The notes under the pieces were generated by a model that was not told where the DNA came from, searched no databases, and saw only the letters and a list, made by a program, of their open reading frames with translations. The position numbers and the translations under genes are program-made. From Candidatus Hodarchaeota archaeon (lineage in GTDB: Archaea > Asgardarchaeota > Lokiarchaeia > Sigyniarchaeales > SOKP01): a DNA stretch of 64,000 nt. Below, piece after piece: positions 1-64,000 of this stretch (positions are counted from its first letter, which is position 1; each line of letters starts with the position of its first letter). The stretch covers positions 7,532 to 71,531 of the forward strand of contig JBHLKM010000002.1 of NCBI GenBank assembly GCA_048886685.1. The letters are read 5' to 3'.

Positions 1-2
1 TG

Positions 3-1547
3 ACCTTTTTGAGCTAGATCAATCATAATTTTCTTTGACTTACTCCAATTATATATACCAAAATCCGTAATTATAAAAACAAGAGTCTTTCTTTCCGCTT
101 TATCACATTGCTGAACGATTTCTTTTGTTGGTAATACAGTGCCACCTCCTTGGTATCTTAACATTATTTTTTCAGCTTTCTTAAATTCTGATGTCCACTG
201 GCAAATATCGGCTCTGTTTGAAAAATTAATTACACTAAATTTTGCCCCCTTACTTGCTGCATAATGAAGTGCAGCAAATGCCGCAATTAGTGCTGTGTGA
301 TAGGGACCTCGTCCTCTTTCTATTCTCGAAGTGTAATCCCATTTCATAGAACCAGAAGAATCCAAAACAATTAATAAATCAGGGATTTGGTTTTCAACAA
401 GATGACCTGGTCCTTCTTTAAATGCCCATTTTCTAGTAGTAAGATTAGGAATAATCACTGGACTATTTAATAAAGTCTGTACGACATCTAAGTCTTCTAT
501 TTTATCTCCTATACGCCACACTTCAGGATAAACTGGTAATTGCCCACTTGGTTTTTCTTCGAGAATTCTGATTTCAATAAGATCTTTTGCTAATCCTCTA
601 TACCACGTAGCTAAAGGGATTCCATCTAATAAAATACCTGCCTGTCTGGCAGGTCCACCAAACTCAGAATATGGGATGTTTTTGGCGAATTCTTCAGCTT
701 TTTGTCTCAATTCATCTTCATTTCCTTCTTTTAATTTATCAGAATTTTTGCTCTCCAATGGATTATCCATCACTTCTAAAACATCTTGTGGGATCTCTAT
801 GAATACACCTCCTGGACTTTTTCTTTTTTCATTTCCTTTCTCACATATTCCATTTTTACCAATTAACGCAAATGTATCTAGGATTAAATTATTCAAATAT
901 CTTGCGAGAGTAGATACTTTTTTCTCCCATGTGAATTCATCTTCAAGATCTTTTAGAATAGCTTTAGACACCTTTTCAGTCAAAGGATCCATATCTTTTA
1001 GTGTATCATCGTTTAATATGTTAACATTCCACATTTTCTCATAAGCTCGAAATAGGAATTTTGTAAAATCACTTACCTTACCTTTATTTTTAATATGGTC
1101 GTAGGTAAATTTTACCTCCCAAGTTATCAAATCTGGGTATTTCTTATAGAGCTTATAATCAATAATAAGATCAGCAAAGACATTTACTACTATGGGAGCA
1201 TAATTTTGATTTACATATTCCATTGCTGCTCGAAGTAATTTAGCATTAGTCAAACCATCATATGGGATAATCTGATAATGTGAAACTTCGTGGAGAGAGA
1301 CTATATAGAAGTAATCGATATATTCCTGATCATCTTTGAATAATGGTGTATTAGCAAGGTTCATTGTTATTTCCCATTGATTTTCAGTATCTATATAAAA
1401 TCCTTCTAAATGAGTATAATCAAAAACAAAATTAGGTTCACTTAAGGGAGGGTAATAAAATTCAGCAAGTGCATTATTAAATGCGATTTTGGCTAGTTTT
1501 TTAATTGATTTCTCTTTATTATTTAAATCTCTACTTTTAGCTTTCAA
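3..1547 (-). CDS. VWA domain-containing protein (likely MoxR partner), 3' end runs off the window
   Basis: Not in the ORF track. Manual translation of parts of the minus strand gives LKAKSRDL...FYYPPLSEPNF from a TTG at 1547 and the MIDAS motif PDLLIVLDSSGSM near 350-385, then VINFS, YQGGGT and LVFIITD. Confidence 0.85.
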   Translation of the reverse strand, partial: MKAKSRDLNNKEKSIKKLAKIAFNNALAEFYYPPLSEPNFVFDYTHLEGFYIDTENQWEITMNLANTPLFKDDQEYIDYFYIVSLHEVSHYQIIPYDGLTNAKLLRAAMEYVNQNYAPIVVNVFADLIIDYKLYKKYPDLITWEVKFTYDHIKNKGKVSDFTKFLFRAYEKMWNVNILNDDTLKDMDPLTEKVSKAILKDLEDEFTWEKKVSTLARYLNNLILDTFALIGKNGICEKGNEKRKSPGGVFIEIPQDVLEVMDNPLESKNSDKLKEGNEDELRQKAEEFAKNIPYSEFGGPARQAGILLDGIPLATWYRGLAKDLIEIRILEEKPSGQLPVYPEVWRIGDKIEDLDVVQTLLNSPVIIPNLTTRKWAFKEGPGHLVENQIPDLLIVLDSSGSMKWDYTSRIERGRGPYHTALIAAFAALHYAASKGAKFSVINFSNRADICQWTSEFKKAEKIMLRYQGGGTVLPTKEIVQQCDKAERKTLVFIITDFGIYNWSKSKKIMIDLAQKG

Positions 1548-1609
1548 TTCTTTTATCTGATTTATTTTTATGTTCTTTTCTAATTAAATTACTTATTCTC
1601 ATATATAAA

Positions 1610-3394
1610 TTAATCCTCATGTCGGAATTGTAATTTGTACAGGGTATAAAACTCTCCTTTCTGTGCAAGAAGTTCGTCAAAGGTCCCTTCTTCAATAATT
1701 TTCCCTCTTTCAAGTACGATGATCCTATCCGCAGCTCGAACGGTACTTAGTCGGTGGGCAATAATTATGGACGTTCGATTCTCAAGCATTTTGGATAACG
1801 CTCGCTGGATGCGGAGTTCTGCTTGGGGATCAATTGAAGAGGTCGCTTCATCTAACAAAATAATCTTTGGATTTGTGATGAGAGCACGAGCAAAGGAAAT
1901 TAATTGTCGCTGTCCCAGAGAAAGCCAGCCACCCCTCTCTCCCACCTTGGTATCAAGTCCGTTAGGTAAATCATAAACAAACTCAGCACTAATTAATTTC
2001 AAAACATTTCTAATTTCTTCATTTGAAGCCTCCTTTCCGTAACATAAATTGTATCGAACCGATTCTGAGAACAGAAATGGTTCTTGTAGAACGACTCCTA
2101 TGGATTTCCGTAGAGAGGAAAGTGTCACGTCTCTGATATCCTGTCCATCAATTTGAATTGAACCTTCTTGAATATCATATAATCTCGAGATGAGGCTTAT
2201 AAGTGTTGTTTTTCCTGAACCAGTCTCTCCAACAATCGCAATGCATTCATTTGGTTGGATAGAGAGGTCGAAATTATCTAGTACCATTGATTCACCTTCA
2301 CCATAAGAAAACGTAGCCTTATTAAGGTCTATTTTTCCAGAATGACAATCTAATGGTTTAGCGTCAACATTTTTAGTTATTAATAAGGGAGTATCAAGTA
2401 AAATGATAATTCGCTCAAATGCCGAAAAAGAAGTCTGAATAAGGCCATATAACCCTGCAATAATCATTAATGGCTCGAGAAATGAATTGAGATATAAGAT
2501 AAAAAGAACAAGGCTTCCTACCGTCAGAGCACCTTGTGTTTGCAGCGTCATACTCCCTCCAACAAATAAAACTAAAACAATTGTCAACTTAGTATAGGTC
2601 TCATAGAATGGACTAAAAATACTACTCCAACGAAAAGCAGTTAATCCTTTTTGATAATATTCTTCATTTAATTCATCAAAATCTAGACGATTATATTCAT
2701 ATCGTGCGAAAGATTGTGAAACTCGTGCTCCAGAAATTTCTTCTGCCATTGAGGAAATATATTTTGCATTAAATTCTCTATATTCATCCCATTTCTTTCG
2801 AACAAAACGTCGTTGAAAAATTGCGAATATAATAATAACCGGGAAGAGAGATATTGTAAGAAGTGTTAATGGAAGAGAAATTGACAAGCAGACGATAAGA
2901 CCTCCTATTACCATAAAAAGGGATGAGAATGCCATCATAAACTCCCCAGAAAGTATAGGCTGAATGGAAGCAATGTCACTTGTCATACGAGCTAGTGAAT
3001 CACCCGCTGGCGTTTTGTCAAAATATTCCATACTAATATCTTGTAGTTTCTCATAAGTATCTCTTCTCAAATCATGAATCGTTTTTTCCCCGGCAATAAA
3101 GAGAAGCCACCTTTGAACATACATCGGGATAATACGTAGAATTACCACAACAAGATACAGAAACCCGACTATTAAAAACTCCGCTCTCTTTCTTTGAGTT
3201 ATATAATTGTCGAGAATTATCTTTATCATGTATGGTCCTAACGCAAAAAAAATGGTTTGGATAATCATCATTATTAGCGCAATCGACATCAGTTTCTTGT
3301 GAATAAAGAGATATTTCAGCATCCTTTTTATTAAAATTTTGTCAGGGATGGTTCTTTTGTAATTTTTTTCGTCAATTTCCATCTTATGTTTCAT
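1610..3394 (-). CDS. Heterodimeric ABC exporter subunit (TMD+NBD), consensus catalytic residues
   Basis: N-terminal TM domain; Walker A GETGSGKTT, signature LSLGQRQ, Walker B LLDEATS, H-switch AHR. Confidence 0.95.
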   Translation of the reverse strand: MKHKMEIDEKNYKRTIPDKILIKRMLKYLFIHKKLMSIALIMMIIQTIFFALGPYMIKIILDNYITQRKRAEFLIVGFLYLVVVILRIIPMYVQRWLLFIAGEKTIHDLRRDTYEKLQDISMEYFDKTPAGDSLARMTSDIASIQPILSGEFMMAFSSLFMVIGGLIVCLSISLPLTLLTISLFPVIIIFAIFQRRFVRKKWDEYREFNAKYISSMAEEISGARVSQSFARYEYNRLDFDELNEEYYQKGLTAFRWSSIFSPFYETYTKLTIVLVLFVGGSMTLQTQGALTVGSLVLFILYLNSFLEPLMIIAGLYGLIQTSFSAFERIIILLDTPLLITKNVDAKPLDCHSGKIDLNKATFSYGEGESMVLDNFDLSIQPNECIAIVGETGSGKTTLISLISRLYDIQEGSIQIDGQDIRDVTLSSLRKSIGVVLQEPFLFSESVRYNLCYGKEASNEEIRNVLKLISAEFVYDLPNGLDTKVGERGGWLSLGQRQLISFARALITNPKIILLDEATSSIDPQAELRIQRALSKMLENRTSIIIAHRLSTVRAADRIIVLERGKIIEEGTFDELLAQKGEFYTLYKLQFRHED

Positions 3395-5192
3395 CCTCCA
3401 CTTCTTCTATTAATTCAAGATCTAAAACACCATCAACTTGCGTATCAAAAAGACGTTTATATATGCCATTCTTAGAGAGCAAGTCTGTATGTGTTCCTTG
3501 CTCTGCAATAGTTCCTTTATCCATTATTACAATCCAGTCTGAAAATTTTATTGTTGAGAGACGTTGAGTAATAAAAATTGTAGTTCTATTCTCTAACAAT
3601 GCTTCTAAAGCATCTTGTATTTTTCTCTCCGTTTTGATATCGACTGAAGAAAGTGCGTCATCAAAGATTACAATTAATGGATCTGCGAGAAGAGCACGAG
3701 CAATAGAGAGGCGTTGTCTCTGACCTCCACTTAAAGTTATTCCTCGTTCTCCAATTACAGTATTGTATCCATTGGGAAGACTTTCAATGAACTCGTGAAT
3801 TTGAGATACCTTTGCCACATGAATGATCTCTTCTTTTGTAGCCATCGGATTCCCAAATGCGATATTTTCTCTGATACTCCTAGAGAAAAGAAATGTTTCT
3901 TGATCACAAAAACCAATTTTTTTCCGCATTGATTCCAACTTCAAGTTCCGAACATCAACTTCATCTATTTTTACTGCCCCTTTCGTAACATCATAGAATC
4001 TCGGGATCAGATTGATCAATGAACTCTTTCCTGAACCAGTTCCACCCAAAAGGGCTATAGTACTTCCCGCTGGAATCAATAATGTAATTCCTTCTAATAC
4101 CGGTTCGTCCTTATAGCCAAAACTCACGTTCTCAAATCTAATTTCACCTTTTCCATCATTTGGATGGTTAATCGCCCCTGGATCGTCCATTATTACCGGA
4201 ATGTTTTCAATTACCTGAAAAATCCTCGTTCCTAGAGCTTGGCCTTGACCTAATACAACTCCAAGACGGGTTATATGATTAATTGGCACGAAAAGACGCC
4301 CTGAGAGCATTATAGATGCAATAAGAACTCCCGCCGTCATTTCGTCGTTCATGACTAATGTTCCCCCCAATAGTATTACAGTTGAAACCATAATCCCCCC
4401 GATTAAAAGCATTTGAGGCCAAATTGCAGCCCCATACTTATGTGCTTTAATCATAAAATCCCTGTATTGAGAATTATCTCTATCAAACCGCGTTAGATCT
4501 TTTTCTCTCGCGTCAAATACACGTGAAACTATTGCTCCTGCGATATTTTCCTGCATTACTTTATTTAGCATGCCGATTTGCTTTCGAGCGTCAAAATATA
4601 ATGGCCAAAAATTTTTTTTAAAATGCCTTGTCGTAAACCACATTATTGGTAGAAATAGTAAGCAGATGATTCCTAATAATAAATTAATAATAAATAACAA
4701 TGATAATAGTACAGTAAATTCAACAATCATCAACGTACCATTAATGGGTATTGCAAAGAAAAAATCTGCAACTATCCCTATATCGGAGGTGGACCTTGAA
4801 ATAATTTCACCTGTACTATGTTCACCAAAATATTTATGAGATTGTCGTTGAAGAGAGTCAAATACTTCTTCCCGGAGTCTTTTAAATATACCTTGATGTA
4901 AATTCCCAACAAAAAAAAAAGCAAGACCTTGAGCTAGGAATCCAGATAAAGCGATAAAGATAAGAAGCATTAAGTATAACAAAACCTTTTTATTAACCAT
5001 TTCGAGATTTTCTAAGCTCTCGTATATCACATCGAATGCAAGACCTGTAATATATGGTGTAATTGACCATACAAGTCCCCACGTAGCTGTACATGCTAAT
5101 GTTAAAAGTAGGGTAGGTTTTTTGGATAAAAAATACCGGAACATTTTCCTTAAGGTGTTTGGTTTTTTCTTATCTTTTTTTATCTTTCTCAC
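3384..5192 (-). CDS. Heterodimeric ABC exporter subunit (TMD+NBD), degenerate site
   Basis: Walker A GGTGSGKSS, LSGGQRQR, Walker B IFDDALS (E to D), switch TQR (H to Q): the TM287/288-type degenerate subunit. Overlaps its partner gene. Confidence 0.95.
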   Translation of the reverse strand: MRKIKKDKKKPNTLRKMFRYFLSKKPTLLLTLACTATWGLVWSITPYITGLAFDVIYESLENLEMVNKKVLLYLMLLIFIALSGFLAQGLAFFFVGNLHQGIFKRLREEVFDSLQRQSHKYFGEHSTGEIISRSTSDIGIVADFFFAIPINGTLMIVEFTVLLSLLFIINLLLGIICLLFLPIMWFTTRHFKKNFWPLYFDARKQIGMLNKVMQENIAGAIVSRVFDAREKDLTRFDRDNSQYRDFMIKAHKYGAAIWPQMLLIGGIMVSTVILLGGTLVMNDEMTAGVLIASIMLSGRLFVPINHITRLGVVLGQGQALGTRIFQVIENIPVIMDDPGAINHPNDGKGEIRFENVSFGYKDEPVLEGITLLIPAGSTIALLGGTGSGKSSLINLIPRFYDVTKGAVKIDEVDVRNLKLESMRKKIGFCDQETFLFSRSIRENIAFGNPMATKEEIIHVAKVSQIHEFIESLPNGYNTVIGERGITLSGGQRQRLSIARALLADPLIVIFDDALSSVDIKTERKIQDALEALLENRTTIFITQRLSTIKFSDWIVIMDKGTIAEQGTHTDLLSKNGIYKRLFDTQVDGVLDLELIEEVEDET

Positions 5193-5396
5193 CCTCTTTC
5201 AAAGCTTTTTATTAGTTGGGTAAATATAATCATGTACAAACCCTTATTTAAATCATACCTATGGATCTGTAGTTAATTTCAACATATTTCAACATACCTT
5301 ATCAAAAAGGCTAAAGTTTTTAAGCTATGTTTTATTCTTGTTATTTAAGACGTAAATCTTATTGTATTTCCCAATTATATTATAATTCATCCTTCG

Positions 5397-7124
5397 CTAT
5401 TCTTGCTTTTGGATGTAGTTTAAATTATCCAATAATGATCTTAATTTCAGAGCCTCCGATCCTCCAGAAATTTGAATATTAACCAAAGAATCCTCTTTAG
5501 TCCCAGTAACATTGATTTCTATTAGGAGATCTTCAGTACGAATTTGTTTAGTCTGTCGTTGATTAAATGCATCCTTAAGAGGTTGGTCTAAATCCGAAAA
5601 TTCGGCAGCAATATCTGCCCAAACATCTTTCCAATAAGAGAATTTGATTATATAATCGGTAACAGTTTGTTTAAAAAGTTCATGATTACACCATTCGATT
5701 AAATCTCCTCTATTTGGAAAGTCTATTTTTTCCAAAAGATTATTTCTTATTTCCGCTAATTTATTTATATCCCCTTTCTTAGCCGCATTTTTTATCTCTT
5801 GAGCGAGAGGAGGGTAAGTTTTATTATTAACTGAGTTTACAAACGGGATTAAATCAAATTTCACTATTAAATCATTTTTCTCAAATTTCTTTAATTCTGT
5901 TAAGTCAGATTCTTTAGAATTTCCTTCTCGAAATCGTTCAGTAATTTCATAGCATATTTCGCGATTTTTAAAGCGTTTCTGAATTAAATTTAACATATTT
6001 TTGGAAAATTCATATTTATTTCCAAAATAAGGAGCTTTATCTAATTCTCTTTTAACATAGACTGCCCGATGTGAAATAACGTAAGGGGCAGTAGTATTAA
6101 CAATATTGACATCAACTATACTAATTCTTAATAACCAAGCTAATGCTTTTGAGTATCTCAATAAATCTTTTGCCACTCTTACACTTAAAATTGTATCAAT
6201 TTTATTACATATGTTTTGGGCTGTATTAAAATGACAACCAGAACATAATCCTGTGCTTGGTTTTAAATCTTCAGTATTTCCTTTGTCAACTCTTGAACAT
6301 AAAGTAAATTCTCTTATTATAGCATGAATGTAATTATTTACTTCTGGAGAAAAAGGTATTTTATTAACATAGTACCAAATTTCCATTAATTCGTCAATAG
6401 TCAAAATTTTAGGAACTTGGATTAATTCGTCAAAACCAGAATACTTTTCGTCTTTCCCTGCTAAAATCAATTGTAAATCATGACTCGCTGGCATTGCAAT
6501 TGGAACTGATATTCCAAATCTATCTAGAAATGGTTGAGATAATTCAAATGTCCCAATGTCGTTTGGATTTATTGTTGCAAATAAGCAGTATTTATTTATT
6601 GTTGTAATAGAATCATAATATTTTACCGTACCTTCAGCAAGAAGGGATAAGAGTATATCTTGAGCATAAGGAGTAAGTCGATTTACTTCATCAATAATTT
6701 TCCAAAAATTTGTTACAAATTGTCTCCACACAACTTCTTCCTCACCGTCTTTCATTAATTTTCCTAATTTTAACGTACCGATGAGTTTTTCTTCAGTTAG
6801 TTGTGGATGACCTCGGATAATCGAACTCTCAATTTCATTGAGTGGCGTTGCGGTAAACATCCTTCCCAGAAGCTTTACTAAAGTAGTTTTACCTCCACCA
6901 TGACCTCCTATTAAGAGCATAGCTGAATTAGGGACTATCGCATTTAATATACATAAAGTCAATATTTCAGGTAAAAATCTTGATTGAATTTTCTTACTCT
7001 TTTCAGTAGAATGCTTAATATTCAATTCTTTATGATGAACAAAAAGTTGGTTAGCTTGAATTAAATTGATAACTTTCCAAATCTTTTTTCTTAAGATATC
7101 TTCCTCTCCTAAATTTGTCGGCAT
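5397..7124 (-). CDS. MoxR-like AAA+ ATPase
   Basis: GGHGGGKTT, IIDEVNR, ATINPND and PFLDRF motifs; VWA gene downstream on the same strand. Confidence 0.88.
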   Translation of the reverse strand: MPTNLGEEDILRKKIWKVINLIQANQLFVHHKELNIKHSTEKSKKIQSRFLPEILTLCILNAIVPNSAMLLIGGHGGGKTTLVKLLGRMFTATPLNEIESSIIRGHPQLTEEKLIGTLKLGKLMKDGEEEVVWRQFVTNFWKIIDEVNRLTPYAQDILLSLLAEGTVKYYDSITTINKYCLFATINPNDIGTFELSQPFLDRFGISVPIAMPASHDLQLILAGKDEKYSGFDELIQVPKILTIDELMEIWYYVNKIPFSPEVNNYIHAIIREFTLCSRVDKGNTEDLKPSTGLCSGCHFNTAQNICNKIDTILSVRVAKDLLRYSKALAWLLRISIVDVNIVNTTAPYVISHRAVYVKRELDKAPYFGNKYEFSKNMLNLIQKRFKNREICYEITERFREGNSKESDLTELKKFEKNDLIVKFDLIPFVNSVNNKTYPPLAQEIKNAAKKGDINKLAEIRNNLLEKIDFPNRGDLIEWCNHELFKQTVTDYIIKFSYWKDVWADIAAEFSDLDQPLKDAFNQRQTKQIRTEDLLIEINVTGTKEDSLVNIQISGGSEALKLRSLLDNLNYIQKQE

Positions 7125-7189
7125 ATGACTATTCTCTTAAGATTTTCAATATTAAATAAGAAGCAGTTTGGGTATATAATTTTTTTGGA

Positions 7190-7882
7190 TTATAATTTAA
7201 GGATTTTATCCAACCTTTCGATAATATAATCTGGCTGGAACTCCCATCCATTTATTTCTTTTTGATACCTCAATGTACCTCGCGTTATCAGACATGCAGA
7301 AATATTCGCCTTTTTTGCAGCTAGGATATCCGCAATAGAATCTCCAATCATTAAAGCTTTATGTATATTTTGATCATACTGAAATTTCTTTAAAATTGAT
7401 AAAATCCCACTAGGCGATGGTTTTGCAGATTTCTGGTCATTTTTAAATCCCATACTAAAAATTTCTTGAAAAAAAGGAGCGATGTTAAACTTTTTTAATA
7501 CATAATCCACGACATAATTTGCAGTATTAGTCACAATACCCATTTTCTTGCCATCTTTATGATTATGAATTCTTTCTAATACAAGTTTAACATCATCAAA
7601 TAGAGCTAATTTTTTTTCATTAAATAGAGCTTTTCTTTGCTTAAAGTCGACTTTATCAAATTGCTTCCAAAAGGTTTGAGCTTTAGAAGCCCCCCATGTA
7701 TTCAATAATTCGAGATAATTGTCTCCAACAGACCAAAATTTTAATCTTTCATCCTTATCAGGTGTTTTAGGAACTTTTAATTTTTTAAGTGTTTTCACAA
7801 AAATTTGATCCACATAAGCCCCAATATTCCCGAGGTTGAGTAATGTGCCATCTAGATCGAATAAATAAAAATCAAACTTCAT
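7190..7882 (-). CDS. HAD-superfamily hydrolase (phosphoglycolate phosphatase-like)
   Basis: FDLDGTL, VTN, KPSP and MIGDS..DI motifs. Confidence 0.9.
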   Translation of the reverse strand: MKFDFYLFDLDGTLLNLGNIGAYVDQIFVKTLKKLKVPKTPDKDERLKFWSVGDNYLELLNTWGASKAQTFWKQFDKVDFKQRKALFNEKKLALFDDVKLVLERIHNHKDGKKMGIVTNTANYVVDYVLKKFNIAPFFQEIFSMGFKNDQKSAKPSPSGILSILKKFQYDQNIHKALMIGDSIADILAAKKANISACLITRGTLRYQKEINGWEFQPDYIIERLDKILKL

Positions 7883-7903
7883 AAGACAAAACTTAATAGT
7901 AAT

Positions 7904-8257
7904 TTAAAAATACCCTATGTGACCTAAATCATTTTTATTTTCATCTAAAGCATAAACCATGCCCATTGATAAAGGTTCTTCATTATTTTCTTTAGTGGAT
8001 TTAGCTACTTTTTTTAAAATCACTAATTTTAAAATGAATACTCCATTGCATTTTTTACATTTTATATAAATTTCTTTTGTCTGTTTCTTTTCATCCTCAT
8101 ATTCTTCTTTTTTTAAAGGTTCCAATAAATTAGGATTCTCATTATCACAATTTTTTAAAAAACATTGATCTAACGATATTTTTTCCATCCCACGACGTGC
8201 AAGTGCAATAAATGCATAACTTGGAATTTCTTCTCTTAACTTTTCAATATCAGTCAT
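7904..8257 (-). CDS. Hypothetical protein, possible Zn-binding
   Basis: 117 aa ORF with CFLKNC and CKKC pairs, co-oriented with the HAD gene. Confidence 0.7.
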   Translation of the reverse strand: MTDIEKLREEIPSYAFIALARRGMEKISLDQCFLKNCDNENPNLLEPLKKEEYEDEKKQTKEIYIKCKKCNGVFILKLVILKKVAKSTKENNEEPLSMGMVYALDENKNDLGHIGYF

Positions 8258-8412
8258 ATTTAAGGTAAAAAGTTGTTTTAATTAATTGTTATTGTTATAT
8301 TAAATAGAATTTATCTGAAGAAATATTATTTGTATTAGATAAAGTATATGTCTAAATTTAAAAATAGTTAAGCTTAATTAACTTTTATTTTTATATTTAA
8401 TTGAGTTAAGCT

Positions 8413-8718
8413 ATGTCTAAGAAAGAAGAACTTTCAAAACAAACAATTGAACACCTCTCTAAATTAGCATTATTAGATATATCCGAGGAAGAAAAAGAAC
8501 AACTTTCAAAACAGCTCGGGGATATTCTTGATTACTTTAAAAAATTGAATGATATAGATACAGATAATGTTAAACCTACAACCCATCCAATAGAAGGATT
8601 ATCCAATGTTTTCAGAGAGGATGAGCCTTGGGAATCTCTTTCAAATGAAGAGGCTACCAAAAATACTAAATATAAACAAGATGGATATTTTAAAGCCCCT
8701 AGGATATTAAAAAAATAG
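8413..8718 (+). CDS. gatC: Asp-tRNA(Asn)/Glu-tRNA(Gln) amidotransferase subunit C
   Basis: HLSKLALL...ILDYFKKL..IDT..V.PT, NVFREDEP and GYFKAPRI motifs. Confidence 0.95.
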   Translation: MSKKEELSKQTIEHLSKLALLDISEEEKEQLSKQLGDILDYFKKLNDIDTDNVKPTTHPIEGLSNVFREDEPWESLSNEEATKNTKYKQDGYFKAPRILKK

Positions 8719-8731
8719 AGGAGAATTATTC

Positions 8732-9724
8732 CTACTTTTTGTACTCATCTGTTAATTTTCTTATTGCTTCTGCCATGTCTCTAAGTGCTTGTCTTCTTTC
8801 TCCGGGATTTAGATTATTAAAATCTTCCCCCATATCTGTACCAATGGTAGAAGCCATAACCTGAAATTTCTTGTAAACTAATCCCCCTATATAGCGATCA
8901 TAATAAGCTAATGCCTTTTCTAATTTAGAATCGGTTTTGATTTCTTCCCAAAGCTCTAATGTTTCTAAAGATTTAATGCCTAAATCTATTCGAAACCAGC
9001 TAATTGGAAATAACAATTGTCTTTCAATCCCTAAATCAATGATAGCAAGATTCTCTTCGTCGATATATAATTCTGGAATCATATCTTCTTTAAAGACGAT
9101 ATTGTCACTCATTATGTAAAGATTAGCTGCTCCCCGAGAAGTACATACGATACCAGTGGCAAAACCTTTAGCCATTCTCAAATTATCCGCATAATCTTCT
9201 AATTTTGTGCCGTTTAAATGTAGATTTACTCTTTTACTACCTTGAAATTCTAATTTAATTCTACTGCTACCTTTTACATCAAATAGGATTTTCGGAAATA
9301 ACTCATCTTCTCGTGTTTTCTTATGAGCATCGAGTAATTTATTAATTATTTGATAATCTAATTTTAATCCTGGAATAATGGTATTCTGATTAAGAAATGC
9401 ATCAACTTCAAAATCCACAATACCATAGAAGAGTTTCTGATTATTCATAATGTTATAAATACTGTCTACAATAGTTTGAACTAAAGCTTTGGGATCCTCG
9501 CGAACAGAATCATATTCCTTAGTTTCAAACGTATCTATTTGGTCTTCCAACCCCTCCTCCTGATAAAATGCCCCCCAACTTAATTCACTGAAAATAGATC
9601 CCTCAGAATATAAATTGTGATTCTGATCGATACTTAAAATACTTTTAGAGCCTCCAAGTTCAACTCCTAATTTGGATCCAGAGGCTAATATCGCGGAGGG
9701 GGGATTATAAAATTCAATCGGCAA
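8732..9724 (-). CDS. Hypothetical protein
   Basis: 330 aa ORF with TTG start; no family recognised. Confidence 0.75.
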   Translation of the reverse strand: MPIEFYNPPSAILASGSKLGVELGGSKSILSIDQNHNLYSEGSIFSELSWGAFYQEEGLEDQIDTFETKEYDSVREDPKALVQTIVDSIYNIMNNQKLFYGIVDFEVDAFLNQNTIIPGLKLDYQIINKLLDAHKKTREDELFPKILFDVKGSSRIKLEFQGSKRVNLHLNGTKLEDYADNLRMAKGFATGIVCTSRGAANLYIMSDNIVFKEDMIPELYIDEENLAIIDLGIERQLLFPISWFRIDLGIKSLETLELWEEIKTDSKLEKALAYYDRYIGGLVYKKFQVMASTIGTDMGEDFNNLNPGERRQALRDMAEAIRKLTDEYKK

Positions 9725-9974
9725 TTATTAACAATCTCAGTTTTTATTATATCTTTCAATTGACTATAGATAGAAATTATATAAATAATTAGTGGAATCT
9801 CTAGTAAGAAACTATAAAGAATGTTTTTATTATTTAGATGATATGTATTTAAATCTCAAAGTTAAGTTCTCATTTATCACTTGTATACCTTTTTAGTAAT
9901 AACATCTTTTAACCTAAAATCGAAAATACAAAACGGAAAAAAAATAATTCTTATTCTATTAAGAAATTTTTGAA

Positions 9975-10187
9975 CTAAAACTCTTTTACCAGTTCAATTT
10001 CTGCTGAAAATCCAGGAATCATTCCTTCATAATCAACTAATCCTTTTTCTTTCAATTTCTTTAAAATCAACCGTACTCCTTCGAATTCATCTTGACAAAG
10101 AGTTTGTAATTCTTTATAATTTAGCCTACCTTCGTTTTCTTTAAGTTTTTCAATTATGAATTCTTCTTCATGAGTTAATTCTGACAT
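9975..10187 (-). CDS. Small winged-helix protein
   Basis: 70 aa with a wHTH-like pattern LT.EE..IIE.L...LNYKEL...VRLILKKLKEKGLV. Confidence 0.7.
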   Translation of the reverse strand: MSELTHEEEFIIEKLKENEGRLNYKELQTLCQDEFEGVRLILKKLKEKGLVDYEGMIPGFSAEIELVKEF

Positions 10188-10240
10188 AATCTCAATTTTA
10201 TAATTTAATTGATATGAAAATTAAATAATATTTTTAATAT

Positions 10241-10750
10241 TTATCTCTTACCTGTAGAACCAAAACCACCTAACCCTCTTTCGGACTCAGGTAATTTTTC
10301 TGTTTCAGTAAATTCATATTCGTGAATCTTGGATAATATAATTTGACAAATGCGTTCCTTTTTTTTCAGAGTAACTTCCTTATTTGATAAATTAACAATA
10401 ATTGCCATCCATTCATTTCTATAACCAGAATCTATTGTACCTGGAGAATTTACAATAGATAATCCTTCCCATAGAGCTAAACCGCTTCTGGGAACAACTT
10501 TAAAATAATAACCTTCAGGGATAGCTGTCGCAAATCCCAGTTGACACCCTATTCTCTCTAAAGGTTTTAAAGTATAAGAGTCTGCTTCAATATCTAATAA
10601 TTCTCTTTTGTTTTCTTCAGTAATTATCTTTTTAAATCCCATTATTCTTGCATCAGCCCCAGCATCACCTAGTTTAGATGGTTTTGGAATTATTACATCC
10701 TTATTTATTTTCTTAACTGGGATTAACAATTTCTTTGTTTTTCCACTCAT
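10241..10750 (-). CDS. dut: dUTP diphosphatase (trimeric)
   Basis: AGAD, PRSGLA, GTIDSGYR, RICQ and RGLGGFGSTG motifs. Confidence 0.96.
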   Translation of the reverse strand: MSGKTKKLLIPVKKINKDVIIPKPSKLGDAGADARIMGFKKIITEENKRELLDIEADSYTLKPLERIGCQLGFATAIPEGYYFKVVPRSGLALWEGLSIVNSPGTIDSGYRNEWMAIIVNLSNKEVTLKKKERICQIILSKIHEYEFTETEKLPESERGLGGFGSTGKR

Positions 10751-10870
10751 TGTATATCATTCATAATTGTTCTGAATTCTAAAAAATATTTCTTATTAAA
10801 TAATAATTAAATTTGAATAGAAAAAAAATCTTATACAATCATTCATTTAAACTCAATATCAATTTTACCA

Positions 10871-11338
10871 TTGGTGAAATATATGATAATAATAGATAGA
10901 TTTGACCCAAGAAGTGATAAACCTATTTTAAAAGAGATTTTTGAAGATTTCATCGAAAATAAATCTTATTTCTTCTCTCATTGGCAAAAATTTGAAGAAG
11001 AATTGAATCGTAGGGCTCTTGATCTTCAATATAGAAATTCAATGGTAGTGGCTAAAGAAGATGGAAAGATCTTAGGTTTTGGAACTTATACTACATTTAG
11101 GGATTATTTAGGTAATGATAGAGTAATTATTCATCAAGTGCTAACTAAAAAAGAAAATTCTTTTAAAAAAGGAATTGAAGAGAAAGTTATTAAAGAAATC
11201 CAGCTATACGTTAAAAGAACCCTCAAAATCGATAAAGTTTATTACATCTGCCTAGATTCTGATAGTACTTTAAGGAACTTATTTCTAAAGCTTGGTATAA
11301 ATAAGTCCAAATATATATGGTATGAACATGAAATATAA
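10871..11338 (+). CDS. GNAT-fold protein
   Basis: VVAKEDGKILGF strand motif and a degenerate motif A (KKGIEEKVI). Confidence 0.6.
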   Translation: MVKYMIIIDRFDPRSDKPILKEIFEDFIENKSYFFSHWQKFEEELNRRALDLQYRNSMVVAKEDGKILGFGTYTTFRDYLGNDRVIIHQVLTKKENSFKKGIEEKVIKEIQLYVKRTLKIDKVYYICLDSDSTLRNLFLKLGINKSKYIWYEHEI

Positions 11339-11389
11339 CTACTTTTAAAAAAAGCTTCAATATATTAAAAACTATTTTTAAAATGGACT

Positions 11390-12148
11390 GTGAAATTTTT
11401 AATGGAAAAAAATGAAGAACTTATTAAAAAGGCAAAAGAATTAGTACATCAAGAAAAATTTGAAGAAGCAGTAGATATATTAGAAAATCTATATAAAAAT
11501 AATCCTAATTCTAAACAAGTTAAAGATAGCCTTATAGAAACACTATTCATTTATGGGGGATTCCTTAATGATGATTATACCTTACAATTTAAAAAGGCTA
11601 AAGAATTATTCAAAAGAATTATAGAAATCGATTCTAATAATTATAGAGCTCATTATAATCTAGGAATCGCAAATTTTAATTTAGATAAATTCGAAAAAGC
11701 AAAAGAGTGTTATGAAGAAGCAATTAAAATCAAACCAGATTATAAACATTGTCTTTATAACATTGGCTTAATTTACGAAAGAGAAGGGAAATTAGAAGAA
11801 GCATTAAGATACTATGAAAAAGCTTTAGAGATAGATCCTAATTTTCCATACGCAACCAGTGCAAGATCTCATATTCTAAGTAATTTAGAGGACCTAAAAA
11901 GAAGCAAAGATATTTCAAAACAACATCGTAATATTGAACAATTAAAATCATTATTAGACGTCTCAAAACGAATTAGAATTGAGATGATTCAGGGGTTATT
12001 AAATATAGAAAAGGATAAAATGCTTGATGTGCTGATTGATTGGTGTAATAAATACCAATTTGAGATTGATGGTGACTATTTGAACATTAATAAAGCAACC
12101 TTACCAGATTTATTCAAAGTTTTGGATGATGAGGATACTCAAATCTAA
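11390..12148 (+). CDS. TPR protein with C-terminal PCI/winged-helix-like domain
   Basis: Canonical TPRs (AHYNLG...YEEAIKIKP; LYNIG...YEKALEIDP), then SKRIRIEMIQGLL...IDGDYL. Confidence 0.8.
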   Translation: MKFLMEKNEELIKKAKELVHQEKFEEAVDILENLYKNNPNSKQVKDSLIETLFIYGGFLNDDYTLQFKKAKELFKRIIEIDSNNYRAHYNLGIANFNLDKFEKAKECYEEAIKIKPDYKHCLYNIGLIYEREGKLEEALRYYEKALEIDPNFPYATSARSHILSNLEDLKRSKDISKQHRNIEQLKSLLDVSKRIRIEMIQGLLNIEKDKMLDVLIDWCNKYQFEIDGDYLNINKATLPDLFKVLDDEDTQI

Positions 12149-12186
12149 TTTTCATCATAAATTATTGATGATTTGAACAAGAATAT

Positions 12187-12315
12187 TTATTTGGTTAATT
12201 TATGATGAATCGAATAACAAATAATAATTACAACAAGAACTATTATACCTACTATGATGTATCTTACAACTACGGGGTTATCAAATAAATCTTTAATAGC
12301 ATCCCACTGGAACAT
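12187..12315 (-). CDS. Small single-pass membrane protein (42 aa)
   Basis: Below the ORF-track cutoff. Manual translation MFQWDAIKDLFDNPVVVRYIIVGIIVLVVIIICYSIHHKLTK* shows one TM helix with a basic C-terminus. Confidence 0.55.
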   Translation of the reverse strand: MFQWDAIKDLFDNPVVVRYIIVGIIVLVVIIICYSIHHKLTK

Positions 12316-12453
12316 AGAAAACACATCCAAAAAGTTTTAAAATCTTAATAGAACTCGTCATATTTAAAATTTAACAATTGATTTAATAAGAGATCTAATA
12401 AATTGAAAAAATAGAAAGAAAAAGGAAAAAAAATGAAAATTTTTTGATATTAG

Positions 12454-12660
12454 TTATCTCTCTAATTGGAAATTTATCTGAACTCTAACTCTATATATTA
12501 ACTTATCAACATCCTCTTTAACCTTAACGTCGGATTCAATAATTTGAATATTTCTAATGCCACGCAAGGTTTTTTTGGCTTCCGAATAACAATTTTGAAC
12601 GGCATCAGCCCAATTTTTTTCGGAGGTTCCGACTAACTGAATACTTTTATAAACTGGCAT
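12454..12660 (-). CDS. Dodecin family flavin-binding protein
   Basis: VYKSIQLVGTS..WADAV...A.KTLRGI...YRV...I.F pattern, 68 aa. Confidence 0.92.
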   Translation of the reverse strand: MPVYKSIQLVGTSEKNWADAVQNCYSEAKKTLRGIRNIQIIESDVKVKEDVDKLIYRVRVQINFQLER

Positions 12661-12831
12661 TTTGATTTCACTTTTTTTATGTTTTTGTAAGTTAATTTGT
12701 TATAGATTAATATTTAAATATTACTCAGAAAGCTCATAATTCAATTGTATCTAGTTCAAAAATAATTTAAAGAATAAAAAACTAAAAAAATGAAAATTAA
12801 GTTTTAAAAGTTAATATTTAAAATTGAAAAC

Positions 12832-14124
12832 TTATGCATCAAGGTTTTCAAGTAAAGTTGCTATTCCCTGTCCACCACCAACGCAAGCGTTGGCGATACC
12901 ATACTTTGCCTTTTTATCTTTCAAGATTCGAGCAAGAGTTCCAGGAAGCCTTATCATTGTTGCACCTAATGGATGACCGATTGCAGTTGCTCCCCCCATA
13001 ACATTAACTTTTTCCTCAGGAATATTTAGAGCATTCATACAGTTTAAAGTAACAACAGTAAATGCTTCATTAATTTCCCAATAATCAACATCATCAACAG
13101 TTAAACCCGCATGCTTTAAAGCCATTTCAGACGCAGGTACAGGACCTCTACCCATCACTGTTGGATCTACCCCCGCAAACCCAATTGAAACAATTCTTGC
13201 CATTGGCTCAAGACCTCTCTTTTTTGCTTCCTCAGCCTCCATCATAATACATGCCGTAGCTCCCGCATTTAAAGGTGAAGAATTTCCTGCAGTTATTACT
13301 CCTTCTAAAGTACCCTCTCGCTTCTCATAACCTTCTTTTCCACCATTCTTTTCTAAATAAAAAGGTCTTGATAATCTACGTAGTCCTCCTACACCCTCCA
13401 AAGTAGATTTTCTTGCTGCCATATCCCGATCTACCATCATTTTCTCTTCAGTGTTTCCTTCTACATGTCCTTCGATTGGAATAATTTCACCTTTAAACCA
13501 TCCCTTTTCAGTGTTTTCCACCGTTAAATTATGAGATCGTACTCCGAATTTATCTAGATCCTCTTTTGTGAATGTTGGCATTTCTTCTTCGTAAAGTTTT
13601 TGAGCAGTTTGAAGCATTTGACTTGTTGTCATAAAATCATACTGTGGTCTATACCATTCACTCTTTTTATTGATCATATCCATATTTGGGGCGATTTTAT
13701 CATTTTGCATTGGAACTCTCGTCATGTGCTCTACACCTGTTGATAATACACATTTACTAAATCCTGTCATTATTTCCATTATTCCAACATGCATCCCAGC
13801 ACCAGCAGAACCACATTGCTTATCGATAAACATAGCTGAAGTCTTAAAAGGAAATTCGGCTAAAAATCCAGGAATTCTTCCCCCATATGCCCAATTCTCC
13901 CCGACTCCCATAGCAGAACCAACTGTTAATTCATCAATATCTTCTTTTATTATACCTTTATCTGCAAGTTTACCATCGAAGAATTTCATTAACAACGAAG
14001 CAAGAAGCGCATCTCCTCTGATCCCGCCAAATACATCTCTTTCAGGTTGTCTTGGTCTAGATCGTGAAAAAGCTGTACGGGCGTAATCTATCAACCATAC
14101 TTCTTTTAATTCCATTATTTTCAC
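12832..14124 (-). CDS. Acetyl-CoA C-acyltransferase (thiolase)
   Basis: QCGS nucleophile, EINEAF, GHPLGAT and CVGGGQG. Confidence 0.95.
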   Translation of the reverse strand: MKIMELKEVWLIDYARTAFSRSRPRQPERDVFGGIRGDALLASLLMKFFDGKLADKGIIKEDIDELTVGSAMGVGENWAYGGRIPGFLAEFPFKTSAMFIDKQCGSAGAGMHVGIMEIMTGFSKCVLSTGVEHMTRVPMQNDKIAPNMDMINKKSEWYRPQYDFMTTSQMLQTAQKLYEEEMPTFTKEDLDKFGVRSHNLTVENTEKGWFKGEIIPIEGHVEGNTEEKMMVDRDMAARKSTLEGVGGLRRLSRPFYLEKNGGKEGYEKREGTLEGVITAGNSSPLNAGATACIMMEAEEAKKRGLEPMARIVSIGFAGVDPTVMGRGPVPASEMALKHAGLTVDDVDYWEINEAFTVVTLNCMNALNIPEEKVNVMGGATAIGHPLGATMIRLPGTLARILKDKKAKYGIANACVGGGQGIATLLENLDA

Positions 14125-14294
14125 TCTTATATATTTTTTTAATGAATAGTTTTTATATTTATAATTAGAAATTTTTAAACTAGGAAGTTCTAAAAAAGTA
14201 TTAAACTTTTTGCTGATGTCTTTTTTATAGTATCATCCAAAAATAATAAGAGATTATTAGCAGTATTTTTATTGAAAAAATTTTTAGATACAAT

Positions 14295-14717
14295 ATGTCT
14301 AAAAGGAATTTAGATAAAAGTAAAAATCCTTTAGTTTCGATAGTCGCTGGTAGTACTTCAGATAAAGAAGTTTATGAGAAAGCAGAAAAGATACTTAAAA
14401 ATAATGATATTTACTATGATCTTCAAATAATCTCAGCACATAGAGACCCCGATAAATTAGATCAATATTTGAGATCTTCTGAATCTTTAATTTATATTGC
14501 TGTAGCTGGACTTTCTGCTGCCTTACCGGGAGTAATAGCTTCAAAAACAGATAAACCTGTAATTGGCGTACCTGTTAGTGGAAAATTAGGGGGCTTAGAT
14601 GCATTGTTATCTATGGTTCAAATGCCTCCAGGAGTTCCTGTTGCAAGTGTAGGCATTGATAGGGGTGATAATGCTGCTCATCTAGCTATTAGAATACTAA
14701 AGTTATTAAAAAAATAG
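14295..14717 (+). CDS. purE: AIR carboxylase / N5-CAIR mutase
   Basis: [26 protein letters not shown] and QMPPGVPVA. Confidence 0.95.
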
Positions 14718-14728
14718 AGATATGGGTA

Positions 14729-15448
14729 TTGTACATGACAGATAATTTAATAGAAACTGGAAAGAAGAATGCTGCTATAAAAGCTGTGGATGAAAATGTG
14801 AAAAAGAATATGATCATCGGAATTGGTAGCGGTTCTACTGTGGTATATGCAGTACAGAGATTGGGTGAAATAAATAAAGAAAATACTATGAATTTGAAAT
14901 GCATACCGAGTTCATTTCAAGCTTATCAGTTAATAATACAGAATGGTTTAGAATTGGTTTCTCTTGAGCAATTTCCGGAAATAGATATAGATCTTGATGG
15001 CGCAGATGAATTAGATAAAAACCTTAATTTAATAAAGGGTGGGGGAGGTTGCTTGGTCCAAGAAAAAATAGTTGCATCAAATTCAAAAGAATTAATAATT
15101 ATTGCAGACTTTAGAAAAAATTCGGAAACACTAGGAACGAAATGGAAAAAAGGGATCCCTATAGAAGTGATTCCTATGTCCTATTTTCCAATTATGAACA
15201 AATTAAAAAAGTTAGGGGGAAAACCAACTCTTCGAATGGCAAAATCTAAAAGTGGACCGTTAATAACAGATAACGGGAATTTTATTGTAGATGTAGATTT
15301 TGGTGAAATCAATAATCCGGGAGAACTGAATATGGAGTTTTTAAAAATTGCGGGTGTTGTTGATACAGGCTTGTTTGTTAATATGACTTCGAAAGCTTAT
15401 ATCGGTTTAGAAGATGGAAAGGTATTAACTCTTTTTAAAAAAAAATAA
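14729..15448 (+). CDS. rpiA: Ribose-5-phosphate isomerase A
   Basis: GIGSGST, DGADE, IKGGGG and TDNGN. Confidence 0.97.
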   Translation: MYMTDNLIETGKKNAAIKAVDENVKKNMIIGIGSGSTVVYAVQRLGEINKENTMNLKCIPSSFQAYQLIIQNGLELVSLEQFPEIDIDLDGADELDKNLNLIKGGGGCLVQEKIVASNSKELIIIADFRKNSETLGTKWKKGIPIEVIPMSYFPIMNKLKKLGGKPTLRMAKSKSGPLITDNGNFIVDVDFGEINNPGELNMEFLKIAGVVDTGLFVNMTSKAYIGLEDGKVLTLFKKK

Positions 15449-15472
15449 AATATTAATTTCTGAAAAGATCTA

Positions 15473-18400
15473 TTACTCCTCTTGTTGGTTAAAAGTAAGC
15501 GATTCTCCACAGTGGGGGCAGAATTTTTTAGGCGTTTTGATAAATCCTCCACAGAATGGGCAATACATTGATGGTCCTAATTGAGTTATTGGTTCAGGTG
15601 TAATATATGTATCATCTTCTTTTTCATACGAGGGTTGGTAATAATAATCTTGGTGTCTGGGTTCATATCTTACTAGCTTTGTAAACCTTTTCTTTCTTAC
15701 AAGGTAAATTGACATACCAGCTATCGCTATAAGGGCAATCACTCCAACAACTATAAGAATTATTATAGAATAATCTATTGGCCTTTCAGATATCATTAAA
15801 ATAATAATAAATTCATCGAATTCTCCTTCGCTATCATAAGCAGTAATGTATAAAACACCTAGATATCCCTTATTAGTTGAGAAGTCGTAATCAGCCGCTG
15901 TAGACACGGATTTAGTTCCAGCAATTGAACTATAATTCATTGAGTTTGGAATTGTAAAAGTTCCCTCGTATTTATCAGAAAGTGCTTCATAAGATAATTC
16001 GCCAACTATAATTGAGGAAGGAAAAATAAAAATAATGTAATTATCGTCAGTTACAGACGCCATTATTAAGTTTATAAAAATTCGCATGTTAGAATTGTTA
16101 TCTTCATAATCAACTGAGTCTCTAACATCTATTGTAAAATCGAACGTACTACCTTGGGTAGTAGCATACACTAAGGTTCCAGTATCTGTTTCTACATCAT
16201 CAAATATAATTTCCGAACCTCCATCAAAATTAAAACTTGAAGTAGTTTTTAATATTTCCGGGGGATTGTTCACGATTTCAAATCTAACTCTTGGTGAATA
16301 TGGATTAGTATAATTTTCATTTGAAGGTATAATGTAAAAAACAGCATATCCTGAGGGATTGCTTTTATCAGGATAAAAAGTGTTTTTATAATTATTAGCG
16401 GCAGAATGATTGAATATCAATGTTTTATTTATTGATTTCTTTGAATTAAAAAACGAGTATGAGTAGATAGACAAAAATCCGTTAATATTCCCATACGTGG
16501 ATTTATCGAGCTCAGCATTTAATGTGTTGGATTCATCAATTGCTCTTGTTATGTTTGTATTGCTAGCCCATAAACTACTGATAATTGGGACTTTCGAATC
16601 ATCAAAATAAAGGATCTTAGTCGATTTACTATAAATTATTGAGCCAATAGTTAGATTGACTATAACTGAATAAGGATTATAACTTGGTGCTGGTAAATTA
16701 TAAGTATCGTTAAGATATATTCCACTACTATTATAATTCATATTTAAATCAATTGACGCGTTATAGGATGCGTTTTTTATAGTGATTTCTAATGAATCGT
16801 AATCCATACTAGTGATTGGAGACTCTGAAGTTTGATCCTTTAGATATAATGAGATATTGACCTGAGAATTTGATGTATATTCAAAGTCTACCTTTATATT
16901 AATCGAAGCATCATCCTGAGGTAGAAGAAAGTTTAAGATATTTTCTAATAGATTATTATGATCTTGTGAATAAGAAGATGATGAGTAATAATCAAAAATC
17001 CAATATAAATCTCCAAAACCTAGAAATCGACCCTTACCATAGGACGTTCCATTATATTTAGCAACAACTGTCTTACTATTTATGCTAGCAATTGATTCTC
17101 CTTTATTTGATACAGTAAAACTGTTACCAATCAACCAATGGAACTTAGTGACATCATTAAAAATTATTGGATCATTGAAATCTTGAACACTTTGAGAGCT
17201 CACGCTTGCACCAATTCCATACCAGTTATCGTTCATTATGTTTTCTTCATTAATCTGGATGTCTAAACCTAATTCTGAAAACATATCATTGATATTTTCC
17301 GTGACTAAATCTTGATACCGAGTACCTAAAAATAATATATTTCCCCCTCTATCAAAATAATTCTTTAAATTTGAAATCTCATATGGGCTGTAAGGTAATA
17401 TAGGTGCTTGAAGTACTACAAGATCATATTGTGCTAACCTTTCTTCTGTTAATATCGAATTGCTTGTATTTTTATTATAATCTGGAGTCCAGTATTCCAT
17501 TTTATAATCAATTGATATATTCATTTCCGAAATATCGCTCATTACTTCATAAAAACCCATTTGATTAAATGTGAATTCTGGAAACCAATCATTTAAACCG
17601 TGATAAGATTCCATTAATATATTATACTCTGGTAATCTAATATCTAAATCTATATTTACCACATCATAAATTTGACCTCCAACTGTTAAGTTAAGCTCAA
17701 CTTCTCTAATACCCGGAATAGCATCATTTTTAATTTTAATATCTAATTCTACAAAATCTATTCCTGGATCAGAAAAAATAATTGTGGATTTATCGACAGT
17801 AAGCGAAACACCTTGAATATTAGAAGGCACTTCTATTTCATATGTATTACTTTTACCCGAAAGTACAGTTAAGTTAAATTTTTGATGATCGCCAGGAAAG
17901 CGTAATAAATCATAAGGTTTAATTGGTAGATTATCAGGATACACTATGGCAGTATCATTATAATTAGGAGAAAGGCTATCAAGATAGTTTAATGATGCCG
18001 ATACATTTATTAAACCCGCTCCTGATTTAAGGTAATCGTCATCCGCTTCACTAGAAAGTATACTTGCTCCTTCTAATAGAGCAATTCTCGCAGTTTCTGG
18101 TGTTAAATTGGGATAAGCATCTTTTAATATAGCTAGAGCACCAGATACCATAGGAGCAGACATACTTGTTCCACTTAATGGTATATAATCAGCATCACCA
18201 GAAAAATCAAAATAGTTCCCAATATAGCGTTCTTCTTTTGAAATGGTTGAACCTTTTGCTTCTGTTGAGATAATATTGATTCCTGGAGCTACAACATCAG
18301 GGTACCCTAAATATCCAAATGTTGGCCCCCAACTACTAAAAAATGCAAGTTCGTCATTTTGATCGGTTGCACCTACGGCAATCACGTCTATACCAGAAGC

Positions 18401-19477
18401 AGGTGTTGAACCTGTAAAATAATCAGGTCCTTCATTCCCAGCAGACGCTACAAAAATAACACCATAAGCATCTTGAGCATTTGTTATCGCTTGAGTTATT
18501 AAATCCGAAATGTATGGATAACCTCCACCAAAACTCATTGATATTATATCAGCATCAGCTCCTCCTAAACCAATTGGTTTAGAACTCCAATCAATTGCGT
18601 TAATAATGTCTGCTTCTTCCAAACCACTGTTATTTCCTGCTCTAGCGTTGATTAAGGAAACTCCAGGAGCGACACCACGATATTTTCCATCAGAACCTGT
18701 TCCATCACCACCAATAATTCCAGCAACATGAGTACCGTGTCCCACATCATCATCATAATTCGATGGATCTTCATCATGGACAAAATTTTGATTAGCTACA
18801 ACATTTAGTGAAGGATGGTTATAAATCCCTGTATCAATTACAGCAACCCTCACACCTGATCCATCATAAGCTAAACTCTCTGCCCCTATTGCGGGCAACC
18901 ACCAATTAGGATAGTCATCATCATTTAAAGCACTTAATTGGACTGAATTGTCTAAAATATAGGGATTTTCGAGTATCTCTGATTTATAAATCTTTTTTAT
19001 ATCTGCAATTTTCATTAAACTATTTTCTTTTGATAATAATTCTAATGGATTTAATTTGAGATATGTTCCTGAAATAATGTCATAATGAGAAATAATCGTG
19101 AAATCATTGAAGACTGACTTAATAATCTCTTCTCTTAGTACGGGATAAACCTCCTCTTCAAAGAGAATAACAACCTTAATATCTTGTACATGATTTTGAG
19201 AGTTAAGTGATATATTAGTTAAAAATAGCTTAAGATTATCATCGAAAATTGATACATCATTATTGGATGTTGTAGCTGAACCTGTATTATCTGATTGTAG
19301 ACCATCGGAAGGATTAGAAGTCAGAAAATCTGTATTCAGCCCATTTACTTGACCAGAGAAGTTGTTATAATTATTAATAGCCCCCAATCTTAATGATACA
19401 GGGAGCTGAATAGCCACAACAGCACAGATAAACATTATAAAAAATACTTTTTTTCCTGATTTTCTCATAGACAACAC
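15473..19477 (-). CDS. Membrane-anchored S8 subtilase with GIFT-like domain and C-terminal double zinc ribbon
   Basis: Signal-like N-terminus; VAVIDTG, HGTHVAG, SAGNEG, GTSMSAP; C-terminal TM (IIILIVVGVIALIAIAGMSIYLV) and CPFCG..CPHCG tail. Confidence 0.92.
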   Translation of the reverse strand: MLSMRKSGKKVFFIMFICAVVAIQLPVSLRLGAINNYNNFSGQVNGLNTDFLTSNPSDGLQSDNTGSATTSNNDVSIFDDNLKLFLTNISLNSQNHVQDIKVVILFEEEVYPVLREEIIKSVFNDFTIISHYDIISGTYLKLNPLELLSKENSLMKIADIKKIYKSEILENPYILDNSVQLSALNDDDYPNWWLPAIGAESLAYDGSGVRVAVIDTGIYNHPSLNVVANQNFVHDEDPSNYDDDVGHGTHVAGIIGGDGTGSDGKYRGVAPGVSLINARAGNNSGLEEADIINAIDWSSKPIGLGGADADIISMSFGGGYPYISDLITQAITNAQDAYGVIFVASAGNEGPDYFTGSTPASGIDVIAVGATDQNDELAFFSSWGPTFGYLGYPDVVAPGINIISTEAKGSTISKEERYIGNYFDFSGDADYIPLSGTSMSAPMVSGALAILKDAYPNLTPETARIALLEGASILSSEADDDYLKSGAGLINVSASLNYLDSLSPNYNDTAIVYPDNLPIKPYDLLRFPGDHQKFNLTVLSGKSNTYEIEVPSNIQGVSLTVDKSTIIFSDPGIDFVELDIKIKNDAIPGIREVELNLTVGGQIYDVVNIDLDIRLPEYNILMESYHGLNDWFPEFTFNQMGFYEVMSDISEMNISIDYKMEYWTPDYNKNTSNSILTEERLAQYDLVVLQAPILPYSPYEISNLKNYFDRGGNILFLGTRYQDLVTENINDMFSELGLDIQINEENIMNDNWYGIGASVSSQSVQDFNDPIIFNDVTKFHWLIGNSFTVSNKGESIASINSKTVVAKYNGTSYGKGRFLGFGDLYWIFDYYSSSSYSQDHNNLLENILNFLLPQDDASINIKVDFEYTSNSQVNISLYLKDQTSESPITSMDYDSLEITIKNASYNASIDLNMNYNSSGIYLNDTYNLPAPSYNPYSVIVNLTIGSIIYSKSTKILYFDDSKVPIISSLWASNTNITRAIDESNTLNAELDKSTYGNINGFLSIYSYSFFNSKKSINKTLIFNHSAANNYKNTFYPDKSNPSGYAVFYIIPSNENYTNPYSPRVRFEIVNNPPEILKTTSSFNFDGGSEIIFDDVETDTGTLVYATTQGSTFDFTIDVRDSVDYEDNNSNMRIFINLIMASVTDDNYIIFIFPSSIIVGELSYEALSDKYEGTFTIPNSMNYSSIAGTKSVSTAADYDFSTNKGYLGVLYITAYDSEGEFDEFIIILMISERPIDYSIIILIVVGVIALIAIAGMSIYLVRKKRFTKLVRYEPRHQDYYYQPSYEKEDDTYITPEPITQLGPSMYCPFCGGFIKTPKKFCPHCGESLTFNQQEE

Positions 19478-19748
19478 AAAAAAGAATAGCTATTTAATCT
19501 TTCTTTTAATAACTTAAAAAAATAATTTGTTATAAAATTATAGATTCTACATTTCTAGAATAATTGATTTATGGTCTAAAGGGAATAAATGGAGTCATAA
19601 GTTAACTTAGATTCCCCATAACTTACCTTGGCTTTTTTTATTATTCAAAGTCTAATTAATAATTGTATTAATTATATCATTTCTTATTTTACTATAGAAT
19701 AGTTTATAAACATAATTTTCTGGTTCCTTTACATAAAAATTAAGGATC

Positions 19749-19793
19749 TACCAAAGGCTTTTAAGTAAATATTTCTTCATTACTTTTAATCCA
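19749..19793 (+). promoter_or_regulatory. Putative BRE/TATA promoter block, copy 1
   Basis: TACCAAAGGCTTTTAAG... just upstream of the TPR gene at 19807; 38/45 identical to the reverse complement of 24591-24635. Confidence 0.55.
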
Positions 19794-19806
19794 AAAACTC
19801 TAACTG

Positions 19807-21873
19807 ATGCATATAATGTCTAGACTACTCCCAAAAGAATTAGTTCGGGCAAAAGAACTTATGGATCAGGCTAAATTAGAGGAAGCACTTGAGATAATAG
19901 AAAATTATGAGAAGATTGAATCACTTTCGTCTAGGGACCAACTCTCTGCACTTCTAATTAAAGCAACTATATATCGTTATAATCGTCAATATAGAAAAAG
20001 TTTAGAAATATCTGAACTCGCATATCAAATAAGCCAAGAACTAGGTTTAATGTTTGAATCTGCTGAGGCTCTTATCAGAAAAATGGTTGTAACATGGCTT
20101 GGGGATCTTGATAAAGCATCTGCTTATGCTTCAGATGCCGAGAGAAGGTTGAATTCTCTTGATGATGATTATTCTACAAGAATCCTTAGAAGAACTCTAG
20201 TATATTCAAAATCATGGATTCAATTTTTCAGAATTGACTTCAATGGGGCAGAAGAATTGGCCCTAGAGAGCTTGAAACAATTAAAAGAAGAAAAATCAGG
20301 GAATAAATTAGATCTTGCGGCAACTTACCTTTTATTAGGATGGATAAACTTATATCGAAGAAATTTAACAGAAGCATTAGATTATGCCATGAAGAGTTTA
20401 AAACATGATAAAGTCTTAAGTTATAATGTTGCAATCGCAGATGATTATAGTCTCATCGCAAGAATATATCGCTTTGAGGGTAACTATGATCAAGCTTTAG
20501 AATATTGTAAACTCAGTTTATCGATTAAGGAAATTAGTAAACGCTGTAAACTTAATGTTTTAGAGACTTTTTCTGATATTTATTACTTGAAGAGCGAACT
20601 TAATAAATCTTTAAGCTACCGACAACAAGCAGTATCACTAGCAGAAGAGCTTCAAATGAATGACCTATTAATTATGGATTTGCTTTCAATGGGATATTTG
20701 TACAGAACTATGGGCAAATATGATCAGGCTGTAGACTATTTTGAACGTGGTTTAACTCTTTCGGAAAAATGGGGTTTCACTTTTTTTATGAGTACCGCTC
20801 TCTTTCTTCTTGTTTACACATATTTAGATCAAAACTTACGTGAAAGAGCAAACCGATACTTTTCTCGAATATCTGATTTATATGATAAGACTAAAGAACG
20901 AGCAGATATTAATATTTACCCTAATTATTTACTTTCAAAAGCATACATGATGAAAACAAGTACGAGAATGCGTGATCGTGTGAAAGCACAAGCATTATAT
21001 AAAGAGCTCATAGCAATGAAATTCATTAGTGGAGATGCATTAATTCTATCAATGGGTAATTTATGCGATCTTCTCTTAGAAGAGCTATCCTTGCACAATG
21101 ATCCTGAAATACTGGATGAAATTGCTCCACTAATTACCAAAAGCTTAGACATGGCAGAAAAAGCAAATAACTATTATTGGTTGGCAGAGACAAAATTATT
21201 GCAAGCAAAATTAGCATTAATCCAGATGAATACCGAGGAAGCTAAAAAGTTAATGGTGGAAGCGCAACGCATCGCTGATTTTCGTGGTCTTGATTTATTA
21301 GCATGGGGAATTTCAAGTGAGCATGATAAATTATTAGAGCAATTAGACGTTTGGAATAAAGTTAAAGAAGAACAAACTCCCATGGCAGAACGGGTTAAAT
21401 TGGCATCAACCAATGGAGTCTTAGGACGTATTCAAGGCAAGGGAACAATAGAGCCTCCCGAATCGGTTGATGAGCAATCCACAGTACTCCTGATTTTGGC
21501 TGAAGGTGGTATTTTGGTGTTCTCTTACCCCTTTTCAGATGAATGGAGGATTGATGAGGATCTTTTCAGTAGTTTCTTATCAGCTTTTAAATCTTTTAGC
21601 ACTGAATTTTTTTCCAAGGGACTTGATAGAGTGAAATTTGGTGATGATATGATGCTCATGGAATCGATTGGCAACTTTTCGTTTTGCTATTTGTTTAAAG
21701 GGCAGACATATTTAGCGAGGCAAAAGCTTACCAAATTCACAGAGGAATTACAGCAAAATTCTTCATTATGGCAAGATATGGAACAGCATTATAAGACAAG
21801 TCAAGTCCTTGAACTGAGAGAAAATCCTCAGTTGGAATCACTAATTACTGAAATATTTATAAGTAAAAGTTAA
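19807..21873 (+). CDS. TPR protein with C-terminal longin-like domain (paralog 1)
   Basis: Long TPR array followed by VLLILAEGGILVFSYPF...FSSFLSAF..FS.EFFSKGLDR.KFG...CYLFKGQ. Confidence 0.85.
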   Translation: MHIMSRLLPKELVRAKELMDQAKLEEALEIIENYEKIESLSSRDQLSALLIKATIYRYNRQYRKSLEISELAYQISQELGLMFESAEALIRKMVVTWLGDLDKASAYASDAERRLNSLDDDYSTRILRRTLVYSKSWIQFFRIDFNGAEELALESLKQLKEEKSGNKLDLAATYLLLGWINLYRRNLTEALDYAMKSLKHDKVLSYNVAIADDYSLIARIYRFEGNYDQALEYCKLSLSIKEISKRCKLNVLETFSDIYYLKSELNKSLSYRQQAVSLAEELQMNDLLIMDLLSMGYLYRTMGKYDQAVDYFERGLTLSEKWGFTFFMSTALFLLVYTYLDQNLRERANRYFSRISDLYDKTKERADINIYPNYLLSKAYMMKTSTRMRDRVKAQALYKELIAMKFISGDALILSMGNLCDLLLEELSLHNDPEILDEIAPLITKSLDMAEKANNYYWLAETKLLQAKLALIQMNTEEAKKLMVEAQRIADFRGLDLLAWGISSEHDKLLEQLDVWNKVKEEQTPMAERVKLASTNGVLGRIQGKGTIEPPESVDEQSTVLLILAEGGILVFSYPFSDEWRIDEDLFSSFLSAFKSFSTEFFSKGLDRVKFGDDMMLMESIGNFSFCYLFKGQTYLARQKLTKFTEELQQNSSLWQDMEQHYKTSQVLELRENPQLESLITEIFISKS

Positions 21874-22010
21874 ATTAAGCATTCGTCAATCTTTTTATCT
21901 TTCAATCTTTTTAATTAAATCAGAAGTATCATAGAAATTAAGTTAATTAATGTAGAAATTAAAACAAACAAAAAAAAAATTTGATTTAAAGGTTATTAAA
22001 GAATATTTCA

Positions 22011-22334
22011 TTATTCGGGTGGTGTTTGTCCTATCGCCCCATAAGCTTCTTCTTGTGTTGCCCAAGTCTCTATTGAATATTCAAATCCTGGGACTGGTCC
22101 ATACATAGCCATCGTAGCTATAGTACGTGCCATAGCTTCCTCAAATTTCCCTTCTTTTACCAAATACACACCCATCGTGATAATACCATCTAAAGTAGCC
22201 TTTACCGCATTTGGTACTACTTGTTCTCCTAAAGACTCATCTTGAGGATATTTTGCTACAACCTCAATAGCTTTTTTAACAACTGCAGGTATTGCCTCAC
22301 TTGGCCAACGTGTTTGAACAATTATATATGGCAT
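22011..22334 (-). CDS. Hypothetical protein, probable ferredoxin-like fold
   Basis: 107 aa ORF with an SD-like GAGGG upstream and an alternating beta/alpha pattern. Confidence 0.7.
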   Translation of the reverse strand: MPYIIVQTRWPSEAIPAVVKKAIEVVAKYPQDESLGEQVVPNAVKATLDGIITMGVYLVKEGKFEEAMARTIATMAMYGPVPGFEYSIETWATQEEAYGAIGQTPPE

Positions 22335-22524
22335 ATTTTTTTGCCCTCTTTTTAGTTTTTATACATTTTTGTGATTAGATTTCGGATGTAAGTTATAATT
22401 TCCATTTTGTATATAAATGTTTACCTTCTTGTCAGTGAAAGATGATTTTGTGAATCAATTAGAAAACTTTACGATATAATCATAGATTATTTTTTTTTGG
22501 TTTTGTATTTAAAAAAATCCAGTT

Positions 22525-24429
22525 CTAAGTAAGGAATATATTAGAAATTACATGTTCTAGAGAAGGATTATCTTTTAAGGTAATTGCTTGATGAGTTCTA
22601 TGAAAATCTTTAAATGGCTGCCAAATAGAACTGTCACTTTCCATTTTTTCGGCAAATTGAGTTAATTTTTGAGTAGCAAGATAGGTTTGTCCTTTAAATA
22701 GATAACATATAGAAAAAAAGCCTACAGGCTTCATAATTATCGTGTATTCTCCAAATTTCGCCCGATCAAGCCCCTTAGAAAACACCTCCTTACTGAATGT
22801 ATTAAAAGCCGTTAAAAAATTGCTAATAAATCCATCCTCGTACGACCAATCTTCTGTAAAAGGATTAGAAAAAGCGGGAACTCCTCCTTCAGCAATAATT
22901 AAAAGCAACACAGGTTCTTCATCGATGAGTTCGGGAGCATTCACGGCTCTTCTTCCATGCATTAAGTCTAATGTATCATCTAATGATGCCAAATCTAATC
23001 TTTCTGGTATCGGCAATTTTTTCTTTTTATAACTTTCCAATCTTTCTAACTGTTCTAATAATTTATCGTGTTCATAGGAGATTGCTCTTGCTAGTAGATG
23101 TAAGCTATGAGAATCAGCAATCTGTTGGGCTTCCGTTAGATATCGTCTGGCATCCCCCATGTTAAGTTGAAGTAAAGATATCTTCCCGTTTAGCAAGAAA
23201 GCTTGAGTTTGTAATAAAAAGGAGTTCCTTTGTTCTGACGCTTTAATTAACTTATCAACTAAAGGTTGAATGTCTTCAAGAATTGCTAAATCGTTCGACG
23301 CTATAAATTCTTGAAAATATAACTCACAAAGTAGCAATAAACTCTCATAGTAGTTATCAAAAAGGGCATCTATTGCTTGTATTTCCTCACAAATTTCCTT
23401 CGCAATATTTTCGGCTTCAGCCCTATCTTTGACACGTGAACTTGATGCTAATATATATGCTTTTGATAATCTATACCTAACCATATCTTCTGGATCTTTC
23501 CAACCGATTAATTTACCAATAATAGAAAGATCTTTTTTCCCTAAATATTGATAGAAATGATCTAAGCATTGTTGTGCTTCCTCACGTGAATCTTTGTATA
23601 AAAATAGTTTTATCATTTCTTTATAACCGCCTCCCGACCACGCAATTGAAGTTGTATCTGATAGTGGCTCCAGTATTTTCAGACTCTTTTCAAAATATTG
23701 AATTGCTTGATCTAGAGCCCCTTTTTGAAAGTAAATGGAACCAATGTTATTGTAAATTGCTCCTTTTACCAGAGCGACTAAAGGAGGAATTATTACATGG
23801 GTAGCTTTGATATGATCCAAGGTTTTCTTATGAAAGTCTAATGCGAAATCTAATTCCCCCTTGAATGTGTAACACGTCCCTAAGAGCCATAAATTAACTC
23901 GAGTCAATCCCGATCCAAAAACACCATATTTTTCAGATATCGCTAGACTTTTTTTAAAGAGTTCTATACCTTTGTCAAAACTACCCCCCCAATAAAAGTA
24001 ATAACCATTCATAGTAAAAAGAAAACTTTCTCTCAATTTAACCTCATCTAAAGGTTCTTGCGTAATGGATTTGAGTAATTTCTCACTTGAAAAAATATCG
24101 TCCCATATTTTACCTTTTTTATTGTAAGGACTAAAACTCCCAGTCAATTGTAAGATAAAAAATTTTAAAAAGATCGAATCAATAAAAAATAACGGCTTAT
24201 TTTGACTTTTACTCTCCTGATAATCTTGTTCTGCTATTCTAAGGCTTTCTTGAATTTTCGTCATATTGAATAATATCCATGCTTTAAGATATCGATAATA
24301 ATGTTTATCTTCTAGAGTTTGATCTCCTAACTTCTCAAAATCTATTAGTAATTGTAAACCTTCCTCTAAGTTTCCCTCACTATAAAGTTTCCATACTCGT
24401 TCTAATTCCGGGTGTATAGAAATACGCAT
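22525..24429 (-). CDS. TPR protein with C-terminal longin-like domain (paralog 2)
   Basis: TPRs plus the same conserved C-terminal ~135 aa; GAGGT SD upstream of the ATG. Confidence 0.85.
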   Translation of the reverse strand: MRISIHPELERVWKLYSEGNLEEGLQLLIDFEKLGDQTLEDKHYYRYLKAWILFNMTKIQESLRIAEQDYQESKSQNKPLFFIDSIFLKFFILQLTGSFSPYNKKGKIWDDIFSSEKLLKSITQEPLDEVKLRESFLFTMNGYYFYWGGSFDKGIELFKKSLAISEKYGVFGSGLTRVNLWLLGTCYTFKGELDFALDFHKKTLDHIKATHVIIPPLVALVKGAIYNNIGSIYFQKGALDQAIQYFEKSLKILEPLSDTTSIAWSGGGYKEMIKLFLYKDSREEAQQCLDHFYQYLGKKDLSIIGKLIGWKDPEDMVRYRLSKAYILASSSRVKDRAEAENIAKEICEEIQAIDALFDNYYESLLLLCELYFQEFIASNDLAILEDIQPLVDKLIKASEQRNSFLLQTQAFLLNGKISLLQLNMGDARRYLTEAQQIADSHSLHLLARAISYEHDKLLEQLERLESYKKKKLPIPERLDLASLDDTLDLMHGRRAVNAPELIDEEPVLLLIIAEGGVPAFSNPFTEDWSYEDGFISNFLTAFNTFSKEVFSKGLDRAKFGEYTIIMKPVGFFSICYLFKGQTYLATQKLTQFAEKMESDSSIWQPFKDFHRTHQAITLKDNPSLEHVISNIFLT

Positions 24430-24590
24430 AATCTTTACCTCTTTTTATTTACTCCTTTAAAAGTTCAGAGATATCTGTTAAATACGCATAGTTGAATTTC
24501 TTATAAAGATTATTATATTAATTTTATATATAGCTTATCATATTAATTTTTAATTAATAACTACTTGAGAATTTTTTAATTCGCAGACAA

Positions 24591-24635
24591 TGGATCAAAA
24601 ATAAGGAAGAAAAGCTTTCTTAAAAGCCTTTGGTA
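24591..24635 (-). promoter_or_regulatory. Putative BRE/TATA promoter block, copy 2
   Basis: 38/45 match to 19749-19793 in inverted orientation, about 160 nt upstream of paralog 2. Confidence 0.5.
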
Positions 24636-24890
24636 CTATCATTTCGATTTAAGAGGTTTTTGTCGTTTCACAGGAAATTTCATTGAAATCAGACTCCGAA
24701 TTTACCTTTGCTGATAACTCACTTAATCCCGAATGCTTAGTTTCAACTTGGATTTTCAACTTGAATGATAATCTATTTTACCGATTCTTAATTAAGTTTC
24801 TCAGTTCTCGATATATTATGTAAATATAGAATTAGGTATATAGATTATTAACTATCTATAGGGAAAATAACCAAAAATTAGAAAGAGCAA

Positions 24891-24962
24891 TGGACCTAGC
24901 GGGAATTGAACCCGCGGCCTTTCGCATGCCAAGCGAACGATCTTCCACTAATCCATAGGCCC
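24891..24962 (-). tRNA. tRNA-Ala(GGC)
   Basis: Reverse complement GGGCCTATGGATTAGTGGAAGATCGTTCGCTTGGCATGCGAAAGGCCGCGGGTTCAATTCCCGCTAGGTCCA folds as a cloverleaf with GGC anticodon, G3:U70 Ala identity pair, no intron and no encoded CCA. Confidence 0.97.
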
Positions 24963-25102
24963 ATCGATTATATAATAATTTAAACACTCCCAAATAATTA
25001 AATTTTTGTATTTTAAGACTAGAAACATGGATTTATCTAAATATAAAATATAAAATTAATTGAAGAGAAAATGGGATTTAAATAAAATGATTTTAGATAT
25101 TT

Positions 25103-26283
25103 TTATTGGACAATTTTATCAAGTGTATTCATCAACCCTTTTATCCGAGCATCACCTATCATTTCAGGATTCAGCTTATTCATGGCGAAAGCCATACATA
25201 ATTCCATATCTGGATCCATCATACAAAGAGATCCACCATACCCTCCCCACCAAAAACTTCTTGCACCTATATTGGTACCCAGTCGATCTCTTACATGATC
25301 ATTCATTAACCCCCATCCTAGTCCAAATCGAAGAGGGAATCTTGCAAAGAGATCTTTACCAGATATTTGTTCTTCTAAAGATTTTTCTATTGCTTTACGG
25401 GATAAAATTCTAACTCCATTTAATTCACCCCCATTAGCGAGCATTGCACCGATTTTTGCAATTGACCTTGCATTACCATGGCCATTTACTGCGGGAATTT
25501 CTGCAGCTCGCTAATCTCTCAAATTCAATTGTGGGAAATCCATCACCAACATACTTGAGAAAGTTTTCATAAAAATCGATTTTTTTATAAAGGGAAAAAT
25601 AATTCTTAAGAATATTCTTTGAAATAGGTTTGGAGGCGGAGGAGGGATCAAATCAGCAACTCGAAAGTCTAATTCTTTACCAAATCCAATATGAAAATCT
25701 GCATCTAATGGAGAGGCTATTTCCTCCTTAAAGAACTTCCCAAGGGTTTTTCCAGTTATTCTTTTCACTATTTCTCCTAGCAAATAACCAAAGGTCATCG
25801 CATGGTACCCAGATTTTGTTCCGGGCTCCCACCATGGTTTTTGGCTAGCTAATAGGCTAGTAACCTTTTCCCAATTATAATAATCATTCATCTCAATTTT
25901 TTCATCCCAACCGGATAAACCTGAACTATGACTAAGCAAATATTTTACAGGTAGTTTGTCTTTCCCAGCTTGAGCAAATTCAGGCCAATAATTCGCTACA
26001 GGAGCATCAAAGTCAAGTTGTCCTCGATCTGCTAAAACATGAATACAAAGTGCCGCCATTATCTTTGTAGTAGAAAAGACGTGTACAATTGTATCTTTTT
26101 CCCATGGACGCGTTTTTTCAGCATTTGCATACCCCCCCATAAATCAACTACGAATTTCCCTTTTATGTTCACAGCTAGTGATGCCCCAACATCTACCCCA
26201 GTTTTTAAATTATTAGCAAAATGGCTCTTTAGAGGTTCAAACTCACTTTCGCAGATTCCTTTGACGTCATTAATGTCTGACAT
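25103..26283 (-). pseudogene. Serine hydrolase (class C beta-lactamase/EstB-like) pseudogene
   Basis: Three ORF pieces join into one protein (FSTTK, LLSHSSGL, GYHAMT, WGGYGGS). Frameshift in a G7 run at 26132-26138 and an in-frame TAG at 25511-25513. Confidence 0.88.
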
Positions 26284-26508
26284 TTTAATGAATTAGTCTG
26301 TTGATTAGATATGATAGTTAGACGAGTTATATAAAGCTATTTATTACATATAGCGGGTTTAAGAGTTAAATATAAAAAAAATTTCTTTCTTAATTCTTTT
26401 TCAGTATATCCAGCTATAAATTCAAAATAAAAATATACTTTATTGTGAGGAATTGGTTATATATCAAATAATTAAATTTTTTTATTTTATTGAAAATAAT
26501 GACTAAAT

Positions 26509-27066
26509 ATGGTACATTTATTTTACACTACTTTCTCTTCCCCTTTCGATACGTTTACAATAGTATGGAAGGAAACTGATTCTGATTTACGGATACAACG
26601 AATCTTTCTTAGTGATCCTGAGCATAAATCCGAAACCATAGCTTTTCAATTTTTCAAGCAAATTAATTTAGGTTCATCTTCACTGATCAGATCGCTTGGT
26701 GAGAAAATCCAACGGTTTTTTAATGGTCAAAAGGTAGAATTCAATTTAGGCTTAATTGACTTTAATAGGTGTTATGAAGTTCAAAAGCAGGTGCTTTTAG
26801 CTGAATATGAGATTCCAAGAGGGTGGGTTAGTACCTATAAGCGAATTGCGGGTAAAATAGGTATACCAAAAGGGGCAAGAGTAGTTGGGAATGCCCTAGC
26901 TCGTAATCCATTTCCTATCATTATTCCATGTCATAGAGCGATTAGAAGTAATGGCGAACTTGGTGGATTTCAAGGTGGCATGAAAATGAAACGTGTGCTG
27001 CTGGAGATGGAAGGAATAGAGTTTTCGGATAAAGGAAAAGTTATTACTGATAAAATTTGTTATTGA
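26509..27066 (+). CDS. ogt: Methylated-DNA--protein-cysteine methyltransferase
   Basis: IPRG...TY, ARVVGNAL..NP, active-site IPCHR, LGGF.GG..K..LL..EG. Confidence 0.95.
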   Translation: MVHLFYTTFSSPFDTFTIVWKETDSDLRIQRIFLSDPEHKSETIAFQFFKQINLGSSSLIRSLGEKIQRFFNGQKVEFNLGLIDFNRCYEVQKQVLLAEYEIPRGWVSTYKRIAGKIGIPKGARVVGNALARNPFPIIIPCHRAIRSNGELGGFQGGMKMKRVLLEMEGIEFSDKGKVITDKICY

Positions 27067-27109
27067 CTTTCAACAAATCTAACCCCGATTTCTTTTTTAA
27101 TTAATTATA

Positions 27110-29065
27110 TTATGAAATTACCTGAGTTGAGATTTCAGGGCTTTTTTTAATGAAGATTTCTGTTATGAGTGATTCTAAGTAGGGATTCCCACTCAATTTT
27201 ATCGCTTGATGACTCTTCTGGAAATCTTCAAGAGCGTTCCATATTGTCGTTGTGTTTTGTACACGATGAGCAAACTGAATTAGTTTTTGTTTTGCGAGAT
27301 ATGATTGCCCCTTGAATAAATAGCACACGGAATAAGGCCCGATTGATTCCATTATTAACATGAATTCTCCAAACATAGCCCGGTCGAGTCCCTTAGAAAA
27401 CACTTCATTGCTAAAAGTGTTAAATGCTGTTAAGAAATTACTGATAAATCCCTCTTCGAAAGACCAGTCTTTGGTAAAAGAGTTAGAGAATGCTGGAATT
27501 CCACCTTCTGCAATAATTAAAAGTAATACAGGTTCTTCATGAATTAATTCTGGGGTTTTAACCGTACGTTTTTCAAGAATAATATCTATCGTTGACTCCA
27601 GCAAGGCAAGATCTATTCGTTCCGAGAAAGGGGCATTAGTTTTATGAAGTTCTTCCCATTTTTCTATTTCTTTCAATACAAGATCATGTTCAAGAGAAAC
27701 AACTTGTGCTGATATATTAAGCCCGTGCCATTCAGCCGTTTCCTGAGCTTGAGTAAAGAGGCGTCTAGCCCGTTCAATATCTGTTTCAATTAAAGCCAAT
27801 TTAGCTCGCATGAGATGAGTATATACCAACCATTTGTATGAACGTTGTTCTTTAGAAATTTTTAACAATCTATTAATTATAGATTTAATCTCATTTAGTA
27901 TTTCTGGATTATTTGTTTTACTTACTTTACCCAAGAGTATTCCACAGAGACTAAGTAAAGCGTAACAAGTAATTTCAGTATATTCAAAATCATCTTCAGT
28001 TACTTGTCTCAATAATTTTTCGGCTTTATGTATATCTTTAACGTGACTGCTTTTCAGGAAATCAGCTTTTGCAACTCGATATATATGATTAAAGAATGGT
28101 CTTTTATATTGGTCACGTAATTGTCGCATACGTTTTAAATATAATCTTGCTTTTTCTACTGAGTCTTTTTCAACATAAATAGTAACAAGATATCTGAATG
28201 CATATATTAATTGAGTAGAAATTTCACATTTTTCAGAGAATGTAACACACTTATTTTGAAATTCTAAAGCTTTTTCCAAATTACCCCGAAGAAAATAAAT
28301 TTTCCCTACATTAAATAAACATTCTATGATACCAGGGTTATAATCTAATTCCTCCGCTATTCTAAGTGCCTGTTCGTGATAATCTAAAGAGAAATCCAAT
28401 TCACCTTTAACATTATAAATAAGACCTATAAGATTTAAGGCTCTAATTGTGTATAAATTACGGATTTCCTTGATTGCTAGCACCTTCTTTCCGTATTTTA
28501 AAGCTTGATCAAGTTTACCTAAAGTATAATAATCCAAAGCTGTATAATAATGATTAAAAGCCTCATTATTCTTATCATCGATTCCTTCATACAATTTCGC
28601 TGCCTTTTTTTGGTATTTTATGGCGATATTAATTTGACCTTTAATTACGTGAAGGCCTGCTTTTCCTGCCATTAACATCCCCTTTCTGCGGGTAAGTTCT
28701 CGAGGTGGGACTCCTATTAGGGTATTAAATAATTTTTCAAATTCTATTAGTAATTCTACAAATTCTTTATATTTAAAGAGATAAAAAAGAGACAAGGCTT
28801 TTATATTCCAGGCATCAAGAATTCGAAGCTTGTTTCCCATTTCTTTGCTGTATTGATACACTTGTTCCGCAATGTTAAGAGCATCATTGAATTTACTTAA
28901 ATCAATATAAAGTCCTCCTTTGAATATCATAAATTCGACTCTTTCTTCTGGTGTTAGCTCTTCATTTTTCTCAATATTGTTTACAAGATCAAGCGCTTCT
29001 TGATATTTCCCAGTTAACCTGAGTGTTGTTCCAAATAATAGTTTTTCTGAAATCGAAGTTGGCAT
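27110..29065 (-). CDS. TPR protein with C-terminal longin-like domain (paralog 3)
   Basis: TPR array plus the conserved C-terminal domain; GAGGT upstream. Confidence 0.85.
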   Translation of the reverse strand: MPTSISEKLLFGTTLRLTGKYQEALDLVNNIEKNEELTPEERVEFMIFKGGLYIDLSKFNDALNIAEQVYQYSKEMGNKLRILDAWNIKALSLFYLFKYKEFVELLIEFEKLFNTLIGVPPRELTRRKGMLMAGKAGLHVIKGQINIAIKYQKKAAKLYEGIDDKNNEAFNHYYTALDYYTLGKLDQALKYGKKVLAIKEIRNLYTIRALNLIGLIYNVKGELDFSLDYHEQALRIAEELDYNPGIIECLFNVGKIYFLRGNLEKALEFQNKCVTFSEKCEISTQLIYAFRYLVTIYVEKDSVEKARLYLKRMRQLRDQYKRPFFNHIYRVAKADFLKSSHVKDIHKAEKLLRQVTEDDFEYTEITCYALLSLCGILLGKVSKTNNPEILNEIKSIINRLLKISKEQRSYKWLVYTHLMRAKLALIETDIERARRLFTQAQETAEWHGLNISAQVVSLEHDLVLKEIEKWEELHKTNAPFSERIDLALLESTIDIILEKRTVKTPELIHEEPVLLLIIAEGGIPAFSNSFTKDWSFEEGFISNFLTAFNTFSNEVFSKGLDRAMFGEFMLIMESIGPYSVCYLFKGQSYLAKQKLIQFAHRVQNTTTIWNALEDFQKSHQAIKLSGNPYLESLITEIFIKKSPEISTQVIS

Positions 29066-29189
29066 ATTATTATAGACCTCAGATAGGAAATAAGTATTGA
29101 ATTTATTCTATTAATGTTAATATTTTTTGCGATAATATATATTTTACATTTCTGTATAACCCAAAAGAGTCCTTTGCTTTTATCTATAA

Positions 29190-31283
29190 TTATATTAGAG
29201 TTGAGATTTTAAGGCTTCTTTTCATGAATACCTCCATTATAAGCGATTCTAAAGTCAGATTTTCACTTAATACTATCGCCTGATGGTTTTTATGGAAATC
29301 TTCAAAAGTCTTCCATATCGATGCTGTGTTTTGTACACGATGACAAAACTGAATTAATTTTTGCTTCGCAACGTAAGATTGCCCCTTGAATAAATAGCAC
29401 ACGGAAAAAGATCCTACTGGTTCCATTATTAACATATATTCTCCAAACATAGCCCGATCGAGCCCCTTAGAAAACACTTCCTTGCTGAAAATGTTAAAAG
29501 CGGTGAGAAAATTACTGATAAATCCATCTTCGAAAGACCAGTCTTTAGTAAAAGAGTTAGAGAATGCGGGGATTCCACCTTCCGAAATAATTATAAGCAG
29601 TATTGGTTGTTCATCAACTAATTCTAGAGCCTTAATCTCAGGATATTTTTTAAACTGATCAATAAATTTGTCAAAAGATGATAATTTTATGCGTTCTGAT
29701 ATTGGGGCACCTCTTTTTTTAAGGTTTTTCCAGAGGGATAGTTGTTCCAGTAAAAGATCATGCTCCCGAGAAATTACACTAGCTAATCTCTGAAGATCAT
29801 GCGACTCTGCAATACTTTGAGCTTGCATTAATAACTCATGTGTCTTTGGGATGTCAATTTGGATTAATGCCAGCTTCGCTTGTAATAATTTTGCATAAGC
29901 TAACCACTTAAATGAGTGTTCTTCTTCTGATATGTTAAGTAAACGAGTAATTAATGGATTGATTTCCTTTAATATTTCTGGATCATCATAAACCTCTAGT
30001 TCTTTTAAGTAAAGATCACACAAATGAAAAAGAGCATTCATAAGTGGAGGGTAGTGAGTCGTGGATCTCGCTTCAATAACCTCTTTAAATAATTCTTCTG
30101 CTTTTGCACGATCACGAGTTCTACCACTTTTTTTCAATACTATTGCTTTCGTTAAGGGATACAATATTGTTCTGAACCTTTCTGCTCTTTTTGTACCCAT
30201 CTGTTCTATTTGGTCTACAATCTTTTTTAAATGTCTAAGGTACATTTGTGCTTGTTCGTCTAAATTTTTTTCAAGATTTAGAATAACTAAATTGTACAAC
30301 GAAGTTTGCATCGCAATAAAATAATTATACTTTTCGCACAGAGCTAAACTGCGTTCAAAAAATTTTTTAGCCTGATCATATTCCTCCCTATAATAATAAA
30401 CTTGGCCAATCCACACTAAACTCATTACTAATCGAGAAATATTGTGGATTTTCTCCGCGTATAATGCTGCCTTTTTAAAGTTCTTTAAAGCTTTCTCTAA
30501 TTCACCTCTATTATAGGTAATAACTCCTAAATATTGATATGCATAATGTTTGATGTTAGGGCTACTTTCTTTGATCGATATACTCTGATTGAGAAATTTT
30601 ACAGCTTTATCAAAGTTTCCTTTTTCAAAATAAATATGTCCAACTAAATAAAGACTATTTGCTATACCGTATGGATTCCTTAGTTCTTCTTGGAGCGTCA
30701 AACTCTTGGTGGCATAATCTAATGCCTTATCTAATTTTAATCCTGTTCTGTAAGCATATCCAATTGCAAGTAAAGTGTCTGCTATATCGATTTTCTTGCC
30801 AATCTTTTCTCGTAATGCTAAACACTGGAATATTGATTCTAATTCGTTATTATAGTCATTCTTATGACGGTATAACCTAGATTTAAAGTATAAAATATCT
30901 GCTTTTAGATTTGAATAACTTTTAGATGATTTATTGGTAAGAGCAGTAAGTAAATTTTCGGCTTCTTTAATAAATACAAAACTATCGTGAGTCTTTTTAC
31001 CAAAGAGCGCTCGAGCTTTAAGAATTAGGGCATCAATAGATTCAGTGGACTTTCCAAGTTTTTGACTTAACTGATACGCTTTTTCAGATATTTCTATTGT
31101 ATTCCATGGTTCACCTCTATAAAGATAGATTTTTCCTCTTAAAATAAGAGATAAAAGCTCATCTTCTGGCTTAAATAATTCTTGTTTTTCAAGGTTTTCA
31201 ATTATATCAAGTGCTTCATCGAATTTAGCCTTATACATGAGCTGTTTAACATCAGCTAGTTGCTTTCGCTTCAAATCGGACAT
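29190..31283 (-). CDS. TPR protein with C-terminal longin-like domain (paralog 4)
   Basis: TPR array plus the conserved C-terminal domain, in tandem with paralog 3. Confidence 0.85.
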   Translation of the reverse strand: MSDLKRKQLADVKQLMYKAKFDEALDIIENLEKQELFKPEDELLSLILRGKIYLYRGEPWNTIEISEKAYQLSQKLGKSTESIDALILKARALFGKKTHDSFVFIKEAENLLTALTNKSSKSYSNLKADILYFKSRLYRHKNDYNNELESIFQCLALREKIGKKIDIADTLLAIGYAYRTGLKLDKALDYATKSLTLQEELRNPYGIANSLYLVGHIYFEKGNFDKAVKFLNQSISIKESSPNIKHYAYQYLGVITYNRGELEKALKNFKKAALYAEKIHNISRLVMSLVWIGQVYYYREEYDQAKKFFERSLALCEKYNYFIAMQTSLYNLVILNLEKNLDEQAQMYLRHLKKIVDQIEQMGTKRAERFRTILYPLTKAIVLKKSGRTRDRAKAEELFKEVIEARSTTHYPPLMNALFHLCDLYLKELEVYDDPEILKEINPLITRLLNISEEEHSFKWLAYAKLLQAKLALIQIDIPKTHELLMQAQSIAESHDLQRLASVISREHDLLLEQLSLWKNLKKRGAPISERIKLSSFDKFIDQFKKYPEIKALELVDEQPILLIIISEGGIPAFSNSFTKDWSFEDGFISNFLTAFNIFSKEVFSKGLDRAMFGEYMLIMEPVGSFSVCYLFKGQSYVAKQKLIQFCHRVQNTASIWKTFEDFHKNHQAIVLSENLTLESLIMEVFMKRSLKISTLI

Positions 31284-31421
31284 TTTTTTCTTCTACAAAA
31301 GATTTTAAAAATCTAATCTCAATGAATTATTTGGTTTTATTTTTAATGGATGATTTCGTAAATAGCAATTTTTATAAATTTCTACCAAAGAAACAGAAGG
31401 CATCTTTATATATATTTATTA

Positions 31422-31783
31422 TTAAATCGGAGTTGAGATTTCAAAACACTTTTTCAAAGAAGATTTCTGTTATGAGTGATTCTAAGGAGGGATTCTCACT
31501 TAATTTTATGGCTTGATGTGTCTTTTGGAAACCTTCAAGAGCATCCCATATTGTCGCTGTGTTTTGTATACAATGACAAAACTGAATTAATTTTTGCTTC
31601 GCAACGTAAGATTGTCCCTTGAATAAATAACACACAGAAAAAGGGCCAACTGAATCCAATTCACTTTTCATTCTACCAAAAAAATGGCCTTTAGTGAAAT
31701 TAAGCAACCTTTTGATATGAAACATTTCCCTCGTTATTAAGTTTAATAGCATGATTTAATTTCGAAGAATTCGAAATTTGCAT
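31422..31783 (-). pseudogene. Internally deleted fifth TPR-longin paralog
   Basis: ATG at 31783 gives MQISNSSKLNHAIKLNNEGNV (9/21 identical to the paralog 2 N-terminus); 31441-31660 encodes the family C-terminus with a +1 frameshift before EISTPI*. Confidence 0.8.
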
Positions 31784-32046
31784 AGTATTTTATATCCTAC
31801 GATGAAAGAATTTCATTAATCCGTATTTAATTGAATTCTTTTTAAAAAAAATAGAAGATTATTTTACTTAAAAGATTTTGGCATATTCCCAATTCTAGTT
31901 GAAGAAAAGGAAAAGTTCTTCATATTAAATTTCAAGAGAATTGTTTTCTTTACATCAAAAAAGATAAATATACTAGAAAGTAAAATTTACTAGTAAGTGA
32001 AAAATGAAAATTAGTCGACTCAGAATATTTTAAAAATAATAATATC

Positions 32047-32964
32047 ATGAGTAGTGAAACCCAAAATCCTTTGTTATTCAAGATATCTATTCTAGGAGAT
32101 GAAGGGATTGGCAAAGATAAATTTATTAATTTATTTGCCAAAAGCCAATTTTTAGAAGAATCAGATGCTGAATCAGGTGTCACTTCTTATAACGGCAAAA
32201 TAACTATTGATACAGACGAGGGTCAGCAGGAGTGTGTCATTTGGATTTGTAATATTGAAGGAAAAAAAAGATTTAAAACGTCATATTCTACTTATTTGGA
32301 AGAAAGTCATGGGATTATGATATTTTTTGATTTGACAAATCGAAAGTCATTTGACAATTTACCAAATTGGATTGATGATATTAAAGAAGAGCGTAAATCT
32401 AAAGTTCCTATCCTCCTTGTTGGTAATACAGAAAAATCTAAAGAGTTTGTTGTTTCACCTAAGGAGATTAACAGTCTTATTCGAAAGTTTAATTTATACT
32501 ATATAGAAACTTCCCTAACGGCAAGAGAAGGAGTTTTTGACAGCTTTTATTGTATTACGAGCTTATCACTTGGAATTAATGTTAATAGTAAATTTTTTCT
32601 AACTAAAGATGTCGTTTATTATCCATCATCAAGCTTAGCTGAATCAATTCCTACAACCCAAATATTATCTTCTCAAGATCTTAGTAATTTGGGACACAAA
32701 GCAATTTTTGAGAAAATAGATAGACTAGAGGAAAAAATTAAAAAATCAATGCAAATTGAGCTCCCGCATTATATAATTCTTGCAGCTATATTTTTATCCA
32801 TTTCTTCACTTATTTTATTATTTATACAAGATTCCTTGTATATCCTACCAAGAAATCATCCTGGAAGAAGTTACGTTGATCTCATTCTTTGGACAGCAAT
32901 GGGATTTGAAATTGTGTTTGTAGTTTTGATTATAATAAGTTATGTTAAACGATATAAAATATAA
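32047..32964 (+). CDS. Rab-like small GTPase domain with two C-terminal TM helices, degenerate G motifs
   Basis: FKISILGDEGIGK, GIMIFFDLTNRKSF, ILLVGN, YIETS; two hydrophobic segments at the C-terminus. Confidence 0.85.
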   Translation: MSSETQNPLLFKISILGDEGIGKDKFINLFAKSQFLEESDAESGVTSYNGKITIDTDEGQQECVIWICNIEGKKRFKTSYSTYLEESHGIMIFFDLTNRKSFDNLPNWIDDIKEERKSKVPILLVGNTEKSKEFVVSPKEINSLIRKFNLYYIETSLTAREGVFDSFYCITSLSLGINVNSKFFLTKDVVYYPSSSLAESIPTTQILSSQDLSNLGHKAIFEKIDRLEEKIKKSMQIELPHYIILAAIFLSISSLILLFIQDSLYILPRNHPGRSYVDLILWTAMGFEIVFVVLIIISYVKRYKI

Positions 32965-33065
32965 TAGATATATTACTGAGCAAATAAATGTGTTAGATGT
33001 AAAATTACAATTTAGGGCAATAAAGAATATTTTTTAAGTTAAATTAAGATAAAAAATGATAAACT

Positions 33066-34043
33066 ATGCCTATCAATACATCAAATCCTTTATTGTTTAG
33101 GATATCCATTATTGGTGAGGAAGGGATCGGTAAAGACATATTTATTAATGCTTTTACATCTAATCAATTCCTAAAAGAATCAGATACAGGCTTAGGTGTT
33201 GCATTTTACAAAGGAAGTCTAATATTAGATGCAGAAAAAGGACAGCAAGAGTGTGTCATTTGGATTTGGGATCTTAAAGAGCGGGAAGGTTATAAGAATT
33301 TACATTCTCGTTATTTGAAAGGAACTAATGGGATTATGCTTTTTTTTGATCTTACTAATCGTAAATCTTTTAACAAAATCCCTGATTGGATTAAGAATAT
33401 TAGAAATAGTGTTAATATTGAAATTCCAATCCTTCTTGTTGGTAATCGAGGAGTTACAAAAAAATTTTTAGTTTCACCTAACGAAATTAACAATATTATA
33501 CGAGAATTCAATTTATTCTATATTGAAACCTCCCTAACAACAAAAGAAGGAATTTATGATAGTTTTTATTGTATGATCAGTTTAACACTTGGGGTAGAGG
33601 TCGATCATCAATTTTTTTTATCAAAAGATATTATCTATTATCCACAATCAAGTCTAGCATTAAAAACTTCTACAACTGAATTGTTAACTTCCCAAGATTT
33701 AAGTAAGTTAAGTCAGCAAGCAATTTTTAGAAAAATAGAGTCTTTAGAAGAAACCTATGAAAGATCGACACAAATAAAAATACCTATTAAATTGTTAGTA
33801 TCTGAAGTAGTTTTATCTATTGGAGTAATATCCTTTTTTATTATTGAGCATTTTTTACGTATGCTTCTTTATGAGTTTCCAGAAGATTTTGAGTATGTAG
33901 ATCTCATTCCTGAACTATGGTCTGTTAGGACAGCGGATCTAATTAAGTTTCTTCTTCTTACCGGTACCACAATGCAATTATTCATCGCTATTTCTATCAT
34001 AGTCAGTTATATTAAAAGTACTCTTAAAAAGACCACTTTTTGA
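33066..34043 (+). CDS. Rab-like small GTPase domain with two C-terminal TM helices (tandem paralog)
   Basis: GEEGIGK, IWIWDL, FFDLTNRKSF, ILLVGN, YIETS; clearly paralogous to 32047-32964. Confidence 0.85.
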   Translation: MPINTSNPLLFRISIIGEEGIGKDIFINAFTSNQFLKESDTGLGVAFYKGSLILDAEKGQQECVIWIWDLKEREGYKNLHSRYLKGTNGIMLFFDLTNRKSFNKIPDWIKNIRNSVNIEIPILLVGNRGVTKKFLVSPNEINNIIREFNLFYIETSLTTKEGIYDSFYCMISLTLGVEVDHQFFLSKDIIYYPQSSLALKTSTTELLTSQDLSKLSQQAIFRKIESLEETYERSTQIKIPIKLLVSEVVLSIGVISFFIIEHFLRMLLYEFPEDFEYVDLIPELWSVRTADLIKFLLLTGTTMQLFIAISIIVSYIKSTLKKTTF

Positions 34044-34103
34044 AGTTCTTTAGAATCTGTGGAATGATAGTTAAACTATTTCTATCTACAAATAGTGTTT
34101 TAA

Positions 34104-34214
34104 GTGGGATGTTTTCCAGCTAATGACATAGTTAATGCTCTTTTTATTCTCGCAATTATAATACAAATTGAAGTGATCATTCCTATTATTATTGGTTATA
34201 TTAAGAATCGCTGA
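34104..34214 (+). pseudogene. Relic of the last TM helix of a third Rab-TM paralog
   Basis: ANDIVNALFILAIIIQIEVIIPIIIGYIKNR* aligns without gaps to TADLIKFLLLTGTTMQLFIAISIIVSYIKST of the upstream gene. Confidence 0.5.
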
Positions 34215-34365
34215 ATCTATTTAAAAACCTATTAAAAATTTTTTGATACTAAATATTTAAGTGTTCACAAAAAAGTAGTAATTTAAATATAAAATCTATA
34301 TTTTTCATAACAAAAATCAAATTATTAGCACAAATTAAGAATTGATAAAATGATTGCTGACGATT

Positions 34366-34479
34366 TCACTGACGGGAATCTTCTCTAACAATAGATCCAA
34401 ATAAAGAAGCTCTTTTAACATCATGCTCTTTTAATTTCACTATAATTTTTTCTCTATACTTTTCAATTTGAGAGACCAT
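34366..34479 (-). pseudogene. Truncated minimal nucleotidyltransferase (MntA-type antitoxin)
   Basis: MVSQIEKYREKIIVKLKEHDVKRASLFGSIVREDSRQ*: typical MNT N-terminus that stops before the DxD motif. Confidence 0.7.
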
Positions 34480-34668
34480 TTTATTTGTCAGACTATTCTA
34501 ATGTTTAGCTTATCTTTACTAAGTATTATCTTCACTAAGCTTAAAAACCTTATTTATTATTATTGCTTTTACGTTTAAAAACATCAGCCTTCATTGGATG
34601 TTCAGCAATCTAGATACTATTTTACAAATATCATCGTGAAACGATGATTTCACGAAAAATGTGATTGC

Positions 34669-34728
34669 AGAGAAAATAATTCTTCAGTCTTACTAGTTGG
34701 CAATAAAATAGATTTAGCAAAACATCGA
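34669..34728 (+). pseudogene. Small GTPase relic (G4 region)
   Basis: RENNSSVLLVGNKIDLAKHR in an otherwise closed region; canonical Rab G4 context. Confidence 0.5.
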
Positions 34729-34797
34729 GGATATAAAATTCTTTTTCCCGAAATATGCCGCAGCTAAGGATGGATTAGAAATAATGCTGTACTAATT

Positions 34798-35355
34798 TTA
34801 AATTTTCCAATTATTCAAAATTTCTATTGTGTTTTGAGAAGGGAAATTTATTAATAATTTTATCATTATCTCGAAGGCTTTTATCACATTTTCTCCAGAT
34901 TTGGCTGATACTTCGAGAAAAGCGGCAAGGTTATATTTTGTTGCGGTTCGTATTCCTTCAAGGTATGATACTTCTCTTAGATCATATAAATCTGATTTAG
35001 AACCGATTAAAATTATTGGAATGTCTCCTGCATTTTCCCTTATCATTTGAATCCAATCGACTAGGTTCTCTAACGATTCTATATTTGTAATATCATAAAT
35101 AAAAAAAGCTCCATTTGCATCTTTACAGTATTGCGAAAATAAAGATGGTAATTTTAAATCGATCCCCAATTCCCATATCTGTAATTTTATTTCTTTATTT
35201 TTGAAAAATGCTGTTTTTAAATAATATTCAACCCCAATTGATAATTTTCTATCTGGGTTGAATAAACCAGAGGAATATCGTCTTACAAAAGAATGTTTGC
35301 TCCCAGAGGCGTCACCAATGATTAAAACCTTGAATATATAATCAGCTATCGCCAT
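34798..35355 (-). CDS. Rab-like small GTPase with degenerate P-loop
   Basis: ATG at 35355 (MAIADYIFKVLIIGD) preferred over the track's TTG at 35403; IKLQIWELG, YDITN..S, IGSKSDL and EVSAKSGENV. Confidence 0.85.
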   Translation of the reverse strand: MAIADYIFKVLIIGDASGSKHSFVRRYSSGLFNPDRKLSIGVEYYLKTAFFKNKEIKLQIWELGIDLKLPSLFSQYCKDANGAFFIYDITNIESLENLVDWIQMIRENAGDIPIILIGSKSDLYDLREVSYLEGIRTATKYNLAAFLEVSAKSGENVIKAFEIMIKLLINFPSQNTIEILNNWKI

Positions 35356-35622
35356 CTTATTTATTGAACCCCAATATCCTAATTTTAAACCTCTTATACC
35401 CAAATATCAGAAAAAAATTCACTTATTTATAATTAACACTTCTTTCCTTATTTCACGTGAAAAAAGGGAATTGATTAATAATCTCAAGAATTTCTATTTT
35501 CAAACAAACAAAGTAAGGATACGAGAAAATAGCGAAATCTAACAAATAAGTATATCTATATACTTTGTTTGAATAATAATTAATCATATAGCAAAAGAAG
35601 TTGATTAAAAATTTCAGAACAA

Positions 35623-36708
35623 TTGTGGCAAAAGGTAACAAGAAATTTTGTAAATGCAGGAGGTGCGCCTATCCCTATAAGTGATACACTAATAAAGCTA
35701 ATTCAGATTCTAGTTAATGAAGATCAAGCAAAATTTCTATTAATTTTTAGGAAGCGTGCATTAAATATTGACCAGATTAAAACTAAAACCGATTTAGACG
35801 ATATAGCACTAAAAAAGATGCTCAATGAATTAATGGATAATGGGATAATAACTGGAATTCCAAGTAGGAGTACTGGAATTATGGTTTATTCTTTAGTGTC
35901 TGTCCTTCCGGGTTTAATGGAGTATCCTTTTATGAGAGGTGAAAAAGGTCAAAAACAGAAGGAACTAGCTAAATTAATGGATAAAATATTTGATGAATTG
36001 AGCCACTTAACTCAAAGTAATTACGAAGTACTTGTGGAGCAATTTAAGGGTGGAAATCCATTGGATAGGGTCGTACCTGTTGAAGAGGAACTCGAACCAT
36101 ATCTAGACGTGGTGTTGCCTTATGAAGGCATTAAAAGTATTATAGAAAGAAATGAAATTATTAGTATTAATCATTGCTATTGTAGAAATTGGAAAGATAA
36201 TTTACAAGAACCATGTAAACTAGAAAGTCCTGAATTAAGTTGCTTTCAATTTGGGAGATACGCCCAATTTCTTATAGAACACAAATTTAGTAAGCCAGTT
36301 ACAAAAGAAGAAGCATTAAAAATATTGAAAGAAGCTGAGGATAATGGTCTTTTACACAAAGCTTTTCATGGGAGGAATCCTGGACAGGAAGAAGACGCAT
36401 TTTGTAACTGCTGTAGTTGTTGTTGCCAGCTTTTTCAACTTTATAAGCGAGGAATATTCCCTTTTCATACATTAACATATTATATAGTAAAAATAGATGA
36501 AACCAAATGCACAGGATGTGGAACTTGTGCTCAAAAATGTCCCATAGAAGCAATTGAATTAATAGATAATCTTTCTATCACTAATCTTGAGAGATGCATA
36601 GGTTGTGGGTTATGTGCTTATCATTGTCCTGAGAAAGCTAGGAGTTTAGAAAGAATAGGACTTAGAGAAGTGTGTATCCCCCCTCCACAAATAGTTCCGA
36701 TTAATTAA
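35623..36708 (+). CDS. 4Fe-4S dicluster protein with N-terminal HTH-like region
   Basis: CYCR, CNCCSCCC and two CxxCxxCxxxCP ferredoxin motifs. Confidence 0.88.
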   Translation: MWQKVTRNFVNAGGAPIPISDTLIKLIQILVNEDQAKFLLIFRKRALNIDQIKTKTDLDDIALKKMLNELMDNGIITGIPSRSTGIMVYSLVSVLPGLMEYPFMRGEKGQKQKELAKLMDKIFDELSHLTQSNYEVLVEQFKGGNPLDRVVPVEEELEPYLDVVLPYEGIKSIIERNEIISINHCYCRNWKDNLQEPCKLESPELSCFQFGRYAQFLIEHKFSKPVTKEEALKILKEAEDNGLLHKAFHGRNPGQEEDAFCNCCSCCCQLFQLYKRGIFPFHTLTYYIVKIDETKCTGCGTCAQKCPIEAIELIDNLSITNLERCIGCGLCAYHCPEKARSLERIGLREVCIPPPQIVPIN

Positions 36709-36917
36709 AATTCTATTCGCACTAATTTTTATCTATGTATTCAATTTTAGCAGATATTAGTTATTAGCTATGAAATTATTATTTATCATTAAATAAGTTG
36801 TTTGCAAGTTTTTTTAACTTTCAAATGCTATTTATAATAATTAAAATAATATGGTAATTCCTTATCGGACGATTTAAACTCACTACTGTCAAATTTAAAG
36901 ATCTTGCACCCATTATT

Positions 36918-39140
36918 TTGGTAATGCTATTGCTTTTCGTCTCGATAGCATGTGCCAATATGCTCATTCCTAGTTATGCTGCTATAAGAGAAGAGTTTGA
37001 AATCCCTAAAGCGTTAATAGCAATCCCAGATGCATTTTTTGTTTTAATAAGCGCATTTTTTGCCTTATTATGGGGATATTGGGCAGATCGAATTGATAGA
37101 GGAAAAGTATTAGTTGCAGGAGCATTTTCATGGACTTTTGGGATGCTTTTAACGGCGTTTTCAAATTCGTATCTAATGTTAGTAATCTCCAGAGTATCGA
37201 GTGGAGCCGGATTAGGTTGCGTTTTACCTGTTGGGTATTCTATTATCTCAGATGCGATTCCTGCTGAAGAAAGATCTGGTTGGTTTGGTACTTTGGCTAT
37301 TCTAAGCTCGATATCTAACGGGGCTGGACAAGGGCTTTCTTCTTTCTTGGGTCCTATTTTTAGTTGGAGGTTTCCTTTTCTCTTACTTGCTGTGATTAGT
37401 GTAATTGTAATTATTGTACTTTTTTTTGTAAAAATCCCTCAAAGAGGAGCGGGAGAAAATGAACTTCTAGATTTAGTCGAATTAGATTTAGAATATAGTT
37501 ATCGTATTTCTAAAGAGGATTTAGGTGCTATTATCAAAAAAAAGACAAATCTCTATTTGATAATTCAAGGTTTTTTTTCTATTATCCCTGGGACTGTGCT
37601 CGTATATTTTACAACTTCGATGTTAGTTACTGATTTTTTTAATGATATACCTAGTGAAATACAACTGCAAACAGCTACCATCTTTGCAGGAATGATCGGT
37701 GTTGGTTATATTCTTGGTAATGCTGTATTTGCTCGTTTAGGAGACATCTTATTTAGAAAAAATAAAAAAAATAGAGCTAGGTTAGCTACTTTATGTTTAA
37801 TACTTTCAATTCCTTTTGCTATAATTTTACTTATCTCATTAAGGCCAATAAATGCGAGCAACCTAAATATTAACTATCCTCTATCTCCTGATACAATTTC
37901 CACAGATCAATTGTGGAGTTATATCTTCAGGACCATTGGAGCGATATTTGTTGCCTATCCAACATATATTATCTTTTTTATATTTGCATTAATGGCCTCA
38001 ATGTTAGGGGCAGGACCAGTTGCTAATAGAAATGCTGTTATGATAGATGTGAACATGCCAGAACATAAGGGGACTTCAGCTTCTTTTTTTAAACTCTCCG
38101 AACAGATAAGTAAAGGAATAACTCTTTTAATATCATATACCCTCATTTCTATATTAGGAAGTGTATTCAACATGCTTTTTGTTACTGTGTTTTTTTGGCT
38201 TCCTGCAGCAGTTTTATGGTATCTTGCAAGTAGAAATGTAGAAAAAGATATGAATTATAAATCTAGAATTTTATCAGAACGAAAACAAGTGGGAGTAATT
38301 GATTATATCTTCGAAGTAGAAATTCAAATGGATAGAGCAATTCAAAAGGTACAAGATTCAAGATATTATATACATACTAATCAAGAAAAATTCAATGAAT
38401 TACTTGAAGATGCTTTAAAAATTTTTAAATTCTGTGAACATGAAGGTGAATCTCGAAGTATTACAAATATTGAAAAAAAAGCACATATAATGTATTTAAG
38501 AGTTTTATTAATCAAACATGAAACAAATAACATATTTAAGAAACTTAACTCTCCTGATCTTACAGAATCTGAAATTACTCGCTTAAAAAAGGAACTAAGT
38601 AAAAATTCTATTAAAATTAGTGAATGGGAGAAAAGTACTTTTGGAGAAATTCAAACATATTATGAGGATGCTAGTTTAAAAATTATTGAGGCAAGACTTA
38701 ATCGTAAAAAGAATTTAATTAAGGGACTACATAAGATTTCAGAAGCTATTAAAATTTATGAACGAATAAAATATCTACTAAATGAAAGACTTGAAATTAT
38801 AGAAGAAAGTCAAGAATTATCAGAAGAAGAAACTATCGTTAGAGACAAGGAACAAGAATTATATGATAAATGTATCAAATCTTTAAATGCTACAATTAAG
38901 CTAAAGGAAGAAATTGAATATGCCTTAAATCAGTTAAAAGAAAAAGGGATTCAACAGGAAGATTTAACGAAAATCTCTAATCTTACACAAGAATATGAAG
39001 TAGATCTCTATAATGTGATAGTAGATACATTTAAACAAGATGAACAAACCAAAAATGCACTTATAGATACATTAGAAAAAATAGATGATCTTTTTAATCA
39101 ATATGATAACTGGAGAGAAGTAGATCTTACTGTATTTTAA
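36918..39140 (+). CDS. MFS transporter fused to a ~290 aa soluble helical C-terminal domain
   Basis: Motif A WGYWADRIDRGK, IISD..P.EERS..FG and about 12 TMs; long charged helical tail. Confidence 0.88.
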   Translation: MVMLLLFVSIACANMLIPSYAAIREEFEIPKALIAIPDAFFVLISAFFALLWGYWADRIDRGKVLVAGAFSWTFGMLLTAFSNSYLMLVISRVSSGAGLGCVLPVGYSIISDAIPAEERSGWFGTLAILSSISNGAGQGLSSFLGPIFSWRFPFLLLAVISVIVIIVLFFVKIPQRGAGENELLDLVELDLEYSYRISKEDLGAIIKKKTNLYLIIQGFFSIIPGTVLVYFTTSMLVTDFFNDIPSEIQLQTATIFAGMIGVGYILGNAVFARLGDILFRKNKKNRARLATLCLILSIPFAIILLISLRPINASNLNINYPLSPDTISTDQLWSYIFRTIGAIFVAYPTYIIFFIFALMASMLGAGPVANRNAVMIDVNMPEHKGTSASFFKLSEQISKGITLLISYTLISILGSVFNMLFVTVFFWLPAAVLWYLASRNVEKDMNYKSRILSERKQVGVIDYIFEVEIQMDRAIQKVQDSRYYIHTNQEKFNELLEDALKIFKFCEHEGESRSITNIEKKAHIMYLRVLLIKHETNNIFKKLNSPDLTESEITRLKKELSKNSIKISEWEKSTFGEIQTYYEDASLKIIEARLNRKKNLIKGLHKISEAIKIYERIKYLLNERLEIIEESQELSEEETIVRDKEQELYDKCIKSLNATIKLKEEIEYALNQLKEKGIQQEDLTKISNLTQEYEVDLYNVIVDTFKQDEQTKNALIDTLEKIDDLFNQYDNWREVDLTVF

Positions 39141-39146
39141 TGTTTT

Positions 39147-39419
39147 TTAATTATATACCTCCCACCTTAAAACATCAAGCATCTGAATTCTTTCATCTTC
39201 TGAAAGGTCTTGGGATTGTTTTCCTATACGATCTGTATAATCGCAATATTCTTGTTCAAGATATAGGTTTATTAAAAGGATTAAGCAATTTCTAACTCTT
39301 AAAGCATTTGATATTCCATCTTCGAGATCTTTCATCAACTTAATAATAATCTTATATTGCATTAAATCGGACTTGCTACTCTCTTTTAAGATTTTATCGA
39401 AACAATCGTCCATTTTCAA
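39147..39419 (-). CDS. Hypothetical protein
   Basis: 90 aa helical ORF convergent with the MFS gene. Confidence 0.6.
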   Translation of the reverse strand: MKMDDCFDKILKESSKSDLMQYKIIIKLMKDLEDGISNALRVRNCLILLINLYLEQEYCDYTDRIGKQSQDLSEDERIQMLDVLRWEVYN

Positions 39420-39522
39420 GAAAAAAAATCTAAATTTTTAACTCAATTCAGCATTATCTCTTTATCTTAAGATTTTACATAAAGAATCATCAATTTAAAA
39501 GTATCTATATTCTTTTTTTTCC

Positions 39523-39545
39523 CGAGATAAAAGGTCTTTATCTCG
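39523..39545. promoter_or_regulatory. Perfect 9-bp inverted repeat (operator or terminator hairpin)
   Basis: CGAGATAAA-aggtc-TTTATCTCG, intergenic, flanked by T runs. Confidence 0.35.
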
Positions 39546-39626
39546 TTTTTCCTATGATAAAAAGTAACTTTTTTACTTGATTATAGACTATATTTCAATC
39601 AAAATTTTAGCAATCTACAACCCGTA

Positions 39627-40136
39627 CTACAATGGAAAAATAGCAATGTTATCCCTATCTTTTATAATATAGTCTTCATCATGGATTGGTTTACCATTAA
39701 CAATGACCTCAATCTTATCTCTTTTCTCAGAAAGTTTGTATTTATCTAATACTGAATTTATAGTACTACCTTCTGGCAAATCTACTATTGCTTCAGCAGG
39801 ACCGACTTCATTAAGTCCTTCATGAAATATGATTTTTGTATAAATAGATTTGATTTTTGTAATTTCTATAAACATTAATCCCATTCTCTTTGGAAATAAT
39901 CCTATCCTATCTCCATCCTTAACTAATTTTCCTGCACCACTATATATCCCATTGACAAAAATATGACTTATTTCATTCTCATTGATGCTTAACTGGTTAA
40001 GTATATCTAATACTGTTTTAAACTCATTAACCTCGATTAGTAAAGTATTTGGGATTCCTGCATCAACCTTCTTATGAAAGAATTTTTCTCTTAATTCTCC
40101 ATATAATTTTACAGATATTGGTATTTTATACACCAC
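39627..40136 (-). CDS. Tandem MoaD/ThiS (beta-grasp) domain protein
   Basis: Two repeats: VKLYGELR...IFVNG...KDGDRIGLFP and IIFHEGL...LPEGSTI...VIVNG...KDRDNIAIFP. Confidence 0.85.
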   Translation of the reverse strand: MVYKIPISVKLYGELREKFFHKKVDAGIPNTLLIEVNEFKTVLDILNQLSINENEISHIFVNGIYSGAGKLVKDGDRIGLFPKRMGLMFIEITKIKSIYTKIIFHEGLNEVGPAEAIVDLPEGSTINSVLDKYKLSEKRDKIEVIVNGKPIHDEDYIIKDRDNIAIFPL

Positions 40137-40307
40137 CTTTCTAAAAATAATTAATATTAGCTTAAAATTTATCAGTAAGTAGAAATAGCTCTGCTCTTAT
40201 AAATTGAACACGTTGTTCTTAATATAAATCTTTCTTTTATGAGCTAAAGTAGAACTTTTTTTAAAGTATGAACAGAAGAACTGAAATTTTTAGGTAAAAA
40301 AATACTC

Positions 40308-40862
40308 TTAGGGCCCTACTTCTAGGCTTTGTACAAAACTATCGATAGTTTGTTCTAAATCTATAATATCGTCTACTTCTTTAATATCACTTGATGCCAG
40401 TTTAGCAAGAAACTCTTTTAACAATTTTTCTTTATCTTTATCAGTTGGAAACAAAAGACTGCTTTTGTAATGTTCCCAATCTAGAATATTCGTGAAAATT
40501 AGAAACAAAATCTCAATGTGTGAATATTCAATTAAGCTTAGTAATTTATCCTTAGTAATCATAATTTTAGTATGATCCTTGTAGAAATCAGATAAATCAT
40601 CATAATAGTTTGTAAGTCTGGCAATGTTATCTAATTGTGAACGTAAAGCTGCTTTATTTATTGGACTATCTTCATCTTTATATAAAATATCAAAATAAGT
40701 CATTATAAAGTCTTTTAATTTTTGAAGCTTGGTTTGGAACACGCGAGTCTTTACAATTCGCTCGAACATGGGTGACTCACGGTCTTGGTAAAATTTAAGC
40801 TCAAACTTTACTATATCCAAAATATCAAAAAATAATTCCCTTATATCAATCTGTTCAGCCAT
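40308..40862 (-). CDS. Hypothetical protein
   Basis: 184 aa helical ORF with ATG start. Confidence 0.7.
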   Translation of the reverse strand: MAEQIDIRELFFDILDIVKFELKFYQDRESPMFERIVKTRVFQTKLQKLKDFIMTYFDILYKDEDSPINKAALRSQLDNIARLTNYYDDLSDFYKDHTKIMITKDKLLSLIEYSHIEILFLIFTNILDWEHYKSSLLFPTDKDKEKLLKEFLAKLASSDIKEVDDIIDLEQTIDSFVQSLEVGP

Positions 40863-41029
40863 AATTATAATCGTTCAATTATGATTTAAAAATTTATTAT
40901 ATTTAGGATGAAAATATCTAAACTTATTACAATTCTAAATAAGTTAAAAAATATTTATATTTTTATATTTAAAGATTGGATATACAACAATTTAAATTTC
41001 TCTCTAAAGTACATCATTTTCATTTTATC

Positions 41030-42013
41030 CTAAAATCTTAATGGAAAAGTACGTTCTGGAATAACCGGTTCAATAAACTTCGGCAAAATTCTCGCAGCCA
41101 TTCTTCTTTTTATCAATTTTTTATTAATGATTGCTTTCAAGTGGATTTTTATAATGCGAAATGGACATCTAAGCATGAAATTCATATCATTATAAGGTGT
41201 TTTTCGCAAATTCAGAAAATCAGTAAAGAATCTTTCAGCATTTTTTTGAGATCTAGGCATTTCAAATGAAATAAAACGTTTTGTGATTCTTTCCAGTGAT
41301 GCCGAGTCTCTAAAACAATAAAAATTGGAAGCTCTTAACGCCCACTTTATTGCTTCCAATTGGTATTTAGTTGGATCAAGTTTTTTACGTAATGATATAA
41401 GAATTGAGAAAAAAGAAATCATGAGATTCATTATTGTACTTTTAATCATCTCTAGGAAAGTGATTTGAATTTTAGGTCGAATTTTTTCTTTTATTTCATT
41501 GCCATAAAGAGTAGTACTATTTGTTATAATATTCCCTAGAACTATATTCCTCGGGGCAAAGATTGCTGAAAATACTTTATTCACTCTAAAAATTTTATGG
41601 AAATTTGCTTTTTCCCAATATTTAATTTTTGTTAAGAAATGACTAACAAAAATACCTGTGGTTTGTTGGATTACACCCAATATCTTTTTACTTAATTTCT
41701 TATCAAATTCCCTAAATTTATGTTTAATTTCTAAGGCAATGAAATATTTTTCTATCTCTTTGATATGACGGTTAGAAACTCGATTTTTGAAGATTATGAG
41801 TAAATCACAATCAGAGACTGCAACTGCTTCACTTTTTGCTCTTTGGCTTCCAAATAAAAGGATTGATAAAATTTTATTAATTCCAATCTCTTTATTAACA
41901 AGAGATATTATATCCTTTATGTAATTACGGGATTGCGTATTAATTCCCTGCAGATTGTTAGAAATCTTCTCTTCGAAGACTTTAGTGCTTCTTATGATAT
42001 TTGTATCTTGCAC
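41030..42013 (-). CDS. Pol-beta-type nucleotidyltransferase domain protein
   Basis: ILLFGS...SDCDLLII motif; basic helical C-terminal half. Confidence 0.75.
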   Translation of the reverse strand: MQDTNIIRSTKVFEEKISNNLQGINTQSRNYIKDIISLVNKEIGINKILSILLFGSQRAKSEAVAVSDCDLLIIFKNRVSNRHIKEIEKYFIALEIKHKFREFDKKLSKKILGVIQQTTGIFVSHFLTKIKYWEKANFHKIFRVNKVFSAIFAPRNIVLGNIITNSTTLYGNEIKEKIRPKIQITFLEMIKSTIMNLMISFFSILISLRKKLDPTKYQLEAIKWALRASNFYCFRDSASLERITKRFISFEMPRSQKNAERFFTDFLNLRKTPYNDMNFMLRCPFRIIKIHLKAIINKKLIKRRMAARILPKFIEPVIPERTFPLRF

Positions 42014-42130
42014 TTTAAATCTTTAAAATTGAGTTAATGTTTTTATTAGGACCTTCTCTTAAATATTATCAACTAAGATTTATAAATATAATAAAAATTG
42101 TATTTATTTATTTTTTTGATTGTGTGAAAG

Positions 42131-44185
42131 TTATTTATCCAGATTATATGCTACTTCAAATCCTTCATGAATTGCTTCCAGCATCGTTCTTGGCTCTTTA
42201 CTGTCCCCAATATTAAATATTTTGTAGGATGGATTCATGGCTTTTACTTTTTCATAAAGATCGGTATTACCCTTCACTCCAGTTGCTAAGATAAATGTAT
42301 CCACATTATCAATTCTATGGGTTTCTTCTTCCTTATCAGAGATCTTAATCTTATACTCAACTGAATTCCCTTCGAATTTTGTGATTTCGGCATTTAAAAT
42401 GGAGTTTATCTGCAATTTCATTGACATACCAATCAAATATCCCCTTGTAGTTCTTCCCACGTTTGTAGCTAGTCTCGGTAATATATCTATTATGGTAACA
42501 TTTCGATTTCCTTTCAGCCATCGTTTGATAATTTCTTCCTGAGGTATCAAGTCATAAAAACTAAGGAAATGTGCAATATCGGAATTAATGGCTCCTAGCT
42601 CGGCAGCCCAAATCGCCGTTTCTAAACCGGTTCCTCCCCCACCAACAACAACGACATTTTTCCCCACAACATGATCTCCGGCTAAAGCTTCATCTGCAAA
42701 ACATATATCACTCCCATTTGAACCGTCAATTCCTGGAATATCCGGGATGGAGAACTTTACTCCAGTTGCGAATATAACAGCATCCGGATTAAAATCATTA
42801 ATAAATTCTGGAGTGGCTTCGGTTGCTATTCTTAATTTTATATGACGATGACGAATTTGTGCTTCATAGTAACTTAACATCTCTGAGATGTTTCTTCTAC
42901 TATGTGGAACAGCCGCAACTTTCATCTGCCCACCTATGGATTCACTTTTTTCTACTATTGTTACATCATGCCCCAGTACTGCAGCAACTCGAGCCGCTTC
43001 AAGTCCACCTGGACCGCTTCCAACGACTAAAACCTTTTGAGGATTATCAGTTTTCTTGCTTAGGTCAATATCCCCTTCTTTGGCTGTAATGTAATTTCTC
43101 ATACATACAACAGATCTACCACTAAAGATTGTATCGAAACAACCTTGATTACAAGCCACGCATTTCATAATATCCCAAAGTCGGTTTTCTTTCGTTTTAT
43201 TGGGTAATTCTGGGTCAACTATCAGTCCTCTTCCCATACAAATTGCATCTACTCTTTCATCTCTTAATATTTGCTCTGCTATTAATGGATCATTTATCCG
43301 ATTTGCCATAAAAACGGGGACATTCACTTCCTTTTTAATGTTCTCACCGAGATATACATATGCTGCTTGCGGTACCATCATAGGAAGTTGCGGAATTCTG
43401 GTCTCGTGCCATCCTCCCGTTACATTTAAAAATTCTATTCCTGCTTCTTCGTAGTGTTTCGAAAAAATTGGGCTTTGCGTCCAATCGTTGGAGTCTGGAA
43501 CGAAATCATCACCAGCAACGCGCATTCCCACTATCATTCTTCCTCCTACTCTCTTTTTCACCAGTTTAATTAACTCGATTGGATATCTTAGACGATTTTC
43601 TAAAGATCCACCATATTCATCGGTTCTTAAGTTGATTTTTGGGCTTAAAAATTGATTAATTAGATAACCTGCGCTTCCGAGTAATTCCACTCCATCGAAA
43701 CCAGCTTCTAATAAACGTTCCGCAGCTAATGCATGCTCTTCCTGTATTTGTTTTATTTCATCAATGGTTAATTCTTTAGGCACCAATCGTGTAAGGTTTG
43801 ATCTCACTGCAGAAGCGGATACTGCTTTTGGACTAGGAAAATATGCGCCTTGATGCATTATTTGTGCCATGACTTTAGCACCGTGTTTATGCATTTTTTC
43901 GGCAAATGCAGTGTATCCAGGAATAAATTTATCATCTCCAATATATGGTGTACCTCCACTATTAGGACTAATTCCTAATCCACCAATTATAATTAATCCT
44001 ACTCCACCCTTTGCTCGTCTTTCGTAAAAATTAGTGAAAACATCATTAACTTCTCCTTTAGGTGTGTAACCCAGACCTAGAGCTGGCATAACAAATCGAT
44101 TTTTTACTTCCAAATCCCGAATTTTTAAAGGCTCAAATATTTTTATGAATTTCATTTTCTTTACATTCTCTTTTATAATTATCAA
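42131..44185 (-). CDS. NADH:flavin oxidoreductase, 2,4-dienoyl-CoA reductase (FadH)-like
   Basis: OYE barrel (RAKGGVGLII, GYLINQFLSP..N.RTDEYGGS), CVACNQGC...C Fe-S motif, GSGPGG and GGGGTG Rossmann motifs; likely ATG start at 44155. Confidence 0.92.
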   Translation of the reverse strand: MIIIKENVKKMKFIKIFEPLKIRDLEVKNRFVMPALGLGYTPKGEVNDVFTNFYERRAKGGVGLIIIGGLGISPNSGGTPYIGDDKFIPGYTAFAEKMHKHGAKVMAQIMHQGAYFPSPKAVSASAVRSNLTRLVPKELTIDEIKQIQEEHALAAERLLEAGFDGVELLGSAGYLINQFLSPKINLRTDEYGGSLENRLRYPIELIKLVKKRVGGRMIVGMRVAGDDFVPDSNDWTQSPIFSKHYEEAGIEFLNVTGGWHETRIPQLPMMVPQAAYVYLGENIKKEVNVPVFMANRINDPLIAEQILRDERVDAICMGRGLIVDPELPNKTKENRLWDIMKCVACNQGCFDTIFSGRSVVCMRNYITAKEGDIDLSKKTDNPQKVLVVGSGPGGLEAARVAAVLGHDVTIVEKSESIGGQMKVAAVPHSRRNISEMLSYYEAQIRHRHIKLRIATEATPEFINDFNPDAVIFATGVKFSIPDIPGIDGSNGSDICFADEALAGDHVVGKNVVVVGGGGTGLETAIWAAELGAINSDIAHFLSFYDLIPQEEIIKRWLKGNRNVTIIDILPRLATNVGRTTRGYLIGMSMKLQINSILNAEITKFEGNSVEYKIKISDKEEETHRIDNVDTFILATGVKGNTDLYEKVKAMNPSYKIFNIGDSKEPRTMLEAIHEGFEVAYNLDK

Positions 44186-44338
44186 TTATTACTAGTTTTG
44201 AATTTTTAATGAGTTTTAAATCTTTTAATAAAATTGAAATTGTTTATACTAAGCTCATAGCTATTCAAAGAGTATAAAATTTCTGATTATAATCAAATAA
44301 GAAGAAGAATATAAGGATTCAGATCAAAAAGAAAACCA

Positions 44339-45136
44339 TCAGCGAAAGTAGGAGTCTGCGCCTTTATCTTCTTGAGGTGGTTTCATAAAATGATCAGCTT
44401 GTTTCTTTAATGATTCAAACACAGTTTCCATTTCTTTTATTTTTTCATTTAGAGTACTGAAATCCATTTCTATTGAAAAATAATCTTTTAATAAAGAAAC
44501 TAGAGCTTTTGATGAACGAGGATCTAAAGTCATTATTGGCAATGGTAATGTCTCCGCCAACAAACATATTCCTGGGGCAAAATTATTTGCACCAGCATAA
44601 GCAGGTATTATCCCATTTGCACCTGAAATATATCCACCTTCATATAACTTTGTATTCTCAAATTTAAGGAATTCATTCACAAGATCCTGATTCGTACCAC
44701 ATACATACACTAAGGGAGAATCATGGACAATATCAGAGATCATTGCTCCAGTACTTAGATACATTCTAACTTTCCTACCTGTGATTTTATCCATTTCTTC
44801 ACAAAATATTTTAGAAAACTCAAAAACACCTTCTGGCGTCTGGGGTTGATACGTAGCAGTTAAAATAAAGAAATCGTTTCCATCTTCTTGATCTGTTGGT
44901 TTATAAAATAATTGTGCTGATGGCATTTCTAATGAGCCTTTTTCTACAATGGATTTTGCTGGAAAATCGAAAAACTGAATATTTAAAAACTCTTTAGCCT
45001 TAATAGAATCTTTTATAGAAGTTATAGCCAATTTCGCAACTAATGCGATTCCTGGGAAGCCTATGAGGATCACGGGATCTTTAATATCTTCGGGTTTTAT
45101 ATCAAACTTTTTTTCTATATTTATGTACATTTTCAT
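44339..45136 (-). CDS. PAC2 family proteasome assembly chaperone
   Basis: GFPGIALVAKLA, YQPQT, ISGANGII, CLLAET and DPRSS motifs; C-terminal SYFR. Confidence 0.88.
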   Translation of the reverse strand: MKMYINIEKKFDIKPEDIKDPVILIGFPGIALVAKLAITSIKDSIKAKEFLNIQFFDFPAKSIVEKGSLEMPSAQLFYKPTDQEDGNDFFILTATYQPQTPEGVFEFSKIFCEEMDKITGRKVRMYLSTGAMISDIVHDSPLVYVCGTNQDLVNEFLKFENTKLYEGGYISGANGIIPAYAGANNFAPGICLLAETLPLPIMTLDPRSSKALVSLLKDYFSIEMDFSTLNEKIKEMETVFESLKKQADHFMKPPQEDKGADSYFR

Positions 45137-45150
45137 GAATTCGTCTATAA

Positions 45151-46236
45151 TTATTTATTTATAAATGAAAAACTTTCTCCACAATTTGGACAAAATTTCT
45201 TAGGTGTATTTATTTTGTATCCACAAAAAGGACAATAAAATTCACCTTCTAATTGTAATTTTGTTGGGGAAATCTCGTCAACAGACTGATCCTGACTTTG
45301 ATTTAGTCCTATAGGTTGCGAAACTGTCCTCTCATACCTCTCTCTAACGGGTAAATACTGCTTTTGATAGCTAAAGCCTAAATCTTTTTTAGCCTTTAAA
45401 GACGTGAATAATGAAGTTAAGAAGCAGATAAATAACGGTGCAAGTAAAATATCAACTAAATTGACAAGGATTTGATAAATTATAATCATTCCATAATTTC
45501 TCGTACTTGGGGCTTGCCATAAATCATAATTAGACGAGAGAGTATCAGGATCTAAAAAAACATCTATAATTGAATTAAATATAAAACTACAGATGAAAAT
45601 AAAGATAAAATTGATAATAAAAATACTAATCACTTTCCAGAAATTTCCCCTTGAAACATTCCGTGCTTCTTTGATGGGATTTTCAATATCCTCCATATTA
45701 TAAGTAAAGACCAGAAAAATATAAAACCCAAATATAATAATAGCAGGAATAAATAATAGTAAAGAACCTAATGGTATACATATCCCTATTATTAGAATAA
45801 CCAAGAACATTTTTTTTTTAAATGATGATTTGAAAGCCTCTATAAAACGCGTTTCTATATGTAAATGTCTTTTTAATATATAGTTACTAACTGAACACAT
45901 TGCTATTGTAATAATTATTGCCCCAATTAAATTCTCAAGAAATAACAATGCAATATTTAAGAGTAAAAATGATGTTATTAAGTTCCATTCACTTTCAGTA
46001 AGGCTTACGTTATCAGCGAATTTATCCATTATATCTGATATGTTTAATCCAAAAGAATCAATATACCATTTAAGATCTGTTAATATAAAGATATCTAAGA
46101 CAATTAGTAACACTTGAAAGGAGGCAAGAGGTAAAATTAGGGTCCCATAATTTCTGAAAAATAATTTAAATCCATCTAAAATTATATCAGAAAAGCGTCT
46201 ATTAGCAAGATCAACTAATCTTTGTGATTTTTCCAT
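45151..46236 (-). CDS. Multi-pass membrane protein with C-terminal double zinc ribbon
   Basis: Five to six TMs, NPIKEARNVSRGNFWKV motif and CPFCG..CPNCG tail. Confidence 0.8.
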   Translation of the reverse strand: MEKSQRLVDLANRRFSDIILDGFKLFFRNYGTLILPLASFQVLLIVLDIFILTDLKWYIDSFGLNISDIMDKFADNVSLTESEWNLITSFLLLNIALLFLENLIGAIIITIAMCSVSNYILKRHLHIETRFIEAFKSSFKKKMFLVILIIGICIPLGSLLLFIPAIIIFGFYIFLVFTYNMEDIENPIKEARNVSRGNFWKVISIFIINFIFIFICSFIFNSIIDVFLDPDTLSSNYDLWQAPSTRNYGMIIIYQILVNLVDILLAPLFICFLTSLFTSLKAKKDLGFSYQKQYLPVRERYERTVSQPIGLNQSQDQSVDEISPTKLQLEGEFYCPFCGYKINTPKKFCPNCGESFSFINK

Positions 46237-46353
46237 ACTCTCTATAAAAAAATATTTTATTTATAATTTTTTAGATAAAGATATAATAATCGATTTATTC
46301 ATTACTCTAGAAGGTATTATCTCAGATAAGAATTACTATAAGTTTAACAGTTT

Positions 46354-48240
46354 ATGTTTATCAAAAAACAAACCTCTCGCCAAATCCCAGGAATAATTTC
46401 ATATATGGAATTTTTCCAGTCAAGAAAGTTAGCTTATTCTACTTTTATTGGTACTCCAATTGTAATTGGCTTATTATCGTTAGTTTTACATTATTTTTTA
46501 ATAGATGAAATAGACTTTTTACATTTTTTCAGATTTGTAGGATTATTTTGGTTTGTTTCAGCTTTAGGTGCTAGTTTTTCTATATTATTTTTTTCCAGAA
46601 AAGCACCTATCCTGCGAGCTCCTCCAAATGGATGGGCAATCCAAATGAACGTGTATTTTAGTGCTGTTATAGAATTAATTTTTATTTTTGGACAAATTAT
46701 TGCAATATTGCTCCAAGATATCTGGTATCAAGAGGTATTTTTTATCATGGGAACGATTATATCTTATATTGTTGCTTTTGTCATTTATTTCTCATTTACT
46801 ACTGTAGGTCGTCCAGGATACTTGATTTTATCACTTTTACAGCCTGTAGCTGCTATTATTCTCTATAGCCTTTATACTGGGCAATTTGATTCTGATTTTT
46901 TTATGAGAGCAATAATATTTTTTATTGCATGCGCTCTGTTATTTGCATTTCCATACCGAAGAGGTTTGTTTCAAGTGAGTAATATTTATAAGGAAGCAAC
47001 TGGTATGAGCGGATATCCCTTTATTCGCGCGTTTATTCTTTCTATGATGACAGATGGAAATGATGAGCTTATAGAGAGCTATTTTGAGAGGGTTGGGATA
47101 AATTCTAATGCTAGAATTCAGTATTTAATTATCCGTAGCATATCCTCAAAAGAAATTAAAGGCTTATTCATTATTCCACATATTCATTTCGGACCATTTA
47201 AGTCATGCGGTTCTTCAGATTTACCTGAACATATATATAGAGTATTTAAACACATCCCTGGAACCACAGTATATCATACAACTAATGATCACACTCAAAA
47301 TTTAACTAGTCAAAGCTATGTAGAAATCGTTTTAAAGAAAATAAAGCAAGATATTGAACTTATTAATAATAACCCAGATATTAATTGGGTTAAGGAAGTT
47401 AAAGATTTTTCAAGAAAGATCTCAAATTCTGCCAAACTCATTGGTATTGAAGTTGATAATGTCCCGATGATATTCATTACAAGGCATCCACTTCCTTCTG
47501 ACGATATCGAATCAGGGGTAGGAGATCGAATAAGAAAATATGCAATTTCAAAAGGCCATAAGGATATTATTATTATAGATTCACATAATGCCATTATTGG
47601 TGATGAGGTATTAATTAAAAGGGATTCTATTGAAGCACAAGATTTATTTAATGTAGCACAAAATTTCATTGAAAGTAAAACAGTTCAAGATTCTCAGAAG
47701 GTTCCGATGCGATATGGTGTTGCTAAAGGAGCATTTAAAAATTACTCTGAAAAAGATGGAATAGGTTTAGGCGGAATAGTTGTCCATTTATTTCAAAACA
47801 CCATTACTGATCAAACAACAGCATTAATTCACTTTGATGGAAATAATGCTTTCATAGATATTCGATCTTATATCTTAAATATGCTACAAAACAGAGGAAT
47901 AGAAAGAGGAGAAATTACAACTTCTGATTCACATACAGTAGCAAGACAATTTTCTGCTAGAGGTTATTCCCCCATTGGTGATAAAATAAAAATCGATGAG
48001 ATTCTAGAAAAATTAGATTTTTTAATCCAAGAAGCAGAAAACAATATAGAACCAGTTGAGTTTTATTATAGTGACTCGATAGAACCTAACGTTAAGATTT
48101 GGGGGAACCCAAAGTACTTTAATGCTATTATTGATACACTTAAAGAGGCACTTAGAGTATCTCAGAGCTTATTAACATTTAGTTTAATAATTCCTACGTT
48201 TTTTTCTCTGATATTATTATTTTTTCTCTATAATATCTGA
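46354..48240 (+). CDS. DUF2070 family membrane protein
   Basis: N-terminal TMs, then PHIHFGPF..CGSS, H...H, DSHN, DGNN and TSDSH motifs. Confidence 0.85.
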   Translation: MFIKKQTSRQIPGIISYMEFFQSRKLAYSTFIGTPIVIGLLSLVLHYFLIDEIDFLHFFRFVGLFWFVSALGASFSILFFSRKAPILRAPPNGWAIQMNVYFSAVIELIFIFGQIIAILLQDIWYQEVFFIMGTIISYIVAFVIYFSFTTVGRPGYLILSLLQPVAAIILYSLYTGQFDSDFFMRAIIFFIACALLFAFPYRRGLFQVSNIYKEATGMSGYPFIRAFILSMMTDGNDELIESYFERVGINSNARIQYLIIRSISSKEIKGLFIIPHIHFGPFKSCGSSDLPEHIYRVFKHIPGTTVYHTTNDHTQNLTSQSYVEIVLKKIKQDIELINNNPDINWVKEVKDFSRKISNSAKLIGIEVDNVPMIFITRHPLPSDDIESGVGDRIRKYAISKGHKDIIIIDSHNAIIGDEVLIKRDSIEAQDLFNVAQNFIESKTVQDSQKVPMRYGVAKGAFKNYSEKDGIGLGGIVVHLFQNTITDQTTALIHFDGNNAFIDIRSYILNMLQNRGIERGEITTSDSHTVARQFSARGYSPIGDKIKIDEILEKLDFLIQEAENNIEPVEFYYSDSIEPNVKIWGNPKYFNAIIDTLKEALRVSQSLLTFSLIIPTFFSLILLFFLYNI

Positions 48241-48326
48241 ATTTTTTTCTATGAATATAATTCAATATTTATATAATTCATTCTCTTTATTTTTATTTAT
48301 ACAAATTAAAAAAATCTATACATGAA

Positions 48327-49052
48327 ATGTCATTAGATCCTTTAGATACGTTAAATGGAATATTTTCTCTTGTTTTTGTGGCAATATCTTTATTCGTGGG
48401 CTTTATAATAATCTCTCGATATTTTAAATACAAGGAAAGAGTATATCTTTTAGTTGGTGCTACTTGGGTTTTAATAGCTTCCCCTTGGTGGCCCTCTTGT
48501 ATCTCATTTCTGGTAGCTCTTTCTAATGGCGTTGGAATTACACCTGAATTCTACTTTTTGATAGGAAATATACCTGTCCCCTTGGCAGTGGCACTATGGC
48601 TATTGGCTTTTACAGAGTTCTTATACTCAGAAAAACGTAAGTTAATTCTTTCTATATTCACAGTAATTGGCTTAATCTTTGAAATTTTATTTCTTGTGTT
48701 TCTTTTTCTTAATTCGGATTTTATTGGTGAATTGAACGGGCCCGTAGACGTAAATTATAAATCTTTCATAATGTTTTTTTTGATATCCTATTTACTAATC
48801 GTTGTTATTACTGGATTTTTATTTGCAAATCTTTCTTTAAAATCAAAAGATCCCGAAGTAAAACTTAAAGGTAAATTATTGGTACTCGCATATATCTTCT
48901 TTTCAGTGGGGGCTTTATTAGATTCATCCATACCTTTAAATGAGACATTAATCATAATAACAAGACTAATCTTAATATTAAGTGCATTCTTTTGGTATTC
49001 TGGGTTCTTACTACCAAGGTGGTTGAAAAAATATCTTTTAAAAACAAAGTAA
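48327..49052 (+). CDS. 7-TM membrane protein, putative receptor
   Basis: Seven hydrophobic segments with basic loops after TM1, TM3 and TM5 and a basic C-tail; no enzymatic domain. Confidence 0.8.
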   Translation: MSLDPLDTLNGIFSLVFVAISLFVGFIIISRYFKYKERVYLLVGATWVLIASPWWPSCISFLVALSNGVGITPEFYFLIGNIPVPLAVALWLLAFTEFLYSEKRKLILSIFTVIGLIFEILFLVFLFLNSDFIGELNGPVDVNYKSFIMFFLISYLLIVVITGFLFANLSLKSKDPEVKLKGKLLVLAYIFFSVGALLDSSIPLNETLIIITRLILILSAFFWYSGFLLPRWLKKYLLKTK

Positions 49053-49151
49053 CCTTTCTATTTTTTCTCTATATTACTTAGATATTATCCAGATTCATAT
49101 TTTTTTTCAATCCATTGTTTCTTAATAATTCATTTAAAGTCATGAATCGTA

Positions 49152-49673
49152 ATGTTAAGTTCAGAACTCGAAAAATTGGTGAAGTTAACGCTTATAGGGT
49201 GTCCCGCTGTTGGAAAAACCACCATAGTTAAACTCTTATCAGAAAATACATTAGATCGCTTTTATATTCCAACTCATGGATTGGATTTAAAATCTATAAA
49301 GTTTGATGATTATTATTTAAGACTTTGGGATTTGGGGGGACAGAATAGTTATTTAAGAACATACTCAAAAGATTACTTGCTTGGATCCGATATTATTTTC
49401 GTAGTAACAGACTCTACACCTCGAAATGTATTAAACTCAAGAGAATTAATTAACTATGCATATCATTTTGTGGGGAAAGAATGTCCGATCATCGCAATAG
49501 CGAATAAGCAGGATTTAAAAGATGGTAGAATGGATGCTAAAAGAGTTGAGGATCTTCTACATGTGAAAACATATGGATTAACAGCTATAGAACCAGCAGA
49601 AAAAATGAAATTAATGAAAATAATAAAAAATGAATTAGAAAAAATCGCAATTAGGAGGGGATTAAAGAAATGA
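49152..49673 (+). CDS. Arf-like small GTPase
   Basis: G1 GCPAVGKTT, G2 YIPTHG, G3 WDLGGQ, G4 NKQD, G5 TA; all intact. Confidence 0.92.
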   Translation: MLSSELEKLVKLTLIGCPAVGKTTIVKLLSENTLDRFYIPTHGLDLKSIKFDDYYLRLWDLGGQNSYLRTYSKDYLLGSDIIFVVTDSTPRNVLNSRELINYAYHFVGKECPIIAIANKQDLKDGRMDAKRVEDLLHVKTYGLTAIEPAEKMKLMKIIKNELEKIAIRRGLKK

Positions 49674-50230
49674 ATTTTAATGAAGAAGAATTATTTGGGG
49701 CTGCTTTAATTGGATTTGATATGATTGATGGCCCTTTCCTTAAATGGAAAAAAGAATATAATAAAACAAAAAATATGGTAAAGTTAGATGATTTTGCAAT
49801 GAATTTTTATCTCGCCTTTCGAGGTGGAAATGCATCAGGGAAAAAGCCTAGAGCTATTTTATATGACAATTTTTACATAGTAGCTTTTCCAAGAGATTTG
49901 GAGCTCTGTTGTTTGTTTATGAAACCTGAAGATCTTGATGAAAATATTAAGCAATTAAATAAAGTAGCATGTAGAATTATTACAGAAATGGAAATAATAG
50001 AAGAAAATAAAGCAGAAGAACAAGAAGATTCAGATGAAAATACCGTAGAAGAAATAATGAGAATAATTCCTAATTTATTAACAGGAACTAAGATGACGAC
50101 TCCTGAATTGAGAAGATATTTCAAACTTAGTAACTCTCAAATTTGGAAAATAATGTCTGATTTAGAAAATTCGAAAAAAATCAAACGTTCAGAAAAAAAA
50201 GGAAGAGCTCAACTTTGGACGGCACTTTAA
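49670..50230 (+). CDS. uDENN/longin-like N-terminal domain plus C-terminal winged helix
   Basis: ATGA overlap with the GTPase; LIGFDMIDGPFLKW start motif, acidic linker, MTTPELRRYF.LS.SQIWKIMSDLE...I.R wHTH. Confidence 0.65.
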   Translation: MNFNEEELFGAALIGFDMIDGPFLKWKKEYNKTKNMVKLDDFAMNFYLAFRGGNASGKKPRAILYDNFYIVAFPRDLELCCLFMKPEDLDENIKQLNKVACRIITEMEIIEENKAEEQEDSDENTVEEIMRIIPNLLTGTKMTTPELRRYFKLSNSQIWKIMSDLENSKKIKRSEKKGRAQLWTAL

Positions 50231-50262
50231 AGCTTATAACTTTTCCATTTTTCCATTTTTTT

Positions 50263-51078
50263 TTATCTTGTCCTATGATCCCAACCTTTCTCCTTAGTAT
50301 AAAGACGAGAAAACATAATATAGCAAATATCAGGTAATTCCTTCTCTAAATTGTGCACTGTAATATATCGAAGAATATGATTCAAAACGAATATACCAAC
50401 AAATTCAGCATGATAACTTCCTAAGTTTTTTTCTAATTTGTTTCCGTGAAATTTAATATCTAATCCATTCTCCTTTTCCCACATAATCTCTGTGAAGATT
50501 TCTGGGAAAATTTCCTTTTTAATTAGCCAACCATTAACAGTTTTCCATACCCTAGCTCCTAAAAAAACCTCAAGTTTTTCTTGATCTTTTTCTAGCAAGA
50601 ATTTGAATGGTTCAGCTCTTTGTAATAATACCTTTTGCATCAAATCTGATTTTGAGTTATAATTCTTTTCAAATGGCTCCTCTTTTTTTAACTTTCTTTC
50701 AATAAAATCCATGACAATATCGATAAAAGTTGCACTATCTTCACCAGGCACCCAAATAACATGCTTACCCGAGAAATAAAATTTAAATTCTGCTTCAATT
50801 CCATCTCCAAATTCATCCCCAAAATAAGTATATGCCATATGAATGTTTACTTCAGGAAACATTTCGAGAGTAATAGTCCAATCCTCGCTAAAACCAATAT
50901 TTTCAATTATTCCCCCAAGATCATTGTTAACTATTGATTCAAGGGCATTTAAATCAACATTTAAGAAGATAGAATATTTATTTTTACTAATATCTCCTAA
51001 TTCTTTCTCATGGGGCCCTCTTACGCCTGTAGCATCAATTTGTCCAATAGTCATGAATTTCCTATTTTCAGAAGGCAT
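50263..51078 (-). CDS. Hypothetical protein with two DUF3786-like repeats
   Basis: W...EMFPEVNIH...GDEF...F...GEDSA and a second W...EIFPEIF repeat. Confidence 0.6.
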   Translation of the reverse strand: MPSENRKFMTIGQIDATGVRGPHEKELGDISKNKYSIFLNVDLNALESIVNNDLGGIIENIGFSEDWTITLEMFPEVNIHMAYTYFGDEFGDGIEAEFKFYFSGKHVIWVPGEDSATFIDIVMDFIERKLKKEEPFEKNYNSKSDLMQKVLLQRAEPFKFLLEKDQEKLEVFLGARVWKTVNGWLIKKEIFPEIFTEIMWEKENGLDIKFHGNKLEKNLGSYHAEFVGIFVLNHILRYITVHNLEKELPDICYIMFSRLYTKEKGWDHRTR

Positions 51079-51115
51079 GAAAATTGTTCACAACACTAAC
51101 TAACAATAAGTAAAG

Positions 51116-52414
51116 TTATATTTCTTTTTTTTTGAATTTTCCTATGAAAAATCCTTGAGTTTGATGGATTGAAGGGAATAATCTACCCGTTCCTGGTAAA
51201 ACTGAATCTTCAATAATATAACTCGGAGAGAACCACTTTGGTAAGTTTTGAGGTTCTAAATAATCTTGAAAATTCATTATTATATATTCTCCTTCTTCTG
51301 GATAGAGACTACATGTTGAATATACAAGGATTCCATTTGGTTTTAATATTTTCAAAGCACTTTCGAATAATTTTTTTTGTAAGACAGTATTTTGATGTAA
51401 AAAATTCTCGTTTTGTCGCCATTTGAGCTCGGGGTTTATTAAAAACGCACCATTCCCAGTACAGGGAGCATCTAGTAATATGCGGTCAAAAATATTTTCA
51501 AATCGTATTGGAAATATGATACTATCAGTATTTAAGATATGAGTATTTAACACACTCAAGTGATTGAGTAAATCCTTCATTATAATTGTTCGCTGGTCGA
51601 GAAATTCTCCTGCAATTATATGACCTCTATTATTCATATTCTGGGCAATCAAACTAGTTTTCATTCCCGGAGCAGCACACATATCACAGATTAATTCTCC
51701 TGGTTGAGGAGACAATACTTGGATTACAGCAGCTGAAGCCTTATCTTGAAAAATAAGATGACCTTCTTGATAAATATCGGTTTTTAGTACATTATTTTTC
51801 AAAGTGATTGGAATAGTTAGTAAATCTCTAATGTGAGGATCCTTATTAAAAGAAATTTTTTCCTTTTCAAATTCGGTCTTAATAACTGAGTTTAAATCAC
51901 TATTCAAATCCTTTTCCAGCAATCTATTAATCCGAACAAAGGTGACAGCATTCTCATTTAAACCATTCATGGCTTGAATATTATCCCTGATAAAATCTAA
52001 AGACGATACAGATAAAAGATGATTTATCATAAAGCTGGGAATAGCTTCACATATACTTAATCTCTCTTTCTCATCTTTTCTATTTAAAGCCTTTTCCCAA
52101 GAAAATTTCCTTAGATTTTTTAAAAAGCTTTTATTAATTCGCTTCATTTCATAATAAATTGTATTATCAGAGGTTCTTTCCCATAATATTCTATATGTTG
52201 CATATAACAACTGGGCTAATTGAGATGTAGTTGGTGTGATAGTATTAGGCAGAATTCTTCTAATTATAAAATTTATCTTGCTCCAATATCTCACAATTTC
52301 GCGGTAATAATGAATAATTCTTGAACTTTTTTTAATTGATTTTAAATTAGAATTATAGTCTCCTTCTATAAATTTGGCAATTAGATTTAATAGTTCAGAT
52401 AAATCTTTATTTAT
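51116..52414 (-). CDS. RsmB/NOP2 family RNA m5C methyltransferase
   Basis: FQDKAS, DMCAAPGMKT, LLDAPCTG and VYSTCS. The frame is open 40 codons upstream of the track's GTG (52294) to ATA 52414 behind GAGGT, so the start is uncertain. Confidence 0.9.
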   Translation of the reverse strand: MNKDLSELLNLIAKFIEGDYNSNLKSIKKSSRIIHYYREIVRYWSKINFIIRRILPNTITPTTSQLAQLLYATYRILWERTSDNTIYYEMKRINKSFLKNLRKFSWEKALNRKDEKERLSICEAIPSFMINHLLSVSSLDFIRDNIQAMNGLNENAVTFVRINRLLEKDLNSDLNSVIKTEFEKEKISFNKDPHIRDLLTIPITLKNNVLKTDIYQEGHLIFQDKASAAVIQVLSPQPGELICDMCAAPGMKTSLIAQNMNNRGHIIAGEFLDQRTIIMKDLLNHLSVLNTHILNTDSIIFPIRFENIFDRILLDAPCTGNGAFLINPELKWRQNENFLHQNTVLQKKLFESALKILKPNGILVYSTCSLYPEEGEYIIMNFQDYLEPQNLPKWFSPSYIIEDSVLPGTGRLFPSIHQTQGFFIGKFKKKEI

Positions 52415-52508
52415 GATTTTAATTGACCTCTTTCTTAAAAAACTATGACTCTAATTAGTATTCTTTTACAAAATTAATAAAAAATAGGAAAAAAAGTTTA
52501 TTTTAAAT

Positions 52509-55500
52509 TTATTGTAATTCAGCCGGCATTATTAATCCTTTTCTTTTTAATGAAATAATTATGCTAATAATCTCGTCTCTCGAAGCTTTTCTCCCCGCTA
52601 AACCAAAATTCAAAAGACTTGATACAAAAAAGAATTTCCTTTCTTTCTGTATTTCCTCCGCTAATTCTACAAGATCTTTTTCTAAACCTTTTAACTTTAC
52701 TACTCCGTAATGTTTTCCTAATTGAAGTGGATAAACGAAGGTAACATTGAAGAATCTTTCAATTAAATCATCAGCGGCTCTGAAAGGAGTAATATCTCCC
52801 ATAAAATTCTTCAAATTGGGTTCAAATCTTCTTTCAAAAGATTCTGTGAATGCTATTTGACTTTCTTTTAATTTTTCAGAAGGAATGCCGTCTAATATCA
52901 AGGCTACTCGAACATAATCTCCATCGGTGATAACAATTTTAAAATCATAATAATCCATTTCAAAACCCTTACCTCTTGGGGTTTTTTCTGCATCTTTTTT
53001 AATCTCAGTTCTAAATTGTGAAATGGCTTGTAAAAATCCTGAAATTAAATCTGAATCAATCCCTTCTAAAGAAATTTGCTTATCAAAAATTGAGACTCCA
53101 CTATCTTTTTCAATTATCATTATATAAGCAATTTTCAATAAATCATCTAAAATTTTAGCTTCACCCGCCCAAAATCTTCTTTGTCTCGAATGTCTAATAT
53201 GTCTTACCGTAACAAACGTTATAGCAGCAGCCAAACCTGCTATTATATAAGGTAAATAACGCATAAACGTATCCATGAAAAGTATAAACTCCGACACAAC
53301 TTTAATATATCCTGAAACGATTTCCGCGCTTGTATACATCCCCTCTTCTGCAAATGTAGCTCGAACAGAAAATCTACTACCAGTATTTTCGAATTTTAAA
53401 GAAGCTGTTGCCACTCCTTGATCATTGGTTACTGCCGTAGTTTCATATAAAGTAATATTATTAGCATTTAGTACTTCAAAGATTATTTCAACATTCTCTA
53501 ATGATTTTCCTCCTGGCTCAAAAACTCTAGCGGAAATGAATCTAGTTCCTGTCATATACTGAGAGGCAGGAGGTTCGATAAACTCTATGATGGGTTCTAT
53601 TTTAAAAATTTCATACGTCCCATTGACGTCAAAGCGTATAGAATGCCATTTGGATATAACATTGAATTCAAAAAACCCGTGAGAAATATCAGCGTTATCA
53701 ATATCTGCTTCCCATGTTCCCATACCAATTCCATTATCAAGCACATCTACCCCGAAATTTTGTAATTCTATTTCTGACGCAGTTAACGTATTGCTATTGA
53801 TTCCTAAGCCCAAAGATGACGAGATATCTGAAGATATTGCATTTTGTATATAAAAATTCACATTAAATTCGTTAATAGAAACAGTAAAACCATAATCGGA
53901 TGATGAGTTTGAGAGATATCTCAACCGAAATTTTACTTGATTATTTTCAGATTCATTTAATAATTGTAAAAGAATCCAGGTAAACCCTGCGTCAAAAGGT
54001 AATAAATCTGTAGTTTCATCCAGATGAGCGAGTGTTCGATTCTCACTTATTAAAATCCAATCTTTGTCATTTTGATTTTGATCAAAAAAGTCAAATGTTT
54101 CATTACCTTTATAGAGCTCTAATACCGCAAAATCTAAATTGTCTGGTTTGCTCACATTAGAACTAATTCTTACATGTATTTGCGGAATGATTGGATTTGG
54201 ATAAGAAACAATCCAATCGTAGAAATCTATGTTCCAGAGAGAGCTATCAAGATCTCCTAAAACGTTTAATGTGAATTCAATAGAAATATTGCTTGTTAAT
54301 GCTTGAGCTCTATATTTATCATCATCGTTGAATTCAAGGAAATCAACAGTCTGATTGCCAAAAGGTATAGTGGTTCCATTAATAACGTTTACATCATTTG
54401 GAACGAAAAATTCTTGGATTAAGGGATCATACCTTTGGATTGTATCGAGGTTGTCCAGCTCTCCTATTTCAACCTTAAATTGATTAATTGATGCAGTAGC
54501 ATTAGCACCCCCATCTGTTATATATTCAAATTTAAATCTAAGAGTATTATTTTTCAATGGACCGATATCCATAACATGTAGGAAAAATAATTTTTCTTCT
54601 GGATCGCGTGCTGAGTAATAAAAAGAATATTCACTTTCTCTTATTATATTGAGTCCAAGATCTATCCATTTTGGTTGGAATAATCCTGCTTTAAAATTAT
54701 AAACTGATAAATTTGCAGATTTTATATGAGAACTGTCAGAAATATTTAATGTGAAATAAAAATCAAAACTAAATATATATCTATAGTGTTCAAACCACCA
54801 ATTAATAAGCTCAGGTTTCAGTGCTCGCAAATATAATTCCCAATAATTAAATGGAGAATTTTTTAAGTTTTTTAAATCAAACTGAATGTCTATTGTTAAA
54901 TTATTTAAATCAGTTGCAGTATATCTATCTTCATCAATAGTTTTAAAAGATTCTGGGGTTCCTTGAGGAGCTAATAAATATCCACTTGTAACCTGGGCTC
55001 GCTCTACATCATTTACTGTATAATTATCAAAATAAAAATCAGGTGAGATAGCAAAAGTATCTCCTTCTCCTATATCTTCACTATCAGGATTAAAATATAA
55101 GAATTTAGGACCACCACCAGAGAGCTCATCGTCAGGAGGTAGCTTAATTCGAAATGCAAACCAGTATTTATTGACACTTCCTTCAGTTGTCATATTAGTT
55201 TTTGAAGTATCTAGGAAAATTGGTCCAGATTCAGAATTTTTAAAATCAAAAACTTCCCAATGAGCAGCATAGATTATAGGATGAGGTTTTTGTAAAACAC
55301 CCAAATTTTCTACTGTGTTAGGCGTTCCATCATTAGAGCAGTTCACAATAGCCACTTCCCATGAATTTTCATCTGTAAAAGAAGTAGGATTATTAATATC
55401 CTGGATAAGAATACTCACATTATTTATGTATTGACTTATTTCAACTGCAAATTTTTGATAAATATAAGTAGGTTCAACTCGAGAACTAGAAATAAACTCA

Positions 55501-55895
55501 GAAAAGTCATTTTCTATATAGCGAGTATAATTAACTGCTGTAATGTTCTCAAAGGACATTTTTGCATGTGAAATATTATAGTTTGGAATATAAATGCTAG
55601 GTTGGACATTTAAACCTGGTTGATCTCGGTTGATATAACAATACTTACTGATACTTGTGATATTACTAAATATTTTTCCTGTACGGTTAATAGCTTGAGG
55701 GTAGAGTGGATAAGAATTTCCTTGCGAATCTGCTGCTGGAAAAATAATAGATTTAGAGTTATAAACTGGAATAATTATAAAGGATATTAAAAGAAAAGTA
55801 ATGAGCATTTTGTTATTAATAGTTTTCATTTGTAAAAACCTCATTTTTTTTAAAATATAAAGAACAACTTTAGTTACAAATGAGAGATCAGACAT
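52509..55895 (-). CDS. Large single-pass surface protein with cytoplasmic longin-like and wHTH-like domains
   Basis: Signal-like hydrophobic N-terminus, Asn/Ser-rich beta ectodomain, Ig-like segment (TNDQGVATA), TM, then YIMII...GVSIF...DSDLISGFLQAI..F..EI. Confidence 0.8.
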   Translation of the reverse strand: MSDLSFVTKVVLYILKKMRFLQMKTINNKMLITFLLISFIIIPVYNSKSIIFPAADSQGNSYPLYPQAINRTGKIFSNITSISKYCYINRDQPGLNVQPSIYIPNYNISHAKMSFENITAVNYTRYIENDFSEFISSSRVEPTYIYQKFAVEISQYINNVSILIQDINNPTSFTDENSWEVAIVNCSNDGTPNTVENLGVLQKPHPIIYAAHWEVFDFKNSESGPIFLDTSKTNMTTEGSVNKYWFAFRIKLPPDDELSGGGPKFLYFNPDSEDIGEGDTFAISPDFYFDNYTVNDVERAQVTSGYLLAPQGTPESFKTIDEDRYTATDLNNLTIDIQFDLKNLKNSPFNYWELYLRALKPELINWWFEHYRYIFSFDFYFTLNISDSSHIKSANLSVYNFKAGLFQPKWIDLGLNIIRESEYSFYYSARDPEEKLFFLHVMDIGPLKNNTLRFKFEYITDGGANATASINQFKVEIGELDNLDTIQRYDPLIQEFFVPNDVNVINGTTIPFGNQTVDFLEFNDDDKYRAQALTSNISIEFTLNVLGDLDSSLWNIDFYDWIVSYPNPIIPQIHVRISSNVSKPDNLDFAVLELYKGNETFDFFDQNQNDKDWILISENRTLAHLDETTDLLPFDAGFTWILLQLLNESENNQVKFRLRYLSNSSSDYGFTVSINEFNVNFYIQNAISSDISSSLGLGINSNTLTASEIELQNFGVDVLDNGIGMGTWEADIDNADISHGFFEFNVISKWHSIRFDVNGTYEIFKIEPIIEFIEPPASQYMTGTRFISARVFEPGGKSLENVEIIFEVLNANNITLYETTAVTNDQGVATASLKFENTGSRFSVRATFAEEGMYTSAEIVSGYIKVVSEFILFMDTFMRYLPYIIAGLAAAITFVTVRHIRHSRQRRFWAGEAKILDDLLKIAYIMIIEKDSGVSIFDKQISLEGIDSDLISGFLQAISQFRTEIKKDAEKTPRGKGFEMDYYDFKIVITDGDYVRVALILDGIPSEKLKESQIAFTESFERRFEPNLKNFMGDITPFRAADDLIERFFNVTFVYPLQLGKHYGVVKLKGLEKDLVELAEEIQKERKFFFVSSLLNFGLAGRKASRDEIISIIISLKRKGLIMPAELQ

Positions 55896-55982
55896 TTAAA
55901 ACTAGTTTTTCTATTGTAATCGAGGATATGCAAATTTTAGGTTAAAATTGCTACAAATTCACTGTTCTATGAAAATTGAACT

Positions 55983-57221
55983 TTATTTTACTATCCTAAT
56001 TATTAAACTTTCTAAATCTTCTTCTGAAATGAATTTATTCTTAGTGATAATGGAATGAACCCTCCTTAAAATTTTATCTAAATACCTTTCATAATTATCC
56101 AATCCTAATTGTTCACATTTCATTTTGATCGCATCCCCATGAAGCGTTGTGGGTCCAAAAATAACCTGTTCTTTTTGCCCTACTATTTCTGGTTTATATG
56201 GTGTAAAACACATCCAAAATTTATCTTTCTCTAATGCGCTCATGACATGGAGTTCACTTTCATGAATAAAGGTATTCCTCCCAACAATAGGTTTATTATA
56301 TGGCAAAGGAATTCCAGAAACCTTTTCGATATATTTACTCAAATCATATAATTTAGAAAGATCGATCCCTGTGTCTATTCCATATAACATTTCTAAAGTA
56401 ACAACAACTTCCTCAAGTGAGGTATTGCCTGCTCTGTCACCAAGTTTATTAACCACAAGGTCCATATATGATGCTCCTTGTTCAACAGCAGCAACAGTAG
56501 AAGCAGTCCCCATTCCAAAATCATCATGAACATGAATCCCTATAGGAATATCTTCTGCAATAGGTCTTACTTGCTTTATTAAATAAGTAATGGCTGGTAT
56601 ACTACAAGCACCAACTGTATCATACAACATTATCATCTTTACTCCATTCTTAATACCTTGTTCAATTGCTTTTATCAAAGTCGATAATTTTGAGCGAGTT
56701 GCATCAACACAATCTAAAATTGCATTTGCTCCAAGTTTCTTAATTCTGCTTAATACTGCGGGAATTGTTGACACAATAACTTCTGGGGTTATTTTGTTAT
56801 CACCTGTAAATAATTGAAGCTGCCATTCTGTTAAAACAATTCCAAAACCAATATAATCAATTTTTGCTTCTATTGATTTTTTAACTTCTGTCGTCCATCT
56901 TGAAGGATTTGAACTGAGATGGGAATATGTCTTTAATTTAATACCTAATTCTTTAATTTGATTTGCTAAATCCCACTGATCTTGAACTTGTCCAATATAG
57001 CCACAGTCTATATGTTCAATACCGATCTCTTCTAATTTTTCTACAATTTTAATCTTTTGGTCTAATGTATAATAAACTCCGGGGGTTTCTTCCCCTTCTC
57101 TAATTGTAGAGTCTCTAACATAAACTCTTTCAGGAATATTAGTTGATCTAAGCACGTCTTCATTAAAATTGAGAGGTGAAACCCACCATTTTTTATTAAA
57201 CCATTTTGTTTCTTCTTTCAT
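55983..57221 (-). CDS. Homocitrate/isopropylmalate synthase family (DRE-TIM), no regulatory domain
   Basis: RDSTIREGEE, DTVG, HVHDDFG, LGDRAGN and F.HES..H. Confidence 0.88.
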   Translation of the reverse strand: MKEETKWFNKKWWVSPLNFNEDVLRSTNIPERVYVRDSTIREGEETPGVYYTLDQKIKIVEKLEEIGIEHIDCGYIGQVQDQWDLANQIKELGIKLKTYSHLSSNPSRWTTEVKKSIEAKIDYIGFGIVLTEWQLQLFTGDNKITPEVIVSTIPAVLSRIKKLGANAILDCVDATRSKLSTLIKAIEQGIKNGVKMIMLYDTVGACSIPAITYLIKQVRPIAEDIPIGIHVHDDFGMGTASTVAAVEQGASYMDLVVNKLGDRAGNTSLEEVVVTLEMLYGIDTGIDLSKLYDLSKYIEKVSGIPLPYNKPIVGRNTFIHESELHVMSALEKDKFWMCFTPYKPEIVGQKEQVIFGPTTLHGDAIKMKCEQLGLDNYERYLDKILRRVHSIITKNKFISEEDLESLIIRIVK

Positions 57222-57327
57222 GATAATATTACAATTAAAAATATGTCATTGACTAAAAATAATTCAAAAAATTTTATTATTTTTTCAATACTCTTCATGA
57301 TGTAATAATTTTATCTTGTGAATTAAC

Positions 57328-58086
57328 ATGTGGTTGATATTTTTGGTCTGGCTTATCGTAATTTTTATATCTACAATATTTATTAGTCAATATATAAAAA
57401 TTTATAAGAGAGAAGATGTAGCAATCGCATTCTTTGTGATATTTTTAGCTATGTCTCAAATTTTAGCAGCAAAAATTGGTGATTTTAGTATTGGTAATTA
57501 CACAATAACAGCCCCAGTGGCAGTAGTCATATTTCCATTTACATTTCAAATTACAGATATGGTGAATGAAAACTTTGGACAAAAGGCTACACATCGAATG
57601 GTATTCATCGCATTTATCACACAAATATTTATGACGCTTTTTATATGGTTTGGTATTGAAATATCGAGTGCCCCTTTTTGGGGATCTGATTGGGGTAGTA
57701 ATCCAACTGTGGCCCAAACGTGGTGGATAAACTTTTTAGGGTCAACTTTACGTATAACTGCTGCTTCCTGGATTGCTTTCTTAATTACAGAAAATCTTGA
57801 TGCTGTTTTATTTGCTAAATTCAAGATTTTAACAAAAGGTAAAAATTTATGGATAAGGAATATATTAAGTGATATCCCTACACTTGCATTAGACAGTTTT
57901 ATTTTTGTAAGTATCGCATTTGGTGGCTTGTTGCCCCTTTGGTCAATTATATGGGGTCAAATTTTGACTAAATGGTTTTTCGGTCTAATGGATACACCCT
58001 TCATGTACCTTTCACGTGGAATTACCAGTGGTAAAATTAGCATTTTGGATGATCTAGCTGGAAAAATAGTATTTTGGAAAAAATAA
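57328..58086 (+). CDS. Queuosine-precursor transporter (YhhQ/VUT family)
   Basis: LAAK, FPFTF.ITD.VNE.FG, RI.AAS.IAF, LWIRN..S, LDS.IF..IAF and DTPF.Y. Confidence 0.9.
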   Translation: MWLIFLVWLIVIFISTIFISQYIKIYKREDVAIAFFVIFLAMSQILAAKIGDFSIGNYTITAPVAVVIFPFTFQITDMVNENFGQKATHRMVFIAFITQIFMTLFIWFGIEISSAPFWGSDWGSNPTVAQTWWINFLGSTLRITAASWIAFLITENLDAVLFAKFKILTKGKNLWIRNILSDIPTLALDSFIFVSIAFGGLLPLWSIIWGQILTKWFFGLMDTPFMYLSRGITSGKISILDDLAGKIVFWKK

Positions 58087-58109
58087 AAAAAAATTTGGTA
58101 TGTTTTTCT

Positions 58110-58934
58110 TTACTGTTTCTTTTTCATTACCACGTAAATTAAACTTATAATGATCCCCATTGAAACGCCTAATAAAACAGGTATCTCAAAACCAGGTATA
58201 TCTGCTCCAGCACTAGGAGTTTCTAATTCTGTTTCATACGCTATTGTTCCATTATTATGCACTAATTTATAGCCCAAAAATGTTCCATAAGCGCTAGAAT
58301 ATCTCCAAGATTCAACGCAATTTACCAAATACGTTACTCCAGGGAGACCCGTATAAAATGCTGCAACGTTATGAGTAACTGTTGTACCTGAAATTGTGTA
58401 ATCATTATCCCAAAGGAGCTCAGATAAATAAGTGTCCGCTGGAATAGGAAGAAAATTCAGGAAACCAAATCCACTTACTTGTGAGACGTTACCAGTAGGA
58501 AATGGGCTCATAATTTGACAATAATAGGTTAAATTTTCAGGATGCATTAAAACATATCCAGAACCAGTGACATTAGGCACATTACCAAAGGGTAAGGTTG
58601 TCCAAGTCCAGATGTCTGAAGTAATATTACAAGCTTCAAATGTAAGTACTGTAGCACTTGTATCTACGCTTACAACTTTAGTTTTCATTTTGGCACCCAA
58701 TTGATGAGAGCCTGGTCCGAAAGAACCTTGAATAGAGAGAAACCAAGTAGAACCAAAAATGCTAGTTAGTGTACCATTGTGGACAGTTTTTACTCTCCAT
58801 GTGGCTTCTGCGCCAACAACTCCAGTACAACTATATGTAGTGCCTCTAACAGGTCCGATTGACCCAACAATCATGAGAGAAATTAATAGTAATCCAATTA
58901 AGGTGTAAGAGGTTTTTTTCATTTTAAAAATCAC
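58110..58934 (-). CDS. Secreted surface protein with IPGF-TM-basic C-terminal sorting signal
   Basis: Signal peptide, Thr/Ser-rich body with N-glycosylation sequons, C-terminal IPGFEIPVLLG...VMKKKQ. Confidence 0.82.
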   Translation of the reverse strand: MIFKMKKTSYTLIGLLLISLMIVGSIGPVRGTTYSCTGVVGAEATWRVKTVHNGTLTSIFGSTWFLSIQGSFGPGSHQLGAKMKTKVVSVDTSATVLTFEACNITSDIWTWTTLPFGNVPNVTGSGYVLMHPENLTYYCQIMSPFPTGNVSQVSGFGFLNFLPIPADTYLSELLWDNDYTISGTTVTHNVAAFYTGLPGVTYLVNCVESWRYSSAYGTFLGYKLVHNNGTIAYETELETPSAGADIPGFEIPVLLGVSMGIIISLIYVVMKKKQ

Positions 58935-59102
58935 GCCTTTTCTATTTAAAAATTCTGTATATTATTATTTATTAAACGATTATATAAATATTTCTTAAGA
59001 ATTCATGACTTAACGGGTTAAAAAAAAGTATTATTAAGACGATTTAATTAATTAAGATTATTTTAATTAGAAAATTTTTATATATTTTTAGGTGGTCGAA
59101 CT

Positions 59103-59879
59103 ATAGAATATTTTTCTCCTGAAAAGGGATTCGAAATTGCATATGAAATAAGTGGTGTAAGTAATGGACCAAAAATAATATTAATTCATGGATTATTCTT
59201 GAATAGTGATTGCTGGAGAGATCAATTACCCACATTTGAATCTAGATTTAATATATTAAGATATGATCTACGTGGACATGGAAGGACAACAAAACCTAAA
59301 AAACGTTTTACTATTCGAAATTATGTCGATGATCTTTATGCACTACTTACTCACCTTAATTGGACTGAAAATCTTTATTTAATTGGGCATTCTCTTGGTG
59401 GTATGATTGCCCTTGTATATGGGCTTGAAAATCCTTCTCATATAAAAAAGATGGTTGTAGCCGATAGTTTTTGTTTTATTAGTCAAGAAGCCATTACCGA
59501 TGTTTTAGGTCGTATTAATAGCAGTAAACTTGAAAAATTTGCAATAGGTATTAGTGTAAGAGGATTAATTCCGTACAACCAAGACATTGCTGATTTTGTA
59601 GCAAAATTAGTTACAGATCACATGACAAAAAAAGATTGTCTTCGGGCAACCGCAGCTTCAGCAGGATTTAATATATGTGAGAATTTGAAATCATTAAACA
59701 TTCCAGTACTATTACTTGTAGGGAAAAAAGATATAACAACTCCTGTTTGGGCTAGTGAGATGATTCATGAGTGGCTTCCACAATCAGAATTAGTAATTTT
59801 ACCTGATGCCGGACATCTAACTATTTTAGACCATCCCTCAGAATTTAATGAATTTGTCTTATCTTTTTTTGCAAAATAA
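59103..59879 (+). CDS. Alpha/beta hydrolase
   Basis: DLRGHG, GHSLGG, G..D..TP and AGH motifs. The IILIHG motif lies upstream of the track's TTG (59199), so the start is extended to ATA 59103. Confidence 0.88.
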   Translation: MEYFSPEKGFEIAYEISGVSNGPKIILIHGLFLNSDCWRDQLPTFESRFNILRYDLRGHGRTTKPKKRFTIRNYVDDLYALLTHLNWTENLYLIGHSLGGMIALVYGLENPSHIKKMVVADSFCFISQEAITDVLGRINSSKLEKFAIGISVRGLIPYNQDIADFVAKLVTDHMTKKDCLRATAASAGFNICENLKSLNIPVLLLVGKKDITTPVWASEMIHEWLPQSELVILPDAGHLTILDHPSEFNEFVLSFFAK

Positions 59880-59907
59880 AAAAAAGGGAATTTATTAAAA
59901 ATTTAAA

Positions 59908-60936
59908 TTATTTAGGAGGACCCCATCTGATTACACCGGCATTCCAAGCCCAACCTATTCCAGCAGAAACTATAACAATTAAATCACCATCTTTGATTTT
60001 CCCATCTCTAATTCCATATTCTATTGAAATTATCCCATCATTTTGCCCATTGTGACCAATATCTTCTAAATATGTAGATTGAGTATACGGGTCAACACCA
60101 ATTGTCTTTGCTACATATTCAAAAGCACTTCGTTTCATATGAAGGAGTGCTAAATAACCAATATCCTTACGTGAATATCCTGATTGTCTCAAGGCATTAT
60201 CAATAACTTTTACAAAAGAATTCATAGAGTATTTATCTAGTCTTTCTTTTAAACCTTCAGGGTCTGGTACATCCAAATAATTTAATCCTTCTTTGATAGT
60301 TCTTTCAGTTATAGGTTGAATCGTACCTCCCGCGGGAACATAAACATCATCAACAAAACGGCCGTCTGTAATTGCGGTTATACTTAATATTTCATTTACT
60401 TGATAATCTGCTCGAATAATAGCAGCAACACCACTGGCTGCTAAGCTAATCATAAATCTGGATCTCTGATTTTTATAATTTATCAAATCAGAATTTCTAT
60501 ATCCACTGGCAACTAAAATTCTATTAATATTTGGATTTGTTTGAATTAAACTTTTTGCCATTAACATCCCTATTAAAAAAGTTCCACATCGCTGATTCAC
60601 ATCGAATGCCCAAGATTTCATAGGGTTTCCTAATAATTGCTGTAGTTTTATCCCATTAACTACTAATGGGCGTTCAGCATGTACTTCTCCTGCCCAAATT
60701 ATCACATCAATGTCTTCAGGTTTTAGATTTGCTCTTTTTAAAGCTTGGAAACTAGCATTAGCACCCATTTGAACGGTATGATCTTCTGATCCAGGTACAG
60801 TTTTTGCTACTAAGCCAAATTTCTCTTCAATAATATTTTTAGGGATACCTGTTTCTTTAGATATATAATCACTTGTATGTCTTTCCTTTGGAAGATATAC
60901 ACCCCAAGCTTCTAATCCAACATGTCGGAATTTCAA
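59908..60936 (-). CDS. FabH-like (KAS III family) condensing enzyme
   Basis: AFDVNQRCG, LLHMK, GHNGQND and SAGIGWAW. Confidence 0.9.
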   Translation of the reverse strand: MKFRHVGLEAWGVYLPKERHTSDYISKETGIPKNIIEEKFGLVAKTVPGSEDHTVQMGANASFQALKRANLKPEDIDVIIWAGEVHAERPLVVNGIKLQQLLGNPMKSWAFDVNQRCGTFLIGMLMAKSLIQTNPNINRILVASGYRNSDLINYKNQRSRFMISLAASGVAAIIRADYQVNEILSITAITDGRFVDDVYVPAGGTIQPITERTIKEGLNYLDVPDPEGLKERLDKYSMNSFVKVIDNALRQSGYSRKDIGYLALLHMKRSAFEYVAKTIGVDPYTQSTYLEDIGHNGQNDGIISIEYGIRDGKIKDGDLIVIVSAGIGWAWNAGVIRWGPPK

Positions 60937-60946
60937 ATTTCCTCAC

Positions 60947-62497
60947 CTATTCAAGTTCACGTTTTAAAATCTTCCCAGCAGCACTTGTAGGTAAACTATC
61001 TTTTATTTCGAAATATTTAGGAATTTTATATTTTGCTAAATTTTGTAAAAGGTAATCTCGAATATCTTCTATTGTTATTGTTTTTCCAGGCTTTAAAGTG
61101 ATAAAGGCTTTACCCACTTCTCCCCATTTTTTATCATCAACTCCTATAACAGCAGCTAAATCAATTGCAGGATGTTTGTATAATAATTCTTCAATTTCTA
61201 CAGGATAAACATTCTCCCCTCCACTTATATACATTTCTTTCCTACGACCTACGATGTAAAAATATCCATCCTCGTCTTGCTTAGCCAAATCACCCGTATG
61301 TACCCATCCATCTTTTTCAATTGTCTTTTTAGTCTCTTCTGGTTCGTCCCAATAGCCTGAAAATATATGTGGTCCTCTCAATAATAGTTCCCCTATTTCT
61401 CCTCGTATAACTATCTTATTTGTTTTAGTATCAATGATCTTCATATCACAATGTAGTACAGGCAATCCTACAGATGTCGGTTTCAGTTTTATTTTATTCT
61501 CAGGTAAGTAAAAGTTATTTGGTCCCACTTCAGTTAAGCCATATCCCATCTTAAAAAGTTTATTTCTAGCCCAATACTTTTCCATAATTGCTACTGGGCA
61601 TGGTGCCCCTCCAGAGATGAAGATTTTTACAGACTCAATATTAGCAGTGTCAAAATTGGGACTATTTGCCATCATATGGAACATTGTTGGAACACCAATT
61701 ACAATGCTACAAGCATGATCTTCTATAATTTTTAAAGTTTCTTCGGGATTAAAATCTCCCATTAATATTGTTTTTGCGCCTAAATGGTAAAATGGTACTA
61801 ATAATACATTCCATCCTCCTGTATGAAATAGCGGAAAGAGAAGAGGTTGAATGTCATCTTGATTTAAACCCCAGGAAAGAATAGTATTCACAGAATTCCA
61901 AAAAATAAGTCGATGAGAAAGTACTGCTCCTTTAGGTAAACCTGTTGTTCCTCCTGTAAATAATATAAGATGAGGGTCTTCAAAATAAAGGATTGGTTTT
62001 TTAATTTCTGAATTCGAGGCTTTAGTCATTAATTTTTGAGTTGTGGGATCATTTTGTATAGAAACAGCACCCATAGCTATATTTTTTAAGATGAGATCCT
62101 TATCCTTTATTTCTTCTACTTGAGATTTCAGCCTTGATTCATAAAAAAATATTGAAGGTCCGGTCTTTTTAATTAAATATTCTAATTCTTTAATTGATAA
62201 CCTTACATTGAAGGGAACCAGTATCGCTCCAATTTTACCCGTGGCTAGAAATAAGTCTATGCATTCAATTCGATTTGTTGAAAACATAGCAATCCGATCT
62301 CCTTTAGAAATCCCATTATCCAATAACACTCGTGCTAGTTGATTTGCTCTGTAATCAAGCTCTTTATATGTATAAATTTTTTTCTCTATGTTATCAAAGA
62401 TGGCCTCACGATTAGGAGATAACATTGCACGACGTCTAGACCAATCTCCAATCCAAGAGAAATCATTTAATCCTAAAATTTTTCCCTTTTTAACCAT
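60947..62497 (-). CDS. Acyl-CoA synthetase (AMP-forming)
   Basis: FTGGTTGLPKG, GYGLTE, HTGDL, GGENVYP.EIE and GKI. Confidence 0.95.
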   Translation of the reverse strand: MVKKGKILGLNDFSWIGDWSRRRAMLSPNREAIFDNIEKKIYTYKELDYRANQLARVLLDNGISKGDRIAMFSTNRIECIDLFLATGKIGAILVPFNVRLSIKELEYLIKKTGPSIFFYESRLKSQVEEIKDKDLILKNIAMGAVSIQNDPTTQKLMTKASNSEIKKPILYFEDPHLILFTGGTTGLPKGAVLSHRLIFWNSVNTILSWGLNQDDIQPLLFPLFHTGGWNVLLVPFYHLGAKTILMGDFNPEETLKIIEDHACSIVIGVPTMFHMMANSPNFDTANIESVKIFISGGAPCPVAIMEKYWARNKLFKMGYGLTEVGPNNFYLPENKIKLKPTSVGLPVLHCDMKIIDTKTNKIVIRGEIGELLLRGPHIFSGYWDEPEETKKTIEKDGWVHTGDLAKQDEDGYFYIVGRRKEMYISGGENVYPVEIEELLYKHPAIDLAAVIGVDDKKWGEVGKAFITLKPGKTITIEDIRDYLLQNLAKYKIPKYFEIKDSLPTSAAGKILKRELE

Positions 62498-62510
62498 ATG
62501 ATTGAATCAC

Positions 62511-63713
62511 CTAAACTGCTTTGTATATTGGCCATTTTCTCCACACATATGCGAACAAAATTTCTATCCAGAGAAACCATAATACAAATGGAGTTGGATT
62601 GACCTCCCAAAAATTGTGTGGTTCTCCAAAAAAGATAGGAGATATAAGATAAAAACCAAAAAATCCAATAGTACCAAGTGCGATAACTAATATAAAACGA
62701 ATTAGGAAATTTTTCCACTGTGAGTATTTTTTAGGCCAATTATCAAAGAACAATGAGACAAGAACAACAGCACATATTAAAAAAATAGCATAACTTATAC
62801 TCATATAATACCAACCAGTAAGTCTTATAAAAGGATCACTTGGTATTGTCCCTCCTATTAGCCTAAAAATTGGATCAAAAATATATCTACCTATATCTTC
62901 TAAAAGAAAAGCAAAAAAGAGACCTAATAATACACAAACAGCTGAAGCAATCATACCCATAAACGGTTGTTTCCTACCCAGTTTATTCCAGGGCCAATAT
63001 TCAAAAACCATCATTGTTAATAATGAAAAGAAAATTATCCATTGTGTCCATCCAAGAGAAAACGGATAATTAGGGATTGGAGCATAAATTCCTTTTACTG
63101 CTGTAGGTATTGAAGCAGAGGGTTCTCTATTTCCATTTGGGAAAAATAGAAAGAACCAGACCAATACAGTAATTGCATTACCAATAACCCACACAATTAT
63201 TCCCCGTTTTGGTTGTTTGAATTTAAAAAATGGCCAGTACATCGTTCCAGCAACCCAAAGTATGGCAAATGAAAAACAAGATCCACTTAAGGCTCCAAAA
63301 ATAGATGCACCAACATACCATGCTACATAATCGTCTGTTATTTCTGCACTATAATATGAATTAAATAATGGTAACAATACAAGAGTAAAAATTAGTATTA
63401 TAGTAGCATTAAACAACGTACCTACTAATCCTACTTTCCAAGGTGTCCTAAACCAATTATAATATGGCCAATTTTCAAACCAAATCGCCCAGACAACTCC
63501 TATTAACCCAAATCCCCCAATGACAGAAGCATAGGGCACAACCTCATGACTATGCCATCTTGAATCAAAAAATATCCACCAAGTTATTATACTAATGATA
63601 AAAACAATTAGTATAGATACAACACCTGCAAATGGTTGCTTGTAACGAGCCATAACAATCATTGGAGCCTCATCAGCAGAAGGTATTCCAACTTTTTCTC
63701 CAGCAAGAGCCAT
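62511..63713 (-). CDS. Polytopic membrane protein with WP repeats, putative transporter
   Basis: About 10 TMs with a recurring WP motif; first gene of the ligase/FabH-like operon. Confidence 0.75.
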   Translation of the reverse strand: MALAGEKVGIPSADEAPMIVMARYKQPFAGVVSILIVFIISIITWWIFFDSRWHSHEVVPYASVIGGFGLIGVVWAIWFENWPYYNWFRTPWKVGLVGTLFNATIILIFTLVLLPLFNSYYSAEITDDYVAWYVGASIFGALSGSCFSFAILWVAGTMYWPFFKFKQPKRGIIVWVIGNAITVLVWFFLFFPNGNREPSASIPTAVKGIYAPIPNYPFSLGWTQWIIFFSLLTMMVFEYWPWNKLGRKQPFMGMIASAVCVLLGLFFAFLLEDIGRYIFDPIFRLIGGTIPSDPFIRLTGWYYMSISYAIFLICAVVLVSLFFDNWPKKYSQWKNFLIRFILVIALGTIGFFGFYLISPIFFGEPHNFWEVNPTPFVLWFLWIEILFAYVWRKWPIYKAV

Positions 63714-63875
63714 TATTTTTCACTCTACTTTATTCATAGATTTTATATAATATATCCTATAATATTCATTTCATATATAAATAATATATTCTATTTGAAT
63801 CTAAATTTGCTTTTTAAATTCAATCTAGAAGCAAAGACCTCATTATTCATGATATAGTTTGAGAATAAAAAAAAA

Positions 63876-63998
63876 TCAGATTTTTATTAGTTCATAATCA
63901 GTTGATCCTATTTTATTCTTAACAGCTGCATCAAATTGAAAAGAAGTATTAACCATTGGGTTCAAAGCATGAAATTTTTCCACACCCCTCTCTAAAGG
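63876..63998 (-). CDS. C-terminus of a probable DUF362 family Fe-S protein (partial)
   Basis: Manual translation ...EKFHALNPMVNTSFQFDAAVKNKIGSTDYELIKI* resembles the DUF362 C-terminal KF..L.P...GS..YELI pattern. Confidence 0.55.
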   Translation of the reverse strand, partial: PLERGVEKFHALNPMVNTSFQFDAAVKNKIGSTDYELIKI

Positions 63999-64000
63999 TA

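Follow-up and report, generated by a model that had tools for sequence, protein, structure and literature searches.

Two adjacent genes in the window (the whole 64,000-nucleotide stretch of DNA analysed here) encode paralogous Rab-like proteins, A and B, for which computation gives a small-GTPase fold, loss of the G motifs, purifying selection, a conserved tandem order, a hydrophobic C-terminal hairpin and a biased distribution of charge. We propose, with moderate confidence, that this old duplicate pair has ceased to act as GTP switches and now serves as a docking platform of membrane-anchored pseudoGTPases, probably a heteromer. Whether any Asgard small GTPase acts on a membrane is still debated; Loki genomes are without prenylation enzymes, and the structurally studied Asgard Rabs are without a lipidated tail (PMC4917890, PMC10933270). 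Pairs of the A/B type are the only members of the Ras superfamily predicted to be intrinsically membrane-anchored in the host genome and in Lokiarchaeum GC14_75, and both proteins are probably not switches at all, making them a small, tractable pair for asking what a prokaryotic pseudoGTPase does.

Fold and G motifs of the tandem pair

The pair and its parts lie as follows, in positions of the window.

32047 to 32964, plus strand: ORF A, the A-type paralogue, 305 aa, intact, Ras-family match; Rab-like G domain at residues 5-175, linker 176-236, TM1 about 242-260, TM2 about 279-297, basic tail SYVKRYKI
32095 to 32118, plus strand: degenerate G1/P-loop of A, GDEGIGKD, residues 17-24, with Asp for the Mg-binding Ser/Thr and Glu at the Ras Gly12 position
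32770 to 32937, plus strand: predicted TM hairpin of A, TM1 at residues 242-260, a short loop and TM2 at 279-297, from hydrophobicity and charge
33066 to 34043, plus strand: ORF B, the B-type paralogue, 325 aa, intact, orthologue of Lokiarchaeum KKK46087 (66% identity); G domain at residues 9-175, linker 176-236, TM1 about 243-261, TM2 about 295-313, basic tail
33114 to 33137, plus strand: degenerate G1/P-loop of B, GEEGIGKD, residues 17-24, with Asp at the Ser/Thr position
33261 to 33287, plus strand: former G3/switch II of B, WIWDLKERE, residues 66-74, invariant in 12/12 B-type orthologues
33792 to 34004, plus strand: predicted TM hairpin of B, TM1 at residues 243-261, an acidic loop and TM2 at 295-313, from hydrophobicity and the AF2 model
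34107 to 34214, plus strand: relic of a former C-terminal end of B, with the CFP motif of the loop, TM2 and the tail, in the frame of B behind four stop codons

A and B are 49% identical over their full length, and both match the Pfam Ras family (PF00071; cut-off 21.6) with scores of 94.3 bits for A (E 7.6e-27) and 99.5 bits for B (E 2e-28); Roc is matched as well, and no Pfam family beyond these two is matched by either protein. The best solved relatives in HMMER alignments are Rab8A, Rab11 and KRas, and the AF2 model of B (pLDDT 77.6) aligns with Rab27, Sec4 and Rab8 at target TM-scores of ~0.75-0.8. Profile score and the small-GTPase alpha/beta fold place both proteins in the Ras superfamily, in agreement with the Rab-like domain that an earlier, sequence-only reading of this DNA had assigned to each, and NCBI names their orthologues 'Rab family GTPase'. 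The resemblance to RabF1-F5, judged by eye in the alignments to Rab8/Rab11 (LGVAF, IWIWD, LFFDLT), is partial, and KRas scores nearly as high. Although the eukaryotic Rabs Rab8, Rab11 and Sec4 are the best matches in both sequence and fold, A and B differ from them in failing G1-G5, in RabF motifs that are only partly recognisable and in the absence of a C-terminal Cys for geranylgeranylation, with tails that end in SYVKRYKI (A) and KSTLKKTTF (B) and hold no Cys in either case.

Reading the motifs from the HMMER alignments and from an HMM-based alignment of the genome's full set of 108 Ras-superfamily ORFs, we observed that all five deviate in both proteins, and neither has the G1-G5 set of a functional small GTPase. 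The change of GK(S/T) to GKD at G1, which the sequence-only reading had pointed out, is present in A and B and is unique to them among the 108 ORFs, and the loss of NKxD at G4 that it described is likewise evident (NTEK in A, NRGV in B). Its claim that DxxGQ is lost at G3 describes B well (DLKER) and A only in part, since NIEGK retains the Gly of DxxG. Two further losses, additional to those it listed, are that of the G2 Thr, replaced by Glu in A and Gly in B, and that of the G5 SAK, which reads SLT in both.

The altered motifs have become fixed across roughly 22 orthologues. All 22 family members read GK[DE], and WIWDLKERE and GLGVAFYKG do not vary among 12 B-type orthologues that are only ~65% identical. 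By fold, motif loss and conservation under selection, A and B would be class i pseudoGTPases, alongside the N-terminal domain of AAGAB, CENP-M and the pG1/pG2 domains of p190RhoGAP, which have a GTPase fold with lost G motifs and act as interaction modules (PMC12490416, PMC5593906). These known examples are soluble and eukaryotic and are related to A/B no more closely than at the level of the superfamily, whereas A and B retain the GxxxxGK backbone and are predicted to be TM-anchored; their loss of nucleotide binding is what we infer from the altered motifs.

The retained backbone bears on a different account, in which A and B would retain binding of a ligand, either a nucleotide or some other phosphate compound, perhaps not guanine-specific and without a Ser/Thr-bound Mg, and would work as atypical, slow or GAP-independent switches of class ii or iii. 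G17, G22 and K23 of the P-loop are invariant in 22/22 members, an argument that binding of a phosphate-type ligand may persist. NKxD (as NKSD) and the Gly of DxxG are retained in sister proteins with GKE, suggesting that the acidic P-loop first appeared while guanine nucleotides were still being bound and need not by itself abolish binding, and G4 reads NRED in some orthologues (P0002, P0008). A carboxylate at the Ser/Thr position could, in terms of general chemistry, ligate a metal. Against such binding, the G4 Asp is not conserved, G5 is SLT throughout, the G2 Thr is gone, B invariantly has Glu and Arg in place of the DxxG Gly and the catalytic Gln, and the phosphate site is lined by two additional acidic residues (Glu where Ras has G12, Asp/Glu where it has S17). 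We accordingly regard retained ligand binding as unlikely, while giving it real weight.

Selection, gene order and distribution

Shared degeneracy in two intact genes had been read as a product of selection rather than decay, and the invariance of GK[DE] (n = 22) and of the B motifs (n = 12) is matched by low substitution ratios. In pairwise Nei-Gojobori comparisons the G domain gives a dN/dS of 0.07-0.14 in B and 0.14-0.33 in A, ratios that are approximate because dS, at 0.6 to above 2, is near saturation; none approaches 1, which argues for selection and not decay. The TM region evolves faster than the G domain, at 0.2-0.76. Decaying, non-functional Rab-like copies would fit the degenerate G motifs, as well as the relic at 34107-34214, which arose when 189 bp at the 3' end of the B gene were duplicated in tandem and which represents the downstream copy. 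With intact ORFs in at least six loci, a G-domain dN/dS of 0.07-0.33 and substituted motifs that are themselves invariant, decay is refuted by the selection data and retains next to no probability. No homologue close to A/B was found that has canonical motifs together with the Rab-plus-two-TM architecture.

A precedes B on the same strand, with gaps of ~30-170 bp, in six independent loci (the window, L001, L003, L005/L012, L007 and L013), and the flanking synteny with L001 takes in an S8 peptidase gene, TPR genes, the pair and an MFS gene. In a tree built with FastTree only, in which support values are SH-like rather than bootstraps, A and B fall on opposite sides of a branch within one clade with 100% support, indicating that the duplication predates the species split. 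The pair is nested deep within a derived clade of Asgard Rab-like proteins with an acidic P-loop.

Scoring took in the best 10-16 first-look candidates of each genome, a depth at which some members could have escaped notice. On that basis 3/133 species genomes of the host family have the pair, all within a single Lokiarchaeial genus (3/52 species genomes, including the host), and no further occurrence came up in the rest of the 398 Asgard genomes. Because the family is restricted to a few species of that genus, A/B appear to be a lineage-specific invention rather than an ancestral Asgard route to membrane-bound Rabs.

The opposite view would make the pair a relic of an ancestral Asgard marking of membrane identity by Rab-type proteins, relevant to the origin of the eukaryotic endomembrane system, and would find encouragement in a Rab-like fold on a membrane anchor that the other Rab-like proteins of the phylum are without (PMC4917890, PMC10933270). 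It has to contend with an occurrence limited to 3/52 species genomes of one genus, with no others among 398 Asgard genomes (best 10-16 candidates per genome), with the position of the pair deep in the derived acidic-P-loop clade and with the apparent loss of switch function. A proto-Rab role in organelle identity is disfavoured by this narrow, derived clade and by relatives that carry immune-type effector domains, and we judge the ancestral reading very improbable.

Dey, Thattai and Baum (2016) reported that KKK46086 and KKK46087 of Lokiarchaeum GC14_75 are the only 2 of 109 Loki small GTPases with two TM helices, a count given by two independent predictors in their Table S1, and suggested a membrane association like that of Miro or Sar1 (PMC4917890). 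KKK46087 (Lokiarch_04480) is our P0002, the B orthologue with 66% identity, and KKK46086 (Lokiarch_04470) is the adjoining A-type gene; the two are direct orthologues in equal tandem order, with two TM helices as in A/B. That report treats them as GTPases, leaves the degenerate G motifs unmentioned and is without paralogue-pair conservation, selection data, the narrow distribution or the effector-bearing relatives (PMC4917890). Our literature search found no paper on degenerate motifs, pair conservation, selection, distribution or effector-bearing relatives of the A/B orthologues. The suggestion that the pair represents a prenylation-free way to place a Rab fold on the membrane therefore holds as far as the predicted TM hairpin is concerned, but was overstated, the anchoring having been reported in 2016 and the arrangement being limited to few species and apparently not ancestral.

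The membrane hairpin and the platform model

The two C-terminal TM helices proposed from the letters of the sequence are recovered as hydrophobic 19-mers in A, in B and in all 21 members, with Kyte-Doolittle means of 2.7 and 2.65 in A, 2.2 and 2.1 in B, and 1.8-3.05 in 21/21 members. The AF2 model of B places helices at residues 241-270 and 289-323. The helices have basic flanks, and the tails contain 61 K/R against 1 D/E and the loops 47 K/R against 61 D/E, a distribution that fits a hairpin topology with both ends cytoplasmic under the positive-inside rule; two helices of TM length together with this charge pattern mark A and B as predicted integral membrane proteins. Such a pair of C-terminal hydrophobic helices occurs only in A and B among the 108 Ras-superfamily ORFs of the genome, and a Glu in TM1 and a Gln in TM2 are conserved. 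The linker, earlier likened to a coiled coil, is a conserved helix of ~28 residues (209-236 in B), but a coiled coil is not established because residues 223-238 of the B model have a pLDDT <50. Queried with the linker plus TM region, the ESM Atlas returned non-specific helical matches and no usable feature.

Two eukaryotic systems likewise hold a Ras-superfamily domain on a membrane by its own TM segment and not by a lipid: SR-beta, which has an N-terminal TM and binds the longin-like SRX domain of SR-alpha, and Miro1/2, which have a C-terminal tail anchor. SR-beta and Miro are active GTPases with a single TM helix, whereas A and B have degenerate motifs and a C-terminal two-helix hairpin, and no specific sequence relationship of A/B to SR-beta or Miro was found.

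In the docking-platform model that we favour, the two-helix hairpin would hold A and B in the cytoplasmic membrane, with the Rab-like domain at the N-terminus and the short basic tail lying on its cytoplasmic face. The former switch I and II segments, now the most conserved, would probably form a fixed, nucleotide-independent docking surface, and A and B would most likely act together as a hetero-oligomer, which the juxtamembrane helix and the TM helices, with their conserved TM1 Glu and TM2 Gln, could join. Once assembled, A-B would bring a partner from the cytoplasm to the membrane, for which the longin domain of the neighbouring TPR-longin proteins is the strongest candidate; heteromer, partner and biological role are all inferred. 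Among the observations that sit less easily with the platform, the faster evolution of the TM region is expected of a simple anchor rather than of a specific oligomer interface, and a presence in 3/133 species genomes of the family is odd for a core cell-biological platform.

TPR-longin neighbours and acidic-P-loop relatives

Two members of a TPR-longin array lie upstream of the pair on the opposite strand.

27110 to 29065, minus strand: second TPR-longin paralogue of the array, 651 aa
29190 to 31283, minus strand: divergently transcribed TPR protein, 697 aa, whose C-terminal longin-fold domain is conserved; candidate partner only

The AF2 model of the C-terminal domain (pLDDT 72.9) has the order beta-beta-alpha-beta-beta-beta-alpha, and its Foldseek matches are AP sigma and mu, zeta-COP, sedlin, Mon1/Ccz1 and Fuzzy (E from 4e-4, TM ~0.5); by fold, we assign it as a longin domain with moderate confidence. 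A member of the TPR-longin subgroup of the 29190-31283 protein adjoins the pair in 5/6 loci, once in a different position. AAGAB, a class i pseudoGTPase, binds the longin-fold sigma subunits of AP1 and AP2, providing a precedent for the pairing of a pseudoGTPase with a longin domain (PMC12490416). Across the whole genome, 3/25 TPR-longin genes lie within 3 kb of GTPase genes, compared with 17% for random intervals, and we rejected a general TPR-longin/GTPase operon rule on this lack of enrichment; the adjacency at the pair may for the same reason be synteny inherited among close relatives. No TPR-longin gene was found near the P0025-type and TIR-type relatives (L008, L009, L011). For a predicted complex of A 1-236, B 1-236 and the longin domain, the score was equalled by that of a control in which another chain stood in for A, and the prediction counts neither for nor against the partnership.

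The nearest relatives of A/B have the acidic P-loop and the linker in common and different C-termini, namely TIR_2 (P0036, P0037), Pkinase plus CN_hydrolase (P0033), a longin-like domain (P0025, P0035) or four TM helices (P0132). P0036 lies next to genes for TIR-Robl_LC7, LRR-TIR, SLATT and TPR-Pkinase-CN_hydrolase proteins, P0037 lies beside NADAR and three further Ras-like genes, and the effector domains of P0033 and P0036 give these two proteins matches to PADLOC defence models. Such relatives lend themselves to an account based on immune or conflict signalling, in which A/B would be a membrane arm, the Rab-like domain a regulatory or oligomerisation module, the hairpin a membrane-perturbing effector and the hypervariable TPR-longin proteins the sensors. 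The patchy distribution (3/133 genomes, best 10-16 candidates per genome) would suit this account, as would the polar Glu and Gln conserved inside the TM helices and the divergence within the adjacent array, where TPR parts are 28-38% identical and longin ends 46-73%. SLATT and other 2TM conflict effectors resemble A/B in combining a two-helix membrane module with a regulatory domain, and a SLATT gene lies near a sister protein; SLATT proteins nevertheless have a cytoplasmic helical domain after the TM helices that is absent in A/B, and A/B are without a Pfam or PADLOC match to 2TM conflict effectors. An hhalign comparison of A/B with the SLATT neighbour of a relative reached only 64% probability (E 6.6e-5), on the TM helices only. 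No PADLOC model is matched by A, B or a third GTPase-like ORF, the Pfam matches of A and B are only Ras and Roc, TIR and nuclease genes are absent from the neighbourhoods examined around the 2TM pair, and the synteny shared with L001 makes the locus unlike a mobile island. A conflict role for the pair seems to us less likely than the docking platform that we prefer, but it is a serious competitor.

Our analysis of A/B nevertheless flags a clade of acidic-P-loop Rab-like proteins with modular outputs, of which we found no description in the searched literature. More speculatively, and with a low expectation that it is correct, the GK[DE] Rab-like domain and its linker may constitute an undescribed Asgard signalling module with interchangeable outputs (TM hairpin, 4 TM, TIR, kinase-nitrilase or longin-like), with A/B here supplying the membrane arm, as effector or anchor, in an immune-like network whose hypervariable TPR-longin sensors would dock on the frozen switch surface through the constant longin domain. 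If this were true, the GTPase-longin partnership of eukaryotic membrane traffic would be one that is used in Asgard conflict signalling.

Among RNA features, an Rfam scan of positions 19000-37000 gave one tRNA, at 24891-24962, as its sole match.

Rab-like fold and altered GTPase motifs

The window (G000:C2:7532-71531) belongs to G000, an assembly of 47 contigs totaling 4.4 Mb, with ~30% G+C and ~100 Ras-family matches, and the closest proteins outside this genome come from Promethearchaeota (Lokiarchaeia) metagenome bins. Two adjacent genes are the subject here:

32047-32964, + strand: ORF A, 305 aa, intact
33066-34043, + strand: ORF B, 325 aa, intact

The ORFs are separated by a 101-bp spacer and share 49% identity over their full length. 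Both match Pfam Ras and Roc well above cut-off, with Rab8A, Rab11 and KRas as best solved relatives (HMMER), and an AF2 model of ORF B built from 22 family sequences (pLDDT 77.6) predicts a Rab-like G domain whose target TM-scores against Rab27, Sec4 and Rab8 are ~0.75-0.8, in agreement with the Rab-like domain proposed in the sequence-only reading. Past the G domain, the model contains a short strand, helix 209-236 (poorly modeled at 223-238) and two long helices, 241-270 and 289-323.

Reading the motifs from HMMER alignments to Rab8/Rab11 and from an HMM alignment of the 108 Ras-superfamily ORFs called in G000, we observed that all five deviate in both proteins.

Table. GTPase motifs of ORF A and ORF B
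Motif; canonical; ORF A; ORF B
G1; GxxxxGK[ST]; GDEGIGKD; GEEGIGKD
G2; Thr; Glu; Gly
G3; DxxGQ; NIEGK (Gly kept); DLKER
G4; NKxD; NTEK; NRGV
G5; SAK; SLT; SLT

The change of G1 to GKD and the loss of G4 had both been recognized from sequence; the proposed loss of G3 holds for ORF B, while ORF A is deviant there with its Gly retained, and the G2 and G5 deviations are additional. Among the 108 ORFs, GKD and a C-terminal hydrophobic helix pair each occur in ORF A and ORF B only. About ten further paralogues have G1, G3, G4 or G5 broken in other ways (for example C28:2411-2938, C35:7628-8173, C35:8372-9613, C32:4583-5365, C32:6802-8088, C22:43102-44304 and C19:14127-14666), making pseudoGTPase-like copies common in this genome. 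One more Ras-family gene lies beside the pair:

34798-35403, - strand: third Ras-family ORF, 201 aa, 113 bits, convergent to ORF B

Its pocket is degenerate differently (GDASGSKH, ELGID, SKSD; SAK retained), it lacks synteny in the other loci, and it clusters with canonical paralogues in the tree.

Selection and history of the pair

A word-based search recovered 23 relatives that split into orthologues of ORF A (A type) and of ORF B (B type). GK[DE] is invariant in 22 of 22 aligned family members, and all 12 B-type orthologues retain WIWDLKERE, the former switch II, and GLGVAFYKG, which covers switch I and the interswitch, despite an overall identity of only ~65%. Pairwise Nei-Gojobori estimates across five loci, which are rough given dS near saturation, placed G-domain dN/dS at 0.07-0.14 for the B type and 0.14-0.33 for the A type, and that of the TM part at 0.2-0.76. 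G-domain values of 0.07-0.33 are not the dN/dS near 1 expected of decay, and purifying selection on both ORFs is clear, upholding the earlier proposal of selection. In line with its higher dN/dS, A-type switch II is less constrained than that of the B type. The observation is stronger than first stated: five motifs are altered, fixed in orthologues and under purifying selection.

A FastTree phylogeny of G domains groups A and B in a single clade at support 100. Within it a branch separates the two types (94, 89), which dates the duplication to before the species diverged. The A-then-B order, with both genes on one strand and only a short spacer between them, recurs in the window and at loci L001, L003, L005/L012, L007 and L013.

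At aa 68-74 (window 32248-32268), ORF A reads CNIEGKK where other A-type orthologues have WDLK[EG]KK. Downstream of ORF B we noted a remnant:

34107-34214, + strand: 34-aa relic, 60 nt past the ORF B stop in the same frame, behind four stops

From end to end the relic matches the C-terminal loop, TM2 and tail found in B-type orthologues; it terminates in its own stop, is 53% identical to residues 280-313 of the relative P0009, and is nearer the orthologue consensus than the TM2 that ORF B now uses. A direct repeat of 26 nt (33990-34015 and 34179-34204, spacing 189) indicates that the ORF B 3' end was duplicated in tandem long ago.

Membrane anchor and distribution

The two C-terminal TM helices first seen in the sequence recur throughout the family: the two best 19-mers per protein have Kyte-Doolittle means of 1.8-3.05 in 21 of 21 members, and the long helices of the ORF B model agree. 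Summed over these members, K/R versus D/E counts are 92 to 50 in the 15 residues ahead of TM1, 47 to 61 in the loops and 61 to 1 in the tails of 5-12 residues, which under the positive-inside rule places the G domain and tail in the cytoplasm. Polar residues in TM helices frequently drive helix association; the nearly invariant Glu of TM1 and conserved Gln of TM2 are thus a hint of oligomerisation.

The relative P0002 is KKK46087.1 and its adjoining A-type gene is KKK46086.1, both from Lokiarchaeum sp. GC14_75, and Table S1 of PMC4917890 lists 2 TM for each. Membrane anchoring of these orthologues was published in 2016; in the literature searched, no other paper names these accessions and none combines Asgard with pseudoGTPase, so the anchor idea is known and the pseudoGTPase reading appears new. 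The earlier interpretation is partly right: selection and a membrane-anchored Rab fold stand, and nucleotide independence is one possibility. ORF A and ORF B are selected, membrane-anchored Rab-fold proteins that have almost certainly lost GTP hydrolysis.

Scoring the best 10-16 first-look candidates per genome with a profile of the linker and TM part, we found two copies of the full module in just 3 of the 398 Asgard species genomes, each of them from the window's genus (3 of its 52, G000 among them). Searching the family's 133 genomes with full-length ORF B agreed with this, and metagenome contigs supplied ~10 more variants. Among 1.84 billion cluster representatives, an exhaustive profile search returned one full-length representative and one fragment; a close homologue with canonical motifs, the counterexample considered earlier, did not appear with this architecture among them.

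Acidic-P-loop relatives and TPR-longin neighbors

The next-best matches share the G domain and the conserved linker (SFYCITSL ... FLSKD.IY.P ... DL.NLSQ.AIF) to ~residue 230 and then diverge.

Table. Relatives with other termini
Protein; P-loop; remaining features
P0033; GKE; C-terminal Pkinase + CN_hydrolase
P0036; GKE; C-terminal TIR_2
P0037; GKQ; C-terminal TIR_2
P0025, P0035; GKD / GKE; C-terminal part longin-like, judged by eye
P0132 (L015:984-2099); degenerate; four hydrophobic segments

These relatives form a clade around the A/B family (support 98, P0033 sister at 95; FastTree), and this clade is nested among long, canonical Asgard Rab-like proteins that make up a larger group and include P0052. 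Several GKE proteins retain NKSD and the Gly of DxxG. The acidic P-loop thus arose before the two-TM family lost G3 and G4, and it is mainly for this reason that we do not equate GKD with an absence of nucleotide. P0132 is a degenerate, membrane-bound Rab-like protein with hydrophobic segments on either side of its G domain (aa 15-82, 324-371), upstream of three radical-SAM/SPASM genes.

P0036 adjoins TIR-Robl_LC7, LRR-TIR, SLATT and TPR-Pkinase-CN_hydrolase genes, and P0037 adjoins NADAR and several Ras-like genes, neighborhoods that look like conflict systems. On a Lokiarchaeial contig other than the window's, L016:479-9354 carries a Ras-TIR (GKE) with TIR-Robl_LC7, LRR-TIR, SLATT and a 1200-aa TPR-Pkinase-CN_hydrolase, and looks like a GTPase-centered immune-type cluster; at the start of its upstream gene (319 aa) is a longin- or uDENN-like motif. 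The narrow distribution and effector-bearing relatives point to a role for ORF A and ORF B in lineage-specific signaling or conflict rather than a proto-endomembrane role.

Upstream of the pair and divergent from it lies an array of TPR proteins (within 19807-31752) whose conserved last ~150 residues are 46-73% identical among paralogues, compared with 28-38% in the TPR parts, and 67-71% identical across genomes. This C-terminus is predicted as beta-beta-alpha-beta-beta-beta-alpha and matches AP sigma and mu, zeta-COP, sedlin, Mon1/Ccz1 and Fuzzy, and is therefore, with moderate confidence, a longin fold. G000 encodes 25 full-length TPR-longin genes (the array plus 21 further sites) with a constant longin end and divergent TPR parts. 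In 5 of the 6 loci a subgroup member adjoins A/B, in one case on the opposite side, and TPR-longin genes in G000 are not generally beside GTPase genes (of the 25, 3 lie within 3 kb of one, versus 17% of random intervals). This adjacency is suggestive of a functional link and could also be inherited synteny. Small GTPases usually have longin and roadblock domains as their platforms. Given this role and the precedent of AAGAB, a class i pseudoGTPase that binds a longin-fold subunit (PMC12490416), the TPR-longin longin domain may be considered the first candidate partner of ORF A and ORF B. The array also contains:

24891-24962: tRNA
31441-31752: 103-aa relic

Follow-up and report, generated by a model that had tools for sequence, protein, structure and literature searches.

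Three co-oriented genes at 48327–50230 on the forward strand of the window (the whole 64,000-nt stretch of DNA analyzed here, from a Loki-type Asgard archaeon) raise the question of whether a seven-transmembrane (7-TM) protein, an Arf-like GTPase and a protein ending in a winged helix (ORF3) form one signalling unit. The original prediction joined them in a proto-GPCR path from membrane to transcription, in which a 7-TM receptor signals via the GTPase to a DNA-binding effector. All three ORFs were found as claimed on the forward strand, and hundreds of conserved homologs were detected for each of the 7-TM protein, the GTPase and ORF3, so that none of the three is a chance ORF. Still, the trio is not one unit, and the robust finding is the pair formed by the GTPase and ORF3. 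Small GTPases number in the dozens in Asgard archaea, alongside many proteins of the longin/roadblock kind, and one paper describes the regulators that natively act on Asgard Arf-type GTPases as unidentified (PMC11914678). The locus provides one conserved, single-copy and translationally coupled pair that can be directly expressed and assayed.

Gene organization and conservation of the GTPase-ORF3 pair

The 7-TM gene (48327–49052; 241 aa) lies outside the conserved module and is followed by an intergenic region of 99 nt (49053–49151), which was predicted to be a T-rich gap of 100 nt; the T-richness (50% T) was right and the length was off by one. A T6 run (49061–49066) and a T8 run (49100–49107) were found 3′ of the 7-TM stop codon, and a TATA-like AT-rich stretch is present approximately 27 nt upstream of the GTPase start codon. 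Judging by these sequence features, the oligo-T runs may terminate transcription in the archaeal manner, and the pair may be served by a promoter of its own. The GTPase gene (49152–49673; 173 aa) and the ORF3 gene (49670–50230; 186 aa) overlap in an ATGA at 49670–49673, and the predicted coupling could be read directly from this start/stop overlap. The coupling junction (49653–49673) also contains a Shine-Dalgarno-like AGGAGGGG at 49653–49660, still within the 3′ end of the GTPase gene.

The tight pairing of the two genes, which had also been predicted, was supported by conservation of both their adjacency and their close junction. The GTPase and ORF3 genes were adjacent and co-oriented in every one of the approximately 45 order-level genomes examined, three closed genomes from the sister family among them; the 40 order-level loci inspected first were all positive. 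In two genomes ORF3 seemed to be missing, but the contig stops directly after the GTPase gene in both, and one of these contigs still encodes ORF3 residues 1–17. The pair was also found in three distant Asgard families (f9, f10, and f16, the last being Candidatus Borrarchaeum). Among 50 related loci, the junction ranged from −17 nt (overlap) to +15 nt (gap) in 49, and most contained GGAGG, mostly 8–12 nt 5′ of the ORF3 start. NCBI labels (Thor-, Hermod-, Hod-, and Odinarchaeota) on ORF3 homologs of 75–90% identity were left out as evidence of taxonomic spread. Both genes represent single-copy orthologous groups; the nearest of the 45 GTPase paralogs in this genome showed at most 36% identity to the GTPase. 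Short ORF3-like longins with no GTPase gene nearby were detected in three other Asgard families (f8, f15, and f19). A search for a fused GTPase-ORF3 protein found none, which is weak evidence.

Class of the GTPase and position of the 7-TM gene

The GTPase scored 70 bits against the Pfam Arf family (cut-off 22.3), and all G motifs were located and found intact as predicted: G1 GCPAVGKT at residues 16–23 (49197–49220), the switch-I T41, G3 DLGGQ at residues 60–64 (49329–49343) within WDLGGQ, G4 NKQD at residues 118–121 (49503–49514), and G5 TAI at residues 144–146. It thus carries the Arf-type signature (Pfam Arf, WDxGGQ, NKQD), and its best 18 PDB sequence matches were Arl or Arf proteins only, with Arl3 and Arl2 at the top. 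A weak Pfam match to Gtr1_RagA was also detected. Where the Arf family proper has an amphipathic helix for membrane binding, the window GTPase has only approximately 10 residues before beta1, a short and charged segment with a helical hydrophobic moment of 0.63.

Further comparison identified an ortholog from Lokiarchaeum GC14_75 (KKK45873.1) in a cluster 78% identical to the window GTPase. KKK45873.1 was placed by tree as ArfL, and the only ArfR of the same genome is KKK44255.1 (Vargova et al., Table S3). The ArfL group, which is restricted to Asgard archaea, fell outside the true Arf/ArfR clade in two independent studies and near Rag/Rup2 in one of them. By orthology to this published, tree-placed sequence, the window GTPase is assigned to the ArfL class and not to the Arf family proper. 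The predicted connection to G-alpha, based on an extended Arf clade, is therefore weakened. The nearest GTPase paralogs in the genome were found to be longin-GTPase fusion proteins, which shows that this class of GTPase works with longin domains.

The 7-TM protein showed seven hydrophobic segments by Kyte-Doolittle hydropathy, with basic residues concentrated after TM1, TM3, TM5, and TM7, and this pattern fits an N-out/C-in topology. No Pfam or NCBIfam family was matched, and homology to receptor families, GPCRs included, was not detected. The protein belongs to a multi-copy family of lineage-expanded paralogs in the order (3–4 copies in this genome and 3–27 per genome overall), which are scattered over unrelated loci within genomes; none of the other copies in this genome is located near any of its 45 GTPase genes. 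A conserved neighbourhood, on which the original prediction had made the link to the GTPase depend, was looked for, and the 7-TM gene was found to adjoin the pair only in the window's own genus (g1), at 11 loci, and in a single genome out of the two from a second genus (g5). The family's six remaining genera, and family f2, do not have it beside the GTPase gene, and elsewhere in the order the position upstream of the GTPase is taken by DUF2070, a TM/zinc-ribbon gene or unrelated genes.

A signalling path from a 7-TM receptor through the GTPase to a longin-winged-helix effector is consistent with the same co-oriented three-gene order at all ten further g1 loci that were inspected and with the GPCR-like topology predicted from hydropathy. 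These observations are outweighed by the absence of the 7-TM gene from this position in six further genera and family f2, by the unrelated locations of its paralogs, including those away from all 45 GTPase genes of this genome, by the 99-nt gap with its T6 and T8 runs, and by the lack of detectable homology to any receptor family. Besides, the GTPase does not contain the helical insert of G-alpha and, as an ArfL, lies outside the Arf clade. Compared to eukaryotic GPCRs and heterotrimeric G proteins, the likeness consists only of a 7-TM topology beside a GTPase gene in one genus, whereas the linkage is not conserved, the G-alpha helical domain is missing, the 7-TM protein is without GPCR homology, and the GTPase is, according to the published trees, outside the Arf/G-alpha lineage. 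Such a path is thus highly improbable. The 7-TM gene would be an unrelated neighbour gained in one genus, and with a chance neighbour in this position the tempting but unsupported proto-GPCR reading is removed. The data instead favour a GTPase with a longin-winged-helix partner.

Domains of ORF3

The first domain of ORF3 (residues 1–104; 49670–49981) was modelled by AlphaFold2 with a pLDDT of 83 and a pTM of 0.72. The ORF3 model contains strands at residues 8–17, 21–29, 62–64, 69–75, and 78–84 and helices at 39–51 and 89–111, and this beta-beta-alpha-beta-beta-beta-alpha order with a five-stranded sheet corresponds to a longin fold in the predicted structure. Nearly all of the best 50 VIA-align neighbours, and all neighbours listed by Foldseek, belonged to the longin/roadblock superfold, with moderate scores (VIA-align Z 7.8–5.4; Foldseek E 2.5e-3 or weaker, approximately 1e-3 to 1e-2) in searches that do not separate longin from roadblock subtypes. 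They included LAMTOR, MglB, AP sigma/mu, Mon1-Ccz1, TRAPP, MK-D1 roadblocks, C9orf72-SMCR8, and DENND1, and these neighbours are GTPase GAPs, GEFs or platforms. Model topology and structural neighbours thus bear out the longin part of a predicted uDENN/longin domain. The uDENN part is not the most fitting label: DENN and dDENN domains are missing, the 186 residues of ORF3 comprise only longin, linker and winged helix instead of the tripartite DENN architecture, and the Foldseek matches to DENND1A/B were weak (E 0.017–0.03). The Gly-Pro (GP) motif described below has also been reported to be absent from DENND (PMC12290439).

ORF3 was said to open with LIGFDMIDGPFLKW; this motif is present, although at residues 13–26 and not at the very start. 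D17 (49718–49720), G21 and P22 (49730–49735) are located in the beta1-beta2 hairpin, with G21-P22 as the first residues of strand 21–29, and all three were invariant across 38 diverse ORF3 members. The predicted F(D/H)xxxGP hairpin was thereby confirmed in the form aromatic-D-x3-G-P. The GP motif has been reported to be specific to the GAP longins FLCN, NPRL2, C9orf72, and SMCR8 and to some Asgard longins (PMC12290439), and the position of G21-P22 agrees with the motif as defined there, where the beta1-beta2 loop ends or beta2 begins. The spacing from Asp to Gly-Pro is the same as in C9orf72 (W33-D34, G38-P39).

Searches by sequence did not connect ORF3 to these families. No match was obtained in Pfam (E up to 1) or NCBIfam, and a search of PDB sequences with an ORF3 profile (E up to 10) found no chain of Folliculin, NPR2 or C9orf72. 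The same kind of search against 1.8 billion representative proteins linked no eukaryotic family and yielded 33 clusters, consisting of short proteins or gene fragments and, in one case, a weakly matching segment of a 1617-aa protein. When the Pfam models NPR2 (PF06218) and Folliculin (PF11704) were run over the whole genome, the ORF3 locus was not matched. Two candidates from the same genome were rejected: the cytoplasmic tail of a nearby 1128-aa protein (hhalign probability 0.3%) and the N-terminus of another FDxxxGP protein (5%, aligned by the hairpin motif only).

The longin domain is followed by an acidic linker (residues 105–122; 49982–50035; net charge −8), with low AlphaFold2 confidence at residues 111–121, and by the winged-helix domain (residues 123–186; 50036–50230; net charge +6, then the stop codon). 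The predicted C-terminal winged helix was recovered in the AlphaFold2 model, with helices at residues 123–136, 144–151, and 155–167 and strands at 171–177 and 180–185, and in VIA-align comparisons (Z 10.3–8.2, rmsd 1.6–2.4, approximately 60 residues), where the neighbours were winged helices of ArsR/SmtB, MarR, Z-alpha, SelB, and Rpa2. A divergent member of the ORF3 family (P0128) scored above the Pfam HTH_DeoR cut-off. In diverged lineages the C-terminal module consists of a DeoR HTH, a weak helix-hairpin-helix-like segment or a poly-Arg tail, and this exchange of modules suggests polyanion binding as the C-terminal function of ORF3. Winged helices also make protein-protein contacts, and those of ESCRT-II, cullin, and Rpa2 scored Z 8.2–9.0, within approximately 2 Z units of the top value of 10.3. 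The ORF3 winged helix would most likely bind nucleic acid, to which its net charge of +6 and the HTH_DeoR match of P0128 point indirectly.

Possible function of the pair and comparison with known systems

The region 49152–50230 probably represents a two-gene operon for an ArfL GTPase and a dedicated longin-winged-helix partner that couples the state of the GTPase to nucleic-acid binding. The first gene would encode a catalytically competent ArfL small GTPase and the second, translationally coupled gene its partner, composed of a longin domain with the aromatic-Asp-x3-Gly-Pro hairpin, an acidic linker and a basic winged helix. By analogy to characterised longin and roadblock proteins, the longin domain may physically contact the GTPase on or close to its switch/nucleotide face. 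ORF3 would then be either a regulator of the GTPase (GAP- or GEF-like) or a reader of its nucleotide state, with the direction of regulation differing between the two, and the winged helix would deliver the output or define where ORF3 acts, possibly on DNA. ORF3 would thus resemble a one-component regulator whose sensor domain reads a GTPase and not a small molecule. A narrower version, which is rather doubtful, makes ORF3 a GTPase-controlled transcription factor, a direct link between small GTPase and DNA, and, by its invariant aromatic-D-x3-GP hairpin, an archaeal relative of the C9orf72/FLCN/NPRL2 longins; in this version the longin domain reads the state of ArfL and gates the winged helix, possibly via release of the acidic linker.

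An alternative in which ORF3 is a GAP of the FLCN/NPRL2/SMCR8 type that inserts an arginine finger into ArfL, as a forerunner of Rag-GATOR1/FLCN or Arf-C9orf72-SMCR8, draws on the invariant GP motif at the position seen in GAP longins, on the placement of ArfL near the Rag clade in one study together with the weak Gtr1_RagA match, and on R75 of the window ORF3, which lies on the nearby beta4-beta5 turn. However, close orthologs carry K, N or H at the R75 position, only some family members retain R51 and R61, and no Arg was found to be conserved family-wide, so that a FLCN-type arginine-finger mechanism is not supported. C9orf72 itself has no arginine finger, and the missing Arg is therefore compatible with a C9orf72-like non-catalytic role. 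A language-model (Atlas) search pointed weakly (score 0.78) to a cluster of Asgard proteins, 19% of them with Pfam NPR2, but this score falls short of the value at which true matches can be told from chance ones, and at the profile level neither Folliculin nor NPR2 was matched. In addition, eukaryotic GAP longins are heterodimers with DENN-like C-terminal domains, a domain that ORF3 does not contain, and His replaces the catalytic Gln in two distant orthologous GTPases. Such a GAP is accordingly rather unlikely. MglB is a GAP that itself supplies no catalytic residue, and the absence of a conserved Arg would also fit a polarity or positioning switch like MglA-MglB, in which the winged helix serves protein contacts or dimerisation instead of DNA binding. 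The presence of MglB and MK-D1 roadblocks among the best structural neighbours (Z 7.8–7.0) and the small distance in Z between DNA-binding and other winged helices point in the same direction, whereas the opening strand of ORF3 (as in longins) in place of the N-terminal helix of roadblocks, the basic C-terminal module and its replacement elsewhere by a DeoR HTH, a weak HhH-like segment or a poly-Arg tail argue against it; we regard this reading as unlikely.

ORF3 could also be an ordinary one-component transcription factor with a ligand-binding N-terminal domain, the GTPase being co-transcribed but not bound, and the ORF3-like proteins without an adjoining GTPase in three Asgard families are in line with this. 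Full-length Foldseek searches found the sensor-winged-helix regulators CprK, CodY, and CRP (E approximately 1e-3), but with TM-scores of 0.21–0.30 and rmsd values of 15–22 Å; these matches were therefore driven by the shared winged helix, and kinship to the three proteins was rejected. The N-terminal domain alone matched essentially longin/roadblock folds only, and the tight coupled junction is maintained across classes, which makes an independent regulator of this kind distinctly unlikely.

The GTPase with its dedicated longin-winged-helix partner shares features with several described systems. Like the GP-motif longins (Asgard 'FLCN/SMCR8-type', FLCN, NPRL2, C9orf72, and SMCR8; PMC12290439), ORF3 combines a longin fold, a Gly-Pro opening beta2, an Asp four residues ahead of it and an association with a small GTPase. 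It differs from them in lacking profile homology, a conserved arginine finger, a DENN-like C-terminal domain and a second longin subunit gene nearby, and in having its longin fused to a winged helix and an ArfL partner from the same operon. The question of which GTPases partner the GP-motif longins was posed in the same paper (PMC12290439), and if the narrower, rather doubtful version above were right, the GP-motif longins of Asgard archaea would gain in ArfL their first GTPase partner to be genetically defined. In bacterial mglBA, a small Ras-superfamily GTPase and a roadblock/longin regulator are likewise encoded in one operon (MglB Z 7.8), whereas here the two genes stand in the opposite order, the strands follow the longin arrangement and not that of roadblocks, a winged helix is added and ArfL takes the place of MglA.

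Among described prokaryotic systems, the one closest to the receptor-GTPase idea is the conservon (CvnA-D), an operon for a small GTPase, a roadblock-type regulator and additional proteins that has been called an actinobacterial G protein system (PMC13343842, PMC13621833, PMC4316618). Conservons have a conserved membrane sensor resembling histidine kinases and a separate DUF742 GEF; here, in contrast, there is no conserved membrane component, the regulator is a longin-winged-helix fusion, and DUF742 was not matched in a Pfam search of the window proteins. The Asgard longin-GTPase and roadblock-GTPase fusions (PMC10933270; G000 contig 6, 101–103 kb) share the combination of an ArfL-like GTPase with a longin, but in the present locus each part has its own gene, with the longin gene in second place and its product extended by a winged helix. 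GTPase genes of MK-D1 were reported to lie generally outside operons with such regulators (PMC10933270), and the GTPase-ORF3 pair is therefore an exception. For a small-GTPase switch, output through a longin joined to a winged helix would be unusual.

Conservation of the GTPase–ORF3 pair

The window was derived from contig 2 of a 4.4 Mb Asgard genome, and the three plus-strand genes that the original prediction had joined into a signalling module were all found: a gene encoding a 241-aa 7-TM protein (48327–49052), an Arf-type GTPase gene (49152–49673, 173 aa) and ORF3 (49670–50230, 186 aa). The predicted coupling of the last two was read in the sequence as an ATGA overlap between the GTPase stop and the ORF3 start, behind a AGGAGGGG site, and the expected T-rich gap of about 100 nt after the 7-TM gene was 99 nt long, half T, with T6 and T8 runs.

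ORF3 was searched in 200 genomes of the phylum, 50 loci were fetched, and all neighbouring window proteins were mapped onto them. The GTPase–ORF3 pair is robust. Both genes were adjacent and in the same orientation in all 40 order-level loci, and in both genomes of the window's family (f1) that lack an ORF3 match the contig ends at the GTPase gene, the first 17 ORF3 residues still being visible in one. The pair was also present in three closed genomes (4.4, 6.0, and 4.3 Mb) of f2, the sister family within the order, and beyond the order a GTPase of 38–45% identity followed by an ORF3 relative was found in three families (f9, f10 and f16, the last being Candidatus Borrarchaeum). The junction lies between a 17-nt overlap and a 15-nt gap in 49 out of 50 loci with both genes on the same strand, with GGAGG upstream in most. 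The original Loki's Castle metagenome showed the same adjacency (consecutive locus tags LCGC14_1721380 and LCGC14_1721390). ORF3 is single-copy, and the nearest GTPase paralog in the genome is at most 36% identical. Three further families (f8, f15 and f19) contain short ORF3-like proteins (112–150 aa) that do not adjoin a GTPase. In MK-D1, GTPase genes were reported as a rule not to share operons with roadblock or longin genes (PMC10933270), and the conserved pair is therefore an exception.

Many ORF3 orthologs apparently begin with TTG or GTG instead of ATG, still behind GGAGG (L003, L004, L007, L008, L011–L015, L020 and other loci; start choice was heuristic). Convergent to ORF3 lies a gene (50263–51078, minus strand) whose 271-aa product matched no family, and after it comes an RsmB/NSUN-type methyltransferase gene. 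Nearly all f1 loci share this layout, which is missing from several loci of genera g2, g3 and g7 and not found in f2. In three f2 loci a Cys-rich protein of 271–297 aa with the motif GPNC.DP..C.GDCCF flanks the pair (L038:1233–2075, L039:3477–4292, L040:4091–4984), its gene being divergent upstream in two loci and directly downstream on the same strand in the third.

The 7-TM gene and its neighbourhood

The seven hydrophobic segments of the 7-TM protein were confirmed, basic residues following TM1, 3, 5, and 7, and no family was assigned in Pfam and NCBIfam searches. Its nearest named neighbour in Atlas, a language-model protein-neighbour search, was HisKA_7TM (0.87), a weak lead. Among the 50 loci, the 7-TM gene was found 5′ of the GTPase gene only in the window's genus g1 (L001–L010, 70–78% identity) and in one g5 genome, with a 45% identical copy. 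In g4 a DUF2070 gene lies directly 5′ of the GTPase gene; a TM/zinc-ribbon gene takes this place in g2 and in one g6 locus, and the neighbours in g3, g7 and f2 are unrelated. In the window, the DUF2070 membrane protein gene (46354–48240, plus strand; Pfam 278 bits) sits upstream of the 7-TM gene. Since its position upstream of the pair is conserved in g4, gene order suggests that the 7-TM gene may have been inserted between DUF2070 and the pair in the window's genus.

In 60 genomes of the order, searches with the 7-TM protein showed it to belong to an unnamed multi-copy family confined to this Asgard order, with 1 to 27 copies per genome, some in tandem: four matches in this genome (three confirmed by tblastn) and up to 27 in another (G185). 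Outside g1, the best matches were 43–48% identical and lay on contigs other than that of the GTPase pair, and the two other copies in this genome (C2:135529–136284 and C17:4763–5488) are not near any of its 45 GTPase-like genes. The 7-TM neighbourhood is thus not conserved across the 50 loci and 60 genomes, and the trio does not stand as a unit. Together with the weak G-alpha bridge described below, this leaves the proto-GPCR reading unsupported.

Class of the GTPase and predicted folds of ORF3

The GTPase scored 70 bits against Pfam Arf, with Arl3 and Arl2 as best PDB sequence matches, and its G motifs are intact as predicted (GCPAVGKT, T41, DLGGQ, NKQD, TAI). In NCBI the orthologs carry the name "ADP-ribosylation factor-like protein". 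KKK45873.1 of Lokiarchaeum sp. GC14_75, in a cluster 78% identical to the window GTPase, was assigned to ArfL by tree, the sole ArfR of that genome being KKK44255.1 (Vargova et al., bioRxiv 10.1101/2024.02.28.582541, Table S3). The same study describes ArfL as found exclusively in Asgard archaea and as having no direct relationship to eukaryotic Arf proteins, and Zhu et al. (PMC11914678) placed Arfl outside the Arf clade, near the Rag and Rup2 clades. "Arf-like" is therefore correct as a name, and the proposed bridge to G-alpha is weak. G1, switch I Y-x-P-T-x-G, the first and last residues of G3 (D..G), ANKQDL and a TDS motif after beta4 (T86-D87-S88, within a nearly invariant VTDSTP) are invariant across orthologs. 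In two distant Asgard lineages the catalytic Gln is replaced by His (DLAGH for DxGGQ; L041:1933–2409, L042:5352–5831), and the ORF3 partners of these GTPases have a different or poly-Arg C-terminus.

ORF3 belongs to a small family without a name (491 close proteins at E ≤ 0.001, the best 120 of which are 74–100% identical; 33 clusters at 50% identity among 1.8 billion representatives). AlphaFold2 models were obtained for the full protein (26-sequence alignment; pLDDT 78) and for the N-domain alone (38 sequences; pLDDT 83, pTM 0.72). The N-domain is predicted to contain strands 8–17, 21–29, 62–64, 69–75, and 78–84 and helices 39–51 and 89–111 in longin order. Every listed Foldseek row, and almost every one of the top 50 in VIA-align, was a protein of the longin/roadblock superfold; among them were LAMTOR subunits, MglB, dynein LC7, AP and COPI small/medium-subunit longins, Mon1–Ccz1, BLOC-3, TRAPP, MK-D1 and Odin roadblocks, C9orf72–SMCR8 (Z 6.0) and DENND1. 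These neighbours support the longin part of the predicted uDENN/longin domain at the level of the superfold; with moderate Z scores, none above 7.8, structure does not separate a uDENN or any other subtype.

An acidic linker (net charge −8, low model confidence) leads to the C-domain (123–186), predicted as a three-helix bundle plus hairpin with net charge +6. It aligned to ArsR/SmtB, MarR, Z-alpha, SelB, and Rpa2 winged helices (Z 10.3–8.2), in agreement with the winged-helix end originally proposed. The C-terminal module is variable yet of one kind: a winged helix within the order, in the divergent member P0128 a DeoR HTH that is significant in Pfam, in Borrarchaeum a different segment whose match to a helix-hairpin-helix motif is only weak (IMS_HHH, E 0.07), and a poly-Arg tail in two lineages.

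Possible roles of ORF3 and related longins

Over 38 diverse ORF3 members D17, G21, P22, Y47, and P60 are invariant. G21-P22 opens strand beta2, a position exactly matching the "GP motif" described in 2025 for FLCN, NPRL2, C9orf72, SMCR8, and some Asgard longins, and reported to be lacking in FNIP2, NPRL3, adaptins, TRAPP, and DENND proteins (PMC12290439). The Asp-to-Gly spacing is the same as in C9orf72 (W33-D34, G38-P39), and the authors raised ArfR or Rag GTPases as possible partners of such Asgard longins. Profile searches linked ORF3 to neither the Folliculin nor the NPR2 family, the sole hint toward NPR2 being a sub-threshold Atlas neighbour (19% NPR2 annotation).

The evidence best supports a two-gene operon in which the ArfL GTPase would be the switch and ORF3 its dedicated longin partner, binding it as GAP, GEF or effector, with the winged helix giving a nucleic-acid-directed output, presumably through DNA binding. 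A classical arginine-finger GAP is unlikely: no arginine is conserved in the family alignments, position 75 in the adjacent beta4–beta5 turn varies between R, K, N and H in close orthologs, and R51 and R61 are lost from parts of the family. ORF3 might instead be a GAP of the MglB type that supplies no catalytic residue, have a non-catalytic role like that of C9orf72, or act as an effector of the GTPase. Pairs of a GTPase with a longin/roadblock protein are of an already known kind (MglA–MglB, conservons, Rag–FLCN/GATOR1). In the literature searched, no description was found of the conserved ArfL–longin operon, of the longin–winged-helix fusion, or of its spread across Asgard lineages.

A 1128-aa surface protein is encoded at 52509–55895 (minus strand); a single TM segment separates its large N-terminal region from a cytoplasmic tail of about 240 aa. 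By sequence pattern, the tail consists of a roadblock/longin-looking segment and a winged-helix-like end. Its profile is not similar to that of ORF3 (0.3% by hhalign), no Pfam family was assigned to it, and tblastn gave 13 further matches in the genome.

Longin–GTPase fusions have been described (PMC10933270), and the closest paralogs of the window GTPase (344–350 aa) appear to carry a longin-like N-terminal extension before an Arf-type GTPase domain. On contig 6 of this genome (101246–105215; L065, L068), the products of two tandem genes (350 aa each) combine a predicted longin domain with an ArfL-type GTPase domain. The two genes face a third whose 553-aa product opens with an ORF3-like FDxxxGP hairpin followed by PAS-GAF-PAS sensor domains, and these genes could be a sensor–longin–GTPase arrangement.
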